A DNA stretch of 55,995 nucleotides, taken from the NCBI GenBank assembly GCA_018818885.1, contig JAHIRB010000035.1, positions 1 to 55,995 of the forward strand, in the 5' to 3' direction. Below the pieces are notes generated by a model. That model did no database searches, had not been told where the DNA came from, and saw nothing but the letters and a program-made list of their open reading frames with translations. The DNA comes from Patescibacteria group bacterium. Its GTDB lineage: Bacteria > Patescibacteriota > Patescibacteriia > Buchananbacterales > SURF-54. The translations under genes and the position numbers were made by a program. Within the stretch, counting starts at the first letter, position 1. The number at the start of each line of letters is the position of its first letter. Shown here piece after piece: positions 1 to 55,995 of the stretch.

Positions 1-228
1 ATTGAAAAATACAACAGAACAATCCAAGAAGAATTCATTGACCAAAATGAAGTATTGTTAGATGATGTAGATATATTCAATCAAAAAATGACTGAGTGGC
101 TAGTTTGGTATAATACAAAACGATTCCACTGGGGCCTTAATTTAGAGACTCCTGTGGATTATTTATTAAAAAATAACTATGTGTCCAATATGTGCTGGAC
201 TAATACAAACACTGGCTTTTTTTATTAA
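1..228 (+). mobile_element. 3' end of an IS481/IS3-like DDE transposase (integrase core domain), with probable right end at ~207
   Basis: Frame 1 reads IEKYNRTIQEEF...WYNTKRFHWGLNLETP, matching the E..NRT..EEF / YN..R.H..L...TP pattern; ...GGACTAATACA ends in ACA as IS481 ends do; truncated by the window edge. Confidence 0.75.
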
Positions 229-270
229 TTTTGGGTATAATTTATTAAAGAATGCTAATAGTTTATTTAC

Positions 271-651
271 ATGACTACTAGAAGTTTTTCATTATTGATT
301 TTTATAGCAACCGTACTTTCTTGGATAAATTTTATAGGAGTACTGTTTTATGTTGACCCATACAAATCGGGTGTGGTGGGAGTGGCGTTTTTTTACGTCA
401 CACTTGTCATGACTTTGATAGGAAGTTTGTATTTGATATTGAATGTGATGCGTAAGCGCTTAGTAAAATATCAACAGTCTTTACCTCGGTTGCGTGTAGC
501 TTGGCGCCAAGCTGTATGGATAACAATATTGATGGTTGGTACATTGTATCTTTTTCATAATGATCTACTAAATTTTTTAAATGTAATTTTGTTGATAGTG
601 ATTTTAGTAGTTCTAGAATTTTTCTTTATTTCGTATAAAAAGGAAATTTAA
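271..651 (+). CDS. 4-TM membrane protein, hypothetical
   Basis: 126-aa ORF with four hydrophobic segments. Confidence 0.75.
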   Translation: MTTRSFSLLIFIATVLSWINFIGVLFYVDPYKSGVVGVAFFYVTLVMTLIGSLYLILNVMRKRLVKYQQSLPRLRVAWRQAVWITILMVGTLYLFHNDLLNFLNVILLIVILVVLEFFFISYKKEI

Positions 652-667
652 TTAATAAAAATAAATT

Positions 668-973
668 ATGGATAGAGCGGAACTTGCCTTTTGGATTTCA
701 ATCGCTGTGGCAGGAATGTCATTGTTAATAAATATCTTTCAAGCTTTTGGCCGTAGGCGTATTAAGCATAAAATCGCTATCTGGGCAACAGATGCAAAAA
801 GCACTGTTACCTCAATTGTTGGGATGCTTAATAACATCAAAAAGAAAAAAATTAATCAAGTTGAAGATGCTGCCACCAATCTAGAAACCTTAAAAAATTT
901 TGCCAATGGTATGTTTGTTAGTATGGAAGAAGAACTGGGACGTAATAAGCGTGAAATCAAGGAAAAGAAGTAA
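668..973 (+). CDS. hypothetical protein with N-terminal TM helix
   Basis: 101-aa ORF in operon orientation. Confidence 0.7.
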   Translation: MDRAELAFWISIAVAGMSLLINIFQAFGRRRIKHKIAIWATDAKSTVTSIVGMLNNIKKKKINQVEDAATNLETLKNFANGMFVSMEEELGRNKREIKEKK

Positions 974-979
974 TATTAA

Positions 980-1060
980 TACAAATTACAAATTTATACA
1001 AATATACGAATAAACAATAAACCTTACATTTGTAGATTTGTATAAATTTGTAATTTGTAA
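980..1060. repeat. 7-nt-periodic inverted repeat hairpin
   Basis: TACAAAT TACAAAT..TACAAAT followed by ATTTGTA x4. Confidence 0.8.
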
Positions 1061-1070
1061 CCCCATTATT

Positions 1071-2081
1071 ATGGATCTGACCAAGGAGATAAACAAAATT
1101 AAAGAGGATTTTTTAGCAGAGGTAAATATTGTAAAAACTTCCAAAGCTCTTGCTGATTTGGAAGTTAAGTATTTGGGTCGAAAAGGAGAAATGACAAGAA
1201 TCCTGCGTGATTTAAAAAATTTAGCAGCCAACGAAAAGCAAAAGATTGGTAGTTTAGCTAATCAGGTAAAAAACGAAATTTTGTCAGAAATTAAAAAAGT
1301 AACTGCAGTAGTCAAGGGAGAAACTATCGAAGAAGATGTTGATATATCCCGACCTGGTCATAAAATCGAAGTTGGCCACCTCCATCCTAGCACACAAGTT
1401 CAGTATGAGTTGGAAGAAATTTTTAAAAGCATGGGCTTTATGGTTTTGGAAGGTCCAGAAATAGAATCTGATTATTATAATTTTGAAAGTTTAAATATAC
1501 CAACTTATCATCCAGCGCGAGATGCACAGGATACGTTTTATTTAGAAGACGGAAATGTTTTGCGCACCCACACCTCAAACATGCAAGTTAGAACCATGCA
1601 AAAGTATGGTGCACCTGTGCGGGCAGTTTTCCCTGGCCGTGTTTTTCGTTATGAGGCAACTGATGCCAGCCACGAAACAACATTTTATCAACTAGAAGGC
1701 TTAATGGTAGGCGAAGATATTAATATTGGTAACTTAGTTGCTACCATGAAAGAAATATTTTCTGGAATATTTAATAAAGAAGTAAAGGTGAGATTACGCC
1801 CTGGTTATTTTCCGTTTGTTGAGCCAGGTTTTGAATTGGATGTTGAATGTTTAGTCTGCGGCGGCAAGGGTTGTCCGGTTTGCAAAAAGACTGGTTGGGT
1901 AGAAATGATTGGCTGTGGCATGGTCCACCCAGAAGTTTTGAAGTTTGGCAAAGTTGATCCGAAAAAATATACGGGCTTTGCTTTTGGTTTGGGTATGACA
2001 CGCTTAGTTATGCTAAAACACGAAATTGACGATATAAGATTACTACTTTCAGGTGATTTAAGGTTTTTAAAACAGTTTTAA
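1071..2081 (+). CDS. pheS: phenylalanine--tRNA ligase alpha subunit
   Basis: HPARDAQDTFY, LRTHTS, FPFVEP, GFAFGLG motifs; start moved to ATG 1071 because upstream in-frame codons lie in the heptamer hairpin. Confidence 0.97.
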   Translation: MDLTKEINKIKEDFLAEVNIVKTSKALADLEVKYLGRKGEMTRILRDLKNLAANEKQKIGSLANQVKNEILSEIKKVTAVVKGETIEEDVDISRPGHKIEVGHLHPSTQVQYELEEIFKSMGFMVLEGPEIESDYYNFESLNIPTYHPARDAQDTFYLEDGNVLRTHTSNMQVRTMQKYGAPVRAVFPGRVFRYEATDASHETTFYQLEGLMVGEDINIGNLVATMKEIFSGIFNKEVKVRLRPGYFPFVEPGFELDVECLVCGGKGCPVCKKTGWVEMIGCGMVHPEVLKFGKVDPKKYTGFAFGLGMTRLVMLKHEIDDIRLLLSGDLRFLKQF

Positions 2082-2087
2082 TACGAT

Positions 2088-2285
2088 AACACACTTCAGC
2101 CTGAGGCTGATTCGCCTCTGGCGAAAAAGTGTGTCAATCCATTGTCGTAGGCTGTCCGTGAGTAGCCGGTCGGCCTTCAGCCAGAGGCTGATCCGGCCTC
2201 CGGCGGAAAAGGCCGACCTACCCAAGCGGGGTAGGCAAGGCCCCTGCGCCTTGCCGTCGATCGGGCAGTTGCGCCCGATCTACCC
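2088..2285. repeat. cluster of GC-rich REP-like palindromes
   Basis: CAGCCTGAGGCTG / CGCCTCTGGCG hairpins; 2088-2125 recurs as a 38-nt inverted identical copy at 38285-38322. Confidence 0.85.
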
Positions 2286-2302
2286 ATCAAAATAAAACAA
2301 GT

Positions 2303-2512
2303 ATGAATGTAATTTGTTCTATTATTCCAATTTTAACTCTGATAGTATTGGCTGCATCTTTACTTTTTTCTATTAAAAGAATTGTTAAGATAAAGACAAA
2401 AGATTATATTAAGTTTTTATTGTGTATACTTGTCGTAATACTAATCGGAGTAGCCGGATCGTTTATCTTTTTATACTTGACTGTTCAGGTTTGCGGAGCA
2501 CCAATGCTATAA
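2303..2512 (+). CDS. small 2-TM membrane protein
   Basis: 69-aa hydrophobic ORF between pheS and pheT. Confidence 0.6.
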   Translation: MNVICSIIPILTLIVLAASLLFSIKRIVKIKTKDYIKFLLCILVVILIGVAGSFIFLYLTVQVCGAPML

Positions 2513-2521
2513 ATTTATTAT

Positions 2522-4891
2522 ATGAAAATATCATTTGATTGGTTAAAAAGATACGTAGATATTCCAAGTTCATTAACTGCAGATGAGCTGGGTTTTAAAT
2601 TGACCATGTCTACTGTAGAAGTAGAAGAAGTTTTTAATTTGTCAAAAGAATTAAAAGATATTGTAGTTGGTAAATTGTTAAATGTTGAAAAGCATCCAAA
2701 TGCTGATAAATTGCATGTTGCTCAAGTTAATATTGGTGACAAAATAATTCAGCTAATTTTTGGCCAAGTTGTTAAGCTAAAAAAAGGAGATAGATTGCCT
2801 GTTGCAGTCGCGCCAGTAACATTGCCAACAGGGCTAACAGTCAAAAAATCAAAAATTAGAGGTGTAGATTCTCACGGGATGTTTTGTCTAAATAGCGAGC
2901 TTGGTATTTCCGACGAAGATAAGTGTACTTTTTTTGGTGACGATGTAAAACCTGGCACACCGATAACCAAAGCTATGACATTGGCAGAAGGCGCAGTGCT
3001 AGATATAGAAAATAAATCTTTAACACATCGCCCAGATTTGTGGAGTCACGTTGGTATTGCACGCGAAGTTGGTGCAATATTAGGCAAGAAGTTGAAAGAG
3101 CCAACACTCAGTCAAATTGATGAGGGTGATGAAATTGATCTAAAAATTGAAATTGTAGATAAGGATGCTTGCCCAAGATATATCGGAGTAGCAGTTTCGG
3201 GAATTAAAGTGGCACCATCACCAGATTGGATGCAGAAATTACTTTTAGCAGCGGGAATGAGGCCAATCAATAATATTGTCGATATAACTAATTTTATAAT
3301 GTTAGAGATGGGCCAGCCATTGCATGCTTTTGATGTTGAACAAGTTATTGGTAAAAAGATAGTAGTCAAGAAAGCTACAGAAGGACAGATTTTCACAACA
3401 CTTGATGGTCAAAAACGTAAACTCACCAAAGACGATTTATTAATCGATGATTCACGTCGCGCAGTTGCTATTGCTGGAGTTATGGGTGGAGAAAATTCAG
3501 AAGTTAAGCGAGGAACTAAAACGATAATTTTGGAATCAGCAAATTTTGATGCAGTCAGTATTCGTCGTACTTCAACTCGTTTAGGTTTGCGTACAGAAGC
3601 TTCAACCCGTTTTGAAAAAGCTTTAGATCCAGAGCTGGCAGAAAAAGCAGCCAAACGCGCAGTCAATCTCATTCAAGAAATAATTCCAACTGCAAAAGTA
3701 AGTTCAAAATTCGTTGATGTTAATTATGCTAAGAAGAAAAAAATAATAATCAATCTTGACCTAGACAGATTAAATTTAGTCATAGGAGAAGAAATACCAA
3801 TTGCTAAAATCAAACAAATACTCACCAGCCTTGAATTTAAAGTAAGTGGCAGTGGCAAAACACTCAAAGTTGAGGTACCAAGCTTTAGAGCTCAACGTGA
3901 TGTAACAATTCAAGAAGATTTGATAGAAGAAGTTGCAAGAATTTATGGTTTCAATAATATCAAAGTTACATTACCAAAAATTCAAATTGAACGACCTAAA
4001 ATTGATTTAGAAAAAGAACTAGAAAAGAAAGTTAAAAACCAGCTAACTGGCATGGGTTTTGATGAAGTTAAAAATTATTCATTTATTGGACCAAGTCAGC
4101 AGAGCAAATTTGGCTATAAAGAAAACGAACTCATAAAACTAAAAAGTTATTTTTCGGAAGATCAAAGTTTAATGAGACCAAGCATGGTGCCAAACATGCT
4201 AATAAACGTGGAAAACAATTTAAGATTTTTTGATGATTTCAAGATTTTTGAACTAGGAACAGTATATAAAAAAAATAAACTAGGAGAGCAAGCTTCGCCA
4301 AAAACCAGTCATTATTTGCCTTTTCAACCAAAGCGCTTAACTGGAATGATTGTGCAAAAAAGACCGCAGGATTTATTTTTTGAAGTTAAGGGTGTGGTGG
4401 ATTCATTAATGCAAGCTTTGAACTTAGAAGTCAATTACATAGAAAACAAACATGATTGGGTAAAAACTGGCTTGGGTTTAAAAATTATGGTAAACAAAAA
4501 ATCTTTAGGCTATGTTTATATTTTTAACCAAGGCGTATATAGTCTAAAAGTTGAAGTAGGAATTTTTGATATTGATTTTGACCAAATCGCAAAGATTAAT
4601 CCAAAAACTAAAAAATATAAAGCAATGCCAGAATATCCAGCAATTACAAGAGATTTAGCATTAGTCATTAGTTCCAAGGTCAAATGGGAAGATATTAAGT
4701 CAGAAGTTACAAAAGTTGATAAGTTGATTCAAGACGTAGGTTTTTTAAGTTTTTATCCAGAAAAGAAGAGTTTGGCTTTTTCAATAACTTTCAGGTCAAA
4801 TAGCAGAACTTTGGAATCAAAAGAAGTGGATCAAATTATAGAAAAGATTATACAAAAATTACAAGAGAAGTTTAACGTGCAGTTGAGATGA
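2522..4891 (+). CDS. pheT: phenylalanine--tRNA ligase beta subunit
   Basis: HPNADKL, RPDLWSHVGIARE, NNIVDITN, QPLHAFD, EEVARIYG motifs. Confidence 0.97.
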   Translation: MKISFDWLKRYVDIPSSLTADELGFKLTMSTVEVEEVFNLSKELKDIVVGKLLNVEKHPNADKLHVAQVNIGDKIIQLIFGQVVKLKKGDRLPVAVAPVTLPTGLTVKKSKIRGVDSHGMFCLNSELGISDEDKCTFFGDDVKPGTPITKAMTLAEGAVLDIENKSLTHRPDLWSHVGIAREVGAILGKKLKEPTLSQIDEGDEIDLKIEIVDKDACPRYIGVAVSGIKVAPSPDWMQKLLLAAGMRPINNIVDITNFIMLEMGQPLHAFDVEQVIGKKIVVKKATEGQIFTTLDGQKRKLTKDDLLIDDSRRAVAIAGVMGGENSEVKRGTKTIILESANFDAVSIRRTSTRLGLRTEASTRFEKALDPELAEKAAKRAVNLIQEIIPTAKVSSKFVDVNYAKKKKIIINLDLDRLNLVIGEEIPIAKIKQILTSLEFKVSGSGKTLKVEVPSFRAQRDVTIQEDLIEEVARIYGFNNIKVTLPKIQIERPKIDLEKELEKKVKNQLTGMGFDEVKNYSFIGPSQQSKFGYKENELIKLKSYFSEDQSLMRPSMVPNMLINVENNLRFFDDFKIFELGTVYKKNKLGEQASPKTSHYLPFQPKRLTGMIVQKRPQDLFFEVKGVVDSLMQALNLEVNYIENKHDWVKTGLGLKIMVNKKSLGYVYIFNQGVYSLKVEVGIFDIDFDQIAKINPKTKKYKAMPEYPAITRDLALVISSKVKWEDIKSEVTKVDKLIQDVGFLSFYPEKKSLAFSITFRSNSRTLESKEVDQIIEKIIQKLQEKFNVQLR

Positions 4892-4897
4892 CGCCTC

Positions 4898-5021
4898 TTT
4901 GTCATTTCGACCGGAGCGGAGAAATTCCACAATTTAAAATTTCATGGAGTTAGATCTCCGCCAGAGGCGCGGACCAGCCTCTGGCTGGCCTCGGTCTAAA
5001 TTGTTCGCTCGGGATGACAAA
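4898..5021. repeat. TGTCAT...ATGACA palindromic element, copy 1
   Basis: TTTGTCATTTCGACC...GCTCGGGATGACAAA; 3' half nearly identical to the copy at 41318. Confidence 0.9.
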
Positions 5022-5050
5022 TAGAGTATTAAATAATTAAAATAAAAAAT

Positions 5051-5362
5051 ATGTTAGAATCTTCAAAAGATTTGTTGCTAATAGTCATTGCTTTTTGTGT
5101 TTTGTGGCTAACCTTATTTATGTCCTGGGGGATTTATTATGTTGTGATGATGTTAAGAAACACAAACAAAGTGATGACAAGTATACGAGAAAAGATGGTT
5201 TTAGTTGATTCGATATTAAAGTTAGTAAAAGAAAAGTTAGAAAAAACATCCAGCCACATGGGAATGATGGCAGACAGCGCCATAAAATTAGCTGGGTATT
5301 TTGTAGAGCAGAAAAAGAAAAGCAGTAGTTCAACATCACGAAGCAAAAAGAAGAAAAGTTAA
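5051..5362 (+). CDS. single-TM hypothetical protein
   Basis: 103-aa ORF: TM helix plus basic tail. Confidence 0.75.
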   Translation: MLESSKDLLLIVIAFCVLWLTLFMSWGIYYVVMMLRNTNKVMTSIREKMVLVDSILKLVKEKLEKTSSHMGMMADSAIKLAGYFVEQKKKSSSSTSRSKKKKS

Positions 5363-5367
5363 CCTAT

Positions 5368-5471
5368 TTGTCATTTCGACCGTAGGCCAGAGGCCGAAGC
5401 GGAGAAATCTCACAACTAACAATTTCATGAGGTGAGATCCCTCGGCTCCTTGCAGTCGCTCGGGATGACAA
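5368..5471. repeat. TGTCAT...ATGACA palindromic element, copy 2
   Basis: TTGTCATTTCGACCG...GAGATCCCTCGG...CTCGGGATGACAA. Confidence 0.9.
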
Positions 5472-5545
5472 TAAAAGATTAGGGAAGCTTGCTTTCCTTG
5501 GGAGTCATTTAATAATTTAAGACTTCCTAAAGAAATATAAAATTT

Positions 5546-8500
5546 ATGTCTTTTGTTCATCTTCATACCCATTCACATTATTCTCTTTTGGATGGGTTAG
5601 CAAAAATTGATCAATTAGTTAAAAAAGCTAAGGATTGCAATATGCCTGCTTTAGCTTTAACAGATCATGGTGTTATGTATGGCGCCATTGAATTTTATCA
5701 AAAAGCTACAAAAGCAGGTATAAAACCAATCATCGGGGTAGAAGCCTATGTCGCCAGAAACGGACACAAAAACAAAAGACCAAAAGTTGACGATTCTCCT
5801 TATCACATAGTTTTGCTTGCAAAGAATAATGTAGGGTATCAAAATTTATTAAAACTAGTAACCATCTCTTTTTTGGATGGTTTTTATTATAAACCAAGAA
5901 TAGATTATGAGTTGTTAGAAAAATATCATGAAGGCTTAATAGGATTAACTTCGTGCCTTCAAGGTGAACTGCCTAAACATATTTTTAATGACGATTTAGA
6001 AGCAGCGTCAAAAGCAGCACAACGTTATCTTGATATTTTTGGCAAAGATAATTTTTATTTGGAAGTACAGCACCATTCAGGTATCCCAAAACAAGATATC
6101 GTCAACAAGGGCATATTTAAAATTGGTAAAGAATTGTGCATTCCTATTGTGGCAACCAATGATATTCATTATTTAAATTCAGATGATGATTTTGCCCAAG
6201 ACGTATTATTATGCGTTCAAACTAAGCGAGTAATTACTGACGAAGATAGGATGTCCATGATGGGTGAAGATTTTTCTTTTAGATCACCTCAACGCATGAA
6301 GGATGAATGGAAAGACCATCCAGAGGTAATTGCCAATACTCTTAAAGTGGCAGAAATGTGCAATCTAAAATTGGAGTTTGGTAAAATTTTGTTACCAACA
6401 TTTGAAGTTCCTAGTGGCAAAACAACAGATGAATATTTAAAAGAAGCTTGTCTTCAAGGTTTGGAAAAACGAATGCAGATCAGTGCTTTAGATAAAGCGC
6501 CTAAAGAAGTACACGATCGGCTTAATTATGAATTAGATGTTATTAAGAAGATGGGTTATGCTTCTTATTTTTTAATTACTGCGGATTTTATCAATTGGGC
6601 AAAAATGCAAAAAATAGTTGTTGGTCCTGGCCGTGGTTCTGCTGCTGGAAGCTTAGTTGCTTATCTTACAAATATTACTGATATTAACCCAATTGAGTAT
6701 GAATTAATTTTTGAAAGATTTTTAAATCCAGACAGAATATCTATGCCTGATATAGATACTGATTTTGCAGACTCTCGTCGTGATGAAGTGTTGCGTTATG
6801 TTGAAGATAAATACGGTAAGGATCACGTAGCACAGATTATTACTTTTGGAACTATGGCTGCTCGTGCAGCGATTCGAGACGTAGGACGCGCTTTAAACAT
6901 TCCTTATAGTTATTGTGATCGTGTTGCTAAAATGATACCAATGTTTATGACTTTAAATGAAGCAACAGATTCAGTGCCAGAGCTTAAAGAAATTATGGTA
7001 GAGCCAGATGGTAAAAGATTAATTGAAATCGCCAAGAAGCTCGAAGGCTGTGCGCGTCATGCCTCAACCCACGCCTGTGGTGTTGTGATAACGCCTGAAC
7101 CAATTGATAATTATTGTCCTAGGCAGCGTGGTTCTCAAAATGAAAATGAAATTGTCACACAATACGAAATGCATGCAATTGAAGATCTAGGGCTACTAAA
7201 AATGGATTTTTTAGGTTTAAAAAATTTAACCATTATTGAAAATACCTTAGATATATTAAGGAAAGCTCAAAGTCTAGAAATTGATATTGAAAAAATTCCT
7301 CTAGACGATCAAAAAGCTTACAAATTATTACAAAAGGGCGAAACAACTGGCGTATTTCAACTTGAATCATCTGGCATGAAGAGATTTCTTAAAAAACTTA
7401 AACCTAACGAGTTTGAAGATATAATCGCCATGGTTGCACTTTATCGTCCAGGACCAATGGAATTCATTGATGATTATATTAAGGGCAAACATGGTCAGAT
7501 CATTCCATATTATTTAGATGAACGCTTAGAGCCAATTTTGGAAAAAACTTATGGTATTGCAGTGTATCAAGAGCAGGTTTTTGAAATTGCGCGAGAGTTG
7601 GCTGGTTTTTCGTATTCAGAAGCAGATGTTTTGCGTAAAGCAGTTGGAAAAAAAATTAAAAAGTTACTAGATGAACAAGCAGAAAAAATGATTGATGGTA
7701 TGGTCAAGAACGGTATGAAGTCAACAGTAGCAAAACAAATCTGGGATTTTATTTTACCATTTGCCAGATATGGTTTTAACAGGTCCCACGCAGCATGCTA
7801 CGCCATGATTGCATATCGTACTGCTTATTTAAAAGCACATTATGCAACACAGTTTATGGCATCTTTAATGACAGCAGATCAGGGAAATACAGATCGCATT
7901 GCTGTAGAAGTAGAAGAATGTCGACAAATGAAATTAGAAGTGATGCCACCAGATATTAATGAAAGTTTTTCAACATTTACAGCTGTCTATGAGGGAGATA
8001 AAGTAACTAATAGGATTAGGTTTGGTCTAAATGCAGTCAAGAACCTAGGCCAAAATATCGTAGCAGAAATTATCAAAGAAAGAAAAGAAAACGGTAAATT
8101 CAAAGATCTAAAAGATTTACTTAGTCGTGTCAAAACAAAAGATTTAAACAAAAAATCCCTTGAAGCGTTAATCAAATCAGGTAGTTTAGATACAATGGGT
8201 GAGCGCAATCAAATGATTTACAATGTCGATAAGCTACTGCTTTTTATCAAAAGTATTAACGCAGAGGCAGATAGCCAGCAAGCAAATTTATTTGGTTTGA
8301 TGTCTGTTGAGCAAGGTTTGCCAAAGCTAGTACTTGAACCAATTGAAAGTGTAACAGACAAGCAAAAATTATCATGGGAAAAAGAATTTTTAGGTCTGTA
8401 CGTCACCGCCCATCCAATGCACGAATACACAGACCAACTTCAAGACAAAGTAGTTTCATTAACAGAAATTTATAATAATAAAAATTTATTTCGAAATGGT

Positions 8501-9097
8501 GTATCAGTTGCAGGTGTAATTACAACTATCAAAAAAATCATTACCAAAAACGGCGAGCCAATGATTTTTGCCAAGATTGAGGATGCAACATCAGGTATGG
8601 AAGTATTGGTATTTCCATCAATACTAAAAAATAATCAAGAAATTTGGGCTGAAGATAAAGTTTTAATGATATCATGCAAAATGTCAGATAAAGACGGCGA
8701 ACCAAAACTAATCTGTAATCACGCGCGTGAAATTAACGCACAAAACGTTTCCGAAGTTGCTCAAGAAATCGAACAACTTTCCAACAATAGAGAAGGATAT
8801 GTAAAAAAATCATTTAATAATAGTCCAACTTATACCAAAACTCAAGAATTAGTGATATCTGGAACAGCGTACATTGTCTTACCAAAGATAATTGATCCAA
8901 TACTTTCTGGCCAGCTAAAAAACGTTTTAAATAAGAATAAAGGTAGCTATAAGGTCACCATGCTCATTAAAGACAACGAGACAATAAAAAAAGTTTCCAC
9001 TAATTTTATGATAAATAATAAAAATGAAGTTCAAACCGAAATTGAAAGTATCTTAGGTAAAAATTCAATTATGTTTGAAAATTTAGACAATAGTTAG
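5546..9097 (+). CDS. dnaE: DNA polymerase III alpha subunit
   Basis: FVHLHTHSHYSLLDG PHP domain, GRGSAAGS, PDIDTDF, KMDFLGL. Confidence 0.98.
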   Translation: MSFVHLHTHSHYSLLDGLAKIDQLVKKAKDCNMPALALTDHGVMYGAIEFYQKATKAGIKPIIGVEAYVARNGHKNKRPKVDDSPYHIVLLAKNNVGYQNLLKLVTISFLDGFYYKPRIDYELLEKYHEGLIGLTSCLQGELPKHIFNDDLEAASKAAQRYLDIFGKDNFYLEVQHHSGIPKQDIVNKGIFKIGKELCIPIVATNDIHYLNSDDDFAQDVLLCVQTKRVITDEDRMSMMGEDFSFRSPQRMKDEWKDHPEVIANTLKVAEMCNLKLEFGKILLPTFEVPSGKTTDEYLKEACLQGLEKRMQISALDKAPKEVHDRLNYELDVIKKMGYASYFLITADFINWAKMQKIVVGPGRGSAAGSLVAYLTNITDINPIEYELIFERFLNPDRISMPDIDTDFADSRRDEVLRYVEDKYGKDHVAQIITFGTMAARAAIRDVGRALNIPYSYCDRVAKMIPMFMTLNEATDSVPELKEIMVEPDGKRLIEIAKKLEGCARHASTHACGVVITPEPIDNYCPRQRGSQNENEIVTQYEMHAIEDLGLLKMDFLGLKNLTIIENTLDILRKAQSLEIDIEKIPLDDQKAYKLLQKGETTGVFQLESSGMKRFLKKLKPNEFEDIIAMVALYRPGPMEFIDDYIKGKHGQIIPYYLDERLEPILEKTYGIAVYQEQVFEIARELAGFSYSEADVLRKAVGKKIKKLLDEQAEKMIDGMVKNGMKSTVAKQIWDFILPFARYGFNRSHAACYAMIAYRTAYLKAHYATQFMASLMTADQGNTDRIAVEVEECRQMKLEVMPPDINESFSTFTAVYEGDKVTNRIRFGLNAVKNLGQNIVAEIIKERKENGKFKDLKDLLSRVKTKDLNKKSLEALIKSGSLDTMGERNQMIYNVDKLLLFIKSINAEADSQQANLFGLMSVEQGLPKLVLEPIESVTDKQKLSWEKEFLGLYVTAHPMHEYTDQLQDKVVSLTEIYNNKNLFRNGVSVAGVITTIKKIITKNGEPMIFAKIEDATSGMEVLVFPSILKNNQEIWAEDKVLMISCKMSDKDGEPKLICNHAREINAQNVSEVAQEIEQLSNNREGYVKKSFNNSPTYTKTQELVISGTAYIVLPKIIDPILSGQLKNVLNKNKGSYKVTMLIKDNETIKKVSTNFMINNKNEVQTEIESILGKNSIMFENLDNS

Positions 9098-9104
9098 TAT
9101 AATT

Positions 9105-9170
9105 CAAGTATCAAGGTACAATGTACAGGGTACAAATTTAATTGTTACTTGTACCTTGTAACTTGTAACT
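9105..9170. repeat. 7-nt-periodic inverted repeat hairpin (CAAGGTA type)
   Basis: CAAGTAT CAAGGTA CAATGTA CAGGGTA ... TTACTTG TACCTTG TAACTTG. Confidence 0.8.
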
Positions 9171-10304
9171 ATGTCTCAAGAGATTACAAAATTTTATAAA
9201 ACTGTAGGAATCTTGTTTGTACTCGTTGCGATCGTACTTTCTGGGGGTATTTTTTATTTTAATTTAGCTAAAGCAACAATAATTATTACACCGTCTGCGG
9301 AAACATCAAAAGCCGAGTTTATAATTGATATACGGGAATTCCCATTTGAACCACAAGAATTAGGAGAAAACGAGGTAGACGGAAAAATTTTTGAAATAGT
9401 AAAAGAAGGAGAAAAATCTTTTCCAGCAACAGAAAATAAAGACGTCATAACAGATTCAGTTGGTCAAGTAACAATAATTAATAATTACTCCAAAGATCAG
9501 CAATTAGTAGCAACCACGCGATTACTTTCATCTGATGGTGTGCTACTTAGGCTAAAAGATGAAGTCAAAGTGGCAAAAGGCCAGCAAGCAATAGTTGAGG
9601 TGTATCCAGACAAACCAGAAGAATTTACATCACTTGACCCAACAAAATTTACCATACCAGGATTATGGTCTGGAATTCAAGAACATATCTATGCAGAAAG
9701 TACACAAAAGCTTGCCAAAGGTGGATATAAGGTTAAAATAGTCGGACAAGGTGATATTGATACTGCAGCAAAAAATTACGAGGATGAATTGTATAATCAA
9801 GCGTTAGAAGAAGTCAACAGCCAGCTAAGCGTAACAGAAAAATTATTCACCAAAGTTTTCCAGCGTGAGGTAGTGTTAGGTTCAGCAGATAGTCAAGTAG
9901 GCGAAGAAAAAGCACAGTTCAATTACAACATGAAGTTAAAAGTAATTTTTGTAGTTTTTGATGAAAAGAAATTAATCAATGCAGTAGAGAAAAGATTAGA
10001 AGAAGAACTACCGCCAAATAAACAATTAATCGGACTTGATACATCGAGCCTTATTTATAATTTAGAAAAAGTTGATGTAATAGAAAAAATTGCTAATTTA
10101 AAAGTACAAGCAGCAGGATTAGCTGCCATTGCAGAAAAATCAGAAATATTTGATAAGTTTGATTTGTTGGGCTTGACAGAAAACGAAGTGAAAGAATATT
10201 TTGAAAAATATAATGAAATTGAAACAGTGCAGGTCAAATATACTCCAAGCTGGCTTCGCAAGATGCCAAATTCAGCTAATAGAATTGAAGTCATGGTCAA
10301 GTAA
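9171..10304 (+). CDS. membrane-anchored protein, possibly baseplate-J-like domain
   Basis: N-terminal TM helix; G.VTIIN..S..Q.LVATTR and F.IPGL motifs recalled from CPR proteins of this type. Confidence 0.55.
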   Translation: MSQEITKFYKTVGILFVLVAIVLSGGIFYFNLAKATIIITPSAETSKAEFIIDIREFPFEPQELGENEVDGKIFEIVKEGEKSFPATENKDVITDSVGQVTIINNYSKDQQLVATTRLLSSDGVLLRLKDEVKVAKGQQAIVEVYPDKPEEFTSLDPTKFTIPGLWSGIQEHIYAESTQKLAKGGYKVKIVGQGDIDTAAKNYEDELYNQALEEVNSQLSVTEKLFTKVFQREVVLGSADSQVGEEKAQFNYNMKLKVIFVVFDEKKLINAVEKRLEEELPPNKQLIGLDTSSLIYNLEKVDVIEKIANLKVQAAGLAAIAEKSEIFDKFDLLGLTENEVKEYFEKYNEIETVQVKYTPSWLRKMPNSANRIEVMVK

Positions 10305-10330
10305 CATGGCACAAGGTACAATTAACAATT

Positions 10331-10819
10331 ATCAAAAAAATTATTTGCGTTATGGGTCCGGGAGGTGGAGCAACGCCAGATGATTTAAAAAATGCTCGTC
10401 AGCTAGGAAATTTGATTGCTGCCAATGGCTGGATTTTGCTTTCCGGTGGTAGAAACGAAGGCGTTATGGATGAAGTGAATAAAGGCGCGAAAGAAAACGA
10501 TGGACTGACCATTGGTATTATGCCTACTTCTGAACTGGATTCAATTTCTGACGCAGTTGATATTCCGATCATAACTGATATGAAAAGTGCGCGTAATACC
10601 ATTAATGTCCTTTCCAGCGATGTGATAGTTGCCTGTGGCATTGGCGCTGGTACTGCCTCTGAAATTGCTCTGGCGCTTAAAGCTAACAAAGATGTAATTT
10701 TATTAAATAATGACGATGAAAGCAAAGCCTTTTTTCAGAAACTGGGAAAAGATAAGATTTATATTGCCGAAAGTCCTGATAGTGTCATAAAAAAGATAAA
10801 GAAATTGATAGGGGAATAG
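10331..10819 (+). CDS. LOG/TIGR00725-like nucleotide-binding protein; start uncertain (ATC 10331 or ATG 10352)
   Basis: GG..GVM...KGA, GLTIGI.P, ARN.INVLSSD, GAGT.SE motifs; upstream in-frame KKIICV completes the first beta-strand. Confidence 0.85.
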   Translation: MKKIICVMGPGGGATPDDLKNARQLGNLIAANGWILLSGGRNEGVMDEVNKGAKENDGLTIGIMPTSELDSISDAVDIPIITDMKSARNTINVLSSDVIVACGIGAGTASEIALALKANKDVILLNNDDESKAFFQKLGKDKIYIAESPDSVIKKIKKLIGE

Positions 10820-10825
10820 ACTAGC

Positions 10826-10854
10826 TTGACAAATAAGAACAAATAAAATATACT
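10826..10854 (+). promoter_or_regulatory. sigma70 promoter of the T-box/GNAT/thrS unit
   Basis: TTGACA-17 nt-TATACT. Confidence 0.8.
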
Positions 10855-10859
10855 AAAAA

Positions 10860-11100
10860 TTACTTAAAAGTAATTGATGTGGCTACCAACCGCATATCCG
10901 CTTGTACAGTGGATTATAGTCAAATTGACTATACTAAGCTTTTAACGACAACCACATTAAAGAAGTGGTCTGGCCATTGTAGGGTCAGGCAAAATGGGTG
11001 GAACCGCGGGCCCCTACTACGCTCTTACGAGCTTCGTAGGGTAGATCAAGCCTCGTCCCAGGGATTGAAAAGTTTTCGATTTTTGAGACGAGGTTTTTTT
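10860..11100 (+). promoter_or_regulatory. T-box riboswitch (Thr)
   Basis: AAAATGGGTGGAACCGCG at 10991-11008; antiterminator partner CGTCCC at 11054-11059 overlaps terminator CCTCGTC/GACGAGG plus T7; thrS lies downstream. Confidence 0.85.
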
Positions 11101-11111
11101 CTAAATCTTTC

Positions 11112-11212
11112 TTGTCATCTCGACCGGTGTTATTGTTTATTCCGTGAGCGGAGAGATCTCACTCCAATTTTATCTGTAGGTGTGAGATCCTTCACTTCGT
11201 TCAGGATGACAA
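11112..11212. repeat. TGTCAT...ATGACA palindromic element, copy 3
   Basis: TTGTCATCTCGACCG...GAGATC...CAGGATGACAA. Confidence 0.88.
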
Positions 11213-11790
11213 ATAGAATAAACTTAATTACTAAATCTGTGATCTACAAAAAAAATTTAAAAGGCGAATTAATTAACTTACGCCCAGTTCAACTTTTGGA
11301 TGCTCCTAATTGGGTAAAATGGTTAAAAGATAAAGAAGTAACTCAATTTTTATCTGTTGGTCCGATAACGTTAGAGAAAGAGAAAAAATTGTTAAGAAAA
11401 ATGATTAAATCCAAAGATCAATATACCTTCGCCATTGAGACTAAAGAAGGTAAACATATTGGTGGCTGTGCCTTAAATAATATAGTAAAAGAAGCAAAGC
11501 ATGCTGAGTTTGGGATAATTATTGGTGATAAAGCTAGCTGGTCTAAAGGTTATGGCACTGACGCACTTGAATTACTACTAAACTTTGGCTTTAATAGATT
11601 AAAGTTAAAAAGAATTTATTTAAGGTGCATAGAATATAACAAGCGTGGAATCAGATGCTACGAAAAATGTGGTTTTGTTCACGAAGGAAAATTAAGAAAA
11701 CATATGTATAAAAAAGGTAAGCCGTGGGATGAAATTAGAATGTCAATATTAATTAATGAATATAATAAAAAATATGGAAAAAGAAAATAA
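11206..11790 (+). CDS. GNAT N-acetyltransferase (RimJ/RimL family); start ATG 11206 or GTG 11239
   Basis: LRPV...DA, WSKGYGTDAL, N.R.I.CYEKCGF.HEG.LR motifs. Confidence 0.88.
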   Translation: MTNRINLITKSVIYKKNLKGELINLRPVQLLDAPNWVKWLKDKEVTQFLSVGPITLEKEKKLLRKMIKSKDQYTFAIETKEGKHIGGCALNNIVKEAKHAEFGIIIGDKASWSKGYGTDALELLLNFGFNRLKLKRIYLRCIEYNKRGIRCYEKCGFVHEGKLRKHMYKKGKPWDEIRMSILINEYNKKYGKRK

Positions 11791-13528
11791 CAAACTTGAT
11801 GCCATGCGCCATTCAGCATCACACATAATGGCTTTGGCAGTAAAAAGCTTATTTGCCAAGGATGGCAAGGTTAAATTCGGCATCGGACCGACGATTGAAG
11901 ACGGTTTTTACTATGATTTTGAATTGCATCGACCATTGGTACTTCAAGACTTGCTTAAGATAGAAAAATTAATGAAAAATCTTATTAGTCAAAATTTGGG
12001 ATTCAAACAGGAAAAGGTAAGTGTTGCAGATGCAAAAATAATGTTTAAAGATCAGCCATACAAACTTGAATTGATTTCTGACTTGGCAAAAGATGGAGAA
12101 AAAAACGTTAGCATATACTTTAGTGGTGATTTTATGGATCTTTGTGCTGGCCCCCATGTCAAATCATCAAAAGAAATAAAGGCATTCAAGTTAACCAAGA
12201 TTGCTGGTGCCTATTGGAGGGGCGATGAAAAAAATACTCAATTACAGAGAATCTATGGTGTAGCTTTTGAAAACGAAAATAAACTTAATGAATATTTAGA
12301 ACGTCAAAAACAAGCTGAAGAACGAGATCATAGAAAAATCGGTACTGATTTAGATTTGTTTAGTGTGTCAGAGCAGTTTGGTGCAGGTTTGATACTTTGG
12401 CATCCAAATGGTGCATTGATTCGTCAGCAGATCGAAAAATTTGTCTTAGGTGAATATCAGAGCAAAGGATATCAGCTAGTGATGACACCCCATATAGCTA
12501 ATTTAAATTTGTTTAAAACTTCCGGGCACTGGAATTTTTATCGTGAAGGTATGTATTCACCAATGGATATCGATAACGAACAGTATGTAACTAAGCCAAT
12601 GAATTGCCCGGGACATGTTTTAATTTACAAAACTAAGCAAAGAAGCTATCGTGAACTGCCAATTAGATATACCGAGCTAGGCACTGTTTATAGATACGAA
12701 AGATCAGGCACATTGCACGGATTAACTCGCGTTAGGGGATTCACACAAGATGATGCTCATATAATTTGTACACCAAAACAGTTAGAGCCAGAATTAGTTG
12801 ATGTGATTAAATTGACCAAATTTATACTTGAAACTTTTGGTTTTAAGGATTTTGATGTTAATTTGTCAGTACGTGATCCAAAGAATAAGAAAAAATATTT
12901 AGGTAATGATAAGCAATGGGAGTTGGCAGAAAAAGCATTGGCTAATTCAATTAAAAAAGTCGGTTGGAAACACAAAATCGACGAAGGCGAAGCAGTATTT
13001 TATGGCCCTAAGATGGATATTAAAGTTAAAGATACAATAGGCCGTGAATGGCAGATTTCAACATTACAAGTTGATTTCAACTTACCAGAAAGATTTAAGA
13101 TGGAATATATAGACGAGAAAGGCAAGAAAACACAGCCGTTCATGTTGCATCGCGCATTGTTGGGTTCTGTGGAAAGATTTATGGGAGTATTAATAGAACA
13201 TTATGCTGGAGCGTTTCCAGTTTGGTTATCGCCAGTTCAAGTTCAAATTATTCCTGTTGGAGCTGATTTTGTAAAATTGTCAAATGAACTTGCAGATGAA
13301 CTAAAATCAAATGGAATAAGAGTATTTGTAGATGATCTTAACGAAACTGTAGGAAATAAAATAAGAAAAGCAGAAAAGCAAAAAGTACCGTACATGTTAG
13401 TGATGGGAGAGAAAGAAGCTAAGAGTAAGGATTTGAATGTTCGGGTGAGGGGAGTTAAAGAAGTCAAAACTATTAGTAAGTCAAAATTTATTAAAGATAT
13501 ATTAGAGCAGATAGAAAAGAGAAAATAA
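11774..13528 (+). CDS. thrS: threonine--tRNA ligase (short form without TGS domain)
   Basis: RHSASH, DLCAGPH, GAYWRGD, RDHRKIG, KPMNCP, AVFYGPK. Confidence 0.97.
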   Translation: MEKENNKLDAMRHSASHIMALAVKSLFAKDGKVKFGIGPTIEDGFYYDFELHRPLVLQDLLKIEKLMKNLISQNLGFKQEKVSVADAKIMFKDQPYKLELISDLAKDGEKNVSIYFSGDFMDLCAGPHVKSSKEIKAFKLTKIAGAYWRGDEKNTQLQRIYGVAFENENKLNEYLERQKQAEERDHRKIGTDLDLFSVSEQFGAGLILWHPNGALIRQQIEKFVLGEYQSKGYQLVMTPHIANLNLFKTSGHWNFYREGMYSPMDIDNEQYVTKPMNCPGHVLIYKTKQRSYRELPIRYTELGTVYRYERSGTLHGLTRVRGFTQDDAHIICTPKQLEPELVDVIKLTKFILETFGFKDFDVNLSVRDPKNKKKYLGNDKQWELAEKALANSIKKVGWKHKIDEGEAVFYGPKMDIKVKDTIGREWQISTLQVDFNLPERFKMEYIDEKGKKTQPFMLHRALLGSVERFMGVLIEHYAGAFPVWLSPVQVQIIPVGADFVKLSNELADELKSNGIRVFVDDLNETVGNKIRKAEKQKVPYMLVMGEKEAKSKDLNVRVRGVKEVKTISKSKFIKDILEQIEKRK

Positions 13529-13538
13529 TACTTCATAT

Positions 13539-13590
13539 AAAAAAAAGAAGCCCCGGGGAACGAAGTCGTGCTGACTTGTCCCCGGGGTTT
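13539..13590. terminator. bidirectional intrinsic terminator
   Basis: A-tract-CCCCGGG...CCCGGGG-TTTT between convergent genes. Confidence 0.8.
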
Positions 13591-13602
13591 TCGACAATTA
13601 TC

Positions 13603-14475
13603 TTAATACGGATAACCATATACGTTGGTCGGCCATATATCTTGTACTTCTTCGATTGACAGGTAACCGTCATCCCACCCCATCAAATCGACCGGCGCGT
13701 AAAACCCGGTGCCTTCCTCTGAATAGAACCAGTTGTTATTAAGTATCAAATCTGAAGGTACTTCTCCATCCTCGTAATCGCTACCGAAAGCAATTCCACA
13801 TCCCCAGGCATTTTCCAGATGATGAAATATGTTATTTGAGAATTCAACATTCCCATCATATGGATCTGTCCACCTTTTGAGTACCCGATTATCTTGTCGG
13901 TGCACGATGGTACAGTTTCTTACCTTTGAGGGGCCGCCCCAGAATGCGAGTGCTCTGAATCCCTCAATGTGAGAGTATTTGACATTGATTTTAACATTTT
14001 GGAATGTTGCCAGAGTTTCTGCCATGGAGGCGTCTGTTGGTGTATAGAGTTTACACCCATCAATATGAAGATCTATACCGCCCCTGGTATCCACGTCTGA
14101 CAATCCTATAGCTCGAACCGCGGATTTGTATCCGTCATGCCGATCTTCAATAATGGTAAGACCGATGAGTCGTACAACAACCGTAGAATCATTTTCTGAT
14201 TCGCCGATAGTTACAACTCCGCCTCTGCCGAGGACCGTGTCCACTCCCCGGATAGTTGCACCCCGTGAACGATTGATCAGGGTCAGAGACTTTTTCAGAA
14301 AGATCTGTTCGTAGTCCCCATCCTCAATAATAAGGATGGATCCAGGTTCAGCAAGTTCAATGGCGGCCTGAAGATCATCCCCGTTCTTCACGTGGACAAC
14401 TTTCGGTGAATTGCACGCGCTGAGAAGCGCAATGCACAATACAACCAGGATGGGAAATATACTTTTGGTGTTCAT
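13603..14475 (-). CDS. lipoprotein with pectin-lyase-like beta-helix fold
   Basis: LLSAC lipobox; V..GDDLQAAI..A.PG..L.I..G.Y N-terminal motif; AGGAG SD before ATG 14475. Confidence 0.7.
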   Translation of the reverse strand: MNTKSIFPILVVLCIALLSACNSPKVVHVKNGDDLQAAIELAEPGSILIIEDGDYEQIFLKKSLTLINRSRGATIRGVDTVLGRGGVVTIGESENDSTVVVRLIGLTIIEDRHDGYKSAVRAIGLSDVDTRGGIDLHIDGCKLYTPTDASMAETLATFQNVKINVKYSHIEGFRALAFWGGPSKVRNCTIVHRQDNRVLKRWTDPYDGNVEFSNNIFHHLENAWGCGIAFGSDYEDGEVPSDLILNNNWFYSEEGTGFYAPVDLMGWDDGYLSIEEVQDIWPTNVYGYPY

Positions 14476-14616
14476 TTCATTTCTCCTCATTTTTCGATAT
14501 CGATTTCAGTTATGTCGATTCTGCTTCTGTACCACCTCTTTTTAGGTAGTACCACCTCCTTTCAATTTTTCAATTTTAGTGTGCATTCAAAAAACATTGC
14601 ATTTTTGCAATATATT

Positions 14617-14645
14617 AATATGGCATAATTAAGAAAATTTGTCAA
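14617..14645 (-). promoter_or_regulatory. promoter of lipoprotein gene
   Basis: minus strand TTGACA-17-CATATT with TGn extension. Confidence 0.55.
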
Positions 14646-14700
14646 TATTTTTAGAATATTACTTGAGTAAATACTGTAAAATTGGTACTATTTATAGGTT

Positions 14701-16008
14701 ATGAAATACCACATCATCACATTCGGTTACCAGTTTAATAAGTCGGATGCTGAGAAAGTTACCAAGGTGCTTACGGACTACGGCTATCAGTCGACAGATA
14801 CATTAGACAAAGCTGATGTTGTTTTGGTTTTGGCTTGTTCTGTACGTCAGTCAGCTATAGACAGGATTGATGGCTTAAAAAGAAAGTTTGCCAAGATAAA
14901 AAAGACCAGGCCTTTGATTACAATTTTGTCTGGATGTGTTTTGAAAACAGATATGGGGAAGATGAGGAAATTTTTTGATGTTGTACTTGATATTAGAGAT
15001 TTATCGAAGTTGCCAGAGAAGATATCAGGGACCCGCCTCCGTCAAGACTTTGGCGGGCAGGTCAGTAATCAGGGATCAGTGTCGGGATATTTTGATTTAC
15101 ACCCAGCTTATAAGTCAAATTTTCAAGCATATGTGCCGATAATGACTGGTTGTGATAATTTTTGTGCTTATTGTGTTGTACCTTATGTTAGAGGTAGGGA
15201 ACAATCACGAAAAGCATCAGATATTATCGCAGAGTGTAAGTCATTGATCAGTAAAGGCTATAAAGAAATTACTTTATTGGGGCAGAATGTAAATAGTTAT
15301 CAAGGTACAATGTATAAGTGTCAAGGTACAATGACATTTTCTAAGCTTTTACAAAAAATTGATAGTATACCAGGAAGGTATTGGCTGCGGTTTATGACTT
15401 CGCATCCTAAAGATTTTTCCGATGAATTGATTGACATCATGTCAAATAGTAAACACATCACACCATATTTACATTTACCTATTCAAGCAGGGGATGATCA
15501 AGTTTTAAAAAGTATGAATCGAAAGTATAAGGTTGGTCATTATAAAAAACTAGTCAATAAAGTCAGAAAAGCTATACCCAACATGTCACTTTCTACAGAT
15601 GTTATTGTGGGTTTTCCTGGTGAGACTAAAAAGCAATTTAACAATACAGCCAAAGTATTTAAAGATTTAAAATTTGATATGGCTTATATTTCTCAGTATT
15701 CGCAGAGAGCAGGAACTGCTGCTGCCAAGTTAGAAGATAATGTACCTAAAGTAGAAAAAAAGAAACGAGATAAAATATTGACAGAAATATTAAAAAAAAC
15801 ATCATTAGAATATAATAAAAAATTTATCGGAAATGTAGTTGAGGTATTGGTGGAAGAAAATAAAAATGGGTATAATATTGGTAGGACTGATACTTATAAA
15901 ACAGTCAAACTGAAATCAAACAAAGATTTGAAAGGAAAGTTTGTACGAGTTAAAATAAAAAAAGGCCCATCAGCTTTTGGACTTACAGGCGAATTGGTTA
16001 GCGATTGA
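14701..16008 (+). CDS. miaB: tRNA-i6A37 methylthiotransferase
   Basis: ACSVRQ, CDNFCAYC radical SAM motif, HLPIQAGDD.VL..MNR, C-terminal TRAM domain; lies next to miaA. Confidence 0.93.
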   Translation: MKYHIITFGYQFNKSDAEKVTKVLTDYGYQSTDTLDKADVVLVLACSVRQSAIDRIDGLKRKFAKIKKTRPLITILSGCVLKTDMGKMRKFFDVVLDIRDLSKLPEKISGTRLRQDFGGQVSNQGSVSGYFDLHPAYKSNFQAYVPIMTGCDNFCAYCVVPYVRGREQSRKASDIIAECKSLISKGYKEITLLGQNVNSYQGTMYKCQGTMTFSKLLQKIDSIPGRYWLRFMTSHPKDFSDELIDIMSNSKHITPYLHLPIQAGDDQVLKSMNRKYKVGHYKKLVNKVRKAIPNMSLSTDVIVGFPGETKKQFNNTAKVFKDLKFDMAYISQYSQRAGTAAAKLEDNVPKVEKKKRDKILTEILKKTSLEYNKKFIGNVVEVLVEENKNGYNIGRTDTYKTVKLKSNKDLKGKFVRVKIKKGPSAFGLTGELVSD

Positions 16009-16010
16009 GT

Positions 16011-16205
16011 TCACCATGATAAGATTTGTAATTGTCTTGCAAGTGAAAAAATATCACTGATTTCTGATCCTTTTGTACTGTGTATACCACGCGCGTGGTC
16101 GCAACCTTTGTTCCAGCATAGTGGGTTTTTGTTATCACGATTTTCTGGATATGGGCATACAGACACGAATTCTTCTTTGCGGTGGCAATAAAATTGATCA
16201 CTCAT
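16011..16205 (-). CDS. small Cys/His-rich hypothetical protein
   Basis: GGAGG SD before ATG 16205; four Cys. Confidence 0.55.
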   Translation of the reverse strand: MSDQFYCHRKEEFVSVCPYPENRDNKNPLCWNKGCDHARGIHSTKGSEISDIFSLARQLQILSW

Positions 16206-16216
16206 TTTCCCCTCCA

Positions 16217-16474
16217 TTAATTTCGACAAGAATTACATATGCCATTCACAATTTTGAAATCTTTACATTGTATTGGACAGCCATCGTAGGAAGAAAAATA
16301 TCCTCCAATGTTTTCGTCTGAATGCTTGCAGGTAAACATGTGTTTTTTAGCTTCAGCTGTTCGTAGTCGATGTATAATTTGTTCATTTCTTTTACAAGTT
16401 CCTGGTACTTTATCACTTCTACCCCTTGGTTTTGTTAGCCATCTTATACGACCTAATTTTCCTTGTCTATTCAT
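16217..16474 (-). CDS. small basic hypothetical protein
   Basis: GGAG SD before ATG 16474; C-terminal Cys cluster. Confidence 0.5.
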   Translation of the reverse strand: MNRQGKLGRIRWLTKPRGRSDKVPGTCKRNEQIIHRLRTAEAKKHMFTCKHSDENIGGYFSSYDGCPIQCKDFKIVNGICNSCRN

Positions 16475-16548
16475 TGTTATTTCTCCACTTTTGTATAATA
16501 ATCCTAACGTAGTATGTTGTGTAACAATCATCACTATATTAATAAAAT

Positions 16549-17469
16549 ATGAATAAAAAGTCAAATAAAAAAGTAATAGTCATTTTAGGTCCAACAGCAT
16601 CTGGTAAAACAAAACTGGCTGTTAAATTAGCCAGCAAGTTTAATGGTGAAATAATTTCCGCAGATTCACGGCAAGTTTATGTTGATATGGATATTGGAAC
16701 AGGAAAAGATTTAGCAGAATATATAGTCAAGGTACAAGGTACAAGGTACAAGGTACCATATCATTTAATTGATGTCGTTTCGCCTAAATCTCAGTTTACG
16801 GTAGGTGTGTATCAAAAATTAGCCAACATAGCTATCCAGGATGTCATAAAACGTCAAAAATTGCCCATTATATGCGGTGGAACTGCTTTTTATATTCAGT
16901 CAATAGTAGATGGTATTGTATTGCCTCCTAAGACTTCAAGTCAGTTACGTCAAAAATTGAATAAGCTGACATTGAAGCAGCTATTAGTTAAATTGAAAAA
17001 ACTTGACTCAGCATCATATCGTCAAATAGACAAAAAGAACAGAAGGCGAGTGCAGCGTGCAGTTGAGGTGTGCTTGTATACAAGTGAAAAATTTTCATCA
17101 TTTGGCCAAAAACAAAAAATAGACTATGAGTTTTTGATCTTAGGATTAACTTGGCCAAGAGAAGTTTTGAAAAAAAGAAGCACCAAGAGACTAAAAGTCA
17201 GGCTTGAAAAAGAAGGTATGATCAATGAGGTTAAAAGATTGCATAAACAAGGAGTCAGTTGGAAAAGAATGGATGAGTTTGGCTTGGAATATCGCTGGGT
17301 TTCTAGATATCTTCAAAAGAAAATCACATATGACGAAATGTTTGAAGGTTTGAATAATGATATTAATAATTTTGCTAAAAGGCAGATGACGTGGTTTAAA
17401 AAAGATAAGAGGATTAAGTGGGTGAAGAATTATAAATCAGCAAAAAAATTAGTAAAGGAATTTTTATAG
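16549..17469 (+). CDS. miaA: tRNA dimethylallyltransferase
   Basis: GPTASGKT, IISADSRQVY, GGTAFY, AKRQMTWF. Confidence 0.97.
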   Translation: MNKKSNKKVIVILGPTASGKTKLAVKLASKFNGEIISADSRQVYVDMDIGTGKDLAEYIVKVQGTRYKVPYHLIDVVSPKSQFTVGVYQKLANIAIQDVIKRQKLPIICGGTAFYIQSIVDGIVLPPKTSSQLRQKLNKLTLKQLLVKLKKLDSASYRQIDKKNRRRVQRAVEVCLYTSEKFSSFGQKQKIDYEFLILGLTWPREVLKKRSTKRLKVRLEKEGMINEVKRLHKQGVSWKRMDEFGLEYRWVSRYLQKKITYDEMFEGLNNDINNFAKRQMTWFKKDKRIKWVKNYKSAKKLVKEFL

Positions 17470-18276
17470 CGGGCTTTTAATTTTTTTAAGCCGAGGATTG
17501 GTTACCTGTGTATATATTTGAGTGGTTCTGATATTTTGATGGCCAAGCAATTCCTGTACGTAGCGCACGTCAACGCCGTTTTCCAACAGGTGAGTGGCAA
17601 AACTATGGCGCAAACTGTGAAAGGTCGCGTTTTTTTTGATGTTTGCTTTTTTTAACGAATTAGCAAACACTTTTTGTGCGGTTCTTTCTGTAAGTTTGCC
17701 CCCACGCTCACTTGAAAAGATATAGTCATTTTTATCTTTTCCAGCAATAAGATTTTGAAGGTCAATTTTTAATTTTTCAGGCATAATGGTAATTCTGTCC
17801 TTTTTTCCCTTAGCTTGCCTGATGTGAATTGTTAGCTCCAAAAGGTCAAGATCTTGTATCTTAAGATTGATAATTTCGCTTACCCTTAAGCCTGATCCAT
17901 AAGCTAAAGATAAAAGCAGTTTATGTTTGTTATTAGTTGTAACTTCAATAATTTTTTTAATTTCATTTCTTGATAAAACAACAGGCAAGAATTTATTTCT
18001 CTTAGCTATTCTTATCTGAATTGGGGTGAAGGATTTGGCGACGTCACGATAATAAAATTTAATCGCATTCAAATAAAGATTCCGCGTCTGGACCGAGATA
18101 GCCTTTTCTTCAGCATAAAGCAGGAAGTTTTTGATATTTTCCTCATCTAATTTTTCTAAGCCACTTTGCTTAAAGGTAAAATATTCTTTTAAGCCATAAA
18201 CATAGCTTTTTATGGTTTTTTGGCTAAAATTGCGTATTTTTAATTCACGCTTTACTTTCTCTAGTTCTTTTTGCAT
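17464..18276 (-). CDS. IntI-like tyrosine recombinase lacking the IntI-specific insertion
   Basis: N-terminal SAM-like domain (RNFSQKTIKSY); catalytic R (GLRVSE), K (KGKKDR), HSLRH, LGH, Y (TTQIY); C-terminal SPL; 3' end overlaps miaA by 6 nt. Confidence 0.93.
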   Translation of the reverse strand: MQKELEKVKRELKIRNFSQKTIKSYVYGLKEYFTFKQSGLEKLDEENIKNFLLYAEEKAISVQTRNLYLNAIKFYYRDVAKSFTPIQIRIAKRNKFLPVVLSRNEIKKIIEVTTNNKHKLLLSLAYGSGLRVSEIINLKIQDLDLLELTIHIRQAKGKKDRITIMPEKLKIDLQNLIAGKDKNDYIFSSERGGKLTERTAQKVFANSLKKANIKKNATFHSLRHSFATHLLENGVDVRYVQELLGHQNIRTTQIYTQVTNPRLKKIKSPL

Positions 18277-18299
18277 ATTTGTTATTTTTCAAGTAAAAT
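18271..18299 (+). promoter_or_regulatory. candidate Pc cassette promoter
   Basis: TTGCAT-17-TAAAAT overlapping the integrase start codon and pointing into the array. Confidence 0.55.
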
Positions 18300-18321
18300 T
18301 ATGATAGTTAATAGTATCAAT

Positions 18322-18350
18322 ACCTTATCATAAGTTCGCATAACATACAA
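18322..18350 (-). promoter_or_regulatory. candidate Pint integrase promoter
   Basis: minus strand TTGTAT-17-TAAGGT with TGn extension. Confidence 0.4.
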
Positions 18351-18373
18351 TATTACGGTTATTATACGAAAAC

Positions 18374-18402
18374 ACTTCGTATAATAACGAGTTATATGAA
18401 AT
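18374..18402 (+). other. attI-like primary recombination site
   Basis: ACTTCGTATAA-TAACGAG-TTATATGAAAT (11-7-11, arms 9/11 symmetric); GTTATATGA matches TCATATAAC at the end of cassette 1; crossover inferred at G18391|T. Confidence 0.8.
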
Positions 18403-18438
18403 AATTTATCAAAATTTTAGTTTTTAATATTTTGCATC

Positions 18439-19587
18439 ATGAAAATCAGAACAATAACAACTGGCGTGTCGCTTCAATCACCTGACATTGAAGATCAAAT
18501 TAGGCAAACTGCTGAATTCAATCAGAAAGCCAAAGAAGTATTTGAAAAAGCAGGTTATGAAGTACAAACAACCAGAATAGCCACTAATTGCTGGGAAGAA
18601 TATCTTGGTAGTCTTTCAGACGCAGAAATTGTAAGTGCGATTCAAAAAATAGAACAAATTTGCCAAAGCCTCGACGTGAGTTTTTTCAATATGGGCTACG
18701 CAAAAACGCCTGATAAAATAAAACTCATCCCTGAATTTAATAAAGTTACATCTCAAATTTCATGCTCCGCCAAAATCGGCGACAAGGACAGTGGAATAGA
18801 TTTTGAAAATACCAAAATAGCAGCTCAAGTTATCAAACGAATTGCAGAGGAAACCGAAAACGGTTACGGCAATTTTAGATTCTGCGCCTCCGCAAATTGT
18901 AAGCCAGGCATTCCGTTCTTTCCAACCGGCTTTCACGAGGGAGAAACCGCTTTCGGTATTGGCTTGGAGTGCGGAGACTTAGCCGTGAAGGCATTTTCAA
19001 AATCAAGCAATCTCATAGAAGCAGAGCAAAACCTAAAAGCAATATTTGAAGAAGAAACTAAGAAAGTCGCCGATTTGGCTCAACAGATTTCAAAAGACTT
19101 TGGCATTGGCTATAACGGTATTGATGCTTCACTAAATCCAGGACTTGAAGAGCATGAAAGTATTGCTTTTGCGTTTGAAAAACTCGGCTTTGGCAAATTT
19201 GGAAATCAAGGAACACTTACAATTTCTGCTTTGGTCACTCGTGTACTCAAAGGTTTGTCAGTTAAGATATGTGGCTATTCTGGTCTTATGCTCCCAGTAT
19301 GCGAAGACCTTGGACTTGCAACAAGAGCAAATGAAGCTACTTACGGCATTACTAACCTGCTTTTATATTCAGCAGTTTGTGGTGTTGGTTTAGACACAGT
19401 TCCAATTCCAGGCGACACGCCAGCAGAAAAGATTGAAGCGACACTTCTCGATATGGCGACTTTAGCAATTAAGTTAGATAAACCATTATCAGCTCGTTTA
19501 TTCCCAGTTCCAGGCAAAAAAGCAGGAGAAATGACAGATTTCAAGTCACCATATCTCGTAGACTGCAAAATATTAAAAATTGAATAA
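18439..19587 (+). CDS. cassette 1: DUF711-family protein
   Basis: MKIRTIT start, PGIPFFP, G.SGLMLPV.ED, SAVCGVGLDTVP.PG. Confidence 0.8.
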   Translation: MKIRTITTGVSLQSPDIEDQIRQTAEFNQKAKEVFEKAGYEVQTTRIATNCWEEYLGSLSDAEIVSAIQKIEQICQSLDVSFFNMGYAKTPDKIKLIPEFNKVTSQISCSAKIGDKDSGIDFENTKIAAQVIKRIAEETENGYGNFRFCASANCKPGIPFFPTGFHEGETAFGIGLECGDLAVKAFSKSSNLIEAEQNLKAIFEEETKKVADLAQQISKDFGIGYNGIDASLNPGLEEHESIAFAFEKLGFGKFGNQGTLTISALVTRVLKGLSVKICGYSGLMLPVCEDLGLATRANEATYGITNLLLYSAVCGVGLDTVPIPGDTPAEKIEATLLDMATLAIKLDKPLSARLFPVPGKKAGEMTDFKSPYLVDCKILKIE

Positions 19588-19608
19588 AAAATTTTGATAA
19601 ATTACATC

Positions 19609-20526
19609 ATATAACACGGCATAGCCGGTTCGCTCGCTAAATAAAATCATTTTTTTACCACTCATATATGAAAGACGTTATACAATTCATAAAACCGAGA
19701 ATCGTGAAGGTCACTTGCCCAGGTCTCGATTCAAAAGGAACAGGGTTTCTAATATCAGAGGATGGTCACATAGCGACAAATTTCCACGTTATTGGGCAAG
19801 TTGACCAAAACGGACGCGTCAATTATGCAAAACAAATTATTGTCTCAAATTCTATTATTGAAGATGTAGAAGCCAATATTGTTCACAATGTTAAGGATAC
19901 CGCGTCCGTTTTGCACGATTACTCTATAATTAAAATCGACAAAAATGGCCTAGATTATTTTGAGTTAGGTGAAGGAGCAGATGTAGAAGAGGGAGATGAA
20001 GTTTACTTTGGTGGATTCCCAATAACTCAAAATAATCTCACCTCTCATAAAGGGCATGTATCTTCATTACGTGAAGCACCAACGCGTTTTGGTACTGATC
20101 TTCAAAAAGTTATTGATATTGACGGTACCGTTGTTGGCGGTAATTCAGGTGGCCCTTTATTATTCAAAAAGGACGGCAAACACTTAGTCGTTGGAATCAT
20201 TAGTCAACAAGTAGCATACTTATCAGAGGCCTTTCAACATCTAGAGCAATTTCTAAAAGTACAGATGACAAATCCAAATTCAGGAGGTGTTTTTATTGGT
20301 GGGGTTAATCCAAATGCCGCCCTTTTTGAAACTATCAAAACGCTTAAAACTAACTTATCTACCGGTATCGGAACGGCCATTTTTGTCGATTATATGAAGA
20401 CGGAATTTGAGGAAATAAAAAAATGATTTTATTTTTAACGCTCGCTCACCCAAATTTGGCAGTGGTGGGTCGCGTTTGCTCCCAATTTTACCACTGCCAA
20501 ACTTCGGCTATGCCGAAACGTTGTGC
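19609..20526 (+). other. attC-like site 1 (918 bp, carries a gene)
   Basis: ATATAAC-A-CGGCATAGCCG ... CGGCTATGCCG-AAAC-GTTGTGC. Confidence 0.85.
19668..20426 (+). CDS. trypsin-like serine protease inside attC1
   Basis: GTGF, TNFHV (His), DYS (Asp), GGNSGGP (Ser). Confidence 0.9.
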   Translation: MKDVIQFIKPRIVKVTCPGLDSKGTGFLISEDGHIATNFHVIGQVDQNGRVNYAKQIIVSNSIIEDVEANIVHNVKDTASVLHDYSIIKIDKNGLDYFELGEGADVEEGDEVYFGGFPITQNNLTSHKGHVSSLREAPTRFGTDLQKVIDIDGTVVGGNSGGPLLFKKDGKHLVVGIISQQVAYLSEAFQHLEQFLKVQMTNPNSGGVFIGGVNPNAALFETIKTLKTNLSTGIGTAIFVDYMKTEFEEIKK

Positions 20527-20558
20527 GAAATTCGCCAGCAATTTAACTAATAAAACAG

Positions 20559-21068
20559 ATGTCGGAAATTTTTGAAATTAAAGAAAGCGGCAGTTTGGGC
20601 CGAGGATTATTCGCCACAAAGCTAATAAAAAAAGGCGAGAAAATTTTAGAATTCACGGGTCCAATTATCTCTATCAAGGAGGCACTGCAAAAACCACCAG
20701 AAAAATTATCATGCCCTTTGCAAATCGGGCCGACCGAATATATAGACATACAAGAACCTGGCGTTTTAGCTAATCATTCTTGCTCGCCAAATGCTGGCGT
20801 AAAAAATGATCATTACCTTGTGGCTATCCAAGACATCTTACCTGGCAATGAAATTTTTTATGATTATTCAACGACAATGGATGAAGATAATTGGACCCTA
20901 GAATGTAAATGCGGAAGCCCAAACTGCCGCCACATCATAGGAGATTTCCGACATCTTCCGATCGAAGTTCAAAAAAAATATTTAGAATTAAATATAGTCC
21001 AGTCCTTTATTGCGAAAAAATTGCTGGCGAACATCGCACAACACGGCATATCCGGCTCAGAAAATTGA
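20559..21068 (+). CDS. cassette 2: SET-domain protein with post-SET motif
   Basis: GRGLFA, ANHSCSPN, EIFYDY, CKCGSPNCR. Confidence 0.92.
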   Translation: MSEIFEIKESGSLGRGLFATKLIKKGEKILEFTGPIISIKEALQKPPEKLSCPLQIGPTEYIDIQEPGVLANHSCSPNAGVKNDHYLVAIQDILPGNEIFYDYSTTMDEDNWTLECKCGSPNCRHIIGDFRHLPIEVQKKYLELNIVQSFIAKKLLANIAQHGISGSEN

Positions 21069-21164
21069 CACAATTAAATTTAAAAGGGGTGTCAATTTTC
21101 TTCGACCCAAATTTTTGTTCCGCTACGCTACACAAAACCTTCGGATAATGCCGATACGTTATAC
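21036..21164 (+). other. attC-like site 2
   Basis: GCACAAC-A-CGGCATATCCG ... CGGATAATGCCG-ATAC-GTTATAC. Confidence 0.85.
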
Positions 21165-21229
21165 GACATTGCCCTTCGCCCGCCTAGAATGTAAACTTTT
21201 ATATATTTAGCAAATCTTTTCAAATTATT

Positions 21230-22081
21230 ATGATTAAAACCAAAGTCCTAAAGAAGATAAGCCAACAACAACTGGATAAAAAACTAAAGCTCAATATAGA
21301 GAATAAATATGTTGAGGGAGAACAATGGTTCAAAAATCCAGAATTATGGTATGAATTAACAGCTTTTTCAAATCCTTACATAACTGTTTACTCTGAACTT
21401 GTTCTGTTAATTCAAAATCTGAATAAAATTTCTGGATTTTTATCTGACAAAGCTTTAGTTTTTTATGGTCTTGGCACAGGAGATACAGAAATTATTTTAG
21501 TCAATTCTATACTTCAAAAAGAAAAAGTTGTTGATGTTGTTGGCTTAGAAATACAAGCACAATTTATCGATGGATTTATTCAATCCCTTCAAAATATCGC
21601 CCTTGAAAATGATGAATATGAAATAAACTTTTTGGGTATTCATGGATTATTTCAAGATACAAAAAAAGAATATTTGAAAATTAACAATAAAAAACAAGCT
21701 CACATAATTTTAGGAAATACTATAGGTAATTTTAAAGAAGAAGAAATTTTTCAAATCTTCAATAACTTGATGAACAAGGGCGATATTTTACTCGCAGGAT
21801 TTCAAACAGATGAAAACATGAATAAAGTTTTCAAGCAATATTCAGAGAATAAAATGTTTAACAATTTCATTAGAAAAACAATCCCAAATTGCGATGAACT
21901 AAAATGGAAGATCAATCAAGAAGAATCGCAAATTGAAGCATGGAGTGGTGACGTGCTTGTTTTTCATTCAAAAAAGAAAAATCCTGCGAGTATGATAAAT
22001 TGTGTCAAGGACTTTGGTTTTAAAAAGTTGTATAGTACAAACGATACTAATTCTTGTATTCAGATATTTGAAAAGATTTGA
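21230..22081 (+). CDS. cassette 3: SAM-dependent methyltransferase, EgtD-like
   Basis: YGLGTGD motif I; LGNTIGNF; GD.LL.GF. Confidence 0.7.
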   Translation: MIKTKVLKKISQQQLDKKLKLNIENKYVEGEQWFKNPELWYELTAFSNPYITVYSELVLLIQNLNKISGFLSDKALVFYGLGTGDTEIILVNSILQKEKVVDVVGLEIQAQFIDGFIQSLQNIALENDEYEINFLGIHGLFQDTKKEYLKINNKKQAHIILGNTIGNFKEEEIFQIFNNLMNKGDILLAGFQTDENMNKVFKQYSENKMFNNFIRKTIPNCDELKWKINQEESQIEAWSGDVLVFHSKKKNPASMINCVKDFGFKKLYSTNDTNSCIQIFEKI

Positions 22082-22144
22082 ACGGCGGGCTACGGGCAAC
22101 GCTTCGGGGACGCTGCGCTTTCGTCGCTATCGCTCCTCACCCTC

Positions 22145-22240
22145 GTATAACAAGGATTATGAGGAAAATGGCTCAGCTCGCCATTTTCCCAAATTTGCTC
22201 CACTGCGTTCCGCAAACTTCTCATAATCCTGACGTTATCG
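22145..22240 (+). other. attC-like site 3 (shortest, 96 bp)
   Basis: GTATAAC-A-AGGATTATGAG ... CTCATAATCCT-GAC-GTTATCG. Confidence 0.88.
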
Positions 22241-22259
22241 GAAATAATTTTAGGCTCTT

Positions 22260-22694
22260 ATGAACGAAGAACAATCAAAAAAAATTATGAGGCTTGCTAT
22301 TGAGGAGGCAAAGAAATCCTCAGAACCACTGAAGTGTGGTGTTGTCATTGTTAAGAATGAAGAGGTGATTGCGAAAACATACAACTCTCAGCGAGAATCA
22401 AAAAATTCTTCAGCCCATGCTGAAATAAAAGCTTTAGGAGTGGCTGGACAGATAGTGGACAATAAAAATCTTGATGGTTGCGACATTTTTTGTACTTGTG
22501 AACCGTGTATTATGTGTGTTTCCGCAATCACTTTTGCAAAAATTAGGCGTCTTTATTATGGGATTTCTTTGTCTGACGTTTCACCGAAAGATAAACGAAT
22601 AGATATCAGTATTGATGAATTTTTCCAAAAATCGCCTCATAAATTCGAAGTGATAAAGAATTTTTTAGAAGAAGAATGCAAGGTACTAATTTGA
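22260..22694 (+). CDS. cassette 4: zinc-dependent nucleoside deaminase
   Basis: HAE and PCIMC zinc motifs. Confidence 0.92.
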   Translation: MNEEQSKKIMRLAIEEAKKSSEPLKCGVVIVKNEEVIAKTYNSQRESKNSSAHAEIKALGVAGQIVDNKNLDGCDIFCTCEPCIMCVSAITFAKIRRLYYGISLSDVSPKDKRIDISIDEFFQKSPHKFEVIKNFLEEECKVLI

Positions 22695-22711
22695 TCGCCT
22701 AAAATTACATC

Positions 22712-22851
22712 CGATAACAGCGTGTATGAGGTTCAAAAAAAGTGCGTTAATAATACCTAAAGGCTGCACTTTTTCTTTCACCCAAATTTCGCCTCCTATA
22801 TAATTAAAATAAGGAAGTCGGCGAAACTTCTCATACACGCAAACGTTAGGC
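22712..22851 (+). other. attC-like site 4
   Basis: CGATAAC-A-GCGTGTATGAG ... CTCATACACGC-AAAC-GTTAGGC. Confidence 0.9.
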
Positions 22852-22879
22852 GAAATAAGATTTAAACAAAAATTATTTT

Positions 22880-23149
22880 ATGGCAACAAAACCTTGGACA
22901 AGAAATCAAAAAATTGCTGTATGGGGGGTTATAGCCGTAATCATTATGGGTGTACTCGGATGGTTTATTAAAATAGATTTAGAAATATCTTATATACAAA
23001 GTCAAATTGAACAAATTCAGATAGATAAAGCGAACATAAAATCATTAGTTGTTGATGAATTTTTAAAAACCTGCCCACCAGGAACAACTACTTCGACTAT
23101 TGAATTTGTCGATGAAGGAATTAAATTTGGATGTATAATCCCAGAATAA
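22880..23149 (+). CDS. cassette 5: single-TM hypothetical protein
   Basis: 89-aa ORF filling the cassette. Confidence 0.75.
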   Translation: MATKPWTRNQKIAVWGVIAVIIMGVLGWFIKIDLEISYIQSQIEQIQIDKANIKSLVVDEFLKTCPPGTTTSTIEFVDEGIKFGCIIPE

Positions 23150-23190
23150 TTTTTGTTTAAATCTTACTCTCCGCTCCGCCCTATCGGGTC

Positions 23191-23733
23191 GCCTAACACG
23201 GGCTAGCCGGTTCGCAGTATGCACTTTGAAACAAACATTTTTAGGAAGCTGCCCAAATCAACCAAAGGAGGCCTACTATGATTTTGGGATTAACAAAAGA
23301 AGATTTAGAGAAACCAACAATTACAGAGGTAGAAGAAGTTCGCGTACATGACGGAAGGGGGGGTGCTGCCACAGTACGAGTCGGCGATCAAGTTGAAGTT
23401 TTCAAACCAGAAGAAAATAAATTGACTCTGGCCTATCTCGGCCCCGGGCCATACACTATTGAATGGACGGCGCAATGGAGATGTGGCCGAGATTTCCTTC
23501 AACTGACAACGCCGACAAAAGGTAAGGGCAAAGGCGTTAACGCTTCCAAATTTCAAATCGTCTCATAGTTTCATTATGGACGCACAAAAACGGGAAGGCA
23601 TACTTTCGCCTTCCCGCTTCCTAAAAATGTTTGTTTATTTATCACGCTCACCCAAATCCCACACCTATTTTAGTAAATTTCAAATAATAGCACAAAATAT
23701 GTGAGGGACTTCGGCTAGCCCGAAACGTTATGT
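23191..23733 (+). other. attC-like site 5 (543 bp, carries a gene)
   Basis: GCCTAAC-A-CGGGCTAGCCG ... CGGCTAGCCCG-AAAC-GTTATGT. Confidence 0.88.
23278..23568 (+). CDS. hypothetical protein inside attC5
   Basis: AAGGAGG SD; enclosed by a perfect 21-bp IR (23229-23249/23616-23636). Confidence 0.8.
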   Translation: MILGLTKEDLEKPTITEVEEVRVHDGRGGAATVRVGDQVEVFKPEENKLTLAYLGPGPYTIEWTAQWRCGRDFLQLTTPTKGKGKGVNASKFQIVS

Positions 23734-23770
23734 GAAATTTATTTTTGTTTTTATCTAATAAACACGTAAT

Positions 23771-24202
23771 ATGAATAAATCTTTTTCTCTTTTTCTCGAA
23801 CAACTAAAAAAACTTAATCTACCAAAAGGCAAATTCGCTATTTTCGGAAGTGGCCCCCTGGGTATAAGAAATATCAGAGACACCCATGATCTTGATCTTA
23901 TTGTAGATGAATCGCTTTTTGACGAGTATAAAAATATGCCGAGCTGGGAGTTTAAAAGTTTTGACAGAGATGATCGTCATGTTGAGATGATTGAAAATAG
24001 CGGAATTGAGTTCTACAAAACATGGGGGCCGGGCGATTGGGATACTCGCCAGTTAATTGATAATGCGGAAATTATTGATAATTTGCCTTTTGTAAAATTA
24101 GAGGAAGTAAAAAAGTGGAAGAAAATATCAGGAAGAGAAAAAGATTTAAAAGATGTCCAACTAATAAACGAGTATTTGGAAAAGTCACAAAAACAAAAAT
24201 AA
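23771..24202 (+). CDS. cassette 6: putative minimal nucleotidyltransferase-fold protein
   Basis: FGSGPL...DTHDLDL (GS plus DxD). Confidence 0.6.
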   Translation: MNKSFSLFLEQLKKLNLPKGKFAIFGSGPLGIRNIRDTHDLDLIVDESLFDEYKNMPSWEFKSFDRDDRHVEMIENSGIEFYKTWGPGDWDTRQLIDNAEIIDNLPFVKLEEVKKWKKISGREKDLKDVQLINEYLEKSQKQK

Positions 24203-24207
24203 ACATC

Positions 24208-24337
24208 ACATAACAAAGAGTATGCGGTTCAGGAATTTTTCATTTATAATTTAATAAGGAGTAAAAAATTCCTTCACCCAAATTTTTTGTTCCGCTATCG
24301 CTACACAAAAAACTTCGCATACTCTTAAACGTTATGT
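24208..24337 (+). other. attC-like site 6
   Basis: ACATAAC-A-AAGAGTATGCG ... CGCATACTCTT-AAAC-GTTATGT. Confidence 0.9.
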
Positions 24338-24435
24338 GAAATATTGACTAGATTATTCTGGCATAAAATGTTTTTGCCGATAAAAAAGTCAGTGCGATTT
24401 TAAAACTGATAATCAAATAATTCCGTCAATACATC
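24332..24435 (+). other. cassette 7 body: no ORF
   Basis: ~100 bp between TTATGTGA and TCACATAA, bounded by TATTGAC/GTCAATA. Confidence 0.8.
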
Positions 24436-24585
24436 ACATAACACTGTGTATCTGGTTCCGTAAAAGAGAAAAATTAAATAATTCTCTATTTTTAAAAAGC
24501 CCTTTTTCAATTTTTTTTGACAAAGAAAAAACCGCCTCAACCTTTGTGGTATATTGGCGGTAAGCAGTCGGTCTGCTCAGTCCTT

Positions 24586-24762
24586 TTACTTTGTGCGAAA
24601 GAGCGGGCAAATCAGGTCGTGAAATTCTTTCAGTGATTCGTTCAACATGGTATGCCAAACGAATATTCCAACCTCGCGCTCTTTCAAAAGAGCAACCAAC
24701 TTTTCCGCCCTTTCCTGCAACGCGTCATGCGTAAGTTCTGTTTTTTGCTCGTTTTCAGCCAT
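24586..24762 (-). CDS. 58-aa hypothetical protein inside attC7 (below the ORF-track cutoff)
   Basis: MAENEQKTELTHDALQERAEKLVALLKEREVGIFVWHTMLNESLKEFHDLICPLFRTK; GAAAGGAG SD, own promoter, terminator ACCGCC/GGCGGT. Confidence 0.75.
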   Translation of the reverse strand: MAENEQKTELTHDALQERAEKLVALLKEREVGIFVWHTMLNESLKEFHDLICPLFRTK

Positions 24763-24820
24763 TTCTACTTCTCCTTTCAGGTTAGTTGGTAATATTTAAT
24801 ACCAAATTTGGTATCGTTGC

Positions 24821-24849
24821 ATTGTAGCAGAAAACTGTCCCTCTGTCAA
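24821..24849 (-). promoter_or_regulatory. promoter of antisense module in attC7
   Basis: TTGACA-17-TACAAT with TGn extension. Confidence 0.85.
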
Positions 24850-25033
24850 GTCCAGCGACCAAAAAAAATTGAAAAAGGGCTTTAATAAGGTAAATTATTT
24901 AATTTTTCTTTTTTACTCCACCCAAATTTTTGCCTTTCCTTTCTTTTAGAATATAATAAGGAAGAAAGGCAAAAACTTCAGATACACAGAAACGTTAGGC
25001 GAAATTAATTTATTAACCTTTAATCAAAATCAT

Positions 25034-25249
25034 ATGGAAAAATTTGAAAGAGCTCCACAAGAGCCACAATCAACGGAAGAGGCAGTATCACGTTTTCTTG
25101 ACGGAGATAATAATGCCGCAGTGTCTTTTTTGCGAAATCACCGCGATGAAATCGGTGAATTCTGTTTACAAATCCGCGACACATACCAAAAAAATGACAC
25201 TGCGACTCCTTTTTTGGAATTGGCAAAGTTAATTGATTCGTTGCTATAA
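25034..25249 (+). CDS. cassette 8: hypothetical protein
   Basis: 71-aa ORF filling the cassette. Confidence 0.7.
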   Translation: MEKFERAPQEPQSTEEAVSRFLDGDNNAAVSFLRNHRDEIGEFCLQIRDTYQKNDTATPFLELAKLIDSLL

Positions 25250-25270
25250 ACGGTTAATAAATTAACTATC

Positions 25271-25411
25271 GCCTAACAGCGTGTATGAGGTTCAAGAAAA
25301 AGTGCGTTAATAATTTTCAGCGGTTGCACTTTTTCTTTCACCCAAATTTCGCCTCCTCTATAATGAAAATAAGGAAGTCGGCGAAACTTCTCATACACGC
25401 AAACGTTATGT
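25271..25411 (+). other. attC-like site 8 (near-copy of site 4)
   Basis: GCCTAAC-A-GCGTGTATGAG ... CTCATACACGC-AAAC-GTTATGT. Confidence 0.9.
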
Positions 25412-25523
25412 GAAATAGCCAGAAATTTTTTTATTATTTTTTAGATTTTTTTTGGCAATTTATTTCGGTCGAACATAGCTTGTGATATAATTTAATCAGC
25501 TTAATAATTTAACCAATAAAATT

Positions 25524-25802
25524 ATGAAAAACCCAGAAATGAGTCCTGAGCAACCAAAAAAGTGGGAAACTCTAACCACTGAGCAAATAATTGAGAGGAT
25601 AAAATCAAACTCTGAAGCACAAGAAAAAGCTTTTGGTAGTGTTCTTACTGAAGAACAGTTTAAAGAAAGATTTCCTCATAATTCAGCAAAAGTCGAAGAT
25701 ATTCAAAATATGATGCTAGCGTTAGGGTTAGAGCTTCCCACTCAAGAAGATGTAGAGCAAATGATGCAACAAGGCGAAGAAAATGATCAGGAAGAAAAAT
25801 AA
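25524..25802 (+). CDS. cassette 9: acidic hypothetical protein
   Basis: 92-aa ORF; TGnTATAAT upstream. Confidence 0.75.
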   Translation: MKNPEMSPEQPKKWETLTTEQIIERIKSNSEAQEKAFGSVLTEEQFKERFPHNSAKVEDIQNMMLALGLELPTQEDVEQMMQQGEENDQEEK

Positions 25803-25846
25803 ATTGCCAAAAAATACATTAAGGAAAAGAAATTTCTGTCTACATC

Positions 25847-26350
25847 ACATAACATGTTGTATCTGGCTACGCTAAATAATAATTTATTTTCTCTACTTAT
25901 ATGGGTATCAAAGTTGAATTTAACCCCGACCTCGCTTTAAGGAATATTTCCGAATTTAAAAACGGTAATCGTAAAATTGAAGAATGTATTCCTGAAAGCC
26001 TTGAGGAAGGCAAAACATATCCGTTTTTAAAATGCGATCAACGTAATTACTGGCTTTATGGTGCAATACCTTTAATCGAAACCAAAGGCAATGAGATTTT
26101 ATCACGTCCTAAGGCTAAAATTATTCTGCTGGAAGCCACGCACTTTGCTGTTGATAACGTAACGTATACTAAAGGCTTTTACAAAGTAATTGAGGTCTTT
26201 AAGGATGACGATATACATTTTGAATGTTTTGATCCGGTGGGAACGAGAAAATAAATTATTATTTAGCTCCGCCCAAATTTCTTCTTCTTTTTTATTATTA
26301 ATTTAATAATGAAGCGAAGAAGAAACTTCAGATACAACAAAACGTTATGT
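25847..26350 (+). other. attC-like site 9 (504 bp, carries a gene)
   Basis: ACATAAC-A-TGTTGTATCTG ... CAGATACAACA-AAAC-GTTATGT. Confidence 0.88.
25901..26254 (+). CDS. hypothetical protein inside attC9
   Basis: 117-aa ORF enclosed by a perfect 23-bp IR (25871-25893/26245-26267). Confidence 0.8.
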   Translation: MGIKVEFNPDLALRNISEFKNGNRKIEECIPESLEEGKTYPFLKCDQRNYWLYGAIPLIETKGNEILSRPKAKIILLEATHFAVDNVTYTKGFYKVIEVFKDDDIHFECFDPVGTRK

Positions 26351-26383
26351 GAAAAACAATAAATTCATAATAACATATAAATA

Positions 26384-27034
26384 ATGGGGTTCAATAAAAA
26401 GGAAGTTAATAAACTATTAGCATCTTGCCACAGAAGATGCTGCATTTGCCATAAATTCTGCGGGGTCAAAATGGAAACTGATCATATCGAACAAAAATTC
26501 ATCTCGCAGAATGATTCTATTGAAAATGCAATTCCAGTCTGTTTTGAATGTCATGCCGAAATCCATCTTTATAATGACAAACATCCACGTGGCAGAAAAT
26601 TTTCATCCGAAGAGTTGCATGAGCATAAGCGTCAATGGCTGGAAATATGCGAAAAAAATCCTGAGATGTTTATTCAACCACTCCAAAGAAGTGATGTAGG
26701 TCCTCTTCAGTCGTTGGCAGATGAACTAAAATTCAATGTAGCTATCAAACAGTATCAAGATTCTAATGTTGGATATTTCTGTCCTTTTGAGGTTAAGCAG
26801 TTTGACAGATCATTAAATGATGGCTATATCTCTATATTAAATGATAGTTTAGCAGATTCCTTAACTAACACTTATATTCAAATTAAATTGGCAAATACAG
26901 CACTCAATGCTATTACTTCGGCGCCTTGTGAAAGAGATCGAGGATTAGCCAAAAATAGACTCCAAGATGTATTAAGAATAATGGGTACAAAGATTGATGA
27001 AACTTATAAATTGCTTAAAAATCAATTAGAGTGA
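26384..27034 (+). CDS. cassette 10: HNH endonuclease domain protein
   Basis: CCIC...DHI...N.I.VCFECH..IH. Confidence 0.85.
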   Translation: MGFNKKEVNKLLASCHRRCCICHKFCGVKMETDHIEQKFISQNDSIENAIPVCFECHAEIHLYNDKHPRGRKFSSEELHEHKRQWLEICEKNPEMFIQPLQRSDVGPLQSLADELKFNVAIKQYQDSNVGYFCPFEVKQFDRSLNDGYISILNDSLADSLTNTYIQIKLANTALNAITSAPCERDRGLAKNRLQDVLRIMGTKIDETYKLLKNQLE

Positions 27035-27100
27035 ATTTATTGTTCTTCGCCTAACACGGGTTAGCCGGTTCACGCTGGCTAAATAAAATTATTCAATATT

Positions 27101-27676
27101 ATGAAAACTATTATAAAATTAATAAATCTAGCGGCCCTACTTGGGTCAGTTGCATGGCTATCCAAAGATACTAATTGGGAACCATTACTATTATTTCTTG
27201 CCTTATTAGCCGCATTCTTAGGGCAGGAAATCTTACCAACAATTAAAAAAGTGAACAAAGAAGACAAAAAGCTAGGAGAATTATTTCTTAAAGAATTCCC
27301 CTCAAACGGTAAAAGTTGCTTATTTTTAAAAGAACATGAGCTACACAATCCATTCCGCCAATCACAACTTGATGAAATTGAAAAATTCTTAAGTGAATGG
27401 GATAACACCGAACATGAGTTCTTAAATAAAAAATTAGAAAGAATAAAAAAAGAACTACTCTCTAAAATTAATAAATTTTTATCTTCGTTGTTTACTTTGG
27501 TAAGAGCCCATGATAGTGATGTTAATATATTAACAACCAAGCTAAGCGGGGCGTACAATAAAGAGGTAGAAGAAGAAAATGATTTAAAAATAGCTGGACT
27601 AAACAAAATGGCAACTGATATATATAAAAAACATCAAATACTAACAAAAAAGATAAAAAGAATCTTAAATTCTTAG
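27101..27676 (+). CDS. N-terminally membrane-anchored hypothetical protein inside attC10
   Basis: 191 aa, two N-terminal hydrophobic segments; 20-bp IR 27081-27100/27679-27698. Confidence 0.8.
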   Translation: MKTIIKLINLAALLGSVAWLSKDTNWEPLLLFLALLAAFLGQEILPTIKKVNKEDKKLGELFLKEFPSNGKSCLFLKEHELHNPFRQSQLDEIEKFLSEWDNTEHEFLNKKLERIKKELLSKINKFLSSLFTLVRAHDSDVNILTTKLSGAYNKEVEEENDLKIAGLNKMATDIYKKHQILTKKIKRILNS

Positions 27677-27729
27677 CTAATATTGAATAATTTTATTTTT
27701 AACGCTTGCTAATAAAATAATTTAAAAAT

Positions 27730-28023
27730 ATGGAAAATCAAATATTTAAAAAATTTACCTTATGGGATTCAGTAGTTTTACTGGTTTTAATACTTATTGC
27801 TATACCATCAATACTTGGAGTATTAGAAGCTGTAACTGGTCAAGACTATTATCAAATGACGGTTTATCTTTTTATATCGGCTATAATCTTGTTTGGAATT
27901 TTCAAATATTCAAAAAAGTTGGTGAGCAATATAAAAAATGCAGAAACTAAAAAAAGAGCAACTATAATATCAGCAGTATTGATAATCATTACCCTGCTAT
28001 TCTTTTTCAGACTATTTTTTTAA
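27730..28023 (+). CDS. 3-TM hypothetical protein inside attC10
   Basis: 97 aa; 18-bp IR 27711-27728/28017-28034. Confidence 0.75.
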   Translation: MENQIFKKFTLWDSVVLLVLILIAIPSILGVLEAVTGQDYYQMTVYLFISAIILFGIFKYSKKLVSNIKNAETKKRATIISAVLIIITLLFFFRLFF

Positions 28024-28217
28024 ATTATTTTATTTAACGCGCTCACCCAAATCCCGCCATGGGCGGGACTTCGGCTAACCCGAAACGTTAGGTAACATTT
28101 TATTCAAAATCTTTTAAATTTAATAATAGAGCCCTTTTGAAATTTTTTAAGAAAAAAGAAAGGGCTCCGCTCACTATTTTTAGTGGGGAGCCCTGATGAG
28201 CGGAGGACGCACGACAG

Positions 28218-28655
28218 TCACTTGAGGCGCGAGACTGCCTCGACGCCACTCATAGTTCTGCCAGTGGCGCAATCCATCACGAAGCTGCCGACTGACGACC
28301 CCGCCTTGATCATGGCGAGCCACTGGTCGTAGGTCGCCGTCGCGTACGGTCCGGCCGAGGCCTTGTTGTCGGCGAGCCAGCGTGCGAGCGCTTCGGGCGT
28401 TTCCATCACAGGCGAGATTGGTGTCCCTTCCGTGACGGACTCATACATCTGGTAGTGCGTGCGTTCCGACTCCGGCCACTGCGGCATGACGTCGCATCCG
28501 TAGTTCGGCGGGTCGTTGTTGAGCCAGCCGTCACGTAGTCCCTCCACAATCTCTTCCTCGTCGTACGGGAAGTGCTCGTGCATGGGGATGTGGTGGCCGT
28601 TCTCGTCCTTGGGGTGTTCCCAGTTTGCGGGAACTCTGCGAGCTTCTGTACTCAT
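28218..28655 (-). CDS. cassette 11: antisense, GC-rich hypothetical protein
   Basis: 145 aa; GAGGAGG SD; 42/60 and 38/60 G+C in two lines counted; GGGCTCC/GGAGCCC terminator. Confidence 0.85.
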   Translation of the reverse strand: MSTEARRVPANWEHPKDENGHHIPMHEHFPYDEEEIVEGLRDGWLNNDPPNYGCDVMPQWPESERTHYQMYESVTEGTPISPVMETPEALARWLADNKASAGPYATATYDQWLAMIKAGSSVGSFVMDCATGRTMSGVEAVSRLK

Positions 28656-28717
28656 GGCTTTGTCCTCCTCTTTGGTTGTTTTATGTGCAATTTAACGCCA
28701 AAATTAGCGTTCATATT

Positions 28718-28746
28718 AGTATAGCATAAAACTGATAACCTGTCAA
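28718..28746 (-). promoter_or_regulatory. promoter of antisense module in cassette 11
   Basis: TTGACA-17-TATACT with TGn extension. Confidence 0.85.
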
Positions 28747-28807
28747 GCTCGCGACCAAAAAAATTTCAAAAAGGCTCTAATAATAAGGTATTTTTGAATA
28801 AAACATC

Positions 28808-29253
28808 ACCTAACACCTGCTATCTGACTCCGCCTTTCGATAAATAATTTTTAACCACTTAATATGGAAACTTTAGAAAACTTTATAGAAAAACTTGACG
28901 AAAAAACTGAGATTGAAATAGCAAACTTTTTAAATGCAAGCCAAGATTCAAAAAGAGATTCAATAAAAGCTATTTTAGATTCTAGAATTATAAAAAATTT
29001 ACAGCAACTAACTAAAACAATCGAAGAAAATAACATAAAAACAGAAAACTATAATACTACACTAACTAAACTTACAAAATGGATTTTTATATTTACAGTT
29101 GTGATGACTATTGCAACAATAATCAGTTTATTCAAAGGTTAAAAATTATTTATCGGGCGTCGCGCAAATTGCTCATTCGCTTACGTGATGACCTCCAGTT
29201 AATTATATCACGACGCGAATTTCGCAACTTCAGATAGCAGGGTAACGTTATGT
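28808..29253 (+). other. attC-like site 11 (446 bp, carries a gene)
   Basis: ACCTAAC-A-CCTGCTATCTG ... CAGATAGCAGG-GTAAC-GTTATGT. Confidence 0.82.
28864..29142 (+). CDS. coiled-coil protein with C-terminal TM, inside attC11
   Basis: 92 aa; perfect 19-bp IR 28838-28856/29137-29155. Confidence 0.78.
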   Translation: METLENFIEKLDEKTEIEIANFLNASQDSKRDSIKAILDSRIIKNLQQLTKTIEENNIKTENYNTTLTKLTKWIFIFTVVMTIATIISLFKG

Positions 29254-29307
29254 GATGTTTGGCTTTTACTTAGTACAATTAATAATTTATAATTTAATAA
29301 AACCATT

Positions 29308-29469
29308 ATGAACAAAACAACAAAAATCACATTACTTATTATTGCTGGTTTATTAGTGTTTAACGGATTAATCAATATTTCCGACAATGGAGGAGTTTTA
29401 GCCTATGACATTGCTTCCATTTTATCTGGAATTGGATTTATTGTTGTTGCTCTATCTAAGAAAGCATAA
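29308..29469 (+). CDS. cassette 12: 53-aa 2-TM protein (below the ORF-track cutoff)
   Basis: MNKTTKITLLIIAGLLVFNGLINISDNGGVLAYDIASILSGIGFIVVALSKKA; fills the cassette. Confidence 0.75.
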   Translation: MNKTTKITLLIIAGLLVFNGLINISDNGGVLAYDIASILSGIGFIVVALSKKA

Positions 29470-29481
29470 AAGCCGAACATC

Positions 29482-29678
29482 ACATAACAGCGTGTATCTG
29501 GTTACGGAAAATTGGCGTTAATTAAATCCTTAAGGAATGCCAATTTTCCTCCGCCCAAATTTTCATCCCTTTACAAGATGAGGATTTGGGTGGGGTTCTG
29601 TTAAAAAGTGTCGTCTGATAATCAAAATTTAACCTATTTAATCGGGATGAAAACTTCAGATACACGCGAACGTTATAT
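29482..29678 (+). other. attC-like site 12
   Basis: ACATAAC-A-GCGTGTATCTG ... CAGATACACGC-GAAC-GTTATAT. Confidence 0.88.
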
Positions 29679-29698
29679 GAAATAATAATTTTATTTTT

Positions 29699-30169
29699 AT
29701 GTCAGATAAAATAAACAAATGCCTAGATGATTTAAGATATGCTTATAAATGTAACGTGCCTTTGGGATAAGTACTCGAATCATATAGTTTTTACGCTGAT
29801 CCTAAATATGTCACAATAGAAACTTACAAAAATTTTTGCGTGTTTGTTTATAAAACGGATATTGATAACGAGGGAATTTTAAAAAAAGCTAAAAAATATC
29901 CCGATTACGAAACTTATATAAGTGACAAAAGTAGTTTTGCAAAATTTTTTATTGAACGCGGTCCAAGATTAGATACGCCCAAAAAGAAACGAATTAAAAA
30001 ATATACTACCTATTCAGCGCATGGACATTTCCAAACCAATAATCCTATTTCTGCTTTTTTAAACTTCATAGCGATGTTGCCCGCTTATATATTAATGATG
30101 ACTATCGCCGGAATCGCAAAGATTTTTGTAAGTTTCTTTGACCTGTTCAAATCTAACAAAGAAAAATAA
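29699..30169 (+). pseudogene. cassette 13 gene with in-frame TAA at codon 24
   Basis: ATG 29699 is in frame with ORF 29840; single TAA at 29768-29770, frame otherwise open. Confidence 0.65.
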
Positions 30170-30251
30170 AATTATTACATCGTATAACACGGCGTATACG
30201 ACATTTGTTTATCCACTAAAACCCGGGGGAGTCGTTCGCGAACGGCTTCTC

Positions 30252-30300
30252 TTGACAAAAATAATCAGGCTGATATAATTGTAATACAATGTATTACAAT
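30252..30300 (+). promoter_or_regulatory. TA promoter and operator
   Basis: TTGACA-16-TGnTATAAT followed by palindrome ATTGTAATACA-A-TGTATTACAAT (30278-30300). Confidence 0.85.
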
Positions 30301-30312
30301 TAATCTATTTCT

Positions 30313-30528
30313 ATGAGACAAGTAATTAACATCTCCTTACCTAAACAAACAGCCCATGAAGTCAAATCTGCCGTTAAAAGAGGCAATTATCTCAGCGTCA
30401 GTGAGTTTTTTCGTGATTTATTAAGAGATTGGCAGGCAGGTAATCTTCTTAATGAATTAAACCAAAGTAGAAAAGAAATTAAAGCGGGCAAGGGCAAAAC
30501 CTTAAAATCCTTAAAGGATTTAAGGTAA
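30313..30528 (+). CDS. ribbon-helix-helix antitoxin (ParD/CopG-like)
   Basis: VINISLP...G.Y.SVSEFFRDLLR; upstream of RelE-like toxin. Confidence 0.85.
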   Translation: MRQVINISLPKQTAHEVKSAVKRGNYLSVSEFFRDLLRDWQAGNLLNELNQSRKEIKAGKGKTLKSLKDLR

Positions 30529-30534
30529 TTTTTT

Positions 30535-30792
30535 ATGGAAATTATTTATTCCTCAAAGTTTGCCCGTGAATATAAGAAACTGCCAAAAAAAGTAAAGGCA
30601 ACGGCGGAAGAGCACGAAACAATATTCAGACAGAACCCCCGAGATCCAAGATTAAACACGCACAAACTTCATGGCAGACTTAAAGAATTCTGGTCTTTTT
30701 CAATCGGGAACAAATACCGAATTATTTTTGAATTTGGCAATGACACTACAATTTGCTTGCATTTAGTCGGCAATCATGATATTTACCAATAA
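30535..30792 (+). CDS. RelE-superfamily mRNA interferase toxin (YafQ/YoeB-like)
   Basis: YSSKFAREYKKL, HKLHGRLKEFWSFSI, YRIIF, VGNHDIY. Confidence 0.9.
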   Translation: MEIIYSSKFAREYKKLPKKVKATAEEHETIFRQNPRDPRLNTHKLHGRLKEFWSFSIGNKYRIIFEFGNDTTICLHLVGNHDIYQ

Positions 30793-30908
30793 ACAAACGT
30801 CGCATACGCTGGAACGTTAGGCGAACTTTATATGATCCTGATGTTATGCAATTACATAATTTAACACGAAAAAAGAATTTTTAGAATGTAGATTATAATC
30901 TAGAAATT

Positions 30909-31373
30909 ATGAGCAAAAATAATATGAAAAGTATTATCTTCCCCAAGGTTAAAGAGTGGTTTTTAAGATACATACTCGCAGAAATAGTAGCCATCATAGG
31001 TGCTATGGTGGGAGGTCTATTAGCATATTACTTTTTTAACAACCTTGTTGCTACTGCTCTCGGTGGAACTTGGGGCGAAAATATTGGTTATTATGGACAA
31101 ATAATATATAGTGATTTAAAAAAGAGCAAACAAAAAGACGGAAAAATTACATTTATTATTGTTCTTAAACTTATAAGAAACGCCATTATAGAATTTGGGC
31201 CAGGGGAGTATCTTGATAGCTTTCTTATTCGTCCTATTACCATGTATTTTTTTATAAGCGTAGTTGGTAGTCTTCCTGTTGGGTTATTCCTTGGCAAAAT
31301 AAGTGCTGATGTCATTTTTTATATACCTACAATTACTGCATACGAGTTTCAAAAAAAATACATTAAAGATTAA
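30909..31373 (+). CDS. membrane protein, hypothetical, outside the last attC
   Basis: 154-aa hydrophobic ORF; no downstream R'' site found. Confidence 0.75.
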   Translation: MSKNNMKSIIFPKVKEWFLRYILAEIVAIIGAMVGGLLAYYFFNNLVATALGGTWGENIGYYGQIIYSDLKKSKQKDGKITFIIVLKLIRNAIIEFGPGEYLDSFLIRPITMYFFISVVGSLPVGLFLGKISADVIFYIPTITAYEFQKKYIKD

Positions 31374-31454
31374 TATTTTTTTGTTATTTAGGAACTCCGA
31401 ATCGGAATCTCGCGTAAGCGTATATGCTAGATCCTAAATTTAATTCAGAATTAC

Positions 31455-31487
31455 AAAAAAAAGGCGAGGCGTGGAAGCCTCGTCTTT
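31455..31487. terminator. terminator between convergent gene blocks
   Basis: A8-GGCGAGGC-GTGGAA-GCCTCGTC-TTT. Confidence 0.75.
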
Positions 31488-31509
31488 AAGGTTTTATTAA
31501 TTTGTATTA

Positions 31510-32322
31510 CTATCTATATTTATTTATTTCATCTCTAAGTTTTTTTGCTTTTTCTGCCGCATTTTCAGCAAACTTTTCGTCTGAACCAGCATAAATTATT
31601 CCACGAGCGGAATGAACAATCAAACCCTGTCCATTCGAATCTTTTCCATTATCCATAACTGCTTTAACATCACCACCTTGTGCGCCTATACCAGGAAGCA
31701 GTATCGGCATGTCACCAATAATTTTTCTAATTTCTTTTAGTTCTTTTGGGTACGTTGCACCAACTACAACAAGTAAGTTTTTGTTTTTATTCCATTCATT
31801 AGCTACTTTTTCTGCCACTATCTGGTAGATTTTTTTCCCTTCTACTTCTAAGTCTTGTAAGTCTTTAGCTCCTGGGTTAGAAGTTCTGCATAATACAATT
31901 ACTCCCTTGTCTTTGTAATCAGTAAATGGTTCTAAAGTATCGCCACCCATATATGGGTTTACGGTTACTGCGTCTGCACTTAATATTTCGAAAGCTTGTT
32001 TAGCATACATTTTTGCAGTGTTGCCAATATCGTTACGTTTGGCATCCAATATTACCGGCATATCGGGGTAGTTTTGTTTTACGTAGTTGATGCTTTCTTT
32101 AAGCTGGTCAATAGTGTCGGAACCAGCATACATGGCGTATTGGAATTTGAAAGATGAAGCAAAGTCAACAGTTGCGTCAATAATTGTTTTGTTAAATTCA
32201 AACGCTGCTTTTTCGTGAGTTTTTAGGTGTTCTGGGATTTTTTCAAGATCTGTATCCAAACCTACACAAACTAGTGAGTTTTTTTTATCCCAGGATGCTT
32301 TTAAATTTTTTATGAAAGTCAT
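31510..32322 (-). CDS. pyrF: orotidine-5'-phosphate decarboxylase
   Basis: CVGLD, ILDAKRNDIGNT, TVNPYMG, PGIGAQGG. Confidence 0.95.
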   Translation of the reverse strand: MTFIKNLKASWDKKNSLVCVGLDTDLEKIPEHLKTHEKAAFEFNKTIIDATVDFASSFKFQYAMYAGSDTIDQLKESINYVKQNYPDMPVILDAKRNDIGNTAKMYAKQAFEILSADAVTVNPYMGGDTLEPFTDYKDKGVIVLCRTSNPGAKDLQDLEVEGKKIYQIVAEKVANEWNKNKNLLVVVGATYPKELKEIRKIIGDMPILLPGIGAQGGDVKAVMDNGKDSNGQGLIVHSARGIIYAGSDEKFAENAAEKAKKLRDEINKYR

Positions 32323-32345
32323 AAATTTTTACTCTGACTCGGCGA

Positions 32346-32371
32346 GCCACGTCGTTCACGAACGACGTGGC
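32346..32371. repeat. GTCGTTC..GAACGAC palindrome
   Basis: 12-bp perfect arms; related to AGTCGTTCGCGAACGGCT near 30230. Confidence 0.7.
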
Positions 32372-32393
32372 GAGGACGCCTTCGTCAGTTTTA

Positions 32394-32993
32394 TTAAAAT
32401 TGATTATCTTTTAAGAATTGTTGCACTTTTTCTTTCGTGTCATCATCTATTTTTCCTTCTTCTAATAAAACAGTTATAATGTCAGACATTGTGATTATAT
32501 TGTGAAGTTTATAACCTTTGTTTTCAATACGTTTTTTCCCACCTTGTTCACGGTCAAGTAAAATAATGACGTCACTGATTTTTAAACCTTCATGTTCGAG
32601 TGGTTCGATAGTCTCAAAAACTGAACTACCAGAACTAATCAAATCTTCAATAATTAAACAGGTTTGCCCTTTTTTGTATACTCCTTCAATGGCTTTTTTA
32701 GTACCATAGTCTTTTACTTCTTTTCTACGCATTACCATTGGTTTATTTAAATCCATCGAAATGACTGTTGCGATTGGTAATGCAGTGTAGGGAACGCCTG
32801 CGATTAAATCGTAATTTAAATCTTTAGCAATTTTTGACATTTCGTCAGCTACAGCTTTTAAAACCTCTGGGTAAGAAATTGTTACTCTCAAATCAATATA
32901 AATTGGAGAAATTATGCCTGTTTTTAGTTTGAATTCACCGAATTTGATAGCATTAATTTTGTTAAGTTTTAAAATTAGTTCTTTTTTATTCAT
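32394..32993 (-). CDS. pyrE: orotate phosphoribosyltransferase
   Basis: FKLKTG..SP.YIDLR, KDYGT, IEDLISSGSS PRPP loop. Confidence 0.95.
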   Translation of the reverse strand: MNKKELILKLNKINAIKFGEFKLKTGIISPIYIDLRVTISYPEVLKAVADEMSKIAKDLNYDLIAGVPYTALPIATVISMDLNKPMVMRRKEVKDYGTKKAIEGVYKKGQTCLIIEDLISSGSSVFETIEPLEHEGLKISDVIILLDREQGGKKRIENKGYKLHNIITMSDIITVLLEEGKIDDDTKEKVQQFLKDNQF

Positions 32994-33015
32994 AGGTTAT
33001 TACCTTTCTTCTCTC

Positions 33016-33134
33016 TTTGTCATCTCGACCAGTGTTTTGTTGATTCACGCAAGTGGAGAGATCCCATATCATACAATATTGAAAGGTGTGAGATTCCTCG
33101 ACTCCGGCCCTTGGCCTCCGCTCGGAATGACAAA
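33016..33134. repeat. TGTCAT...ATGACA palindromic element, copy 4
   Basis: TTTGTCATCTCGACC...CTCGGAATGACAAA. Confidence 0.88.
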
Positions 33135-33138
33135 CTGG

Positions 33139-34179
33139 CTAATTGTAAATTTCTTCCCCTCTAAAATTATTATTTATTGAATTATTATCAAAGACTGTTT
33201 CACCATTAATTATTGTTTTTATTGGCCAGCCGGTGAGTTGCCAGCCATCAAAAGGAGACCAGCCGCATTTTGTGTATAAATTTTCGTTTTTAACTTCTTT
33301 TTTTAATGTCATGTCAACGATGGTTCTGCAGTCTTCTCGAATTGGTATGTGGAATATTTTTGTTGGGTTTGTTGACATAAGTTCAATTAAGCGTTCTAAT
33401 TTTAGCATACCATTATTCACTGCATCAAGCATCAAAGGAAGCGAACTTTCAAGTCCAGGAATTCCACGTGGAAAATCATCCTGTTGTTTTTCTTTTTTAG
33501 TATGAGGCGCGTGGTCAGATCCGATAGTATCAACCGTACCATCTTCTATTGCTTGCCATAAAGCATCTACATTGCTTTGAGATTTTAAGTTTGGATACAT
33601 CTCCCAAAACCCGTCTTTAATATTTTCGTTTTTTAAAAATAAATGATGAGGGGTTACTTCTACAAAAATGTCTTTTGTTTTATTTTTCTTAATGTATTCA
33701 ATTTCGTCTTTAGTAGATATGTGACAAAGATAAAGTTTATTACCACACTTCTTAGTCAATTTAATAGCGAGTTCAACCATTTCTCCTTCTGCGTGGCAAG
33801 AAATAATAGGGGAGACACTAAATATCTTTTCTAAGATTCTGTCATCGTCGATCTTTAAATTTCCTGTTGAGAAATTCAAAAAAACTTTGACCGATGCGAT
33901 CTTATCTCTAACTTTTTTTATCTCATTCCAGTTGTCTGTACTGGCGGCAAAATGAAAGCCATAATTTACCATTGCATCTTTTTGTGCGATCTTTCTTTTT
34001 TGTTCAAGAAGTTCCGCAGTCGTGGTCGGTGGTTTGGTATTAGGCATATCTAAAACAGTAGTAAAACCACCTGCCAAGGCTGCTTTAGAGCCTGTTTGCC
34101 AGTCTTCTTTATGATCAAGTCCGGGAGTTCGAAAGTGAACATGGGGATCGATTAGTTGTGGAAGTGTGATTATGCTCAT
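33139..34179 (-). CDS. pyrC: dihydroorotase
   Basis: IDPHVHFR, DMPNT, EVTPHHL, SDHAPH. Confidence 0.93.
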   Translation of the reverse strand: MSIITLPQLIDPHVHFRTPGLDHKEDWQTGSKAALAGGFTTVLDMPNTKPPTTTAELLEQKRKIAQKDAMVNYGFHFAASTDNWNEIKKVRDKIASVKVFLNFSTGNLKIDDDRILEKIFSVSPIISCHAEGEMVELAIKLTKKCGNKLYLCHISTKDEIEYIKKNKTKDIFVEVTPHHLFLKNENIKDGFWEMYPNLKSQSNVDALWQAIEDGTVDTIGSDHAPHTKKEKQQDDFPRGIPGLESSLPLMLDAVNNGMLKLERLIELMSTNPTKIFHIPIREDCRTIVDMTLKKEVKNENLYTKCGWSPFDGWQLTGWPIKTIINGETVFDNNSINNNFRGEEIYN

Positions 34180-34194
34180 ATAGATAAAGCTCAA

Positions 34195-34330
34195 ATGTTA
34201 ATCATGAAGCATGTAACATGGAACAAGTCTTAGGTATTGCATACTACATGATATATGATACATGTTCTATGAAATTGGATTTAGTCATTTGGATTTTATT
34301 TAACATTGTGATTTTGAAATTTGACATTTT
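34195..34330. repeat. 7-nt-periodic low-complexity repeats
   Basis: CATG/ATG-periodic and ATTTG/ATTTT-periodic tracts. Confidence 0.5.
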
Positions 34331-34348
34331 ATTTGATAGATTATGCTT

Positions 34349-37300
34349 TTAATTATATTCATCCCAACTTTTTATTTTTAAATCTTTAAGTTCTTTTTTG
34401 AAAATTGAATCAACAAATAATTTTGCTAACCGTAGATTGGTTATCAATGGAATATTGTAATCAATTGCTTGTCTGCGAAGCATGTAGCCATTACTAACAA
34501 CTTCTCGATTTAAGCCATCAGGTATATTTATTACAAAGTCTACCTTACCTTCTTTAATAAGGTCAAGACCGTTTGGCGCTATTTTATCTTTAATTTTATA
34601 GACAAGCTTATTTTCAATACCATTTTCTTCTAAAAATTTCGACGTGTTAACAGTGGCGTAAATATTAAAGCCCATATTTTTTAATTTATTCGAGGCTTCC
34701 AAGAAATCTGCCTTATTATCTTCACCACCTAAACTTATAAGCACATTTTCTTTAGGATATCTAAAACCAGTTCCCAGCATTGCTTTTAGTAGTGTTTCCT
34801 GCAAATCATCTCCAAAGGCTGCTACTTCTCCAGTTGAACCCATTTCTACGTAAAGTACAGGGTCTGCGCCTTTAATTCTTGAATAAGAAAATTGAGGTAC
34901 TTTTACGCCCATATAATCAAGATCAACAGTATTATAAGAACCGTGGATATCAATACCAAGCATGGCTTTGGTGGCAAGTTCAATAAAATTATATTTTGTT
35001 ACCTTGGAGACAAATGGGAAGCTTCGTGATGCGCGCAAATTACATTCAATTACTTTAATTTCGTTATTAATAGCTAAAAATTGGATATTAAATGGGCCAG
35101 TGATATTTAGTGCACTTATAATTTGTCTGGTGATTTTTTTGCAACGCCTGACTGTTTCTAAATATGTTTTCTGGGGTGGTAAGACCATAGTTGCATCACC
35201 AGAATGTATGCCAGCGTTTTCTACATGTTCAGAAATGGCATAAATTTTTAATTCTCCCTTTTGAGCAACTCCATCAATTTCGATTTCGCGTGCACCCTGA
35301 ATAAATTTGCTAATGACTACTGGGTGTTCTGGAGAAACAAGGGTGGCTTGTTTTAAGCAGGTAACCAAACTTTTTTCGTTAGGTGCAATGTTCATAGCAG
35401 CACCAGAAAGAACGTAAGAAGGACGTACTAAAACAGGATAATTAACTTTTTCTGCAAATTTTATTGCTTCTTCGATACTAGTTAATTCCTTCCACGCTGG
35501 CTGATCAACTTTTAGTTTATCAAGTAATGCAGAAAATTTATGTCTATTTTCTGCTCTATCTATATCAAGTGGGGAAGTGCCTAATATTTTTACTTTTGCA
35601 CCATGCAATTCCATAGCCAAATTGTTGGCAATTTGTCCACCAACTGAAACATTTACGCCTTTTGGTTTTTCAAATTCATAGATATCAAGTACACGTTCAA
35701 ATGATATTTCTTCAAAATATAATCTATCACAAATGTCATAATCGGTAGAAACAGTTTCTGGATTATAATTAATCATTATGGTTTTGTAGCCAAGTTTGTT
35801 GGCAGCTAAGGTTGCGTTAACAGCGCACCAATCAAATTCTACGCTAGAACCAATTCTATATACTCCAGAACCCAGTGTGACAATCGAATTTTTAGAAGGC
35901 TTTAAATCGTGCTCCGTGCCGTTATAGGTCATATATAAGTAATTGGTTTTAGCTGGATATTCGGCAGCTAAAGTATCAATTTGTTTTACTACTGGCAAAA
36001 CTTTATTTACTTTTCGTAGTTGTCTAATTTCTGGAGTTTCGACTTTTTTGATTTTTGCGATTTGTCTATCTGAAAAACCTGCTTGTTTGGCTTCGAGTAA
36101 TAAATCTTTTGTTAAATCATTTTTGTAAAGTTTCTTTTCTATTTCAGTAATATTTTGCAGTTTGTATAAAAACCATTTATCTATTCCAGTTTTGTTATAA
36201 ATTTTTGAAATCGGAATGCCTTTTTTGATGCCTTCTGCCACAGCAAAAACTCTTTGTTCAGTAGGATTTTCCATCTCGTCTATTACCCCATTAGCAAATT
36301 TTAAATTATTTTGAACCACGCCATACATTCCAATGTCTAGCATTCGAATGGCTTTTTGCAAAGCTTCTTCAAACTTTCTGCCTATGGCCATTACCTCTCC
36401 AACACTTTTCATCTCAGAACCTAATACACGATACGCGCCTTGGAATTTTTTTAGATCCCAGCGCGGAATTTTTACTACCAAATAATCAAGTGCTGGTTCA
36501 AAGCAAGCTGTAGTAGCTTTGGTGATTGAGTTTTTTATTTCTGTTAAACCATAACCTAGCCCAAGCTTAGCGGCTATAAAGGCTAGAGGATAGCCGGTTG
36601 CTTTAGATGCTAAAGCAGATGATCTCGAAAGTCTGGCATTAACCTCAATTACCCTGTAATCTTCTGATTTAGGATCAAAGGCATATTGTATATTGCATTC
36701 CCCAACAATTCCAAGATGTCTGATAACATCAATAGAAATTTTTCTTAATTTATGATATTCGTGATTAGTCAATGTCTGCGAAGGTGCAACTACTATACTT
36801 TCGCCAGTATGTATGCCCATTGGGTCAAAGTTTTCCATATTACAAACTGTAATGCAATTATCAAATCTATCTCGTACTACTTCGTATTCAATTTCTTTCC
36901 ATTTCAATAAACATTCCTCCACAAGCACTTGTGGTACTTCGGCAAAAGCTTGGTTACACATTTCATCTAATTCTTTGGCATTTTTTGCTATACCAGAATG
37001 TTTACCACCCAAAGCAAAGGCAGCACGCATCATAACAGGGTAGCCAAGTTTTTGAGCAAATTTAAGTGCAGCATTAGTATTATTGACTGCCTTTGATTTA
37101 GCAGTTTTAATACTTATTTGGTTTAGTTTTTTGATAAACAAAGCGCGATCTTCGGTGTCTTCAATGGTCTGTATGGGAGTTCCAAGCACGTTAACCCGGT
37201 ATTTTTTTAGCACCCCATTACGTGCAAGTTCTAATCCGCAGTTGAGCGCAGTTTGGCCACCAAAAGCAAGCATGATGCCCTGTGGTTTTTCTTTTTTGAT

Positions 37301-37525
37301 TACTTCTGATACAAAATGATAATTAACTGGCAAAAAGTAAATTTTGTCTGCTAAATGCTCAGAAGTTTGGATTGTTGCAATATTTGGGTTTACTAAAACA
37401 ACTTTGATTTTTTCTTCTTTCAAAGCTTTAATGGCTTGGGAGCCAGAATAATCAAACTCGCCAGCTTGGCCAATTTTGAGTGCGCCAGAGCCAAGAATTA
37501 TTACTTTTTTTATTTTTTTAGACAT
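34349..37525 (-). CDS. carB: carbamoyl-phosphate synthase large subunit
   Basis: GQAGEFDYSG, NPNIAT, GGQT, duplicated ATP-grasp domains, C-terminal MGS domain. Confidence 0.97.
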   Translation of the reverse strand: MSKKIKKVIILGSGALKIGQAGEFDYSGSQAIKALKEEKIKVVLVNPNIATIQTSEHLADKIYFLPVNYHFVSEVIKKEKPQGIMLAFGGQTALNCGLELARNGVLKKYRVNVLGTPIQTIEDTEDRALFIKKLNQISIKTAKSKAVNNTNAALKFAQKLGYPVMMRAAFALGGKHSGIAKNAKELDEMCNQAFAEVPQVLVEECLLKWKEIEYEVVRDRFDNCITVCNMENFDPMGIHTGESIVVAPSQTLTNHEYHKLRKISIDVIRHLGIVGECNIQYAFDPKSEDYRVIEVNARLSRSSALASKATGYPLAFIAAKLGLGYGLTEIKNSITKATTACFEPALDYLVVKIPRWDLKKFQGAYRVLGSEMKSVGEVMAIGRKFEEALQKAIRMLDIGMYGVVQNNLKFANGVIDEMENPTEQRVFAVAEGIKKGIPISKIYNKTGIDKWFLYKLQNITEIEKKLYKNDLTKDLLLEAKQAGFSDRQIAKIKKVETPEIRQLRKVNKVLPVVKQIDTLAAEYPAKTNYLYMTYNGTEHDLKPSKNSIVTLGSGVYRIGSSVEFDWCAVNATLAANKLGYKTIMINYNPETVSTDYDICDRLYFEEISFERVLDIYEFEKPKGVNVSVGGQIANNLAMELHGAKVKILGTSPLDIDRAENRHKFSALLDKLKVDQPAWKELTSIEEAIKFAEKVNYPVLVRPSYVLSGAAMNIAPNEKSLVTCLKQATLVSPEHPVVISKFIQGAREIEIDGVAQKGELKIYAISEHVENAGIHSGDATMVLPPQKTYLETVRRCKKITRQIISALNITGPFNIQFLAINNEIKVIECNLRASRSFPFVSKVTKYNFIELATKAMLGIDIHGSYNTVDLDYMGVKVPQFSYSRIKGADPVLYVEMGSTGEVAAFGDDLQETLLKAMLGTGFRYPKENVLISLGGEDNKADFLEASNKLKNMGFNIYATVNTSKFLEENGIENKLVYKIKDKIAPNGLDLIKEGKVDFVINIPDGLNREVVSNGYMLRRQAIDYNIPLITNLRLAKLFVDSIFKKELKDLKIKSWDEYN

Positions 37526-37534
37526 AGATTCTAT

Positions 37535-37655
37535 TTGTCATTTCGACCGAAGGCCGGAGTGAAGTCATGCCAGAGGCAGATCCGCCTCTGGCGGAAAATC
37601 TCACATTATTCTTATTGGTAAGTGTGAGATCCCTCGGCTCCGCTCGGGATGACAA
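37535..37655. repeat. TGTCAT...ATGACA element, copy 5, with nested GCCAGAGGC REP
   Basis: TTGTCATTTCGACCG...GCTCGGGATGACAA. Confidence 0.88.
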
Positions 37656-37662
37656 TACGGAT

Positions 37663-38205
37663 TTAATTATTATGCTTCTTTTTTTGCCATTGTTTATACG
37701 TATTTATTGCTTTTAATCCATTAATACTAATTTTTTCTTTGGTGAATGTTTTAACTTTGTCTAAGTCAACCCACTTATAAGCTGTTACTTCATCAGGATC
37801 GATTTTTACTTTACCATCATAGATGCAAGTATATAATGATCTAAAAAATTTATCTTTGTTACTATTAATTTTTATTTTTGTTATAAATTTTAATTTACTA
37901 GTAGGGATTTTGATCCCCATTTCTTCTTGCAGCTCCCTTAAAGCAGCCTGTCTATAAGTTTCTTTAGCATCGACATGCCCACCTATCCTTGTTTCCCATT
38001 GATTTGGCTTAGTATGAAGCCAAGGAGCGCGTTTTTGAAATAATATTTGACCCTTAGAATTAAATACTAGTATTGAAGAAAGTCTATGCCAAAGATAACA
38101 TTTTTTCATACCGTGATAAGTCGCTGTTCCGACGACCTTATCATTCTTGTCGACTATTGTAATAACTGATTCTTTAAATTTTGGTTTTTTCATTTTTTTA
38201 GCCAT
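37663..38205 (-). CDS. NUDIX hydrolase (IDI-like)
   Basis: GGHVDAKETYRQAALRELQEEMGI Nudix box. Confidence 0.9.
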   Translation of the reverse strand: MAKKMKKPKFKESVITIVDKNDKVVGTATYHGMKKCYLWHRLSSILVFNSKGQILFQKRAPWLHTKPNQWETRIGGHVDAKETYRQAALRELQEEMGIKIPTSKLKFITKIKINSNKDKFFRSLYTCIYDGKVKIDPDEVTAYKWVDLDKVKTFTKEKISINGLKAINTYKQWQKKKHNN

Positions 38206-38235
38206 TGTTTATTTCGTAAATAACAGTCTAAAGAC

Positions 38236-38322
38236 TGTCATTCCGGCTGTTAGGTAGTCACAATAAAACGGAATGACACATTTCTTCGCCAGAGGCGAAT
38301 CAGCCTCAGGCTGAAGTGTGTT
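38236..38322. repeat. short TGTCAT hairpin plus CAGCCTCAGGCTG REP
   Basis: TGTCATTCCG/CGGAATGACA; inverted copy of 2088-2125. Confidence 0.8.
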
Positions 38323-38382
38323 ATTTTTTTTCATCATTTTTGTCAATTAGCGCTATAATTAAATCTTTGAATTTTGGTACTT

Positions 38383-39453
38383 TCATCTTTTAATCATCTT
38401 CACAAACTTATCAAACAAATAATCTGTATCAACCGGACCGGGAGTTGCTTCTGGATGGAACTGTACTGACATAAATGGTTTTCTGATATGTTTAATTCCC
38501 TCGTTAGTTTTGTCATTAGCATTTACAAACCATTCTTTAAATCCTGGTGGTAATTTTTTGGCGTTGACTGCATAGCCGTGGTTTTGCGAAGTGATGTAGC
38601 ATCTGTTGGTACCAACTTCTACACATGGTTGATTTTGGCTTCGATGCCCGAATTTCAGTTTATACGTATCACCACCAGCAGCTAGAGCAAGCAGTTGGTT
38701 GCCAAAACAAATTCCAAAGGTAGGAATATTTTTTGCTAATGATTTTTTTATGTTATTGATCGTTACTTCACAAGTTTTAGGATCACCAGGGCCATTAGAA
38801 ATAAAAAGACCATGGTATTTTAATTTAGTAAGATCATAATTCCATGGTACACGAATCACTGTTATATTTCGTTTTTGAAAACTTCTGATGATATTATTTT
38901 TTACACCTACGTCAATCATCACAATTTTAGTTCTACCAGCCTTATAGTTTATTATTCTTTTGCAACTAACTTTATCAGCTAGTATTTCTTTGTTAGGGTC
39001 GTAGAAATCAATCACCTTATCAGCTTGTTCAATTTTGCCTAGCATTACACCCTTACTTCGTAGTTTCATTGTTAATGCTCGCGTATCTATTCCTTCGATA
39101 GCAGGAATTTTGTAGCGCTTAAGCCATTGATCTAATGAAGATTTAGCATTCCAGTGACTGTGCTTTTTTGAATATTCTGATACAATCAATCCTTGGATTT
39201 GAATTTTTTCTGATTCAAAATTAGTGAACATTTTATTTTTTTTGATTTCTTGTGGCACCCCGTAATTTCCAATCAAAGGATAAGTCAAAACTAAAATTTG
39301 TCCAGCATAAGAAGGGTCGGTAAAACTTTCTGGATAGCCAACCATGCCAGTGTTGAACACAATTTCTCCGGCAATAGATTTTTTGGTGCCAAAGCCAAAG
39401 CCTTCGAATTCTGTACCGTCTTCTAGGATTAGTTTTGTTTTTTGGTTGTTCAT
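38383..39453 (-). CDS. carA: carbamoyl-phosphate synthase small subunit
   Basis: GEIVFNTGM, SNGPGDP, GICFGNQ, QNHGY, QFHPE. Confidence 0.97.
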   Translation of the reverse strand: MNNQKTKLILEDGTEFEGFGFGTKKSIAGEIVFNTGMVGYPESFTDPSYAGQILVLTYPLIGNYGVPQEIKKNKMFTNFESEKIQIQGLIVSEYSKKHSHWNAKSSLDQWLKRYKIPAIEGIDTRALTMKLRSKGVMLGKIEQADKVIDFYDPNKEILADKVSCKRIINYKAGRTKIVMIDVGVKNNIIRSFQKRNITVIRVPWNYDLTKLKYHGLFISNGPGDPKTCEVTINNIKKSLAKNIPTFGICFGNQLLALAAGGDTYKLKFGHRSQNQPCVEVGTNRCYITSQNHGYAVNAKKLPPGFKEWFVNANDKTNEGIKHIRKPFMSVQFHPEATPGPVDTDYLFDKFVKMIKR

Positions 39454-39458
39454 AAACT

Positions 39459-39589
39459 TGTCATCTCGACCGATATTTTGTTATTTTATGCGAGTGGAGA
39501 GATCTCATACCATACGATATTGCAGGGTGTGAGATCCCTCGACTCCATTCATCATAATTAAACGTGGAACCATTACGCTCGGGATGACA
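39459..39589. repeat. TGTCAT...ATGACA element, copy 6
   Basis: TGTCATCTCGACCG...GCTCGGGATGACA. Confidence 0.85.
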
Positions 39590-39600
39590 GAAAGAAGAAG

Positions 39601-40401
39601 CTAAAATGCTATTTTTTTACCAGTACTATCTCTATGGTATTTTCCAAGTTCATTAATATTTAGAGCTGTTTTTTTATCAAATACTGGTCCATGTGTACAA
39701 ACACAAACACCAGAATCATCCAAACAGCATTTTCCGCAAATTCCAAAACCACATGACATATATCTTTCCATTGAAATCTGGCAGTCAATATTAATATTAT
39801 TTGCAAAATCTAATACTTTTTTCATCATTATTTCAGGACCACAAGTATAAATACAATCATATTTATTAGTATTGGCTAATTCTTCCAATCGTGTGGTGGC
39901 AAAACCTTTATATCCGCAAGAGCCGTCATCAGTTGATGTGTATAAATTTACACCAATATTATTTAAGCATTTTTGTAATGGAATGTCTGATTTTGACCTT
40001 GCTCCTATTATAAAATCTACGTCAATTCCTTTTTCTTTAGCGACTTGAGCTAAAAATACCACAGAAGGAGTGCCACAACCACCACCAACACAAATTATCT
40101 TTTTATATTTCTTAAGATCATAACCTTTGCCATAAGGGCCTTGGACACTCATTTTGTTTCCCTTTTTTAATTTAAAAAGCTTTGTAGTAAATGGACCTAC
40201 TTTTTTTATTGAAAGTGAAAAATTATTATTTGTTGTACAGGCGATGCTAATCGGTTTAGCATCAATTTCTGGTAACCAGACCATAACAAATTGTCCTGGC
40301 AAAGCATTAAGAGTGCCTTTCAGAGTAAAGGTTTTCATATCGTCAGCTTCATCAGCAATATTTATTATTTCAAATGCTTTTGGTTGTTCTATTTTATTCA
40401 T
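39601..40401 (-). CDS. pyrK: dihydroorotate dehydrogenase electron transfer subunit
   Basis: PGQFVM, GPYG, CGPE.MM, MSCGFGICGKC. Confidence 0.93.
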   Translation of the reverse strand: MNKIEQPKAFEIINIADEADDMKTFTLKGTLNALPGQFVMVWLPEIDAKPISIACTTNNNFSLSIKKVGPFTTKLFKLKKGNKMSVQGPYGKGYDLKKYKKIICVGGGCGTPSVVFLAQVAKEKGIDVDFIIGARSKSDIPLQKCLNNIGVNLYTSTDDGSCGYKGFATTRLEELANTNKYDCIYTCGPEIMMKKVLDFANNINIDCQISMERYMSCGFGICGKCCLDDSGVCVCTHGPVFDKKTALNINELGKYHRDSTGKKIAF

Positions 40402-41305
40402 GAGCAATACCAATTATTTCTTTTAAATTTTTGTAATCTTGTTCTTTCATAAATTCTTTGATTTCGTCAGCTACTTTTTTAAATATTTCTGGACCTCGAT
40501 AATAAATTCCCGTTCCAATTCCTACTGCAGTTGCGCCTGCCATCATCATCTCAATAGCATCACGTCCAGTATTAATACCACCTAGGCCTATGATTGGAAT
40601 TTTCACTGCTTTATAAATATCATAGACACATCGAACGGCAATTGGTTTTATGGCTGGGCCTGAAACTCCACCGAATTTGTTAGCCAGTATTGGTTTGCCT
40701 GTTTCGATATTTATAATCATACCTGGACCAGCAGTATTTATAGCAGTGATAGCAGCAGCACCTGCTTCTTCTGCGGCTTTGGCAACATCAGCTAATTTTG
40801 GAATATTGGGAGACACTTTCACAAATACTGGTAATTTTGTATTTTTAACCACAGCCTTTGTAATATCACTTGTGGCCTTTGGGGTACCTTGGCCTGCCAA
40901 AGTTCCAAAGCCGGGTGTGTGAGGACAAGAAAGGGGAATCTCTACAGCAGCAAATTCATCAGTTAAAAATCTTTTTGCCATATATGCAAAATCATCAGCT
41001 GTTGAACCGATAATACTTGCGATAACTGGTGCTCCAACATCTTTTAAATCTACAAATTCTTTTTTAGCTTCCTCAATACCAGGGTTAGAATAGCCAACTG
41101 CGTTCATCATACCTGCTTCAAACGTCGTTATAATGGGATTAGGATGTCCTTTTCTCGGTTCCTTGCTAATGGATTTCATTGTTACCGCTCCTGCACCATT
41201 TTTAGCGATATTTTTTAATGACGATTTAGTTACACCCAAAATACCCGACGCGAGGATTGTCGGGTTGTCTATTTTTATTCCGCAAAGGTTTGTTGATAGA
41301 TTCAT
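40394..41305 (-). CDS. pyrD: dihydroorotate dehydrogenase class 1B catalytic subunit
   Basis: NPTILASG, SCPH, VKVSPN, INT, GGVSGPAIKP. Confidence 0.95.
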   Translation of the reverse strand: MNLSTNLCGIKIDNPTILASGILGVTKSSLKNIAKNGAGAVTMKSISKEPRKGHPNPIITTFEAGMMNAVGYSNPGIEEAKKEFVDLKDVGAPVIASIIGSTADDFAYMAKRFLTDEFAAVEIPLSCPHTPGFGTLAGQGTPKATSDITKAVVKNTKLPVFVKVSPNIPKLADVAKAAEEAGAAAITAINTAGPGMIINIETGKPILANKFGGVSGPAIKPIAVRCVYDIYKAVKIPIIGLGGINTGRDAIEMMMAGATAVGIGTGIYYRGPEIFKKVADEIKEFMKEQDYKNLKEIIGIAHE

Positions 41306-41317
41306 AAGTTTGCTCTG

Positions 41318-41440
41318 TTTGTCATTTCGACCGAAGTGGAGAAATCTCACCCCATACTTATTGGTAGATGTGAGATCTCCGCCAGAGGCGGACCAGCCTC
41401 TGGCTGGCCTCGGTCTAAATTGTTCGCTCGGGATGACAAA
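41318..41440. repeat. TGTCAT...ATGACA element, copy 7
   Basis: 3' half nearly identical to copy 1. Confidence 0.9.
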
Positions 41441-41444
41441 TAGA

Positions 41445-42365
41445 CTATTTTATAGCTCCCAAAATCAAACTCAAAATTGCTTGTCTCACATAAAGTCCGT
41501 TCTGAGCTTGCTCGAAATAGTTGGCATAAGGAGTATCATCAAATTCAGTTGGTAGTTCGTTTACACGTGGGAGGGGATGCATAATTTTTAAATTCTTTTT
41601 TACGTTAATAAAATCTTTAAGATTTAATATGTACTTATTTTTTACTTTGTTATAGTCACTCATAGATTTAAAGCGTTCTTTTTGTACCCGCGTGCTATAC
41701 AATATGTCAAGCTTGTTTAATACGTCAGAAAGTTTTGTGATTTCGGAAAATTTTGCTTTATGCTTTTTAAGTTCAGTTTTTACCCAGGCAGGCATTTTAA
41801 GTTGGCTAGGGGAGATAAAATAAAGATTTGCGCCAAACATTGCTAAGGCAATAGAAAGTGAATGAACAGTTCTGCCATATTTTAAGTCACCTATCAGCGC
41901 AACATTAAGTCCATTTATTTTTTTGTGAGATTCTAAGATTGTATAAATATCCATTATCATTTGTGTTGGATGCTGGTTAGACCCATCACCAGCGTTGATA
42001 ATTGGAATATTAGCAATTTTTGAGGCGCGTTTTGCGGCGCCATTATCTGGATGTCTAATTACTATGCAATCGCTATAGCCGTTTATTACTTTGATGGTGT
42101 CTTCAAAACTTTCACCTTTTTTTAGTGAAGTTGATTCAGTCCCAGAAAAGCCTATAGTTTCTGCACCAAGTTTTTTAGCAGCAGTTTCAAAAGAAAATCT
42201 TGTGCGAGAAGATGGCTCAAAAAATAGGTTTGCGATTACTTTACCATATAATAGCTTAGAAGATTTTTTATTTGCAAATCGTTTTGCTGTATTAACAATT
42301 TTTAAGATATCAGATTTTGTTAAATCTTGTGTATAGATTATGTTTTTGTTTTTTAGGTTTGTCAT
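41445..42365 (-). CDS. pyrB: aspartate carbamoyltransferase catalytic subunit
   Basis: FFEPSSRTRFSF, NAGDGSNQHPTQ, GRTVHSL, MHPLPR. Confidence 0.97.
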   Translation of the reverse strand: MTNLKNKNIIYTQDLTKSDILKIVNTAKRFANKKSSKLLYGKVIANLFFEPSSRTRFSFETAAKKLGAETIGFSGTESTSLKKGESFEDTIKVINGYSDCIVIRHPDNGAAKRASKIANIPIINAGDGSNQHPTQMIMDIYTILESHKKINGLNVALIGDLKYGRTVHSLSIALAMFGANLYFISPSQLKMPAWVKTELKKHKAKFSEITKLSDVLNKLDILYSTRVQKERFKSMSDYNKVKNKYILNLKDFINVKKNLKIMHPLPRVNELPTEFDDTPYANYFEQAQNGLYVRQAILSLILGAIK

Positions 42366-42388
42366 ATATTGATTGAATGGCTGATTGG

Positions 42389-43231
42389 TTAATAAGTATA
42401 TCTAAGACACCATTCTTTAGTCCACTCACGTTTATTCGGTTCATCAACTAAAATTATTTCATCACAAAATTGTGTATTATTAGTTAAGCTTACCATATTT
42501 GTGATGCAACTGTTATGTAAGTTTACGGTATTGATCCTACGACATGCATCAATATTTTCTTCTTTTAACATTTTGACCATATAATGATAACAATTATTTT
42601 TGTCTTTTGCTTTCTCGCAAATATCTAGATTGTTATTTTTTACTGCCTTTTGTGCTAAGCAACCATGGAAAGCATTAAAACCGCATGTCATTACTGAAAG
42701 AAAAGTCATAAAAATAATTATTAACGCTACGGATAATGCAAAACCAAATATAAATGTAGAAAGTTTCTTTTTATCTTTTAATATATAGTAGATGATAGAA
42801 GGCACTATAGAGCACGTTATTACTGCAATAGGAGTAATCCATAAAGCGTGTATTTCTGTTAAGGGGATAATAAGAATGCATTCACCATGTGCTCCACATA
42901 TAATGTAATAAATTATCGAGAAAGCATTGGCTAAAAAATATAGTATGAATCCAAACTTTAAATTAAATCTAATTAACCATTTAACATTATAGTTTTTTTC
43001 ATTAATTCTTTTGTCAGTAAAATATAAAGCGGTTAAATATATAAACACGATTACTATACTAGCGACTAAGAAAGCTAATAATTCCCAAAATAGATCAGAT
43101 TTTATGTAGTCTTTTGAAAATAAATTTTCTACTAAAAAATTATTTGTATAAGATTTATTATTCATATACAAAGGAATACTTAGTGAAAAAATAAATAAAA
43201 CCAAACCACTTTTCCATTTTATTTTATTCAT
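42389..43231 (-). CDS. multi-TM protein with C-terminal Cys repeats
   Basis: hydrophobic N-terminus; periodic C...C repeats. Confidence 0.7.
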   Translation of the reverse strand: MNKIKWKSGLVLFIFSLSIPLYMNNKSYTNNFLVENLFSKDYIKSDLFWELLAFLVASIVIVFIYLTALYFTDKRINEKNYNVKWLIRFNLKFGFILYFLANAFSIIYYIICGAHGECILIIPLTEIHALWITPIAVITCSIVPSIIYYILKDKKKLSTFIFGFALSVALIIIFMTFLSVMTCGFNAFHGCLAQKAVKNNNLDICEKAKDKNNCYHYMVKMLKEENIDACRRINTVNLHNSCITNMVSLTNNTQFCDEIILVDEPNKREWTKEWCLRYTY

Positions 43232-43263
43232 ATGTTTTTGTTCTTTAATTTCGACATGTCTTG

Positions 43264-43564
43264 TTTACCCAGCACCTTTTAGGTGTTGGTATTTAATTTT
43301 AATCTTCTTTTAAGTTGAGCATATACTTTTCCATGATATTTTAAGTTTTTTTCTCTTTGCGCAGCGTCTTGCCTAGTTAAATAACCTTCAACATATACAT
43401 AAGTCCATGGTTTGTAACGATTAGTGTGTTTTGATTGACCAGAATTATGCTCTTTAAGTCTTTTAGGTAAATTATTGGCCATGCCAACATATAGTTGATT
43501 GTATTTCTTACTTTTTATTATATAAATCCAATACATATTGTTTATTCAAAAGGTGCTGGGTAAA
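43264..43564. mobile_element. 301-bp element: GIY-YIG gene between perfect 17-bp terminal inverted repeats
   Basis: TTTACCCAGCACCTTTT (43264-43280) / AAAAGGTGCTGGGTAAA (43548-43564). Confidence 0.65.
43279..43536 (-). CDS. GIY-YIG nuclease family protein
   Basis: YIIKS..Y..LYVG...NL..RLKEHN; REK.LK. Confidence 0.9.
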   Translation of the reverse strand: MYWIYIIKSKKYNQLYVGMANNLPKRLKEHNSGQSKHTNRYKPWTYVYVEGYLTRQDAAQREKNLKYHGKVYAQLKRRLKLNTNT

Positions 43565-43702
43565 AAAAATTACCCCTTTCGGGGCAAAAATTGTTAGTAA
43601 ATATTAAAAAAGACGCAAAGGTCAATGTGTATCATTTGTGGATAATTATTTCTTCTCATTCCGAAATTAATTATATCGAAAATATAGAATCTAGTCAACA
43701 GA

Positions 43703-45247
43703 TTATTTTAGTTCTTTTTCTAATAAATTTTTAAGCATCTGTGGATTAGCTTTGCCTTTTGTTTCCTTCATAGCTTGGCCAATTAAAAATTGTATGACAG
43801 TAGTTTTTCCAGCTTTGTATTGCTCTGCTTGGTCTGGATTATTTTTGATAATTTTTTTAACTACATCTTCTAACTCTGAAAAATCTTCGATTTGAGTTAG
43901 GTCTTGTTCATCCATTATATTAGAAGGGTCTTTGCCAGTGTCGTACATAATTTCAAGAAGTTTTGTGGCAGTTGATTGATTTACTTTTCCAGCGTAGACA
44001 ATAGTAATAAATTCTGCAAAATTTTCTGGTGTGATTTTGCAGTCAACAATTTTAGCGTTGTCATTATGAAGATGAAACAGTAATCGGTTGATTAACCATT
44101 TGGAAACTAGTTTAGAAATTTTGCCCTTGTATTTATCCCAGATTTCTTCTGGCGTGCCTTCCATTTCGCCAGTAGTAGCTAGCCATGATGTTAATTCAGA
44201 AATAACTTTTTCAGTATAAGCAGCTAGGTTTTTATCTTCGGTAAGAATTTTAGCTTCTTCTGGCTTTAGTTCAAATTCTTCAACAAAGCGTTCACGTTTG
44301 TCTTGTGGCAGTTCTGGCAGTTCACGTTTTATTTTTTCTACATCAATGGGGGAATCTTTTTGATAAAAATGAATTGGCGGAATGTCGGGTTCTGGGAAAT
44401 ATCGATAGTCATGCGCTTCTTCTTTTGTACGCTGTTGTTCTGTCACTCCTTTAGTCTCGTTCCAACCACGAGTAGATGGTTCAGTTGGTAGTTCTCCAGT
44501 TTCAAATAGTTTAGTCTGTCGTTTGATTTCGAATTCTATAGCACGCTTAACAGCATTGAATGAATTGATATTTTTAATTTCTGTTTTAGGATTAAGATGC
44601 TCATAATTAAGTTTCCCTGGCTTCCTTTCAGCCATTGAAATATTTGCATCGCATCGTAGATGACCTTTTTCCATGTCAGCATCAGAAACATTTAAATACC
44701 TCATAATCAATCGAAGTTCCTGCATAAAGGTTTTGGCTTCTTCTGCTGATCTTATGTCTGGTTCAGTTACAATTTCCATCAAGGGTGTGCAAGCACGATT
44801 AAAATCAACAAAAGTATAATTACCATCTTGAGAATGGAAATTTTTTGCTGCATCTTCTTCTAAGTGCAAACGAGTAATGTCAATCCGTCTCTTACCTTTA
44901 ACTGCATCTGGTTGATCGGATTTAATAGTGATATGCCCTTTAATGCCAATAGGTTGGTCAAACTGAGAAATCTGATAGCCTTTGGGCAAGTCAGGATAAA
45001 AATAGTGTTTTCTATCAAACTTGGTTATTTCCGGAATCTGACACTTTAATGCTTGGGCAGCTTTGACAGACCATTCAATTGCTTGTTTGTTGGCTACTGG
45101 TAACACTCCTGGATTACCCATGCAAATTGGACAAACCGTTGTGTTAGGTGGTTTGTTTTCGCCCGTATTATCGCAACTACAAAACATCTTAGATTTTGTC
45201 TTTAGTTGTACGTGGATTTCTAATCCGATGATTGGTTGTAGTTTCAT
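43703..45247 (-). CDS. gatB: Asp-tRNA(Asn)/Glu-tRNA(Gln) amidotransferase subunit B
   Basis: IGLEIHVQL, FDRKHYFYPDLPKGYQISQ, RCDANIS, YRYFPEPD. Confidence 0.97.
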   Translation of the reverse strand: MKLQPIIGLEIHVQLKTKSKMFCSCDNTGENKPPNTTVCPICMGNPGVLPVANKQAIEWSVKAAQALKCQIPEITKFDRKHYFYPDLPKGYQISQFDQPIGIKGHITIKSDQPDAVKGKRRIDITRLHLEEDAAKNFHSQDGNYTFVDFNRACTPLMEIVTEPDIRSAEEAKTFMQELRLIMRYLNVSDADMEKGHLRCDANISMAERKPGKLNYEHLNPKTEIKNINSFNAVKRAIEFEIKRQTKLFETGELPTEPSTRGWNETKGVTEQQRTKEEAHDYRYFPEPDIPPIHFYQKDSPIDVEKIKRELPELPQDKRERFVEEFELKPEEAKILTEDKNLAAYTEKVISELTSWLATTGEMEGTPEEIWDKYKGKISKLVSKWLINRLLFHLHNDNAKIVDCKITPENFAEFITIVYAGKVNQSTATKLLEIMYDTGKDPSNIMDEQDLTQIEDFSELEDVVKKIIKNNPDQAEQYKAGKTTVIQFLIGQAMKETKGKANPQMLKNLLEKELK

Positions 45248-45249
45248 AA

Positions 45250-45328
45250 TACTAATTACGAATTAATACGAATATACAAATAACGAATACAGAACTAATA
45301 TTGGTATGGATTTGTAATTCGTAATTCA
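45250..45328. repeat. 7-nt-periodic inverted repeat hairpin
   Basis: TACGAAT-like units followed by ATTTGTA/ATTCGTA. Confidence 0.65.
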
Positions 45329-45345
45329 TCTTAGCAAACTTTATG

Positions 45346-45385
45346 CAAAAAGAAAAGACCCCCGCTACCGTGTGGCGCGGGGGCC
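45346..45385 (-). terminator. intrinsic terminator
   Basis: CCCCCGC...GCGGGGG followed by a T-tract on the minus strand. Confidence 0.7.
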
Positions 45386-45407
45386 GAAAGATAAGTCGCT
45401 TATGCGA

Positions 45408-45776
45408 CTACCGGTTTGCTTTTTTTCTGGCGCGTCTTTTTCTTTTTTTGGAATTTCTTGCCCGCCGGTGTGATCTTAGGATGCTCTGTTCAGAGCGTGG
45501 CATGGTGGATTTTTCTGGTGCCAGCTTTCTCTCTCTGATTCTTTTCACAATTTTTGACAGAAATTCTGCATCGTCAGGTTCTTCTGGGTCGGCAATCAGG
45601 ATGGAAAGTGAGGTTGGTACCTCATCTACAAGGTTGATGCCGTTAACAGGTTCGTTGACTGAGGTAATATCCAAATCGAAATTGGATTGGTCGGGTAGAG
45701 CCATGGTTCTCCATGGCATGTCTTCGCTTTTTCCGAAAATCATCTTTTTCAAACGTTTTAAAGTTGCTGTTATCAT
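45408..45776 (-). CDS. hypothetical protein with very basic C-terminus
   Basis: AAGGAGG SD, own terminator. Confidence 0.7.
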   Translation of the reverse strand: MITATLKRLKKMIFGKSEDMPWRTMALPDQSNFDLDITSVNEPVNGINLVDEVPTSLSILIADPEEPDDAEFLSKIVKRIRERKLAPEKSTMPRSEQSILRSHRRARNSKKRKRRARKKANR

Positions 45777-45806
45777 GATGCATCCTCCTTATATCAACCA
45801 ATGTGG

Positions 45807-46403
45807 TTATAATGACACGTCAGAAGAGATATGTTGCCATATCTGCTCTGATATGTCATCAATAGACTGGTTGGCATCAATAATTTTCCAGTTGTATTTT
45901 TGTGCAAGAAATTTAAGGTTGTTGCGGCACTTTTTCATCAGGTCGTCACGGGTTTCGTGGATATGATTTTCTTCGCGGCTTTCAGTAAAAGGTTTGCCGT
46001 CTAGAAGTATTGAAATATCCTCTTTTATCAAGTTTTTATTTTGACTTTCGAGTATAGCAAGGTCTGCTCCTTTTGTCAAGCCCCAGGCAATTCCAGTGCC
46101 AATATAGTCTTCTGCTACAACTGTTTTGCCATTTTCTAGCATATCTTTTAGCTGTGGCTCAAAGTCAGTTCTGTTTTGTGTGTAGAGTTTTTGAAGTTCA
46201 ATTTCGTCCATTGTTTGAATTTTGCCAGAGCGTAAAATCTCGTTTATATTTGGGCCGGTTGGCTTTAGATTATAAATAGGATACTTAAGATATACAACGT
46301 CCATATTTGCTTTTTTGAATCTTTCCACTAATAATTTAGCCTGGGTTGATTTTCCCAGGTTGTTGGTGCCGTAGATTACAATAAAATTGCCCTTTGTTTT
46401 CAT
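45807..46403 (-). CDS. tmk: thymidylate kinase
   Basis: G...LGKSTQ P-loop, KYP, DYIGTGIAWG; adjacent to the thyX-like gene. Confidence 0.8.
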   Translation of the reverse strand: MKTKGNFIVIYGTNNLGKSTQAKLLVERFKKANMDVVYLKYPIYNLKPTGPNINEILRSGKIQTMDEIELQKLYTQNRTDFEPQLKDMLENGKTVVAEDYIGTGIAWGLTKGADLAILESQNKNLIKEDISILLDGKPFTESREENHIHETRDDLMKKCRNNLKFLAQKYNWKIIDANQSIDDISEQIWQHISSDVSL

Positions 46404-46409
46404 ATAAAA

Positions 46410-46550
46410 ACCAAATAACAAAACAATAATCAATAATCAATTTCCAATAATCAAACAATCATCAATATACAATTATTAATGTTTAAAACATATTTTTGAA
46501 TTTGTAAATTGGAATTTGTTTGGGATTTGGTTATTGGTGCTTGTGATTTA
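46410..46550. repeat. 7-nt-periodic inverted repeat hairpin
   Basis: CAATAAT-like units followed by ATTTGG/ATTGG units. Confidence 0.7.
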
Positions 46551-46555
46551 TATCA

Positions 46556-47938
46556 TTATAGTTTAGTCACGTCAATATACTTAGCTAGCAATGGATGTAC
46601 TTTTTCGATTTCTTCCCAAACTGAATAAGCAATTCTTCTATATGAGATATGTCCGGTTGGCCCGGTTCTTAATTTTACAAAATGATGAAGCTCTCGTAAA
46701 TTCCAAGTAAACAAAACTTTTTTTCTAAATGCTAGTGAGGCAACATATTGAGCTTCTTGTGGGAAATCAGCATGGATTTTTTCAAAAGCATTTTGACTTT
46801 TTTCCATACATTCAACATAGTAGTCTTTTAGCCGAGCTTCTTCGATTTCATCTGGAATTTCGTAGCCATGTTTTGTTGTCACCATCTGATTAGTTTGTGT
46901 ACACATTCTGTGTCGTTGAATATCGCGGAATGCTCCGTAGTCAAGCAAAATATCAAAAGTATAATTAATGTGCTCGAGTTCACGTAGCGGTCTATCAAAT
47001 TTGCCTAAACGTTTTAGCGCTATATCAATTACTTCTTCTTTTTCTTTTTGTTCCATTTTTTTAACATTACGTTGTACTTGTTTGTATGGAAAATCAGAAA
47101 ATCGATAGAGTAGTGTTGTTACGAGCTTGTCATCGGCATCTTGATCAAAATCAATTAGCTCAACAGGTTTAGAAGTTTCTATGTCGTGGATAGGCAGGAT
47201 TTTATTTGTCATTTTGGTTAATTCATCTGTTGTTTCTTTTAAGTATTCATTTAGGTTGGCATATTTAATTAGAGTAGGAGTGACTTTTTGCGCAGCAACT
47301 TTTAGCTCCTCCCCGATTTGCTGCATCTCTTCTAGGGGATGTGAAAGCAATTTAGCAATGGCATATTCGAGATTTCTGGCGTTGGCTGTCATACCTAGAT
47401 TAGTTAAAGTTGCTACAGGCAAAATATATCTTACATTATCGCAAGTTTTTGCTTTTAGCCTTGCAGCGTGGAGTTTGTCTGCAACATCGTTTTCTTTTGG
47501 AAATTTTTTTACAATAAATTCGTTCATTGGTTCGTATAGATTATTGTAAGTATCCATCAAGAAATCACAAGTTTCAATGTACAGTTTTCCGTATTTAGAT
47601 TTTAAAATGTTATTTGGTTTGTAGTATTTGTCGCGATCGTATACTTGATAGCGAGTTGATTTTTCTGTGTACGAACAAAGTCGATTGTCCTCGATAACTT
47701 TTGTTGCCAAGATAGAGACATTTTCTATAGCCAAAGAAAATACTGCATGTTCTGCAACAGAGGAATGTCCATAGCCGACAATCCATTTTTCAGAAAAATC
47801 AGCTGATGTTTCGTCGGTTAGTTCATCAGCAATATCTTGAAAGCTTTCTGGACTTCGGCTGCATTTAGCAAATGCAACAGCAACGACCTCCGGTGGAAGG
47901 CCGTTAAGTGAATATATTTCTCTTTTATTTTTTTCCAT
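46556..47938 (-). CDS. thyX: FAD-dependent thymidylate synthase, tandem-domain form
   Basis: GHSSVAEH, TEKSTRYQ, RELEH, FRDIQRHR, HFVKLR. Confidence 0.85.
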   Translation of the reverse strand: MEKNKREIYSLNGLPPEVVAVAFAKCSRSPESFQDIADELTDETSADFSEKWIVGYGHSSVAEHAVFSLAIENVSILATKVIEDNRLCSYTEKSTRYQVYDRDKYYKPNNILKSKYGKLYIETCDFLMDTYNNLYEPMNEFIVKKFPKENDVADKLHAARLKAKTCDNVRYILPVATLTNLGMTANARNLEYAIAKLLSHPLEEMQQIGEELKVAAQKVTPTLIKYANLNEYLKETTDELTKMTNKILPIHDIETSKPVELIDFDQDADDKLVTTLLYRFSDFPYKQVQRNVKKMEQKEKEEVIDIALKRLGKFDRPLRELEHINYTFDILLDYGAFRDIQRHRMCTQTNQMVTTKHGYEIPDEIEEARLKDYYVECMEKSQNAFEKIHADFPQEAQYVASLAFRKKVLFTWNLRELHHFVKLRTGPTGHISYRRIAYSVWEEIEKVHPLLAKYIDVTKL

Positions 47939-47941
47939 GGT

Positions 47942-50326
47942 TTATGGGATTATAAACGCACGTTGCCAGCTTGAAAGTTCTTTGGTTCGTTGATATTCGT
48001 AATGATTAAAGACTGGTCCAGCAGCAAGTATTAATTCATCATTTGGAGTTTTATAGATAACAATTAGCAAATTTAGGTTTTCAATCACTTCATTTAAGTA
48101 ATTGCCTTGATTTTGAGTGAATATCCTTTGATCAAAATTAACATTTCTGGTGGAAAAGTCAAGGTTACCAATTAATTGTTCTAATTGTTTATAAAATTTG
48201 TTTATAAATTCAATTTCATCAAAATCAAGTGATTGGTTTTGTAATTCTTTAATAGCAATACTTTTTAGACGAGTTAAAATTTCTATATTATTATCCAGCT
48301 TTTCAATAATTGAATCTGCACTAGAAATAATTTCGAGATCAATAAGAGCATTCTTAAGCATTTCGTTTAAAGCAATTACACTATTGTAGTAATCTGGAAA
48401 TGGTTCAACGTAGCCATAATCAATAATGGTAGAAGAAATTCTTCTATCGTCGGATTTTCTTTGAAAAAATTTTATATCGTATTTTTTTCTAAGATTAAAT
48501 CTTGTTGCTAATACACTGTTAAGCATTTTTTGATTCCAAACCTCACTTTGCATGAATGTTGGATAAGTAGAAGGTATATCTAACAATGTCATATTAAGAT
48601 TTTGAAGTGTTGCCCAATATATGTTGCCTAGCCAAGTATATCTATCAAATTGTGAAATTTCATCTTGGAGTTTTTGTACATTAGCTTCGTAATTTTGGTA
48701 GTTGTGATTATTTTGGCTTGCAATAATATTCGTAGCAGTCTCAAAATCAAGTAACGAAACTACATCTAGAGTTGTTGGAACACATCGTGTTAGATTGCCA
48801 GATAAGTTACAATAAGTAGAAGGTTCGTTACCACGGGCAGGAGCCTCTCCTATATAGGTTACGACTCTTGGATGTGTCAGTTTATTAAAAAGAAAGTTTT
48901 CAGTTGAAAATTCAGAGCGTAGCAGCTTAAGACCTTTTTTAGCAGTTTGTTTTTGGCTACCTTCAATTTCTAACAAGCTGTAAGTTTCTAATTTATTTTG
49001 AAGCAAAGCTAAATTTTCTTCAAATTGAGGATTGTCTGGATGAAAAATATTTTCTACGTTAAAATCAGGACCAAACAATTCTATCAAAGCATCTAAATAA
49101 TGTAGGTAAGTAAAATCATATTCAAGACCTTGAAAAAAAGAAAGTGTTTTGTAAATTTTAAGCCACAAATTTCTTGCTTCTTTATCATCTCTAAAATCCT
49201 GTGCTATCATAGCTGCTGCAACGGTGGCAATTTTGTGATCATCTTTATCTAAAATACAATCAGAACAGCTCTCGTCCTTGGCATATAAAGGAAACAAGGC
49301 TTCAGAATAGAACTTTGCAGCTAAAGAATAATTTTTTAATTTTTCCGAAGATTGGTAAGCAGTATTTGGAGTAAAGATATTGTAATTTTTTTGATATAAG
49401 AAAAGAGGGGATTTAGTTGTTGTGTTATGATTATATATTAATTGTAGTTCTTTATTAACTTGAGAACTAATTGTATCTGGTAGATTGTATTTATATTGAG
49501 TATTATCTGTAGGTGAAAAAAACTTTTTTTCTAAACCAGCACTAATGCCTTCGTCTTTGATCTGATGAGACTTTGGTTTTAATAATTCTAGGGCAGTAGC
49601 AAAAAATGCTGTTTCTAAACGAGTGGCTTCTATAAACTGATCTGATTCAATTTGTGTACCTTGGCGGTATTGGTCGAATCTAAATTTTGCTTTGTTATAT
49701 AATTTTTCAGTGACCTGCCAGACTGTTTGATAGAAAACTTCTTGTTCGATTTCTTTAAACATAGTGTACAGCTGAACCTGATTAAGGTATTCAACCGAAT
49801 CAACTGTTACTAAAACAGGGATTACATTGTTATTAAGAGTATAGTAGGCAGTTTCGAAATCTCTGTTTTCTCCCCCAAAAGGATAACTAGTAACAACAAA
49901 ACCATTATTTTCTAGATTTTTTTCTACATGATCTAAATTAATTTTTCGTGAGAGATCTCTATAATTTAAAACGTCAGTTTTAATATTTATAGGTAGCTCA
50001 TATTGCGCCACTTGCGATGTATAAACAAAATCAATAGGCATGTAGTATTCAGCAAAAAGTTTTCTTTCTTTTGACGTTACTTCAACGCCTGTTACCCCGT
50101 CTCCAACAGGGAATTTATCGATAGAAAAAGGTAAATGGGAATTAATGTTTGGGTTTTGATTTGTTATAACATTAATATTCTGGTTTGGCGTTGGTTCTTG
50201 ATTAAACATTCTAATTAGATAACCACTTAAAACACTTATCAAAACAACCAAAATCAATGCACTAACACTAATAATTATTAGAAGTTTGAATTTTGAATCC
50301 ATATGATTATCCTCCTGTACTGCCAA
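47942..50326 (-). CDS. DUF3160-like membrane-anchored protein
   Basis: N-terminal TM; NGFVV, GYVEPFPDYY, GPVFNHYEY motifs. Confidence 0.65.
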   Translation of the reverse strand: MAVQEDNHMDSKFKLLIIISVSALILVVLISVLSGYLIRMFNQEPTPNQNINVITNQNPNINSHLPFSIDKFPVGDGVTGVEVTSKERKLFAEYYMPIDFVYTSQVAQYELPINIKTDVLNYRDLSRKINLDHVEKNLENNGFVVTSYPFGGENRDFETAYYTLNNNVIPVLVTVDSVEYLNQVQLYTMFKEIEQEVFYQTVWQVTEKLYNKAKFRFDQYRQGTQIESDQFIEATRLETAFFATALELLKPKSHQIKDEGISAGLEKKFFSPTDNTQYKYNLPDTISSQVNKELQLIYNHNTTTKSPLFLYQKNYNIFTPNTAYQSSEKLKNYSLAAKFYSEALFPLYAKDESCSDCILDKDDHKIATVAAAMIAQDFRDDKEARNLWLKIYKTLSFFQGLEYDFTYLHYLDALIELFGPDFNVENIFHPDNPQFEENLALLQNKLETYSLLEIEGSQKQTAKKGLKLLRSEFSTENFLFNKLTHPRVVTYIGEAPARGNEPSTYCNLSGNLTRCVPTTLDVVSLLDFETATNIIASQNNHNYQNYEANVQKLQDEISQFDRYTWLGNIYWATLQNLNMTLLDIPSTYPTFMQSEVWNQKMLNSVLATRFNLRKKYDIKFFQRKSDDRRISSTIIDYGYVEPFPDYYNSVIALNEMLKNALIDLEIISSADSIIEKLDNNIEILTRLKSIAIKELQNQSLDFDEIEFINKFYKQLEQLIGNLDFSTRNVNFDQRIFTQNQGNYLNEVIENLNLLIVIYKTPNDELILAAGPVFNHYEYQRTKELSSWQRAFIIP

Positions 50327-50732
50327 ACCTACCTTCTTTTCGGCTAGTATCGCTTAATATTTCAACTTCTTCTAGTTGCGCCTGCGTGATTGGTACGATT
50401 AGCAATTGAGCAATTTTTTGCCCTTTTTTTATTTCAAAAATATTTTTTCCTAAATTGGTTAAACAAACATTGTATTCACCACGGTAGCTCGAATCAAAAA
50501 CTCCACCAAGGGTGTGTAAGTGGTCAACGTTAGCTCGACCACCCTTATCATTTACCAGCGCAACATATTCTTTTGTAAATTCTAGCGCAAAACCTAAAAA
50601 GAAAGTTTTAATCTCGCCTGGTTTTAGGCTGTAGTCTTCAAGTGAATATAAATCGAGTCCAGCATCGCCTAGATGAGCATAATTTGGAGTTATAGCTTCC
50701 TCATTTAGTTTTTTAAAGTTGACTTTCATCAA
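50307..50732 (-). CDS. dut: dUTP diphosphatase
   Basis: AGLDL, GVFDSSYRGE, IAQL, R.EGRFGSTG. Confidence 0.95.
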   Translation of the reverse strand: MMKVNFKKLNEEAITPNYAHLGDAGLDLYSLEDYSLKPGEIKTFFLGFALEFTKEYVALVNDKGGRANVDHLHTLGGVFDSSYRGEYNVCLTNLGKNIFEIKKGQKIAQLLIVPITQAQLEEVEILSDTSRKEGRFGSTGG

Positions 50733-50795
50733 TTATAGTAGAGCTGTTATTATTAGTAATTTTAGCACATAATCAAGTATGAGTGCTAGTAGGAA

Positions 50796-51356
50796 TTATT
50801 TTAATTTTGAAATCATTTGATCTAATTTTTTATATAGATCTTTTTTTGTAGAGTTATTATCAATTACGATTTTGGCTTTTTTGGCAACTGTTTTAATTAA
50901 GCGATCTGCTTCACTATTTTGGAGTTTTTTAAACTCTGCCATTGAGTTTTTTTTGTCGTCAGAATATTGTTTTCGTTTTTTAATTCTGGCAAATCTTATA
51001 TTCTCGCTGGCTGTAACATAAACTAATTTGAAGCCATGAATTTTGCTTAGATGTCTGATGTCAGGAAACCTACGGATGCCATCTGCAATCACAATTTTCC
51101 TTTTATCATTTTTTACATTTTCTGCAATAATTTTTGCTAAGATATCTTGTCCAAAAGTTTCGCGCAAACTTTGAGAAAGTTTTTGCAAGTTAGCTCGTGT
51201 TTCTTCTAAATAAAGTTTTTTGGCAGTCTCTCTTAAGGGAGAAGAAAAAATATAATAGCCAGCTTTGTATTTTTTAATTAGATATTCAGAAGCACATCCT
51301 TTACCCGAAGCTAGTTCACCAACAAAACCAATAATTATTTTATTCATTTTTTTCAA
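50796..51356 (-). CDS. P-loop nucleoside monophosphate kinase-like protein
   Basis: GELASGKG, DGIRR..D. Confidence 0.75.
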   Translation of the reverse strand: MKKMNKIIIGFVGELASGKGCASEYLIKKYKAGYYIFSSPLRETAKKLYLEETRANLQKLSQSLRETFGQDILAKIIAENVKNDKRKIVIADGIRRFPDIRHLSKIHGFKLVYVTASENIRFARIKKRKQYSDDKKNSMAEFKKLQNSEADRLIKTVAKKAKIVIDNNSTKKDLYKKLDQMISKLK

Positions 51357-51825
51357 AGTTTATTTTTAGTTTTGGAATATAATGACGATATTTGACCCCA
51401 GCTAAATCCAAAAGTTTTCTTGATGCTACCCATTCATCATTATCATGGTATTTGTCGCTAGCAAAAATAATTTCGTTAATTCCGCATTGGATCAAAGTTT
51501 TCGCGCATTCATTGCAGGGAAATAATGAAGTATATACTTTACAGCCCGTGGTTGGTTTGTTTGCGTTATAGACTGCATTTTCTTCTGCATGCACAACATA
51601 GGCGTATTTTGAATTCAAAAAATCACCTTCGCGTGTCCAAGGTAATTTATCATCAGAACAATTTCTTGGAAAGCCATTGTAGCCAAGCCCAACTACTACA
51701 TTATTTTCGTCGACAATTACAGCCCCAGCTTGTGTTGATGGGTCTTTAGATCGTTGAGAAATAACATATGCTATTTGCATAAAACATTCATCCCAAGAAA
51801 GATAGTCTTTATTTTTTTCAGACAT
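51340..51825 (-). CDS. dCMP deaminase
   Basis: SKDPSTQ.GA, GYNGFPR, HAEENA, FPCNEC. Confidence 0.93.
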   Translation of the reverse strand: MSEKNKDYLSWDECFMQIAYVISQRSKDPSTQAGAVIVDENNVVVGLGYNGFPRNCSDDKLPWTREGDFLNSKYAYVVHAEENAVYNANKPTTGCKVYTSLFPCNECAKTLIQCGINEIIFASDKYHDNDEWVASRKLLDLAGVKYRHYIPKLKINFEKNE

Positions 51826-51992
51826 TTTGATGTTAATTCATGTTATTAGTTACTAAATTATTATAATAGAAAATTAGGTTTTGGGCAATATCAATATATT
51901 TGACTTATATAGTGAAATTTGTTATTTTGTATAATCACGTTCAATAAATGAAAACAGTGAAGTTAAGGATATTAAGAAAGGGAGGGTCAAGG

Positions 51993-52235
51993 ATGCAAGA
52001 ACCTGTTGTAGTAGAAAGAGACACAATTGAAGGAGTGCGAGTTAGCACAATTATCGAAACTGTCGAAAAAGTAGTTCGAATAGTGTCGGAACTATTGGGT
52101 ACTGAACAGGTGGGATGGTTTGGGATTTTCGATTGGGAAGAACCGGTCGAAAGATTTATGCGGCGATTTCCCGAACATACTGGTCGTTTTGACGATAATT
52201 GGGAAAAGTGCGCAGTCACAACTGCCAAAAGTTGA
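51993..52235 (+). CDS. hypothetical protein; may be the 5' part of a frameshifted gene
   Basis: GAAAGGGAGG SD before ATG 51993. Confidence 0.55.
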   Translation: MQEPVVVERDTIEGVRVSTIIETVEKVVRIVSELLGTEQVGWFGIFDWEEPVERFMRRFPEHTGRFDDNWEKCAVTTAKS

Positions 52236-52498
52236 CCAATAAGGGTGAGTTTTTGAGTAGCTGGCAGGTTCGTTTTACAAGGTATTATACTGCTGGCGCC
52301 ATCGTAGTACAATGTAGAGAAAGAAAACTCGTTCTTTCATTCAAAGGAGGGCAAACGGAATTCGTCGACGAAGCGATTGTTTTGGGGATCGCCTATTTGC
52401 TCAACTGGGCGAACTGCGACGACATAACGAAAATCGCTGAAATGAGTAGCAATCCAGAATTTGACGAAATTCACGAACACATAAAGAGGAATCGATAG
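52199..52498 (+). CDS. hypothetical protein; may be the 3' part of a frameshifted gene
   Basis: TTG start without SD; overlaps the previous ORF by 37 nt; followed by a GCGGCAC/GTGTCGC terminator. Confidence 0.45.
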   Translation: MGKVRSHNCQKLTNKGEFLSSWQVRFTRYYTAGAIVVQCRERKLVLSFKGGQTEFVDEAIVLGIAYLLNWANCDDITKIAEMSSNPEFDEIHEHIKRNR

Positions 52499-52707
52499 AA
52501 GATTCCATAAAGAATAAAAGGGCGGCACGAAGCTTGTGTCGCATTTCTTTTATTTCGTAGGCTAGACGTCGACGTCTCGCCTGCAGAAAATAAAAATGGT
52601 CGGGGCTAGGCCCCGACCTACGTGATGTATGAATAATTGTGTTTTTATTTATTTGTTTCAACCTTGATTCCTGAACCTTACCCAATATATAATGATGTGT
52701 TGTTTTA

Positions 52708-53400
52708 TTATTTTTCTTTTGTGAGTTCTACCTTGATACCAGGTCCCATACTAGAACTAATACTGACATTCTTTAAATAAATACCTTTTATTCCTTGTGG
52801 TCTTGCTTTTACAACAGAAGCTAGCATTGCCTGGAAGTTTTCTTTTAGTTTATTTTTTCCAAAAGAAACTTTTCCAATGACCACGTGAATGTTTGCAGTG
52901 TCGTCTGTCTTAAAATTTACTTTACCACCTTTTAGTTCTAAAATAGTTTTTTTAATATTTTTGGTAACGGTTTCATTTTTTGGTGAAGGCATTAAACCTT
53001 TTGGTCCTAAGGTTTTAGCAATTTGTGCAAGATCTTTCATCATTTCTGGTTCTGCTACTGCTATTTCAAAATCAATCTTTCCAGTAGTTTTAATTTTTTC
53101 AATTAGGTCCTTACCACCAACTAAGTCTGCTCCTGCTTCCTTTGCTTCTTTTTCGGTTGGGGGAGTTACAAACGCTGCAACTTTTTTAGATTTACCTGTT
53201 CCGTGAGGTAGTACAACCCCAGCTCTAACTTGCTGTTCGCCTTTTGATGGGTTAATTCCCAAATTAAAGTGTGCCTCTACAGAAGCATCAAATTTTGTTT
53301 TTGATGTTTTTTGTAGCAAGCCCAAGGCTTCATCAATTGGATAAAGCTTGTCTTTTTCCACTTGCTTCTTTAATTCATTATAATGTTTTGATCTAGACAT
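52708..53400 (-). CDS. rplA: 50S ribosomal protein L1
   Basis: KFDASVE, LPHGTGK, LGPKGLMPSPK, MGPG. Confidence 0.98.
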   Translation of the reverse strand: MSRSKHYNELKKQVEKDKLYPIDEALGLLQKTSKTKFDASVEAHFNLGINPSKGEQQVRAGVVLPHGTGKSKKVAAFVTPPTEKEAKEAGADLVGGKDLIEKIKTTGKIDFEIAVAEPEMMKDLAQIAKTLGPKGLMPSPKNETVTKNIKKTILELKGGKVNFKTDDTANIHVVIGKVSFGKNKLKENFQAMLASVVKARPQGIKGIYLKNVSISSSMGPGIKVELTKEK

Positions 53401-53414
53401 AAAAAGATTTCTTT

Positions 53415-53496
53415 ACTTGGTGCAAGCGCATTGTTCGACTACCCGCTTCGCCGAAAATTTTTTTATCAGCTAGGCGAGAAACAACACTCCCACTTA
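53415..53496 (-). promoter_or_regulatory. possible L1 autoregulatory leader
   Basis: GTGGGAG...GCACCA on the minus strand between rplK and rplA; weak match recalled from L1-binding sites. Confidence 0.35.
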
Positions 53497-53508
53497 AAGA
53501 TTAGTTAA

Positions 53509-53934
53509 TTATTCAGTTACCTCTAACCCCATTTGTCTAGCGGTACCTTCGATTATTCTTGAAGCTGCATCAACATCCTTGGCATTTAAATCTGCCATTT
53601 TTATTGTGGCAATTTCTTTTAGTTGTTTACGTGTTACTTTCCCAACTTTTTCTGCTAATGGTTTTCCAGACCCTTTTTTGATTCCAGCTGCTTTTTTTAA
53701 TAATTCTGCAGCTGGTGGGGTTTTGGTGATGAAGGTATAAGTTTTGTCTTCAAAAATAGTTAATTCAACAGGCACAACATCACCCATGTTTTCTTTAGTA
53801 GCTTCGTTAAACTTTGTACAAAATTCACCAATATTAAGACCATGTTGCCCTAAAGCTGGACCTATTGGAGGAGCGGGTGTAGCTTGGCCTGCTGGTATTT
53901 GTAGTTTTACAATTGTTTTTACTTTCTTAGCCAT
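53509..53934 (-). CDS. rplK: 50S ribosomal protein L11
   Basis: [26 protein letters not shown]. Confidence 0.98.
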
Positions 53935-53943
53935 AGTTTAGTA

Positions 53944-54489
53944 TTATATTTTTTTTACTTGTAAAAAGTCAAGTTCTACTGGAGTTTCACGTCCAAACAT
54001 AGAAACAAGGACTTTGATTTTACCACGCGCGTCATCTACATTAGAAACTTTACCCTCATAGCCTTTGAAAGGGCCGTCGGAAATTCTAACTGGTGCGCCA
54101 ACAGTAACATCAATAATGTATTTGGGTTCTTCTACCCCCATTCTTTTTTGTAAATTTTTAATTTCGTTTTCAGAAATCGGTGTTGGAGTAGTTCCGGTAC
54201 CAATAAAGCCAGTTACGTTTGGAGTGTTACGTACAACATACCAAGAGCTATCATCTACTACCATTTCTACCATAACATAACCTGGAAAGATTTTTTCTGT
54301 CACAATTTTTCTTTTACCGTTTTTAATCTTAATTTTTTTCTCAGTCGGTATCAAGACACTAAAAATCTTATCTTCCATATCCATACTTTCAATTCTTTGT
54401 TCTAAATTTCTTTTTACATTTTCTTCGTAACCAGAATAAGTATGAATAACATACCATAGCTTACCTCGTTGTACGACTTGTTTTGGCAT
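53944..54489 (-). CDS. nusG: transcription termination/antitermination factor NusG
   Basis: WYVIHTYSGYE, FPGYV, VRNTPNVTGF, KOW domain, FGRETPVEL. Confidence 0.98.
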   Translation of the reverse strand: MPKQVVQRGKLWYVIHTYSGYEENVKRNLEQRIESMDMEDKIFSVLIPTEKKIKIKNGKRKIVTEKIFPGYVMVEMVVDDSSWYVVRNTPNVTGFIGTGTTPTPISENEIKNLQKRMGVEEPKYIIDVTVGAPVRISDGPFKGYEGKVSNVDDARGKIKVLVSMFGRETPVELDFLQVKKI

Positions 54490-54499
54490 AGTGTTGAGT

Positions 54500-54582
54500 T
54501 AATTTGAGTTATTGGTGAAATTGGAGTTATTAGAGTCGGCTACTCTAATCTCTATAATAACTACAATCTCTATAATCTCTTT
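54500..54582. repeat. periodic inverted repeat hairpin
   Basis: GAGTTATT/ATTAGAG units against CTCTAAT/CTCTATAAT units. Confidence 0.6.
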
Positions 54583-54588
54583 TTATTT

Positions 54589-54780
54589 TTAACTTATTAC
54601 TAATTGAAAGCCTAGGGTCAAAATATAATCCACAATACCCAAAAAGGCAGCAACAGCCAAACTAATACCTATAACTAGTAATGTGTGGTTACGGGTTGTT
54701 TTTTTAGTAGGCCAAACTACTTTTTTTAGCTCTGATTTTGAAGCTTTAATGTAATTAACTACCTTTGAAATTATTTGCAT
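54589..54780 (-). CDS. secE: preprotein translocase subunit SecE
   Basis: ELKKVVWPT, FLGIVD. Confidence 0.95.
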   Translation of the reverse strand: MQIISKVVNYIKASKSELKKVVWPTKKTTRNHTLLVIGISLAVAAFLGIVDYILTLGFQLVIS

Positions 54781-54905
54781 ATTTTTTGTATTTTAATTGG
54801 ATTTTAAAAAGCCCTTTTGGAGGACTTGTATTGTATAGTTATATTATAGTATTATTGAAAATCTGTCAAGGTAGTGATTTTGTTGATAATTTTGTTGTTT
54901 TTGTA

Positions 54906-54934
54906 TTGACAAAAAGTAATTATTAGAATATATT
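54906..54934 (+). promoter_or_regulatory. promoter of the downstream secreted-protein gene
   Basis: TTGACA-17-TATATT. Confidence 0.55.
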
Positions 54935-55168
54935 GATGGTAAGTTTTTCATAAAAAATTACTTAATATTTGGTTTTTAAATCATGTTTAAGAAAGGGGGG
55001 GCAACTAACCAAAAACATGAGGGCTAAATGTTAAGTTCTTGATAGCAAATCCTATGGAACATCGAAAAGAAACACTAGAACAAGAACCAAAATCAAGAAG
55101 CTAAGTTTCAAATCTGCAGATTCGAAACAACGTAAGAAAAGAAGAAAACAAACCATAGGAGAACCTAC

Positions 55169-55783
55169 ATGAAAAAACTGTGTATATTACTTGCGCTTGG
55201 TATGGTCGTAGCGCTAACGCTGTCAGTGAATGCTGGCACGATAGACTCCGCCGGAAACATTTCTTTGCGGACCATCACGACCATCATGCAAGTCGACCAA
55301 ACCGTCCAGGCTCGAGCGCCTGGACAAGTGGAAACTCTTGTTTCTTTTAACTCCGACTATGAGGCCGAGCATAACATCGTGGTATTAACCAATACACCCG
55401 CGGTGGCTCCAAAACTTATCAATGAAGATCAGTACACTGCGTTCCTGGCTCGAGCGCCGGGACACGAAGGTTTTGACGCAGTAACGTACAGAATCGAGGC
55501 GGAGCCAAGCGCATCCCTCAGTGGGATAATGGCTCAAGACATTACTTTGTTCGCTGACGATATCAGTCGAGACGGCGAGTGCCCGAATGCGCATCAGACA
55601 AATACGCGCGTGTCTGCGGTAAATTCCATTGACTACGGCTCGGGAGGATATACCGGATCGTCGTTGAGTGTTTACATCGCGATAGAAGAGGGCGCCATGG
55701 ATGAAATCCAAATCGACGCGACGGGAGGAGCCGCGGTACTAAAAACGATAGTCTTACAGACGGCCTTGGTCGTCACCTGCTGA
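55169..55783 (+). CDS. secreted hypothetical protein
   Basis: Signal peptide MKKLCILLALGMVVALTLSVNA; AGGAG SD; internal duplicated ARAPG motif. Confidence 0.8.
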   Translation: MKKLCILLALGMVVALTLSVNAGTIDSAGNISLRTITTIMQVDQTVQARAPGQVETLVSFNSDYEAEHNIVVLTNTPAVAPKLINEDQYTAFLARAPGHEGFDAVTYRIEAEPSASLSGIMAQDITLFADDISRDGECPNAHQTNTRVSAVNSIDYGSGGYTGSSLSVYIAIEEGAMDEIQIDATGGAAVLKTIVLQTALVVTC

Positions 55784-55814
55784 TCCGTCATACCGAGTAC
55801 GGTAAAGCAGTTCA

Positions 55815-55853
55815 TCCCCCCGAGGTAACTTAGTTGCTTCGGGGGATTTTTTT
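55815..55853 (+). terminator. intrinsic terminator
   Basis: CCCCCGAGG...CTTCGGGGG-ATTTTTTT. Confidence 0.75.
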
Positions 55854-55995
55854 ATGTGAAAATTTTATGATAATGTCCTACTTAAGACAAATAGAAATGT
55901 CCTACCTAATGTGTTAAGGTGTTTAGTTATTTAATAAACTAAACACTAAAATCACATGGATACTAACATTACTATGTCTTTACCAGAGGTAAAAA

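What the first reader, a model, noticed from the sequence alone, without database searches (positions are those of the whole stretch)
17464..18276. Cassette-array integrase that lacks the IntI signature insertion
All catalytic residues are present, but only 58 residues separate KDR from HSLRH; I recall about 100 in IntI1. The I2-helix insert that canonical IntIs use to read extrahelical bases of folded attC is missing. The gene still sits divergently beside an attI and 13 cassettes whose sites also lack the canonical L'' extra base. This could be a distinct integron family between XerC/D and IntI that IntI-specific HMMs would miss.
Basis: partly seen in the sequence, partly recalled or inferred. 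Interest (0 to 1): 0.87.

Follow-up and report, generated by a model that had tools for sequence, protein, structure and literature searches.

The report
Integron run by an insertion-less integrase
A 270-residue recombinase of an ultra-small (CPR/Patescibacteria-type) bacterium lacks the extra domain that defines integron integrases, yet it sits beside its own docking site and 13 swappable gene cassettes, which suggests gene-cassette capture does not need that domain.

Summary
The gene at 17464-18276 (minus strand) encodes an intact tyrosine recombinase with all catalytic residues. Only 58 residues separate KDR from HSLRH, against 100-106 in 30 of 32 canonical IntIs. The whole IntI 'additional domain' (I2 helix, LPxALxRKYP..WxW motif) is absent.

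The protein scores below NCBI's IntI cut-offs and just above the XerA model cut-off. None of 401 genomes sampled from its phylum has a canonical IntI, and about 11% carry this short type.

Beside the gene lie a conserved, dif-like attI (crossover G|TT at 18391/18392) and 13 attC sites. These sites have RYYYAAC/GTTRRRY ends and a perfectly paired 11-bp L box, with no extrahelical base in the L box.

Relatives in most of 28 further loci have the same attI, and roughly half have detectable attC sites. Metagenome contigs encoding the identical integrase differ by whole cassettes, inserted or swapped exactly at G|TT.

In a tree, canonical IntIs are one clade (100/100) and this family is another (99/91). 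Both lie inside a node (99/97) that excludes XerA and XerC/D.

My reading is a real, active integron variant that works without I2, probably on folded bottom-strand attC. No assay was possible, and I found no published description.

The parts
17464..18276 (-). Insertion-less integron-type integrase gene (270 aa; R131, K156 as candidate catalytic Lys, H220, R223, H246, Y255; C-terminal KSPL tail)
17695..17745 (-). Codons 178-194, where canonical IntIs carry about 42 extra residues (I2 helix / additional domain); here a short loop
18335..18349 (+). Distal copy of the attI left arm (TTCGCATAA + CATACA), 41 nt upstream of the core. It is conserved in relatives and is a likely accessory integrase-binding site
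18376..18402 (+). attI core, dif-like: TTCGTATAA - TAACGAG - TTATATGAAAT. The crossover G|TT lies between 18391 and 18392
18392..30816 (+). Array of 13 cassettes, each running from TT... to ...G of the next G|TT
19604..20531 (+). attC1 (a trypsin-like ORF, 19668-20426, lies between L'' and L')
21031..21169 (+). attC2 (L box with an indel, degenerate)
22142..22245 (+). attC3 (short, 104 nt)
22707..22856 (+). attC4 (150 nt, three-way-junction fold)
23188..23738 (+). attC5 (a 96-aa ORF inside)
24203..24342 (+). attC6 (140 nt; bottom strand -29 versus top strand -24 kcal/mol)
24431..25005 (+). attC7 (a minus-strand 58-aa ORF inside)
25266..25416 (+). attC8 (interior 91% identical to attC4, different R'')
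25842..26355 (+). attC9 (a 117-aa ORF inside)
27045..28098 (+). attC10 (two ORFs inside)
28803..29258 (+). attC11 (a 92-aa ORF inside)
29477..29683 (+). attC12 (207 nt)
30177..30826 (+). attC13 (degenerate L box; encloses an RHH antitoxin / RelE-ParE-like toxin pair, 30313-30792)

Best explanation
This is the integrase of a working, integron-like gene-cassette platform. It belongs to a very large family of about 270-residue tyrosine recombinases in CPR/Patescibacteria-type genomes. The family is related to IntI and XerA but has no I2/additional domain.

Shown here:
- The enzyme is intact and highly conserved.
- It lies divergently next to a conserved double-stranded attI of dif-like geometry: inverted arms TTCGTATAA / TTATATGAAAT around TAACGAG.
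- Cassettes are inserted and exchanged exactly at G|TT of attI and of the attC R' box.
- Each cassette's first 8 bases are the complement of its own R''. This is what is expected if cassettes pass through a circular form that rebuilds its own R box.
- Each attC has a cassette-specific, perfectly complementary 10-11-bp L box.
- The bottom strand usually folds better than the top strand.

Inferred:
- Two integrase monomers bind the R and L boxes of the folded bottom strand. That fold mimics a dif-like duplex with a partly unpaired centre (5' GTTT against 3' T).
- Only the R-box monomer cleaves, at AA|C, and exchanges one strand with attI. The junction is then resolved by replication, as in canonical integrons and in CTX-phi/XerCD integration.
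- The asymmetric internal loop and the branched fold do the jobs that extrahelical bases plus the I2 helix do in canonical integrons, namely strand choice and blocking the second exchange.
For: Protein: searches show an intact catalytic set, no insert, and best structural matches to VchIntIA and then XerA.

Not a housekeeping Xer: the genome has two separate Xer-like genes, and only about 11% of genomes of the phylum carry the short type.

Family size and conservation: more than 7,800 hits at E<=1e-20, about 70% identical.

Linkage to sites:
- The conserved attI is seen in about 16 of 18 evaluable species-representative loci and in all 8 metagenome loci.
- Strict attC calls number 21 on the array side in array orientation, against 0 on the other side, over 28 loci.
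- A motif-free detector finds 19, against about 2.5 per orientation on the other side.
- The only cluster in the window's own genome is this array.

Activity: contigs encoding the identical integrase P0079 and the same right flank carry different cassettes. L012 has one extra cassette inserted at attI relative to L010. L009, L011 and L012 diverge exactly after ACG|TTAT of the shared cassette's attC.

Cassette logic: head-to-own-R'' complementarity averages 8.0 of 10, against 6.5 for other pairings, and no permutation out of 10,000 reaches it.

Hairpin signature: 33 unique attCs carry 22 different L boxes, all complementary. The folds have z-scores of -5 to -8. The bottom strand is the more stable one in 20 of 25 sites, p=0.001.

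Phylogeny. A shared C-terminal SP(L/F) tail is present in 33 of 33 IntIs, 59 of 72 short relatives and 0 of 13 XerC/D.
Against: - No recombination was observed directly.
- The IntI literature cites the additional domain as necessary for integron-mediated recombination (Messier & Roy 2001, as cited in PMC9668308). It describes the extrahelical bases as key elements of attC recognition (PMC2727003).
- Single-strand use is inferred only from covariation and strand-biased stability, and G+T richness of the bottom strand could add to that bias.
- Arrays beside relatives are mostly short (0-4 detectable sites in 10 kb).
- My strict pattern was derived from this window.
- The deep nodes of the tree are weak (bootstrap 46-68).
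- The canonical IntIs sampled come from Pseudomonadota, plus the VchIntIA fragments.
Confidence: 0.7

Rival explanations
1. The same enzyme and array, but the chemistry is classical double-strand Xer-type recombination. Each attC half (R''-A-L'' and L'-AAAC-R') would be a dif-like duplex site. The array would be a chain of alternately oriented modules, like the pdif modules of Acinetobacter plasmids, with no folded single strand involved.
For: Genes sit both between R' and R'' and between L'' and L'. R arms and L arms each covary around 'their' gene. The enzyme lacks the domain linked to single-strand use. Junction sequences alone cannot separate the two pathways.
Against: All units seen to differ between arrays are whole R'-to-R' cassettes, not single modules. 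Short attCs (83-200 nt) fold into compact, highly stable structures with a conserved asymmetric motif (CACCCAAAT, ACTTC) on one side only. Stability is strand-biased, which a purely duplex site would not need. The central regions of attI (AAACGAG) and attC (AAACG) differ in length, which argues against two ordered strand exchanges.
Confidence: 0.17
2. The family is a canonical integron integrase lineage that secondarily lost the I2 domain. The attC sites then adapted, so it says nothing about the origin of integrons.
For: The tree is unrooted within the radiation and its backbone is weak. The canonical IntI clade sits on a long stem. Only Pseudomonadota IntIs and VchIntIA were sampled. CPR genomes are generally reduced.
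Against: Canonical IntIs are monophyletic at 100/100, and the query clade lies outside them at 99/91. Short array-linked relatives occur on several separate branches, including the most basal one sampled (P0164) and the poorly supported group that the tree places next to IntI (P0227, P0231). No trace of the insert motif remains.
Confidence: 0.1
3. The recombinase is an ordinary XerA-like chromosome-dimer or mobile-element recombinase that merely lies next to an orphan array (CALIN) serviced by nothing, or by an enzyme elsewhere.
For: It passes the XerA model cut-off. A 42%-identical relative on a Clostridium plasmid sits next to an IS91 transposase with no array. An N-terminally extended relative (P0179) has no array.
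Against: The genome has only three tyrosine recombinases, and the other two look like the Xer pair. No canonical IntI occurs in 401 genomes of the phylum. The attI is conserved at a fixed distance from the gene start across genera. Cassette gain occurs at that attI.
Confidence: 0.03

Closest known systems
Canonical integrons (IntI1 of class 1; VchIntIA of the Vibrio cholerae chromosomal integron; TIGR02249)
   Same: A divergent integrase gene, an adjacent attI and a one-directional cassette array. The attC ends are RYYYAAC...GTTRRRY, with the crossover at G|TT. R and L boxes are present, and each cassette carries its own R''. The cargo is accessory and includes a toxin-antitoxin pair. The best PDB match is VchIntIA, and the C-terminal SP(L/F) tail is shared.
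   Different: No additional domain or I2 helix (about 42 residues fewer). Scores fall below the curated IntI cut-offs, and the family lies outside the IntI clade. The attC has no extrahelical base in the L box. Instead it has a 1-versus-4-nt asymmetric spacer, a TT/AA bulge beyond the L box, a branched (three-way) fold with a conserved CACCCAAAT motif, and often whole genes inside the fold. The attI is dif-like.
Archaeal XerA / dif (NF040815; PDB 5hxy, 4a8e)
   Same: Same length and domain layout without an insert. It passes the NF040815 cut-off (225 against 220). The arms of the sites are dif-like.
   Different: In the tree it is separated from the two archaeal XerA by a 99/97 node. It is not universal (about 11% of genomes) and it coexists with a Xer-like pair. 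It is tied to attI and cassette arrays, not to a single dif.
CTX-phi and other IMEX elements integrated by XerCD
   Same: A recombinase without an I2-like domain acts on a folded single-stranded hairpin that mimics a duplex site with an unpaired centre. There is a single strand exchange, resolved by replication (discussed in PMC4792948). This is the closest mechanistic precedent for what I propose.
   Different: Here the enzyme is dedicated and encoded beside its own site. The substrates are arrays of cassettes, not a phage genome.
pdif modules of Acinetobacter plasmids (XerC/D sites in alternating orientation; from my own knowledge)
   Same: Genes are bracketed by inverted dif-like arms, one conserved arm and one variable arm.
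   Different: The units exchanged here are whole R'-to-R' cassettes. The sites fold as compact asymmetric hairpins. A dedicated integrase and an attI are present.

Membership tests
Integron integrase (IntI) | Tyrosine recombinase fold with the R-K-H-R-H/W-Y catalytic set | tested here: met
   PF00589 at 1e-44. R131, H220, R223, H246 and Y255 are invariant, as is K156, a candidate for the catalytic lysine.
Integron integrase (IntI) | IntI-specific additional domain around patch III (I2 alpha-helix) | tested here: not met
   17 residues where 32 IntIs have 59-65, with no LPxALxRKYP..WxW motif. No helix in the model.
Integron integrase (IntI) | Score above the curated family cut-offs (TIGR02249 265 bits; NF011946 435 bits) | tested here: not met
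   223.3 and 140.8 bits. Canonical IntIs score 274-530.
Integron integrase (IntI) | Placement inside the IntI clade | tested here: not met
   The IntI clade has 100/100 support and excludes it; the query clade has 99/91. The IntI sample is limited to Pseudomonadota plus VchIntIA.
Integron integrase (IntI) | Hit to IntegronFinder's intI_Cterm profile | not testable with these tools
   The profile and the program are not available here.
Integron (system) | attI next to the integrase gene, used as the cassette insertion point | tested here: met
   Conserved attI. An extra cassette is inserted at attI G|TT in L012 relative to L010, with an identical integrase.
Integron (system) | Array of cassettes, each ending in an attC with inverse core RYYYAAC, core GTTRRRY and paired L boxes | tested here: met
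   13 sites here and 33 unique sites overall. Own R''/head complementarity.
Integron (system) | Extrahelical bases (T12'', G20'') in the folded bottom strand | tested here: not met
   The L box is perfectly paired. The asymmetry lies in the R-L spacer and in a bulge distal to the L box, on the opposite arm. The definition comes from PMC2727003.
Integron (system) | Integrase-catalysed attI x attC and attC x attC recombination through the folded bottom strand | not testable with these tools
   Only comparative evidence is available.
XerA (NF040815) | Score above the curated cut-off | tested here: met
   225.2 against 220. NCBI's own name for the model is 'site-specific tyrosine recombinase/integron integrase'.
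XerA (NF040815) | Sole chromosome-dimer resolvase acting at dif | tested here: not met
   Present in about 11% of genomes. It coexists with Xer-like genes. A 99/97 node separates it from archaeal XerA.
XerC / XerD | Score above TIGR02224 / TIGR02225 cut-offs (about 330 bits) | tested here: not met
   185 and 184 bits. It falls outside the XerC/D rows, which were set as the outgroup. The XerC/D tail 'HP(R)' is absent.

The most novel reading that the evidence does not exclude
Gene-cassette capture at folded attC sites is older than the I2 domain. On this reading, canonical integron integrases arose from within, or beside, this widespread I2-less, array-linked radiation. Extrahelical bases plus I2 would then be a later refinement rather than the founding innovation of integrons. 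The basis is that short relatives from separate branches of the tree carry the same attI/attC architecture. These include the most basal one sampled (P0164) and members of the poorly supported group next to IntI (P0227, P0231).
Probability: 0.35. Interest if true: 0.92.

Novelty: new variant of a known kind. Interest (0 to 1): 0.8.

Why it matters
Integron integrases are defined by their additional domain. The I2 helix is held to be the innovation that allowed recombination of folded single-stranded attC sites (PMC7790495 abstract; PMC4792948; PMC9668308). A natural, widespread and apparently active cassette platform whose integrase never shows that domain, and whose attC sites lack extrahelical bases in the L box, has three consequences.

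- It extends integron-type gene capture to the CPR/Patescibacteria, where 0 of 401 sampled genomes pass the curated IntI model.
- Searches keyed to the IntI-specific domain probably miss these elements or call the arrays orphan. I could not test this directly.
- It provides a concrete system for testing how integrons evolved from Xer-like enzymes, and which features of attC and IntI are really needed.

It is also a compact recombinase with structure-specific sites that may be useful as a tool.

Earlier notes of this same scan flag the same family in at least 36 other genomes. This window is therefore one more, unusually large (13-cassette) member. I found no description in the searchable literature.

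Tried and rejected
- A loose detector for attC-like inverted repeats (AAC-N-X10...rcX10-N-GTT with mismatches) found no more than shuffled sequence gave in this AT-rich DNA. I replaced it with a strict right-arm pattern plus an exact partner and with a GC-filtered exact version.
- The L006/L007 pair first looked as if the arrays diverged at R''-L'' rather than at R', which would have favoured a pdif-like reading. On close reading they carry diverged copies of one ORF-less cassette, so the pair is uninformative.
- A scan of genome contigs with IntI1 returned only IntI1 copies. I used those loci to obtain handles and then sampled IntIs across Pseudomonadota.
- G334 in the phylum gave a full-length TIGR02249 match (235 bits), but with in-frame TGA and an insert that has no IntI motif. 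It is not a canonical IntI.
- P0141 (324 aa), inside the query clade, has a 56-residue insert at the same place, with no similarity to the IntI domain.
- Rfam found nothing in the array, nor in a widely shared ORF-less leader cassette.
Full report
THE GENE. The window is low-GC (about 35%). It belongs to a 1.35-Mb, 98.6%-complete genome in 51 contigs. Close homologues of the protein are labelled Patescibacteria/CPR by their sources. The ORF at 17464-18276 (minus strand) encodes 270 residues, with Pfam Phage_integrase (1e-44) and an N-terminal SAM-like domain.

NCBIfam gives four relevant scores:
- NF040815, 'recomb_XerA_Arch: site-specific tyrosine recombinase/integron integrase': 225.2 bits, cut-off 220.
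- TIGR02249, 'integron integrase': 223.3 bits, below its cut-off of 265, and split into two stretches.
- NF011946 (IntI): 140.8 against 435.
- XerC / XerD models: about 185 against about 330.

THE MISSING INSERT. Against solved structures, the best sequence match is VchIntIA (2a3v), in two pieces. Query residues 7-178 face chain residues 8-182, and query 194-270 face chain 241-317. Sixteen residues therefore stand where VchIntIA has 59. Archaeal XerA (5hxy, 4a8e) aligns in one piece.

I aligned 132 sequences: the query, 5 close and 66 distant short relatives, 10 N-terminally extended relatives, 32 canonical IntIs taken from Pseudomonadota genomes (TIGR02249 scores 392-530), VchIntIA and XerA fragments, and 13 XerC/D. 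The stretch matching query residues 178-194 holds these residue counts:
- query: 17
- short relatives: 15-24, with one of 33
- XerA: 21
- XerC/D: 18-31
- canonical IntIs: 59-65

The IntI block LPxALxRKYPxA..WxW..FP...DP.SG..RRHH has no counterpart in the query.

An AlphaFold model built on 30 homologues (mean pLDDT 88) has only a short strand-like loop between helices 167-177 and 197-210. Foldseek ranks VchIntIA first (E 8.5e-17) and XerA next. R131, K156, H220, R223, H246 and Y255 are invariant in the family.

THE SITES. On the divergent side lies a conserved attI. It has a distal TTCGCATAA (18335-18343). Forty-one nt further on is the core TTCGTATAA-TAACGAG-TTATATGAAAT (18376-18402). The two arms of the core are 9/11 inverted repeats, a dif-like layout.

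From 18392 to 30816 there are 13 cassettes. Each attC reads, on the top strand:
- R'' (..YATAAC), then A, then L'' (10-11 nt), then GGTTC;
- a variable stem, the motif CACCCAAAT and a second hairpin;
- AAACTTC, then L', then AAAC, then G|TTRRRY.

The L box is perfectly paired in every site, with no single-base bulge. The asymmetry is a spacer of 1 nt against 3-4 nt, plus a TT bulge beyond the L box. The canonical extrahelical bases, which PMC2727003 describes as conserved in all folded attCs and bound in IntI pockets, are therefore absent.

Short sites fold far better than shuffled sequence (z -5 to -8), as a three-way junction. In 7 of the 13 sites the variable arm holds one or two whole ORFs.

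The right-arm pattern matches 21 times in the whole genome. Twelve matches lie in this array; the rest are scattered singletons at background level.

IS THE LINK BETWEEN ENZYME AND SITES GENERAL? The family is huge: more than 7,800 proteins at E<=1e-20, mostly 270 aa and about 70% identical.

In 401 genomes sampled evenly from the phylum, none reaches the TIGR02249 cut-off. About 43 besides this one (about 11%) carry the short type, which matches only model positions 1 to about 180 before the break. In 401 Pseudomonadota, 85 genomes exceed the cut-off.

I examined 28 loci: 8 from metagenome or MAG contigs and 20 from species representatives.
- The attI consensus TTCGNATAA..(about 41 nt)..TTCGNATAAAAACGAG|TTA is recognisable in nearly all loci that extend far enough.
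- Strict attC calls (right-arm pattern plus a reverse-complement L box, at most one mismatch, preceded by AAC) number 21 on the array side in array orientation and 2 in the inverse orientation. There are none in 261 kb on the other side of the gene.
- A motif-free detector gives 19 on the array side, against about 2.5 per orientation on the other side.
- Many contigs end within a few hundred bases of attI, as expected where a population is polymorphic.

IS IT ACTIVE? Protein P0079 (70% identical to the query) is encoded, residue for residue, on many contigs. Those read share one right flank (murD and neighbours), but the array sides differ.
- All contigs are identical up to ...AAAAACGAGTTAT and then diverge.
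- L012 carries one extra cassette between attI and the PALP cassette that is first in L010 and L011. It is bounded TTATGTG...GATACG|TTATATG, an insertion exactly at G|TT.
- L009, L011 and L012 share the PALP cassette and its attC, then diverge right after ACG|TTAT into three different cassettes.

In the window, the first 8 bases of each cassette are the complement of that cassette's own R''. The R' half that faces the same R'' in the array belongs to the next cassette and matches no better than random pairings: 8.0 against 6.5 of 10, with no permutation out of 10,000 as high. This is the integron cassette logic. The mobile unit runs from G|TT to G|TT, and it would rebuild its own R box when circular.

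WHICH STRAND, AND SINGLE OR DOUBLE? The 33 unique attCs carry 22 different L boxes, each with its exact complement. Pairing is therefore what is conserved, not sequence. With DNA parameters, the bottom strand is the more stable one in 20 of 25 sites under 200 nt (mean 2.3 kcal/mol, Wilcoxon p=0.001). The exceptions are mostly copies of one 193-nt type.

This favours a folded bottom-strand substrate, as in canonical integrons. It is not proof. The junctions would look the same after a double-strand reaction, and each attC half can also be read as a dif-like duplex site. I keep that as the main rival.

The closest mechanistic precedent for an I2-less enzyme on a hairpin is XerCD on CTX-phi. There the stem has no extrahelical bases and mimics duplex DNA (PMC4792948).

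PHYLOGENY. The tree used 256 columns with the insert columns removed, under LG+C20+F+G4 with 1000 ultrafast bootstraps and SH-aLRT, and rooted on XerC/D.
- Canonical IntIs form one clade (100/100) on a long stem (0.88).
- The query sits in a clade of 39 short sequences (99/91).
- Both clades, with all the other short bacterial relatives, lie inside a node (99/97) that excludes the two archaeal XerA and XerC/D.
- The order of branches within that node is unresolved (bootstrap 46-68).

The family is therefore not a derived member of the sampled IntIs, and IntI appears nested among I2-less lineages.

A C-terminal SP(L/F) tail is shared by 33 of 33 IntIs and 59 of 72 short relatives, and is absent from 13 XerC/D.

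Short relatives on other branches also carry attI-like sites and attCs of the same architecture: P0164 (most basal), P0151, and P0227 and P0231 (in the poorly supported group that the tree places next to IntI). An N-terminally extended relative (P0179) and a Clostridium plasmid copy next to an IS91 transposase do not.

NOT A HOUSEKEEPING XER. The genome has just three tyrosine recombinases. The other two (322 and 327 aa) look like a Xer pair. Two other genomes that carry the short integrase each also have a separate Xer-like gene.

CARGO. The cassettes encode DUF711, a trypsin-like peptidase, a SET-domain protein, a methyltransferase, a cytidine/dCMP-type deaminase, many orphans, and an RHH/RelE-ParE-like pair in the last attC.

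LITERATURE AND EARLIER NOTES. Five full-text searches found no paper on integrons with I2-less integrases or on integrons in CPR/Patescibacteria. The Archaea integron paper lists the additional domain among the defining characteristics of IntIs.

Notes of this scan report the same family in at least 36 other genomes, with the same reading. These are AI notes, not independent evidence. They do mean that this window is a further, large example rather than the first.

VERDICT. The recombination mechanism (single strand, one exchange, asymmetric loop in place of extrahelical bases plus I2) is inferred, not shown.

Noticed in passing
window 19604-30826 (attC1, 5, 7, 9, 10, 11, 13): Seven of the 13 attC sites hold one or two complete ORFs between L'' and L'. 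Each ORF is bracketed by a 20-30-bp, mostly perfect inverted repeat that extends the attC stem. Cassettes therefore carry genes both in the usual body and inside the recombination site.
   Followed up: partly
window 25405-25523 and 25803-25853; L012 (array orientation, first cassette): The leader of one window cassette contains a TGTGATATAAT promoter-like box. That leader and the cassette's tail look close to identical, by eye, to those of the first cassette in L012, whose host integrase is 70% identical. The ORFs between them differ (92 aa against 259 aa). This looks like a shared 'expression shell' with exchangeable cargo.
   Followed up: partly
L008, L009, L050, L051, L055, L061, L063, L064 (just after attI or after a cassette): A conserved ORF-less cassette of about 200 nt recurs across genera. 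It reads GTTATACGCAATTCAAAAAATATTTTTC...GGGGAATAAATTTG...TTCTCCGCTNCGCTNCGAAAACGATTTA. There is no Rfam match, and its function is unknown.
   Followed up: partly
window 30313-30792: An RHH antitoxin plus a RelE/ParE-like toxin pair lies inside the last attC of the array. From my own knowledge, toxin-antitoxin cassettes of this kind are thought to stabilise sedentary chromosomal integrons.
   Followed up: yes
L010 versus L012 and L009, end of the PALP cassette: Besides the clean G|TT boundaries, these contigs also diverge about 30 nt upstream of R'', next to a GC-rich CGCTGCGCTCTCC stretch. L012's PALP cassette carries an R'' that no longer matches its own head. A second kind of exchange point inside cassettes may exist.
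   Followed up: no
L013-L017, L056, L062, L064, L066, L206: Many metagenome and MAG contigs stop within 90-550 nt upstream of the integrase start. L206 stops right at the attI G|TT. This fits assembly breaks at a population-variable array.
   Followed up: partly
L069 (Clostridium estertheticum plasmid NZ_CP077623.1, 14871-15728): A 42%-identical insertion-less relative, annotated 'site-specific tyrosine recombinase/integron integrase', lies directly upstream of an IS91-family transposase and has no array. The wider radiation therefore has other uses too.
   Followed up: no
L018 (G334:C5:2411-3307): This is the only full-length TIGR02249 match in the phylum sample (235 bits, below the cut-off). 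Its frame is broken by in-frame TGA, and its insert of roughly 30 residues has no IntI motif. It may be a pseudogene or come from a TGA-recoding genome.
   Followed up: partly

What the first reader, a model, noticed from the sequence alone, without database searches (positions are those of the whole stretch)
19609..30822. Nested integron: whole genes carried inside attC sites
Each left arm (R''-A-11-mer) has its exact complement only in the next right arm (11-mer-AAAC-GTT), and the 11-mers differ between sites except 4 and 8. In six sites the arms are 96-197 bp apart. In seven (sites 1, 5, 7, 9, 10, 11, 13) they are 446-1045 bp apart and enclose 9 ORFs. In six of the seven the cargo occupies the branch that is a short hairpin in empty sites, between GTTC-like and CACCC-like motifs. 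The array therefore has two alternating cargo slots. Known attC inserts (IS1111-attC, group IIC introns) encode their own mobility proteins, and these cargoes do not.
Basis: seen in the sequence. Interest (0 to 1): 0.96.

Follow-up and report, generated by a model that had tools for sequence, protein, structure and literature searches.

The report
Genes nested inside cassette recombination hairpins
In an ultra-small (CPR/Patescibacteria) bacterium, a swappable gene-cassette array built like an integron carries complete, functional genes inside seven of its thirteen folded recombination sites; I found this layout in dozens of unrelated metagenome contigs and did not find it described in the papers searched.

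Summary
Window 18.3-30.8 kb is a 13-cassette array lying divergent from an IntI-like tyrosine recombinase. That recombinase lacks the I2 insert that defines integron integrases.

Every site has the plan R''(..TAAC)-A-11mer-GTTC-[hairpin 1]-CACCCAAA-[hairpin 2]-CTT-11mer'-AAAC-G|TT. It folds as a three-way junction.
- Eleven of the 13 arm pairs are exact complements.
- Six sites span 88-189 nt.
- Seven sites span 438-1037 nt and enclose 9 ORFs, each closed by a private stem of 19 bp or more.

Evidence that a folded bottom strand is the selected form:
- Hairpin 2 covaries strongly.
- The bottom strand is the more stable one in 144 of 159 short sites.
- The stems that close nested genes show the same strand bias.

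In about 200 related loci:
- About 18% of sites next to the recombinase carry a nested gene, and about 90% of one site class (CGGNNTAGCCG) do.
- Nested genes are under purifying selection (dN/dS 0.07-0.26).
- The same site frame holds different genes, and the same gene sits in different frames, in either hairpin.

Best reading: gene-bearing branches of an attC-like site in an integron-like system I did not find described.

Not shown: recombination activity, or an independent second tier of mobility.

The parts
17464..18276 (-). IntI-like tyrosine recombinase (270 aa) lacking the I2 insert; divergent from the array
   Evidence: Pfam Phage_integrase 1e-44. NCBIfam XerA/integron-integrase model 225 bits (cut-off 220); TIGR02249 223 bits in two stretches. 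The best solved relative, VchIntIA 2A3V, aligns as 7-178 and 194-270, with about 43 residues of IntI4 183-240 absent. The genome also has two XerC/D-like genes elsewhere.
18330..18401 (+). attI-like site: minimal hairpin GTTATTATACG/CGTATAATAAC plus a dif-like core ACTTCGTATAA-TAACGAG-TTATATGAAAT; presumed crossover G|TT at 18391
   Evidence: Read from the sequence. Cassette 1 starts here: its 28-bp private repeat begins at this GTT.
18391..19615 (+). Cassette 1: DUF711 gene (18439-19587) sealed by a 28-bp private inverted repeat
   Evidence: Pfam DUF711 1e-105; inverted repeat GTTATATGAAATAATTTATCAAAATTTT with its complement at 19585-19615.
19609..20526 (+). Site 1 (long): arms CGGCATAGCCG/CGGCTATGCCG; hairpin 1 holds a 252-aa trypsin-like peptidase gene (19668-20426), closed by a 19-bp stem (19639-19657 with 20416-20434); hairpin 2 at 20455-20501
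   Evidence: The same site frame holds an unrelated gene in L069 and other genes in L100, L106 and L114.
21036..21164 (+). Site 2 (short, 120 nt); one bulged base in the L stem
22145..22240 (+). Site 3 (short, 88 nt)
22712..22851 (+). Site 4 (short, 132 nt); same 11-mer and hairpins as site 8
23191..23733 (+). Site 5 (long): hairpin 1 holds a 96-aa gene (23278-23568) closed by a 20-bp stem (23229-23248 with 23617-23636)
   Evidence: A 74%-identical copy of the gene sits outside any site in L040, without the repeat.
24208..24337 (+). Site 6 (short, 122 nt)
24436..25000 (+). Site 7 (long): hairpin 1 holds an antisense 58-aa gene (24586-24762, - strand) with its own promoter-like end, closed by two 24-bp stems
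   Evidence: The site frame is about 93% identical to L057, but the interior differs.
25271..25411 (+). Site 8 (short, 133 nt)
25847..26350 (+). Site 9 (long): hairpin 1 holds a 117-aa gene (25901-26254) closed by a 23-bp stem
27049..28093 (+). Site 10 (long): hairpin-1 position holds two tandem genes (27101-27676 and 27730-28023), each with its own inverted repeat, joined by TTAAC-GCTTG-CTAA
   Evidence: A second tandem example is in L167.
28808..29253 (+). Site 11 (long): hairpin 1 holds a 92-aa gene (28864-29142) closed by a 19-bp stem
   Evidence: A homologue sits in the hairpin-2 position of a different site in L172.
29482..29678 (+). Site 12 (189 nt, no gene, extra hairpins)
30182..30822 (+). 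Site 13 (long, last): the arms extend to a 21-bp stem directly over an RHH antitoxin + RelE/ParE-like toxin pair (30313-30528 and 30535-30792); no CACCC motif and no hairpin 2

Best explanation
This is a chromosomal, integron-like gene-cassette array of a CPR/Patescibacteria bacterium. An accessory IntI-like tyrosine recombinase without the I2 insert sits beside a dif-like attI. Cassettes are delimited at G|TT.

Each cassette ends in an attC-like site. As single-stranded DNA, preferentially the bottom (-) strand, the site folds into:
- a short R stem;
- a bulge (A opposite AAAC);
- an 11-bp L stem;
- a junction carrying two or more side hairpins, separated by CACCCAAA.

Inferred mechanism: the recombinase needs only the R and L stems next to the junction. 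A side hairpin can therefore be of any size, provided a stable stem closes it. In seven sites here a side hairpin holds one or two complete genes in its loop, closed by a private stem of 19-50 bp. The nested gene then rides with the cassette, so one excision at G|TT would move two or three genes.

Inferred origin: a gene is captured into a hairpin loop. Its stem is then lengthened inward as far as the start and stop codons, perhaps by template-switch 'palindrome correction' under selection for folding.

Shown: the anatomy; covariation and strand bias of the fold; recurrence in many genomes; purifying selection on nested genes; independent assortment of nested genes and site frames.

Inferred: that the recombinase acts on these folds, that long sites still recombine, and how genes enter.
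For: Integron-like context:
- The recombinase is divergent from the array and hits the IntI/XerA models.
- It is found in only 36 of 301 genomes of the phylum, so it is accessory. The genome has its own XerC/D-like pair.
- In 80 loci anchored on its homologues, all 42 exact short sites lie on the strand divergent from it.

Fold:
- All short sites fold as three-way junctions.
- There are 84 distinct 11-mers among 183 exact sites.
- Hairpin-2 stems are 83.6% paired against 54% in shuffles. The covariation score is 0.698 against 0.156 (0 of 500 shuffles reach it) and 0.09-0.13 for slid partners.
- One A.C mismatch on the top strand is conserved; on the bottom strand it is a G.T pair.
- AAA/CTT alternates with ATA/CAT, a compensatory change.
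- The bottom strand is the more stable in 144 of 159 short sites (p = 2e-22).

Nested genes belong to that fold:
- The minimum-energy folds of all seven long sites keep the arm pairing plus a private closing stem.
- Closing stems of 72 nested genes carry the same bottom-strand bias: 46 against 23, p = 7e-4; G.T pairs 41 against 15.
- Window site 1 and L069 share a site frame at about 93% identity, with compensatory changes in both hairpin stems, yet hold unrelated genes.
- Hairpin-1 length is bimodal: 80 nt or less, or 200 nt or more.

Recurrence:
- 9 of 51 exact sites are long in recombinase-anchored loci.
- 56 of 62 sites whose arm ends in TAGCCG (nearly all the CGGNNTAGCCG class, which the metagenome scan targeted) are long.

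Nested genes are real genes:
- Pfam hits.
- dN/dS 0.07-0.26 in five pairs.

Regular cassettes are sealed in the same way by repeats of 22-31 bp that start at GTT.
Against: - There is no direct evidence of recombination.
- No near-identical strain or contig was available to show a cassette with and without its nested gene.
- Folding needs 0.3-1 kb to be single-stranded at once.
- The recombinase lacks the I2 helix, which canonical integrases need for folded sites (PMC7790495 abstract).
- Each half-site can also be read as a duplex dif-like site.
- The same nested gene plus site frame occurs with different upstream genes. The simple rule 'gene plus its downstream site is the unit' does not by itself explain this.
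- A few sites have a right arm of another class (L090, L098, L171) and could not fold.
Confidence: 0.68

Rival explanations
1. Second-tier cassette system. The nested genes are themselves mobile modules (gene plus private inverted repeat). The same or another recombinase inserts and excises them at a mini-site in the hairpin-1 position. In this view the arrangement GGTTC-GCNNGC | CTAAAT..gene..TTTTTAAC | GCTCGC-TCACCC has ends that mimic R' (G|CTAAAT against G|TTRRRY) and R'' (TTTTAAC).
For: - The same nested gene occurs in different site frames with different hairpin 2: L088/L100, L094/L113/L167 and L124/L185.
- The same hairpin-2 allele occurs with different nested genes.
- The same gene family, with a related inverted repeat, occurs in hairpin 1 (window site 11) and hairpin 2 (L172).
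- Nested genes occur in tandem, with a junction TTAAC-GCTTG-CTAA in site 10 and a second tandem in L167.
- The boundary consensus is strong in 48 nested genes, and TTAAC precedes the right hexamer in 18 of 48.
- Homologues of nested genes recur in nested positions (31 of 7381 pairs) but almost never in regular positions (2 of 27206).
- Some sites have arms of two different classes, as if a crossover had occurred at the right boundary of the nested gene.
Against: - The flanking hexamers are direct repeats in 12, inverted repeats in 13 and neither in 23 of 48 nested genes. That is not the signature of a fixed crossover core. It fits a hairpin base: Watson-Crick pairs, or tandem G.A pairs in the bottom strand.
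- Nested genes in other site classes abut GGTTC and TCACCC with no such motif (L042, L023, L058).
- The L167 tandem junction lacks the motif.
- Homologous recombination in the 20-45-bp conserved segments of the site frame could produce the shuffling.
- No site with an empty GGTTC-GCTCGC-TCACCC was found.
- The sample was enriched for one site class, which inflates the count of homologue pairs among nested genes.
Confidence: 0.2
2. Duplex Xer-type modules, like Acinetobacter pdif modules. Each 'arm' would be a complete double-stranded dif-like site. Left halves would be 11-6-11 (for example ACATCACATAA-CAAAGA-GTATGCGGTTC) and right halves 11-9-11. The array would then be a row of alternately inverted sites bounding two kinds of module, with no folding needed.
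For:
- The recombinase lacks I2 and scores as XerA-like.
- The attI core is an 11-7-11 dif-like site.
- The unit of site plus nested gene is found with different genes on both sides.
Against: - A duplex model gives no reason for the 11-mers of a pair to be exact complements while differing between sites (84 variants).
- It does not explain the covariation of the hairpin-2 stem.
- It does not explain the consistent bias towards G.T pairs in one strand.
- It does not explain the conserved A/AAAC bulge or the constant 2-nt mismatch in the R stem.
- The right halves would have a 9-bp spacer.
- Nested genes keep one orientation, although inverted sites should flip them.
- Nested genes assort apart from hairpin 2, so exchange points lie inside the supposed module.
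Confidence: 0.07
3. Dead sites. The long sites would be recombination sites inactivated by an insertion, so that cassettes are fused. They would be kept only because the inserted genes are useful, with the arm matches being leftovers.
For: - No activity data exist.
- Loops of 0.3-1 kb should fold poorly.
- Some sites have arms of two classes or are decayed (L090, L098, L171, L111, L135, L170).
- Site 13 is last in the array and carries a toxin-antitoxin pair.
Against: - Arms are exact in 6 of 7 long sites here. Among CPR-context left arms from the metagenome scan, 46 have a right arm with at most one mismatch.
- Compensatory changes occur in the hairpin-1 and hairpin-2 stems between window site 1 and L069, although the nested genes differ.
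- The closing stems share the bottom-strand bias.
- About 90% of one whole site class carries a gene, across many samples. That is hard to reconcile with accidents.
Confidence: 0.1
4. Small non-autonomous transposons (terminal inverted repeats, MITE-like) or known attC-targeting elements (IS1111-attC, group IIC introns) that happened to insert into the sites.
For: Each insert has terminal inverted repeats, and some have identical hexamers on both sides.
Against: - No transposase or reverse transcriptase is encoded, and there is no group II intron RNA.
- The inverted repeats are private to each gene rather than shared by a family.
- They co-vary with the gene and reach to the start and stop codons.
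- There is no consistent target duplication.
- The position is always a hairpin branch of the junction.
Confidence: 0.03

Closest known systems
Sedentary chromosomal integrons (IntI + attI + attC cassettes, e.g. the Vibrio cholerae superintegron with VCR sites)
   Same: - A divergent tyrosine recombinase next to an attI.
- A row of mostly one-gene, same-orientation, promoterless cassettes.
- Sites with RYYYAAC...GTTRRRY ends and crossover at G|TT.
- Paired inner boxes with variable sequence but conserved structure.
- Bottom-strand bias.
- A toxin-antitoxin cassette.
- Site types shared by many different genes.
   Different: - The recombinase lacks the I2 insert.
- Sites are three-way (or higher) junctions with a conserved CACCCAAA.
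- The L stem is a perfect 11 bp with no extrahelical bases, and a 3-nt bulge sits between L' and R'.
- R stems extend to 22-31 bp private repeats.
- Sites reach 0.4-1 kb and contain whole genes; classical attC sites are about 57-141 bp (recalled from my own knowledge, not checked here).
IS1111-attC elements and group IIC-attC introns
   Same: DNA found inserted inside attC sites.
   Different: Those elements encode their own transposase or reverse transcriptase and share family-wide ends. Here the inserts are ordinary cargo genes with private stems, placed in a structural branch of the site.
pdif modules of Acinetobacter plasmids (XerC/XerD sites in alternating orientation)
   Same: - Genes alternate between two kinds of position, bounded by inversely oriented dif-like sequences.
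- Modules assort independently.
- There is no mobility gene in the module.
   Different: - pdif sites are plain duplex 11-6-11 sites with no evidence of intrastrand pairing.
- Here the paired halves covary, carry strand-biased wobble pairs and include structured hairpins.
- The setting is a chromosomal array beside a dedicated recombinase in CPR bacteria.
CTX-phi and other elements that integrate at dif by Xer recombination of a folded single strand
   Same: A Xer-type recombinase without I2 acts on a hairpin that mimics a dif-like duplex, at a dif-like target. This shows that I2 is not strictly needed for folded substrates.
   Different: Those are single phage genomes using the housekeeping XerCD. 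Here there is a multi-cassette array with a dedicated accessory recombinase.

Membership tests
Integron (sensu IntegronFinder: IntI + attI + attC cassettes) | Integrase with the IntI-specific additional domain (I2 helix) near patch III | tested here: not met
   TIGR02249 scores 223 bits against a cut-off of 265, in two stretches. The alignment to VchIntIA 2A3V skips IntI4 residues 183-240.
Integron (sensu IntegronFinder: IntI + attI + attC cassettes) | Tyrosine-recombinase catalytic core, with the gene divergent from and adjacent to the array | tested here: met
   Pfam PF00589 1e-44. R, K, HxxR, H and Y motifs are visible in the alignment. The gene is on the - strand and the array on the + strand. 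All 42 exact short sites in 27 related loci lie on the divergent strand.
Integron (sensu IntegronFinder: IntI + attI + attC cassettes) | attC: R'' RYYYAAC and R' GTTRRRY ends with paired L''/L' boxes of variable sequence | tested here: met
   AAC and GTT are present in all 13 sites. The L stem is exact over 11 bp in 11 of 13. There are 84 distinct 11-mers in related loci.
Integron (sensu IntegronFinder: IntI + attI + attC cassettes) | attC: extrahelical bases in the L box, unpaired central spacer, single variable terminal hairpin, length about 57-141 bp | tested here: not met
   The L stems are perfect. There is an A/AAAC bulge instead. The distal part is a branched junction with a conserved CACCCAAA motif. 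Lengths run from 88 to 1037 nt.
Integron (sensu IntegronFinder: IntI + attI + attC cassettes) | Recombination of the folded bottom strand, giving excised circles joined at G|TT | not testable with these tools
   Only indirect evidence exists: strand bias and covariation.
pdif / Xer modules | Duplex 28-bp XerC-6-XerD sites in alternating orientation bounding each module | tested here: inconclusive
   The left halves fit 11-6-11, but the right halves are 11-9-11. Covariation between the halves and strand bias point to folding instead.
pdif / Xer modules | Dependence on the housekeeping XerC/XerD | not testable with these tools
   The genome has XerC/D-like genes on contigs C19 and C20. The array, however, sits beside a third, accessory recombinase found in 12% of genomes of the phylum.
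IS1111-attC / group IIC-attC intron | Insert encodes a DEDD transposase, or a reverse transcriptase with intron RNA domains | tested here: not met
   Pfam finds none in the 9 nested ORFs. Rfam gives no hit at E <= 0.1 over 17-32 kb.
TIR transposon / MITE | Family-wide terminal repeats and a constant target-site duplication | tested here: not met
   The repeats are private to each gene. The flanking hexamers are direct in 12, inverted in 13 and other in 23 of 48.

The most novel reading that the evidence does not exclude
The side hairpins of these sites may be a second, recursive tier of the cassette system. Gene-plus-stem modules, with ends resembling R' and R'' (G|CTAAAT...TTTTAAC|G), would be inserted, stacked in tandem and exchanged at the junction of a folded attC. 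The enzyme would be the same I2-less recombinase. One array would then shuffle genes at two nested levels. The gene-less hairpins of 'empty' sites would be vacant slots or remains of this tier.
Probability: 0.2. Interest if true: 0.92.

Novelty: new variant of a known kind. Interest (0 to 1): 0.8.

Why it matters
Integron sites are thought of as short hairpins of about 60-140 nt that follow a gene. Here complete genes lie inside the site itself. If these sites recombine, one excision moves two or three genes. The site would then be a modular scaffold rather than a fixed signal.

The system also runs on an IntI-like recombinase without the I2 helix. That helix is held to have enabled the shift from double-strand to single-strand recombination (PMC7790495). 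These arrays therefore offer a natural test of how integrons arose and what a folded site minimally needs.

The private stems reach exactly to the start and stop codons, and one nested gene has an ordinary chromosomal homologue. Together these may record how new cassettes are born, which is a long-standing open question.

Practically, attC models tuned to classical sites, and integrase models that require I2, would probably miss this family. I expect this but did not test it. If so, cassette gene pools in CPR bacteria are likely under-counted.

Tried and rejected
- **Identical-protein look-up** of the DUF711 cassette, to find sister strains: nothing on record.
- **Close relatives of the genome:** the best match is 71% nucleotide identity, on the recombinase only. 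No comparison with and without a nested gene was possible.
- **Same flanks, different content:** I searched 253 sites for pairs with the same upstream and downstream sequence but different site length. Only artefacts of repeated 11-mers turned up.
- **Rfam** over 17-32 kb: no family at E <= 0.1.
- **Literature:** five searches found nothing on CPR integron-like arrays or on genes inside attC.
- **Housekeeping Xer acting at the chromosomal dif site:** rejected. The genome has its own XerC/D-like pair, and the recombinase occurs in only 12% of genomes of the phylum.
- **GCTCGC on both sides of a nested gene as a target duplication or crossover core:** weakened. Direct, inverted and other combinations are about equally common.
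- **First loose site detector** (10-mer, one mismatch): gave mostly noise and was replaced.
- **Strict boundary regex:** matched too few sites and was replaced.
- **Nested versus regular gene pools:** they share almost no homologues. The sample was biased towards one site class, so I treat this as suggestive only.

Full report
**1. What is there**

The window has about 34% G+C. A 270-aa tyrosine recombinase is encoded at 17464-18276 on the - strand. It passes NCBIfam's 'XerA / integron integrase' model (225 bits, cut-off 220). It matches the integron-integrase model TIGR02249 in two pieces (223 bits, below the 265 cut-off).

Its best solved relative is the Vibrio integron integrase VchIntIA (2A3V). 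The alignment jumps from query 178/IntI4 182 to query 194/IntI4 241. About 43 residues, the region of the I2 helix, are therefore missing.

The same genome has two other recombinases that score best as XerD/XerC. Homologues of the window's enzyme occur in only 36 of 301 genomes sampled across the phylum. It is thus an accessory, IntI-like enzyme and not the housekeeping Xer.

**2. The array**

I defined sites by the right-arm motif alone and found 13, all on the + strand between 19.6 and 30.8 kb. All share this plan:

R''(..TAAC)-A-[11-mer]-GTTC-[hairpin 1]-(T)CACCCAAA-[hairpin 2]-CTT-[11-mer complement]-AAAC-G|TT..

- In 11 sites the 11-mers are exact complements.
- Site 2 has one bulged base, and site 13 has two mismatches in a 13-mer.
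- Sites 4 and 8 share their 11-mer.
- Lengths from AAC to GTT fall into two groups: 88-189 nt (sites 2, 3, 4, 6, 8, 12) and 438-1037 nt (sites 1, 5, 7, 9, 10, 11, 13).
- The long sites enclose nine ORFs.

Upstream, at 18330-18401, lies an attI-like element. It is a minimal hairpin plus a dif-like core, ACTTCGTATAA-TAACGAG-TTATATGAAAT. The DUF711 gene between it and site 1 is the first cassette. Its first 28 bases from GTT are repeated in inverse at its end.

Ten or eleven of the 13 regular cassettes carry such private inverted repeats, 22-31 bp long. They always start at GTT and always have the same 2-nt mismatch at positions 10-11. This places the cassette boundary at G|TT, as in integrons. 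It also shows that regular genes, too, are closed off by a long stem once the cassette is circular.

**3. Is the fold real?**

With DNA parameters the six short sites fold as three-way junctions: R stem, 11-bp L stem and two hairpins.

I collected 253 sites from about 200 related loci. Eighty loci were anchored on recombinase homologues. About 120 came from a metagenome scan with one left-arm pattern.

- There are 84 different 11-mers among 183 exact sites, with consensus NNGNNTATNNG.
- Hairpin 2 played no part in site detection. Aligning only the 12 bases after CCC and the 12 bases before the right arm gave 83 distinct sequences.
  - 83.6% of cells pair, against 54% in shuffles.
  - The covariation score is 0.698 against 0.156 (0 of 500 shuffles reach it) and 0.09-0.13 for partners slid by 1-3 columns.
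  - Ten of 12 pairs show changes on both sides.
  - One position is kept unpaired on the top strand (A.C in 74 of 83). On the bottom strand it is a G.T pair.
  - The conserved AAA...CTT alternates with ATA...CAT, a compensatory change.
- The bottom strand is the more stable in 144 of 159 distinct short sites (mean 2.7 kcal/mol, p = 2e-22).

A single-stranded fold of the bottom strand is therefore under selection. Sense RNA would carry the less favourable top-strand sequence.

**4. The nested genes**

In the minimum-energy fold of each long site the 11-bp arms still pair. The insert is closed by its own stem:
- 19 bp in site 1;
- 20 bp in site 5;
- 24 + 24 bp in site 7;
- 23 bp in site 9;
- 21 bp for the first gene of site 10;
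- 19 bp in site 11.

In sites 1, 5, 7, 9, 10 and 11 the insert takes the place of hairpin 1. In site 13 the arms run straight into a 21-bp stem over a toxin-antitoxin pair.

Contents:
- a trypsin-like peptidase in site 1;
- an RHH antitoxin plus a RelE/ParE-like toxin in site 13;
- small proteins without family matches elsewhere, several with membrane-like segments;
- no transposase, reverse transcriptase or intron RNA.

**5. Recurrence and selection**

- In loci anchored on the recombinase, 9 of 51 exact sites are long (one further apparent long site, in L008, came from a repeated 11-mer and was set aside). Examples with the same anatomy are L020, L023, L028, L042, L057 and L058.
- In the class with 11-mer CGGNNTAGCCG, to which sites 1, 5 and 10 belong, 56 of 62 sites carry a gene. 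Other classes rarely do: TATGCG 5 of 43, TATGAG 0 of 14.
- Hairpin-1 length is bimodal: 113 are 80 nt or less, 71 are 200 nt or more, and only 3 fall between.
- Nested genes are under purifying selection, with dN/dS 0.07-0.26 in five orthologous pairs.
- Their closing stems are more stable on the bottom strand: 46 against 23, p = 7e-4; 41 against 15 G.T pairs. They therefore belong to the same folded strand as the site.
- Among CPR-context left arms from the metagenome scan, 46 have a right arm with at most one mismatch. A handful are decayed, or have a right arm from a different class (L090, L098, L171).

**6. Modularity**

Window site 1 and L069 share the site frame at about 93% identity: arms, hairpin-1 stem and hairpin 2. 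There are compensatory changes in both stems. Their genes are unrelated, and so is the cassette upstream. The same frame also holds other genes in L100, L106 and L114.

The converse also holds. The same nested gene occurs with different hairpin-2 alleles, arms and neighbours: L088/L100, L094/L113/L167 and L124/L185.

The homologue of the site 11 gene sits in the hairpin-2 position of another site in L172, with a related stem.

Two genes in tandem occupy one position in site 10 and in L167.

A 74%-identical copy of the site 5 gene lies outside any site in L040. It keeps its leader and terminator but has no inverted repeat. The homology covers the left copy of the repeat. This suggests that the right copy was made from the gene's own leader.

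**7. How it most likely works**

The shown facts fit a folded attC-like site whose side branches tolerate any loop that a stable stem closes. The nested gene would then travel with the cassette.

I propose, as inference, that genes enter a hairpin loop rarely. The stem then grows inward to the coding limits under selection for folding. This would explain why the stems are private, stop at the start and stop codons, and are longer than those of gene-less hairpins.

The same logic explains the long private R stems of regular cassettes. In a circular single strand the two genes are the two loops of a dumbbell.

**8. Rivals**

*Second recombination tier.* The boundary consensus of the CGGNNTAGCCG class supports it: GGTTC-GC[TC/GA]GC-CTAAATAAAAT...TTT(TTAAC)-GCTCGC-TCACCC. 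So do the tandem junction in site 10 and the shuffling. Against it:
- The flanking hexamers are direct repeats in 12, inverted in 13 and neither in 23 of 48. This fits a hairpin base better than a crossover core. From general knowledge of nucleic-acid thermodynamics, GCTCGC on both sides gives tandem G.A pairs in the bottom strand.
- Other site classes lack the motif.

It fits the dif-like half-sites and the I2-less enzyme. It does not explain the covariation, the strand bias or the conserved bulges.

*Dead sites and transposon insertions.* The maintained stems, the class-wide occupancy, the private repeats and the absence of mobility genes speak against these.

**9. What is missing**

There is no evidence of recombination itself. 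No sister strain or identical contig was found. No pair of contigs showed the same cassette with and without a nested gene.

Which strand is cleaved is open.

**10. Known or new**

Five literature searches found no description of CPR integron-like arrays or of genes inside attC sites.

Earlier notes of this scan report the same layout in other CPR genomes, at about one site in five or six. My count of 9 of 51 agrees. Those notes are AI notes and not independent evidence.

I file this as a new variant of a known kind. It works like an integron but fails two defining features: the I2 domain, and the canonical attC anatomy and size. The nested genes are its most unusual trait.

Noticed in passing
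window 1-55995, switch near 19-31 kb: Genes run on the + strand to the left of the array and on the - strand to its right. Cumulative GC skew peaks at about 27-28 kb and AT skew changes sign at about 31 kb. The array therefore sits at a convergence of gene orientation and skew, possibly the replication terminus. In that case the bottom strands would lie on the leading-strand template.
   Followed up: no
window 24455-24925 and 28087-28815: Two antisense units have homologous outer parts (AGCCCTTTTTCAATTTTTT... and ...GCGACCAAAAAAAATTGAAAAAGGGCT, with promoter-like and operator-like palindromes) but different genes. One is a 58-aa gene inside site 7. The other is a 145-aa gene with high G+C (about 46% over 28-29 kb against 34% overall) in a regular cassette position. 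The same kind of unit thus occurs in both positions. Similar ends occur in L057, L065, L038 and L036.
   Followed up: partly
genome contig C14:2700-3624: A 3.6-kb contig of the same assembly carries at least two more sites of this type and a cassette. The array is therefore larger than the window shows, or there is a second array.
   Followed up: partly
L089/L143 and L102 (left arms listed): Some left half-sites are followed after 5-9 nt directly by an R'-type arm (GGTTCGCTCGAAGC-GTTATATGAAAT and GGTTCGCGGAC-GTTAGCGGAAAT). These are sites without hairpins or a right 11-mer. They may be minimal or rearranged sites.
   Followed up: no
window 18300-18345: Just upstream of the attI-like hairpin lies a second dif-like stretch, AGTTCGCATAA-CATACA-ATATTACGGTT. 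Its left arm matches 9 of 11 bases of the E. coli XerC arm as I recall it.
   Followed up: no
nested genes in L088, L100, L167 and window 27101-28023, 28864-29142: Many nested genes encode small proteins with lipoprotein-type signal peptides or transmembrane segments, for example MKKLLLLIIPILFLSGCS in L167. A second trypsin-like protease is nested in L104:7515.
   Followed up: no
window 29482-29678 (site 12): This gene-less site has extra hairpins. One is formed by the CCCAAAT motif pairing with a downstream ATTTGGG. The number of branches at the junction is therefore variable.
   Followed up: no

What the first reader, a model, noticed from the sequence alone, without database searches (positions are those of the whole stretch)
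19609..29678. Conserved three-way-junction attC fold with bottom-strand bias
Consensus: AAC-A-[11 bp]-GTTC-[arm A]-TCAC-CC-AAATTT-[arm B]-AAACTT-[11 bp]-AAAC-GTT. On the bottom strand AAGTTT/AAATTT closes with a G.T wobble, GTGA/GAAC forms tandem sheared G.A pairs and GG is bulged at the junction. On the top strand the same positions are A.C and T.C mismatches. The R-L spacer is asymmetric (1 versus 3-5 nt) and there is no canonical extrahelical L'' base. The junction may replace extrahelical bases as the strand-selection signal.
Basis: partly seen in the sequence, partly recalled or inferred. Interest (0 to 1): 0.76.

Follow-up and report, generated by a model that had tools for sequence, protein, structure and literature searches.

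The report
Branched integron-like recombination sites in CPR bacteria
The repeats are the recombination sites of an integron-like gene-cassette array in a tiny-genome (CPR) bacterium; they fold into a conserved three-armed DNA structure that favours one strand, and one arm seems to rebuild a second binding site for a recombinase that lacks the domain classical integron integrases use to read such sites.

Summary

**What is there**
- Thirteen attC-like sites lie at 19604-30827 on the + strand.
- A covariance model of the junction half hits 203 of 401 genomes of the same class and 53 of 301 across the phylum.
- The three-way junction is supported by covariation: 99% of cells pair and 14 of 23 pairs show compensatory change.

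**Strand bias**
- The bottom strand folds better in 41 of 42 short sites, by a mean of 2.95 kcal/mol.
- G.T pairs number 107 on the bottom strand and 27 on the top.
- This bias is already published for classical attC sites, so it supports an integron-type single-strand mechanism and is not new in itself.

**What differs from classical attC**
- The integrase lacks the IntI insert.
- The unpaired bases lie on the arm that carries AAC, the reverse of the classical layout.
- The stem next to the junction, stacked on the L stem, reproduces the R box, including the same wobble.
- Arm A is the variable arm and holds whole genes in about a fifth of sites.

"The junction replaces extrahelical bases" is only partly supported. 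No biochemical test was possible.

The parts
17464..18276 (-). Tyrosine recombinase (270 aa), divergent from the array. It is IntI/XerA-like and lacks the IntI-specific insert.
   Evidence: TIGR02249 matches model positions 2-178 and 237-313 only, 223 bits against a cut-off of 265. NF040815 (XerA/integron integrase) scores 225 against a cut-off of 220. Against PDB, IntI4 (2a3v) scores 155 bits in two stretches that skip IntI4 residues 183-240; XerA scores 153 bits. Orthologues of about 270-300 aa occur in 42 of 101 relatives.
18374..18402 (+). attI core: ACTTCGTATAA - TAACGAG - TTATATGAAAT (11-7-11). The inferred crossover is G|TT at 18391/18392. It overlaps a minimal hairpin (18358-18368 pairs with 18378-18388).
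   Evidence: Read from the sequence. The first cassette start, TTATATGA, is the exact complement of the R'' of site 1. The same layout lies next to the orthologous integrase in L034.
19604..20531 (+). Site 1. L stem CGGCATAGCCG/CGGCTATGCCG. Arm A encloses a trypsin-like peptidase gene (19668-20426). Centre CACCCAAATTT at 20447.
21031..21169 (+). Site 2, a short three-way junction with one extra A in L' (CGGATAATGCCG).
22140..22245 (+). Site 3, an 88-nt core. GTTC/TCAC is replaced by fully paired GAAA/TTTC.
22707..22856 (+). Site 4, a short three-way junction. Its interior (22737-22857) is 91% identical to that of site 8, but both R arms differ.
23186..23738 (+). Site 5. Arm A encloses a 96-aa ORF (23278-23568) closed by a 21-bp stem. 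The junction helix is AAATCC/GGACTT, a covarying variant.
24203..24342 (+). Site 6, the cleanest short three-way junction. Bottom strand -29.0 kcal/mol, top strand -24.0 kcal/mol.
24431..25005 (+). Site 7. Arm A encloses an antisense unit flanked by its own inverted repeat (about 24496-24880).
25266..25416 (+). Site 8, a short three-way junction.
25842..26355 (+). Site 9. Arm A encloses a 117-aa ORF (25901-26254).
27044..28098 (+). Site 10. Arm A encloses two ORFs (27101-27676 and 27730-28023), each with its own inverted repeat.
28803..29258 (+). Site 11. Arm A encloses a 92-aa ORF. The centre is degenerate (CGCGCAAATTG) and the right spacer is GTAAC.
29477..29683 (+). Site 12, a 189-nt core with a long arm B. 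It is the only short site where the top strand is predicted to be more stable.
30177..30827 (+). Site 13, the terminal site. A mismatched L stem encloses an RHH antitoxin gene (30313-30528) and a second small ORF (30535-30792). There is no junction motif.

Best explanation
These are the attC-type recombination sites of an integron-like cassette array that is widespread in CPR/Patescibacteria. The array is served by a short IntI/XerA-like tyrosine recombinase that lacks the IntI insert.

Cassette unit:
- Each cassette runs from G|TT of one site to G|TT of the next. It comprises TT, the gene, then R''-A-L''-[arm A]-CC-[arm B]-L'-AAAC-G.

Inferred fold and reaction:
- The recombining form is the folded bottom strand (the - strand of the window).
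- The R box forms a duplex of about 11 bp.
- Next comes an asymmetric central region, 9 nt on the arm carrying 5'-AA|C and 6 nt on the other arm.
- Then comes the 11-bp L stem, which ends in a three-way junction.
- The arm B stem (P3) follows the L stem with no linker. Stacked on it, P3 rebuilds a second copy of the R box. One strand reads ACTTC-NNN-TA, matching R'' ACATC-NNN-TAA. The other reads NTATCTG + AAAT, matching R' TTATGTG-AAAT. The same position is G.T on the bottom strand and C.A on the top strand.
- One recombinase monomer would bind each of these two arms. The R-bound monomer cleaves at AA|C, a single strand is exchanged with attI (an 11-7-11 duplex site with the same two arms) or with another folded site, and replication resolves the product.

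Consequences:
- Arm A leaves the junction between the two halves of the second arm. It is the free, variable arm, so it tolerates anything from a 20-nt hairpin to whole genes.
- Wobbles and purine-purine pairs on the bottom strand are mismatches on the top strand, so only the bottom strand folds well.

Shown: conservation, covariation, strand asymmetry, cassette boundaries, linkage to the integrase, and the similarity between arms.
Inferred: single-strand folding in vivo, protein binding to the two arms, the cleavage point, and resolution by replication.
For: Consensus and pairing:
- The consensus and 11-bp stems are seen.
- On 14 short sites from 9 loci, 99% of cells pair, against 31-47% when partners are slid. 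Fourteen of 23 pairs show changes on both sides. Covariation score is 0.552 against 0.118 in shuffles (0 of 500 reach it).
- Bottom-strand MFE is a three-way junction in 34 of 42 sites, most often with a 2-nt linker, CC on top = GG on bottom.
- Folding z-scores reach -7.9.

Strand bias:
- The bottom strand is more stable in 41 of 42 sites, mean -2.95 kcal/mol. ORF control windows give +0.24 +/- 1.29.
- G.T pairs: 107 bottom, 27 top.
- Top-strand GC skew of the sites is -0.136, negative in 50 of 56.
- The same three biases are published for classical attC (PMC5027507).

Cassette boundaries:
- The cassette start complements its own R'' at 74 of 78 variable positions, against 56 of 78 for the neighbour's start.
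- A cassette shared by L027 and L028 begins at GTT after unrelated upstream sites, and the alignment ends at the GTT of the downstream site.
- An 86%-identical gene in L028 and L049 has different R arms, each matched to its own R'': TTATCAGC/GCTGATAA versus TTAAATCC/GGATTTAA.
- attI has an intact GTT box only.

Arm similarity:
- Consensus of 59 sites: R'' is A81 C92 A75 T92 C100 ... T81 A100 A100. P3+L' is A98 C97 T61 T97 C100 ... T97 A100.
- The left arm of attI, ACTTCGTATAA, has the same motif.

Distribution and linkage:
- Model R1 hits 203 of 401 genomes of the class (174 of 301 genera) and 53 of 301 of the phylum.
- The integrase orthologue is in 42 of 101 relatives. It lies close to sites in at least six other genomes; for G079 (L034) the divergent arrangement was read directly from sequence.
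- By my own hand tally, 32 of 34 integrase-positive genomes identifiable have sites.
Against: - No experiment or read-level evidence of excision or of strand choice was available.
- The extra unpaired bases lie on the same arm as 5'-AAC-3' in the bottom strand: GTTT versus T, and the bulged base when present. Classical attC has its extrahelical bases on the opposite arm. By the classical rule the top strand would look like the substrate.
- The sites are related by descent, so 42 or 71 sites are not independent events. Some conservation may be inheritance or horizontal spread of site families.
- Interiors (AAC..GTT) that are 91-95% identical occur between unrelated genes with different R arms on both sides: window sites 4 and 8, and L027 2708 versus L034 11098. 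A strict R'-only exchange does not explain this by itself.
- The register of the arm comparison was chosen after seeing the similarity.
- Simple hairpin sites without a P3 mimic persist in the same arrays.
Confidence: 0.6

Rival explanations
1. Duplex Xer-type recombination. Each 'attC' is really two inverted dif-like core sites. The left one is ACATCACATAA-CAGCGT-GTATCTGGTTC (11-6-11). The right one is ACTTCAGATAC-ACGCAAACG-TTATGTGAAAT (11-9-11). Genes sit alternately between R arms and between L arms, as in Acinetobacter pdif modules. No single-strand folding is needed.
For:
- The integrase scores as well against XerA as against IntI, and passes the NF040815 cut-off.
- attI is an ordinary 11-7-11 duplex core.
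- Real genes lie in both slots.
- Interiors are shared between different R contexts, with homology stopping at both AAC and GTT.
Against: - The two halves have unequal and variable central regions, 6 versus 8-10 bp.
- Arms A and B are kept as hairpins through compensatory changes and idiosyncratic sequences, which duplex sites do not need.
- There is a strong one-strand G.T and free-energy asymmetry.
- Shared cassettes are bounded at R' only, with gene and downstream site inherited together.
- The first four bases of the right-half spacer differ between sites, which would block a second strand exchange.
Confidence: 0.15
2. Same integron-like system, but the recombined strand is the top (coding) strand. 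In that strand the bulged nucleotides lie on the arm opposite 5'-AAC-3', as in the classical substrate. Cassettes would then be bounded at AA|C of R''.
For: - The extra AAA of the spacer and the bulged G/A of L' lie on the 3' arm of the + strand.
- Classical integrases prefer that geometry (PMC5027507).
Against: - attI has no intact AAC on its left side; the window reads TAC there.
- Shared cassettes carry the downstream site, not the upstream one.
- The top strand has A.C and pyrimidine-pyrimidine mismatches exactly where the bottom strand has wobbles, and is less stable in 41 of 42 sites.
- The integrase lacks the domain that reads extrahelical bases.
Confidence: 0.1
3. The conserved branched element acts mainly at another level, for example as an RNA structure in cassette transcripts or as a selfish repeat that spreads between cassettes. 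Recombination would need only the R and L boxes.
For: - Near-identical interiors occur in unrelated contexts and genomes.
- Arm A and arm B loops often carry TATAAT-like and AAGGAG-like strings (by eye).
- Simple hairpin sites without a junction exist.
Against: - No Rfam family matches.
- The better-folding strand is antisense to the genes.
- The P3 base copies the R box and the left arm of attI, which points to recombinase binding.
- The motif tracks the integrase across genomes.
Confidence: 0.07

Closest known systems
Classical integron attC sites (class 1 mobile integrons; Vibrio cholerae repeats) with IntI
   Same: - The ends are AAC...GTT inverse-core and core boxes, with the crossover inferred at G|TT.
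- The cassette start complements its own R''.
- L''/L' pair, there is an unpaired spacer, and there is a variable terminal structure.
- The integrase is divergent with an adjacent attI.
- The bottom strand is more stable, richer in G.T pairs and richer in G. Published values are 2.12 kcal/mol and 1.24 versus 0.39 G:T per site (PMC5027507). Here they are 2.95 kcal/mol and 2.5 versus 0.6 per site.
   Different: - The integrase has no I2 (IntI-specific) insert.
- The R arms are 11-12 nt, with four or more cassette-specific positions.
- The L stem is a perfect 11 bp, usually without an extrahelical base.
- The extra unpaired bases lie on the AAC-bearing arm of the bottom strand, the reverse of the classical polarity.
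- A junction motif is conserved across a phylum.
- The P3 base duplicates the R box.
- The variable arm carries whole genes in 15 of 71 sites.
Xer/dif systems, including archaeal XerA-dif and Acinetobacter pdif modules
   Same: - The arms are 11 bp and end in ...ATAA.
- attI is an 11-7-11 duplex core.
- The recombinase is Xer-sized and passes the XerA/integron-integrase NCBIfam model.
- Genes are flanked by inverted sites.
   Different: - Sites occur as covarying hairpin pairs with branched interiors and one-strand wobble bias.
- The two half-sites have unequal spacers.
- The mobile unit is bounded on one side only.
- The arrays hold tens of unrelated small genes next to a dedicated third recombinase gene. 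The genome has two other Xer-like genes.
CTX-phage integration: XerCD acting on a folded single-stranded attP hairpin (from my own knowledge, not checked here)
   Same: A Xer-type enzyme without an IntI insert uses a folded single strand that mimics a duplex core site. It exchanges one strand pair and leaves resolution to replication. This is the mechanism proposed here.
   Different: That system is one phage site integrating at dif, not an array of cassettes. It has no three-way junction and no cargo inside the site.

Membership tests
Integron attC site / gene cassette | Inverse core (R'', ...AAC) and core (R', GTT...) at the two ends of an imperfect palindrome | tested here: met
   All 13 window sites have them. 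All 71 collected sites do too, but the finder required AAC and GTT. Model R1, built on the R'-to-junction half, finds the family in 203 of 401 genomes of the class.
Integron attC site / gene cassette | Crossover at G|TT of R', so that the first bases of a cassette complement the R'' of the same cassette | tested here: met
   74 of 78 variable positions match the cassette's own start, against 56 of 78 for the neighbour's. Orthologous cassettes have co-changed ends, and shared cassettes are bounded at GTT.
Integron attC site / gene cassette | L''/L' pairing and a variable terminal structure | tested here: met
   Nine of the 11 L-stem pairs show changes on both sides. Interiors range from 15 to 1416 nt.
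Integron attC site / gene cassette | Extrahelical bases near L'', on the arm opposite 5'-AAC-3' in the bottom strand | tested here: not met
   No bulge in 66 of 71 sites. Where present, the extra base is in L' of the + strand, which is the AAC arm of the bottom strand. The classical rule is taken from PMC5027507.
Integron attC site / gene cassette | Bottom strand more stable, with more G:T pairs and a purine (G) excess | tested here: met
   41 of 42 sites, -2.95 kcal/mol, 107 versus 27 G.T pairs, GC skew -0.136.
Integron attC site / gene cassette | Recombined as folded single-stranded DNA by the integrase | not testable with these tools
   Inferred only.
Integron integrase (IntI) | Tyrosine recombinase carrying the IntI-specific additional domain (I2 helix region) | tested here: not met
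   Positions 178-237 of TIGR02249 are unmatched and the score is below the cut-off (223 < 265). The alignment to IntI4 skips residues 183-240. Orthologues are all about 270-300 aa.
Xer/dif-type duplex core site (incl. pdif modules) | Two 11-bp inverted arms separated by a 6-8-bp central region, identical in partner sites | tested here: inconclusive
   attI is 11-7-11 and the left halves are 11-6-11. The right halves, where cassettes are bounded, are 11-8 to 10-11 with four site-specific spacer bases.

The most novel reading that the evidence does not exclude
CPR bacteria carry a phylum-wide lineage of integrons whose Xer-sized integrase never had the extrahelical-base-reading domain. On this reading:
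- It recognises a pseudo-symmetric core made from one folded strand: a true R box plus an R-box copy assembled across a three-way junction by stacking of the L stem on arm B.
- A G.T wobble at the same position of both arms, together with a 3-nt bulge on the cleaved arm, gives strand choice.
- Because the third arm is free, genes can live inside the recombination site. That gives a two-tier cassette system, with genes between sites and genes within sites.
Probability: 0.3. Interest if true: 0.85.

Novelty: new variant of a known kind. Interest (0 to 1): 0.68.

Why it matters
**How integron recombination may have arisen.** Classical strand selection is explained by extrahelical bases read by an IntI-specific domain. 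This is a natural, abundant system that has neither in the classical arrangement, yet it keeps cassette logic and bottom-strand bias. It gives a concrete, testable alternative: a second R-like arm built across a junction, shared wobble positions, and a bulge on the cleaved arm.

**Detection.** Standard integron finders require the IntI domain and a classical attC model. They probably miss these arrays, which occur in about half of the genomes sampled in this class.

**Engineering.** A free arm that tolerates kilobase inserts suggests that folded recombination sites can carry cargo. That is relevant to structure-specific recombination tools.

Tried and rejected
- **Chance or low-complexity repeats:** rejected by shuffles, slid-partner controls and a reversed-pattern control.
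- **Known RNA family:** none in 17000-32000 at E <= 0.1.
- **Composition artefact for the strand bias:** rejected. Windows from the array's own ORFs give +0.24 +/- 1.29 kcal/mol.
- **Cassette = upstream site + gene (top-strand model):** rejected on the L027/L028 and L028/L049 comparisons and on attI.
- **Several blastn 'shared cassettes' (L034, L049, L051, L055, L059, L065):** these turned out to be a separate conserved element of about 130 nt upstream of R'', not shared genes, so they were not used as boundary evidence.
- **pdif-like duplex modules:** kept as a rival, not adopted.
- **Literature:** five searches found no description of these sites or of integrons of this type in CPR, and no attC three-way junction paper.
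- **Other assemblies:** The look-up of encoding contigs for the integrase returned only the source contig, so no population variants of the array were available.
- **Site finders:** my first regex finder was noisy. Later finders required AAC, a 1-nt left spacer and GTT, so they cannot show that these features are universal.

Full report
**1. What is in the window**

A 270-aa tyrosine recombinase gene lies at 17464-18276 on the - strand. To its right, on the + strand, are an attI-like core (18374-18402) and 13 repeat-bounded units reaching 30827.

Every site has this layout: ACATC-NNNN-AAC, one A, an 11-mer, an interior, the exact reverse complement of the 11-mer, 3-5 nt (mostly AAAC), then GTT-NNNN-GAAAT.

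Twelve of the 13 carry the central (T)CACCC-AAATTT motif, an arm B hairpin, and AAACTT directly abutting the second 11-mer.

Two more sites lie on a 3.6-kb contig of the same genome.

The cassettes encode mostly small proteins with no Pfam match. The exceptions are DUF711, a trypsin-like peptidase, a SET-domain protein, a methyltransferase, a deaminase, a weak HNH match, and an RHH antitoxin gene followed by a second small ORF.

**2. The fold is real**

- All five short window sites fold as three-way junctions under DNA parameters. Z-scores are -4.9 to -7.9 on the bottom strand and -3.8 to -6.6 on the top strand.
- In 42 non-redundant short sites from the window and relatives, the bottom-strand MFE has two helices inside the L stem in 34. 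The most common arrangement has no linker next to the L stem and a 2-nt linker between the arms, CC on top = GG on the bottom.
- On an alignment of 14 short sites from 9 loci, 99% of cells form standard pairs, against 31-47% when partners are slid by 1-3 columns. Fourteen of 23 pairs have changes on both sides. No shuffle out of 500 reaches the covariation score.
- The junction-proximal helix covaries: AAATTT/AAACTT, ATATTT/AAACAT, AAATCC/GGACTT and AAATTC/GAACTT. Its third position stays A.C on the top strand (G.T on the bottom) in 46 of 53 sites. It is G-C in 4 and A-T in 1.
- GTTC/TCAC aligns as G-C, T-A plus two mismatches. It becomes fully paired in variants, GAAA/TTTC and GTGA/TCAC.

**3. 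The motif is conserved in homologous arrays**

- A strict pattern hit 28 of 101 relatives, with 2 control hits.
- A covariance model of the R'-to-junction half (R1) hit 203 of 401 genomes of the class (174 of 301 genera). At E <= 1e-5 it hit 53 of 301 genomes sampled across the phylum.
- Orthologues of the integrase are 44-74% identical and about 270-300 aa. They occur in 42 of 101 relatives.
- The orthologue lies close to sites in at least six other genomes. For G079 (L034) the divergent arrangement was read directly from the sequence.
- Record titles of its closest relatives name many CPR/Patescibacteria lineages.

**4. Which strand**

Three lines of evidence agree on the bottom strand.

- *Thermodynamics.* The bottom strand is more stable in 41 of 42 sites, mean -2.95 kcal/mol. 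Windows from the array's own ORFs give +0.24 +/- 1.29. G.T pairs number 107 on the bottom and 27 on the top. The sites have a G excess on the bottom strand: top-strand GC skew is -0.136, negative in 50 of 56.
- *Cassette logic.* The first bases of each cassette complement the R'' of the same cassette at 74 of 78 variable positions, against 56 of 78 for the neighbour's start. This is the classical signature of a G|TT crossover.
- *Comparison between genomes.* A cassette shared by L027 and L028 starts at GTT after unrelated upstream sites, and the alignment ends at the GTT of its downstream site. An 86%-identical gene in L028 and L049 has different R arms, each matched to its own R''. attI has an intact GTT box only.

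A tyrosine recombinase bound to the R box of a hairpin can cleave only the 5' arm, at 5'-AA|C. A boundary at R' therefore means the bottom strand is exchanged.

The free-energy, G:T and purine bias is not new. Nivina et al. 2016 reported it for 263 classical attC sites: 2.12 kcal/mol, and 1.24 versus 0.39 G:T per site (PMC5027507). It is best read as a passed membership test for an integron-type single-strand mechanism.

**5. Differences from classical attC**

- The integrase lacks the IntI-specific insert. TIGR02249 model positions 178-237 are unmatched, and the alignment to IntI4 skips residues 183-240. It scores equally against XerA and passes NCBIfam NF040815.
- The L stem is a perfect 11 bp in most sites.
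- The left spacer is 1 nt and the right spacer 3-5 nt. In the bottom strand the extra bases therefore sit on the arm that carries 5'-AAC-3'. So does the bulged base in the few sites that have one.
- Classical attC has its extrahelical bases on the opposite arm, and that placement drives IntI binding. The polarity of the unpaired features is thus reversed here. This is the main argument for the rival in which the top strand is used.
- A bulged base in L' is found in 3 of 6 simple hairpin sites but in only 2 of 65 junction or long sites. This gives limited support to the idea that junction and bulge are alternatives.

**6. A better reading of the junction motif**

The consensus of 59 sites shows that the 3' strand of arm B plus the first 7 nt of L' (ACTTC-NNN-TA) is a copy of R'' (ACATC-NNN-TAA). 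In the ATATTT/AAACAT subfamily it reads ACATC itself.

The opposite strand is discontinuous at the junction. It is made of the last 7 nt of L'' (NTATCTG) plus the first 4 nt of the arm B 5' strand (AAAT). Together these reproduce R' (TTATGTG-AAAT).

In both duplexes the second position from the outer end is C.A on the top strand and G.T on the bottom strand.

The left arm of attI, ACTTCGTATAA, carries the same motif 7 bp from the crossover.

My reading is that stacking of the L stem on arm B rebuilds a second recombinase-binding arm. The conserved AAATTT/AAACTT is the outer part of that arm, and the junction exists so that arm A can leave the helix. The register of this comparison was chosen after the similarity was noticed. 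The attI arm is the independent support.

**7. Arm A is the variable arm and carries genes**

Fifteen of 71 sites have interiors longer than 340 nt.

In the window, arm A of sites 1, 5, 7, 9, 10 and 11 holds complete ORFs, including a trypsin-like peptidase gene with a Pfam E-value of 2.4e-21. Each is closed by its own inverted repeat. Site 13 encloses an RHH antitoxin gene plus a second small ORF and has no junction. The 11-bp L stems across these genes are exact complements.

How genes get there is not explained. Near-identical interiors in unrelated contexts, with different R arms on both sides, show that interiors also move or are copied independently of genes. Examples are window sites 4 and 8, and L027 2708 versus L034 11098. 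One chimeric site, L037 10231, points the same way.

**8. Rivals**

- Duplex Xer-type (pdif-like) recombination explains the arm sequences and the genes in both slots. It does not explain the conserved hairpins, the one-strand wobble bias, the unequal spacers or the one-sided cassette boundaries.
- Top-strand use fits the classical bulge rule but conflicts with attI, with the shared cassettes and with the mismatches.
- An RNA or selfish-repeat role is not excluded as a secondary function.

**9. Limits**

- Everything on mechanism is inference from sequence.
- The sites are related by descent, so counts overstate independence.
- My site finders imposed AAC, a 1-nt left spacer and GTT.
- Sheared G.A geometry cannot be tested here.
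Only the source contig carries this exact integrase.

**10. Verdict**

This is a new variant of a known kind: an integron attC with a phylum-wide branched architecture, served by an integrase without the IntI insert. I found no published description of it in five literature searches. Earlier notes of this scan describe the same kind of array in other CPR genomes.

Noticed in passing
window 19631-28043 (e.g. 27064-27710 and 27705-28040): Genes inside arm A have their own A/T-rich inverted repeats (TAAATAAAAT...ATTTTATTTTTAAC), separated by GCTNGC hexamers. In site 1 the hexamer GCTCGC flanks the unit on both sides like a target duplication. Site 10 holds two such units in series. This looks like a second tier of mobile units, with an unknown mechanism.
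   Followed up: partly
window 18392-19612, 22848-23190 and other cassettes: Genes between sites are also enclosed by private inverted repeats next to the R arms. Examples: AATTTATCAAAATTTT/AAAATTTTGATAAATT around the DUF711 gene, and AAGATTTAAACAAAAATTATT/AATAATTTTTGTTTAAATCTT around 22880-23149. On a single strand every gene could be looped out.
   Followed up: no
window 24496-24880 and 28130-28790: The same inverted-repeat shell (AGCCCTTTT.AATTTTTT...) surrounds an antisense unit once inside a site (site 7) and once between sites 10 and 11. The second encloses a 145-aa ORF on the - strand in a block of 46% G+C, against about 34% elsewhere.
   Followed up: no
L049 3270-3470, L059 8107-8305, L051 7500-7704, L055 2180-2324, L065 and L034 (reverse strand); also contig C14 about 2700-2810: A conserved structured element of about 130 nt sits between the stop codon and R'' of some cassettes in at least six genomes. 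It reads GTGTTTTGGGCTTCGGGCATTCACCCC...CCCAAAACGGAAAAACAAAA.... It is independent of the gene upstream.
   Followed up: partly
L037 10231-10371 (+ strand): A chimeric site. Its left half (L'', arm A, TCACCC) matches window site 8. Its right half belongs to the ATATTT/AAACAT family, and L' no longer matches L'' at two positions. This suggests exchange within the junction.
   Followed up: no
L027 reverse strand 1362-2030: A 668-nt insertion interrupts a cassette gene relative to its homologue in L028. It was not characterised.
   Followed up: no
window 1-55995, switch at about 17-31 kb: AT skew flips sign across the array: positive before about 31 kb and negative after. The array may sit at a replication-related switch in strand bias, possibly the terminus.
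   Followed up: no
window 18439-19587: The first cassette after attI carries a 382-aa DUF711 gene. This is unusually large and conserved for an integron cassette, yet its ends obey the cassette rule: TTATATGA matches TCATATAA of site 1.
   Followed up: partly
G434:C1:257790-285784 (not fetched): A genome of another class of the phylum has at least 14 model hits in 28 kb, i.e. a large array of the same site family.
   Followed up: no

What the first reader, a model, noticed from the sequence alone, without database searches (positions are those of the whole stretch)
19631..28043. Second-level sub-array inside attC arm A, bounded by CGCTnGCT repeats
attC1 reads GGTT-CGCTCGCT-[IR gene IR]-TTAA-CGCTCGCT-CACCC, an exact 8-bp direct repeat (19631, 20439). 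attC10 holds two units in tandem: CGCTGGCT (27073), gene, CGCTTGCT (27703), gene, CGCGCT (28038). The units start GCTAA(A)TAAAAT and end ATTTTATT(TT)TAA; attC9 cargo starts GCTAAATAA. Arm A looks like an iteratively filled insertion site with its own end signature.
Basis: partly seen in the sequence, partly recalled or inferred. Interest (0 to 1): 0.76.

Follow-up and report, generated by a model that had tools for sequence, protein, structure and literature searches.

The report
Second-tier gene slots inside attC hairpins
In an integron-like gene-cassette array of an ultra-small (CPR/Patescibacteria) bacterium, one hairpin arm of the recombination sites holds extra gene modules with their own conserved ends, one per site as a rule and two in tandem here; I found no description of such a nested layer of gene capture for integrons.

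Summary
Each arm-A gene is bracketed by a private 19-23-nt inverted repeat with shared ends: GCNNGC-T-AAATAAAAT ... ATTTTATTT-(T/C)TTAAC-GCNNGC.

One metagenome scan gave about 50 attC-like sites with the same end signature around other genes; 40 distinct units were parsed. One site frame (flanks 91% identical) carries 12 different cargos, 11 of them unrelated. A relative holds unit 10b alone, and homology with the window begins exactly at C|GCTTGC (27703). The window therefore has unit 10a as an extra 630-nt insert. The protease unit of attC1 occurs in four different site frames.

Three qualifications apply:
- The "8-bp direct repeat" is a conserved quasi-palindromic core. Elsewhere its left copy complements the right copy in about two thirds of units and matches it in about one third. 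It flips between close relatives.
- No empty site was found.
- The tandem is unique among 401 genomes of the class.

Best reading: a second tier of cassette-like modules, exchanged at C|GCNNGC on a hairpin that copies the design of the main site. The enzyme and the DNA strand involved are inferred, not shown.

The parts
17464..18276 (-). Array-linked tyrosine recombinase (270 aa), IntI/XerA-like, without the IntI-specific insert
   Evidence: Pfam Phage_integrase 1.1e-44. NCBIfam XerA_Arch 225 bits (cut-off 220). TIGR02249 integron integrase 223 bits, below its cut-off of 265, matched in two stretches. Orthologues of 55-71% identity lie beside arrays in G387, G204, G176 and G096.
19608..20527 (+). 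attC1, a first-tier attC-like site: R'' CATATAAC, A, L'' 19617-19627, GTT, arm A (19631-20446), CACCCAAAT 20447-20455, arm B 20456-20501, CTT, L' 20505-20515, AAAC, R' GTTGTGCG
   Evidence: The bottom strand, with the gene replaced by GAAA, folds as a three-way junction: -45 kcal/mol, z = -7.9.
19631..19638 (+). Left core of arm A in attC1 (CGCTCGCT), same sense as the right core ('direct' state)
   Evidence: The 93%-identical unit in L107 has GCGAGC here, within 50 nt that are otherwise identical.
19639..20438 (+). Unit 1: IR arm 19639-19657, trypsin-like protease gene 19668-20426, IR arm 20416-20434 (includes the stop codon), unpaired TTAA(C)
   Evidence: Homologous units lie in four other site contexts. 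Homologues of 61-65% identity sit in methylase-protease-helicase operons without repeats.
20439..20446 (+). Right core of arm A in attC1 (CGCTCGCT)
   Evidence: GCT(C/T)GC-TCACCCAAAT is the conserved right base of unit-bearing arms in 68 metagenome stretches.
25871..26267 (+). attC9 arm-A unit: 23-nt perfect IR (GCTAAATAATAATTTATTTTCTC and its complement) around gene 25901-26254. It is a variant of the signature without the TTAAC spacer.
27048..28094 (+). attC10, a first-tier site whose arm A holds two units in tandem: R'' CGCCTAAC, L'' 27057-27067, GTTCA, arm A, CACCCAAAT 28044-28052, arm B 28053-28068, L' 28072-28082, AAAC, R' GTTAGGTA
   Evidence: The bottom strand, with both genes replaced by GAAA, folds as a four-way junction with two arm-A hairpins: -54.8 kcal/mol, z = -11.1.
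27071..27702 (+). Unit 10a with its leading core: AC-GCTGGC-T, IR 27081-27101, gene 27101-27676 (191 aa), IR 27678-27698, TTAA(C). This segment is absent from the one-unit relative L113.
   Evidence: Alignment. A 65% homologue sits alone in arm A of another site (L117); a 70% homologue lies outside arrays (L112).
27703..28037 (+). Unit 10b with its leading core: C-GCTTGC-T, IR 27711-27731, gene 27730-28023 (97 aa), IR 28014-28034, TAA(C)
   Evidence: In L113, L114 and L115 (84% aa) the same unit follows GGTTC directly. The 85% nucleotide identity starts at C|GCTTGC.
28038..28043 (+). Resident right core of attC10 (CGCGCT)
   Evidence: The pairing of left GCTTGC with right GCGC(GC) recurs in five sites of the GGGCTAGCC frame that carry different genes (L039, L071, L113, G003, window).

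Best explanation
Hairpin arm A, part of the variable terminal structure of this CPR family of attC-like sites, is a second-tier cargo slot.

A unit is a discrete, promoter-less module with these parts in order:
- a 6-bp quasi-palindromic core, GCNNGC;
- one unpaired T;
- a conserved stem start, AAATAAAAT, running into a private stem of about 10 nt;
- the gene;
- the complementary private stem plus ATTTTATTT;
- a 4-5-nt unpaired spacer, (T/C)TTAAC;
- then the next core.

Units are added or swapped at the junction C|GCNNGC (GGTTC|GC... on the left, TTAAC|GC... on the right). I infer that this is site-specific recombination on the folded strand. The unit hairpin repeats the design of the first-tier site: outer helix, a 1-nt versus 4-5-nt spacer ending in AAC, inner helix, terminal structure. 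The array's own IntI/XerA-like recombinase could therefore act on it.

The private inverted repeat zips the arm shut, so the host site can still fold around 0.2-1 kb of cargo. A fresh insertion would leave two same-sense cores, the state of attC1 and attC10 here. Later template switching within the quasi-palindrome would convert the left core to the complement and lengthen the stem.

Shown: the module anatomy, the conserved ends, the breakpoint, one unit versus two, one unit in several frames, one frame with many cargos, and the two core states.

Inferred: the enzyme, the strand, the order of events, and the role of the stem.
For: 1. End signature around other genes. There are 68 metagenome stretches with TTAACGC(N0-2)GCTCACCCAAAT, about 50 of them true sites. 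Sites also occur in G034, G393, G387 and G003.
2. Private stems. In 40 parsed units, own-arm pairing scores 17.8, against 10.7 +/- 2.6 for arms of different units.
3. One unit versus two. L113-115 carry unit 10b alone as GGTTC-GCTTGC-TAATAAAAT. The alignment with the window is 85% identical from C|GCTTGC (27703) onwards. The window has 630 extra nt, which are unit 10a. The L box shows a compensatory change, GGGTTAGCC/GGCTAACCC against GGGCTAGCC/GGCTAGCCC.
4. One frame, many cargos. Twelve sites share their left flank and a right flank of median 91% identity. Their unit interiors are no more alike than shuffled DNA (0.52 in both cases). Only one protein pair is related, at 36%.
5. One cargo, many frames. 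The protease unit lies in frames with L'' GGCATAGCC (window, L107), GACATATCTGG (L108) and GGGCTATAAGA (L100), behind unrelated upstream genes.
6. The core has two discrete states, 26 complementary and 13 same-sense. It flips inside otherwise identical flanks in two pairs of close relatives: window TC against L107 GA, and L067 against L086.
7. The spacer asymmetry of 1 nt against 5 nt ending in AAC mirrors the first tier, which has A against AAAC before GTT.
8. The stem is built on the gene. The protease C-terminus ...EFxxIKK* is conserved in homologues outside arrays, so the right arm is the native gene end. TGA/TCA in the window against TAA/TTA in L108 is a compensatory pair.
9. Mismatches in the stems favour C.A/A.C (14) over G.T/T.G (4), p = 0.03. 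C.A on the top strand reads as a G.T wobble on the bottom strand, so this points to bottom-strand folding.
10. There is no promoter-like site at the unit starts.
Against: - No empty single-core site (GGTTC-GCNNGC-TCACCCAAAT) was found in 401 genomes of the class. Short arms ending in GCTCACCCAAAT are small G+C-rich hairpins.
- The tandem junction occurs only in this genome among 401, and in none of 98 loci fetched before that check. Repeated filling is therefore rare.
- Two thirds of units have complementary cores, which plain insertion between direct cores does not predict. The proposed later conversion is conjecture.
- No circular or excised form has been seen.
- The recombinase lacks the IntI insert that reads extrahelical bases in classical integrons.
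- The outer helix of a unit (GCGAGC/GCTCGC) has no AAC/GTT pair like the first-tier R box.
- 'Conserved frame, variable gene' is also what ordinary cassettes with uniform attC sites show. On its own it does not prove exchange at arm A.
Confidence: 0.6

Rival explanations
1. There is no dedicated second tier. Arm A is simply a long hairpin of the site, and GCNNGC is its G+C clamp. Genes got into the loop rarely and by unknown means. The one-versus-two difference, the frame swaps and the chimeric sites come from homologous or microhomology-mediated recombination between the 20-40 nt of conserved sequence that flank every unit.
For: - Complementary cores with covariation occur in 26 of 40 units.
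- No empty site was found, and the tandem is unique.
- The conserved flanks (GGTTCGC.AGCTAAATAAAAT, ATTTTATTTTTAACGCTCGCTCACCCAAAT) offer short homology.
Against: - The homology breakpoint between the window and L113 lies exactly at the core junction, with at most about 10 nt of shared sequence to support strand exchange.
- A third of units have same-sense cores that cannot close a stem.
- The core centre flips as a block inside perfectly conserved flanks.
- Twelve cargos, 11 of them unrelated, sit in one frame with clean boundaries.
Confidence: 0.2
2. The sites act as duplex DNA, as in Xer/pdif modules. Each boundary is an ordinary double-stranded tyrosine-recombinase site of about 11-6-11 bp (TTATTTTTAAC-GCTCGC-TAAATAAAATC in a circular unit). 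A Xer-type enzyme would recombine it, and the array would be a set of modules between inversely oriented sites, with arm-A units as a further class of module.
For: - The recombinase scores as XerA-type and lacks the IntI insert.
- The genome has two more Xer-like recombinases.
- The core is a 6-bp quasi-palindrome, the size of a Xer central region.
- Site interiors bearing a unit associate with unrelated upstream genes, as free modules would.
- Some sites join an L'' to an L' that does not match it: G034, G393, G188, G176 and L073.
Against: - The L boxes and the private stems vary freely in sequence but stay complementary. This is what folding requires, not what a protein-binding arm requires.
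- Most unit-bearing sites keep a matched L''/L' pair.
- All sites and nearly all genes share one orientation.
- The two arms of the putative 11-6-11 site are only weakly alike.
Confidence: 0.1
3. The inverted repeats work in RNA. They would seal each reading frame in a stem for processing, stability or insulation of the transcript, and the shared ends would be incidental.
For: - The stems abut the start codon and often include the stop codon.
- All units are co-oriented with the array.
Against: - Mismatches favour C.A on the coding strand (14 against 4), which is the wrong wobble for the mRNA.
- The idea does not explain the cores, the breakpoint, or cargo exchange in a fixed frame.
Confidence: 0.05
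4. The units are small transposable elements with terminal inverted repeats, and CGCTCGCT is an 8-bp target-site duplication. Alternatively, the tandem is an assembly artefact.
For: attC1 shows an exact 8-bp direct repeat outside inverted ends.
Against: - The 'duplication' is the same conserved motif at the same position of the site in every case. In most units it is inverted rather than direct.
- There is no transposase, and the signature does not flank any gene elsewhere in the genome. The own-genome motif counts turned up no second array, and the R'-motif hits checked on C43 and C48 were not attC-like.
- The inner parts of the repeats are private to each gene.
- The shared ends (about 20 nt) are shorter than usual assembly k-mers, and both units have relatives with the same ends.
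Confidence: 0.03

Closest known systems
Integron attC sites with large branched variable terminal structures (e.g. Vibrio cholerae repeats, VCR)
   Same: - Imperfect inverted repeats R''-L''...L'-R' with AAC...GTT.
- Structure is conserved and sequence is not; spacers are unpaired and asymmetric.
- A co-oriented, promoter-less cassette array lies beside a divergent tyrosine recombinase.
- The terminal structure is the tolerant part of the site: replacing the 65-bp VTS of VCR2/1 with a triplet barely changes recombination (PMC2727003).
   Different: - Here the terminal structure holds whole genes (0.2-1.0 kb against at most about 65 bp).
- It has its own conserved ends, cores and private stems.
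- It shows insertion and exchange of modules at a defined junction.
- The recombinase lacks the IntI-specific insert.
pdif (Xer) modules of Acinetobacter plasmids
   Same: Gene modules without their own recombinase are bounded by inversely oriented tyrosine-recombinase sites. Modules travel with their inner arms. The host's Xer-type enzymes are presumed to act. (Own knowledge: Blackwell and Hall 2017.)
   Different: - pdif sites are conserved 28-bp duplex sites with no private, covarying stems.
- They have no nesting and no three-way-junction frame.
- The modules here are all co-oriented in a chromosomal array.
Group IIC-attC introns
   Same: A mobile element that specifically targets the attC hairpin. 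(Own knowledge: Leon and Roy 2009.)
   Different: Those are ribozyme and reverse-transcriptase retroelements inserted next to the stem. Here there is no intron RNA or RT, and the cargo consists of ordinary small genes.
Quasipalindrome template-switch mutation
   Same: Several bases change at once so that an imperfect inverted repeat becomes perfect. This is the change seen between the window (GCTCGC) and L107 (GCGAGC). (Own knowledge: Ripley 1982; Lovett laboratory.)
   Different: It is offered only as the process that could convert same-sense cores and lengthen the stems. It was not tested.

Membership tests
Integron (IntI, attI, attC cassettes) | Integrase of the IntI family with the IntI-specific additional domain | tested here: not met
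   TIGR02249 scores 223 bits, below its cut-off of 265, and matches in two stretches. PRK15417 scores 141 against a cut-off of 435. The best equivalog is XerA_Arch at 225 (cut-off 220). The protein has 270 aa.
Integron (IntI, attI, attC cassettes) | Cassettes end in imperfect inverted repeats R''-L''...L'-R' with conserved AAC...GTT. The distal part of each R' matches the R'' of the next cassette. | tested here: met
   There are 13 such sites in the window. The L boxes covary. GTTGTGCGAAATTCGCCAGCAA (20520-) pairs with TTGCTGGCGAACATCGCACAAC at the end of the next cassette. The family occurs in 112 of 401 genomes of the class.
Integron (IntI, attI, attC cassettes) | attC of about 57-141 bp whose terminal structure is non-coding | tested here: not met
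   Seven of the 13 sites span 0.4-1.05 kb and contain genes.
Integron (IntI, attI, attC cassettes) | Recombination of the folded bottom strand, cleavage at G|TT, resolution by replication | not testable with these tools
   There are only indirect hints: the bias of stem mismatches toward C.A on the top strand and strong predicted folds of the bottom strand.
Xer/pdif module arrays | Conserved 11-6-11 duplex sites in alternating orientation, with arm sequence conserved for protein binding | tested here: not met
The inner arms (the L boxes and the private stems) differ between sites but remain complementary within a site.
Transposons with terminal inverted repeats and target-site duplication | Variable target sequence duplicated on insertion; a transposase or an autonomous partner; many target sites | tested here: not met
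   The flanking motif is always the same conserved core at the same place in the site, and it is inverted in 26 of 40 units. Own-genome motif counts found no second array, and the R'-motif hits checked on C43 and C48 were not attC-like.
Second-tier unit as an attC-like hairpin (proposed here) | Outer helix, asymmetric unpaired spacer ending in AAC on the 3' side, inner helix, terminal structure; exchange at the junction after AAC | tested here: inconclusive
   The geometry is met: 1 nt against 5 nt in most of the 41 arm pairs aligned, compared with A against AAAC in the first tier. One breakpoint maps to TTAAC|GC. The outer helix is absent in the same-sense third of units, and no enzyme data exist.

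The most novel reading that the evidence does not exclude
The system is recursive. A hairpin built like the main recombination site sits inside that site, and the same insert-less IntI/XerA-like recombinase recombines it, so cassettes can be loaded within cassettes.

New units would be born when a gene from an ordinary operon is taken up. The protease, for example, has relatives in methylase-protease-helicase operons. Template switching would then copy the gene's own 3' end into a complementary left arm.

If so, the genesis of cassettes and attC-like sites could be read directly from sequence in this system. That genesis is an open question for integrons.
Probability: 0.25. Interest if true: 0.9.

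Novelty: new variant of a known kind. Interest (0 to 1): 0.74.

Why it matters
Integron theory treats the attC site as a non-coding hairpin of 57-141 bp and the cassette as one gene plus one site. Detection tools are built on that assumption. Here the tolerant tip of the hairpin is itself a loading bay with its own end signature, a defined junction, and population-level evidence of insertion and exchange.

This matters for four reasons:
- Standard searches would miss or mis-split these cassettes in a large, little-studied part of the bacterial tree. The site family is in 112 of 401 genomes of one CPR class.
- Two or three genes can travel as one cassette.
- The private stems are built on the native ends of captured genes, and the core has two states. 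Both give concrete sequence handles on how cassettes and their sites arise, which is unresolved for integrons.
- A structure-specific site that tolerates about 1 kb of cargo and is used by a small recombinase without the IntI insert could be a useful recombination tool.

Tried and rejected
- Transposon with inverted ends and an 8-bp target duplication. Rejected because the 'duplication' is a fixed core motif that is mostly inverted elsewhere.
- Second array or stray units in the window's own genome. Motif counts found no second array, and the R'-motif hits checked on C43 and C48 were not attC-like. One further attC copy lies on the short contig C14.
- Scan of genome contigs. I compensated with class-wide searches and the metagenome scan.
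- Empty site GGTT(N1-31)GCTCACCCAAAT. Only small G+C-rich hairpins were found, and no single-core site.
- Tandem junction in 401 genomes and in the 98 loci fetched by then. It occurs only in the window.
- Viral contigs. No site with the signature.
- Promoter or terminator at the unit ends. Nothing above the shuffled expectation.
- Literature. Four full-text searches found nothing on genes or nested cassettes inside attC sites, and nothing on CPR integron-like arrays.
- Cassette = upstream gene plus unit-bearing site travelling together. Not supported: related units follow unrelated upstream genes.

Full report
**Setting**

The window is contig C12 of a 1.35-Mb, 34% G+C genome in 51 contigs. 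A same-order relative is labelled Candidatus Buchananbacteria, so this is a CPR/Patescibacteria genome.

A 270-aa tyrosine recombinase lies at 17464-18276 on the minus strand. It scores as XerA-type at 225 bits (cut-off 220). Against the integron-integrase model TIGR02249 it scores 223 bits, below the cut-off of 265, in two stretches. It therefore lacks the IntI-specific insert.

After a DUF711 gene there are 13 long attC-like sites between 19.6 and 30.8 kb. Their common plan is:
- R'' (…YAAC), then A, then L'' (11 nt), then GTT(C);
- arm A;
- CACCCAAAT;
- arm B;
- (A)CTT, then L', then AAAC, then R' (GTTRNGNG…).

The L boxes differ between sites but stay complementary within a site. The distal part of each R' matches the R'' of the next cassette, which is the logic of an integron.

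The site family is in 19 of 61 relatives and in 112 of 401 genomes of the class. Orthologues of the recombinase lie beside arrays in several of those genomes. In seven of the 13 sites, arm A contains one or two genes.

**The observation**

- The gene in attC1 is bracketed by a 19-nt perfect inverted repeat.
- The genes in attC10 are bracketed by 21-nt repeats (100% and 95%).
- The gene in attC9 is bracketed by a 23-nt perfect repeat.

CGCTNGCT occurs six times on the + strand, against 1.2 expected. Four of the six are at the arm boundaries.

With the genes replaced by a GAAA loop, the bottom strands fold as predicted. attC1 gives a three-way junction (-45 kcal/mol, z = -7.9). attC10 gives a four-way junction with two arm-A hairpins (-54.8 kcal/mol, z = -11.1).

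**Does the signature occur around other genes? Yes, widely**

Relatives G034, G393, G387 and G003 carry unrelated small genes in arm A with the same ends.

One scan of metagenome contigs for TTAACGC(N0-2)GCTCACCCAAAT returned 68 stretches. About 50 are true sites, and each has a small gene in arm A.

From 40 distinct units the consensus is:

GGTTC – GCNNGC – T – AAATAAAAT + private stem – gene – private stem + ATTTTATTT – (T/C)TTAAC – GCNNGC – TCACCCAAAT.

The private parts are specific to each unit. Own-arm pairing scores 17.8, against 10.7 +/- 2.6 for arms taken from different units. The left spacer is 1 nt and the right spacer 5 nt in most units.

**Does unit number vary? Yes, at the predicted boundary**

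Unit 10b has an 84%-identical homologue in three metagenome contigs (L113-115). There it sits alone in arm A, directly after GGTTC: GGTTC-GCTTGC-TAATAAAATAATTTAAAAAT-ATG.

A global alignment of window 27035-28115 with L113 is 85% identical from C|GCTTGC (27703) to the end of the unit. Upstream of that point L113 has L''-GGTT, whereas the window has the end of unit 10a. So the window carries an extra 630 nt, AC-GCTGGC-…10a…-TTTTTAAC, inserted between GGTTC and the core of 10b.

The two sites look like versions of one frame. Their L boxes differ by a compensatory pair. Arm B differs, however: it is short in the window and long in L113.

Unit 10a also has a 65% homologue that sits alone in arm A of another site (L117), and a 70% homologue outside any array (L112).

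The tandem junction itself is rare. It is absent from the 98 loci fetched by then and from 400 other genomes of the class.

**One frame with many cargos, and one cargo in many frames**

Twelve sites share the attC1-type frame. Their left flank is AACACGGCATAGCCGGTTC and their right flank has a median identity of 91%. Their unit interiors are no more alike than shuffled DNA (0.52 in both cases). Only one pair of proteins is related, at 36%.

Conversely, the protease unit of attC1 occurs in several contexts:
- L107 (93% aa): the same frame as the window.
- L100 (83%): L'' GGGCTATAAGA and a short arm B.
- L108/L109 (83%): L'' GACATATCTGG.
- L099 (88%): the left half of the site is deleted.

These copies lie behind unrelated upstream genes.

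Homologues at 61-65% identity lie in methylase-protease-helicase or type I specificity-subunit contexts, with no repeats around them. The gene was therefore taken from an ordinary operon.

Its C-terminus …EFxxIKK* is conserved in those homologues. So the right arm, which contains the last codons and the stop, is the native gene end, and the left arm was made to match it. The window has TGA paired with TCA, and L108 has TAA paired with TTA.

**What the 'direct repeat' really is**

Both ends of arm A carry C-GC-NN-GC-T. The outer GC dinucleotides are self-complementary, so only the central NN tells a direct repeat from an inverted one.

Across the 40 units:
- 26 have a left core that complements the right one (GCGAGC…GCTCGC, or GCAAGC…GCTTGC).
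- 13 have the same sense on both sides (GCTCGC…GCTCGC, or GCTTGC…GCGCGC). This group includes attC1 and all the cores of attC10.
- 1 is ambiguous.

Within the complementary class, the left and right centres covary: AA goes with TT and GA with TC (Fisher p = 5e-4). The same-sense class is not noise either: 7 of 25 units have exactly TC on the left (p = 7e-4).

The state changes between close relatives inside otherwise identical flanks of 40-50 nt. The window has TC where L107 has GA, and L067 has GTTCGC where L086 has GCGAGC.

In the protease family, three of the four informative copies are same-sense and one tip is complementary. That suggests the change runs from same-sense to complementary.

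**Mechanism (inferred)**

The unit hairpin repeats the plan of the main site:

| Tier | Outer helix | 5' spacer | 3' spacer | Inner helix | Cargo |
|---|---|---|---|---|---|
| 1 | R box | A | AAAC | L box | arms A and B |
| 2 | core helix | T | TTAAC | AAATAAAAT stem | private stem plus gene |

In tier 1 the exchange point is at AAAC|GTT. In tier 2 the one mapped breakpoint is at TTAAC|GC.

I therefore propose that units are inserted and swapped by site-specific recombination at C|GCNNGC on the folded strand, possibly by the array's own recombinase. The genome has two other tyrosine recombinases.

Insertion would leave same-sense cores. Template switching within the quasi-palindrome could later make the left core complementary and lengthen the stem into the gene's end.

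The stem would serve to keep the host site foldable. The bias of stem mismatches toward C.A (14) over G.T (4) on the coding strand (p = 0.03) fits folding of the bottom strand and argues against a role in the mRNA. The unit starts have no promoter-like site.

**Weak points**
- No empty single-core site was found.
- The tandem is unique so far.
- The conversion of the core is conjecture.
- 'Same frame, different gene' is also true of ordinary cassettes with uniform attC sites, so on its own it does not prove exchange at arm A.
- Some unit-bearing sites join a non-matching L'' and L' (G034, G393, G188, G176, L073), and site interiors associate with unrelated upstream genes. Both leave room for a reading in which duplex Xer-type sites bound freely exchanging modules.

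**Comparison with what is known**

The closest known objects are attC sites with large branched terminal structures. In VCR2/1 the 65-bp terminal structure can be replaced by a triplet with little effect on recombination (PMC2727003). That fits the idea that this part of a site can carry cargo.

Four full-text searches found no description of genes, or of a second layer of modules, inside attC sites, and none of CPR arrays.

Earlier notes of this scan report genes nested in such hairpins in other CPR genomes. One of them read a similar flanking repeat as a mere stem base.

This window adds the following:
- the tandem;
- the mapped insertion breakpoint;
- the two-state core;
- the census of 40 parsed units among about 50 sites that share one end signature.

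I file it as a new variant of the integron kind. It is not a member of the IntI integrons, because the integrase and site-length criteria are not met.

Noticed in passing
window 24496-24890 and 28130-28790: Two minus-strand genes (24586-24762, and the G+C-rich 28218-28655) each lie in a related shell bounded by GAGCCCTTTTGAAATTTTTT… and its complement. One shell is inside arm A of attC7 and the other is in the ordinary cassette slot. A similar G+C-rich minus-strand insert sits in arm A in G176 (L016, about 5560-5900).
   Followed up: no
window 22800-22822, 24240-24262, 25360-25382 and other loops of gene-less arms: The loops of arm A and arm B in gene-less sites repeatedly read like a -10 box followed by a ribosome-binding site (e.g. 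TTTATAATTTAATAAGGAG, TATATAATTAAAATAAGGAAG). They might drive or translate the next cassette.
   Followed up: no
L101-L106, L110 (metagenome contigs): Homologues of the attC1 protease at 61-65% identity form a conserved operon: N6/N4 DNA methylase, trypsin-like protease, ResIII helicase/endonuclease, PD-(D/E)XK protein. One instead follows a type I specificity subunit. These look like restriction or defence systems that include a protease.
   Followed up: partly
L009 (G387 C2), minus strand about 4830-5210: A gene sits in arm B rather than arm A: a short arm-A hairpin, a degenerate core, then TTACAAAA…gene…TTTTGTAA-CTTC. Both arms can therefore carry cargo.
   Followed up: no
L099 740-760: In an 88% relative of the protease unit, the left half of the site (L'', GGTTC, core, left arm) is deleted. 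The R'' box ACATCGCCTAAC runs straight into the ATG, which looks like decay or fixation of a unit.
   Followed up: no
window 30182-30822: The last site (attC13) has an RHH antitoxin and a RelE/ParE-like toxin pair (30313-30528, 30535-30792) between its L-type arms, and no CACCCAAAT core.
   Followed up: no
G000 contig C14, 3340-3500: A further complete attC-like site lies at the end of a 3.6-kb contig of the same genome. The array may continue there, or a second small array may exist.
   Followed up: no
window 24340-24436: There is a cassette slot with no gene: about 100 nt between R' of attC6 and R'' of attC7. Its site, attC7, carries cargo in arm A.
   Followed up: no
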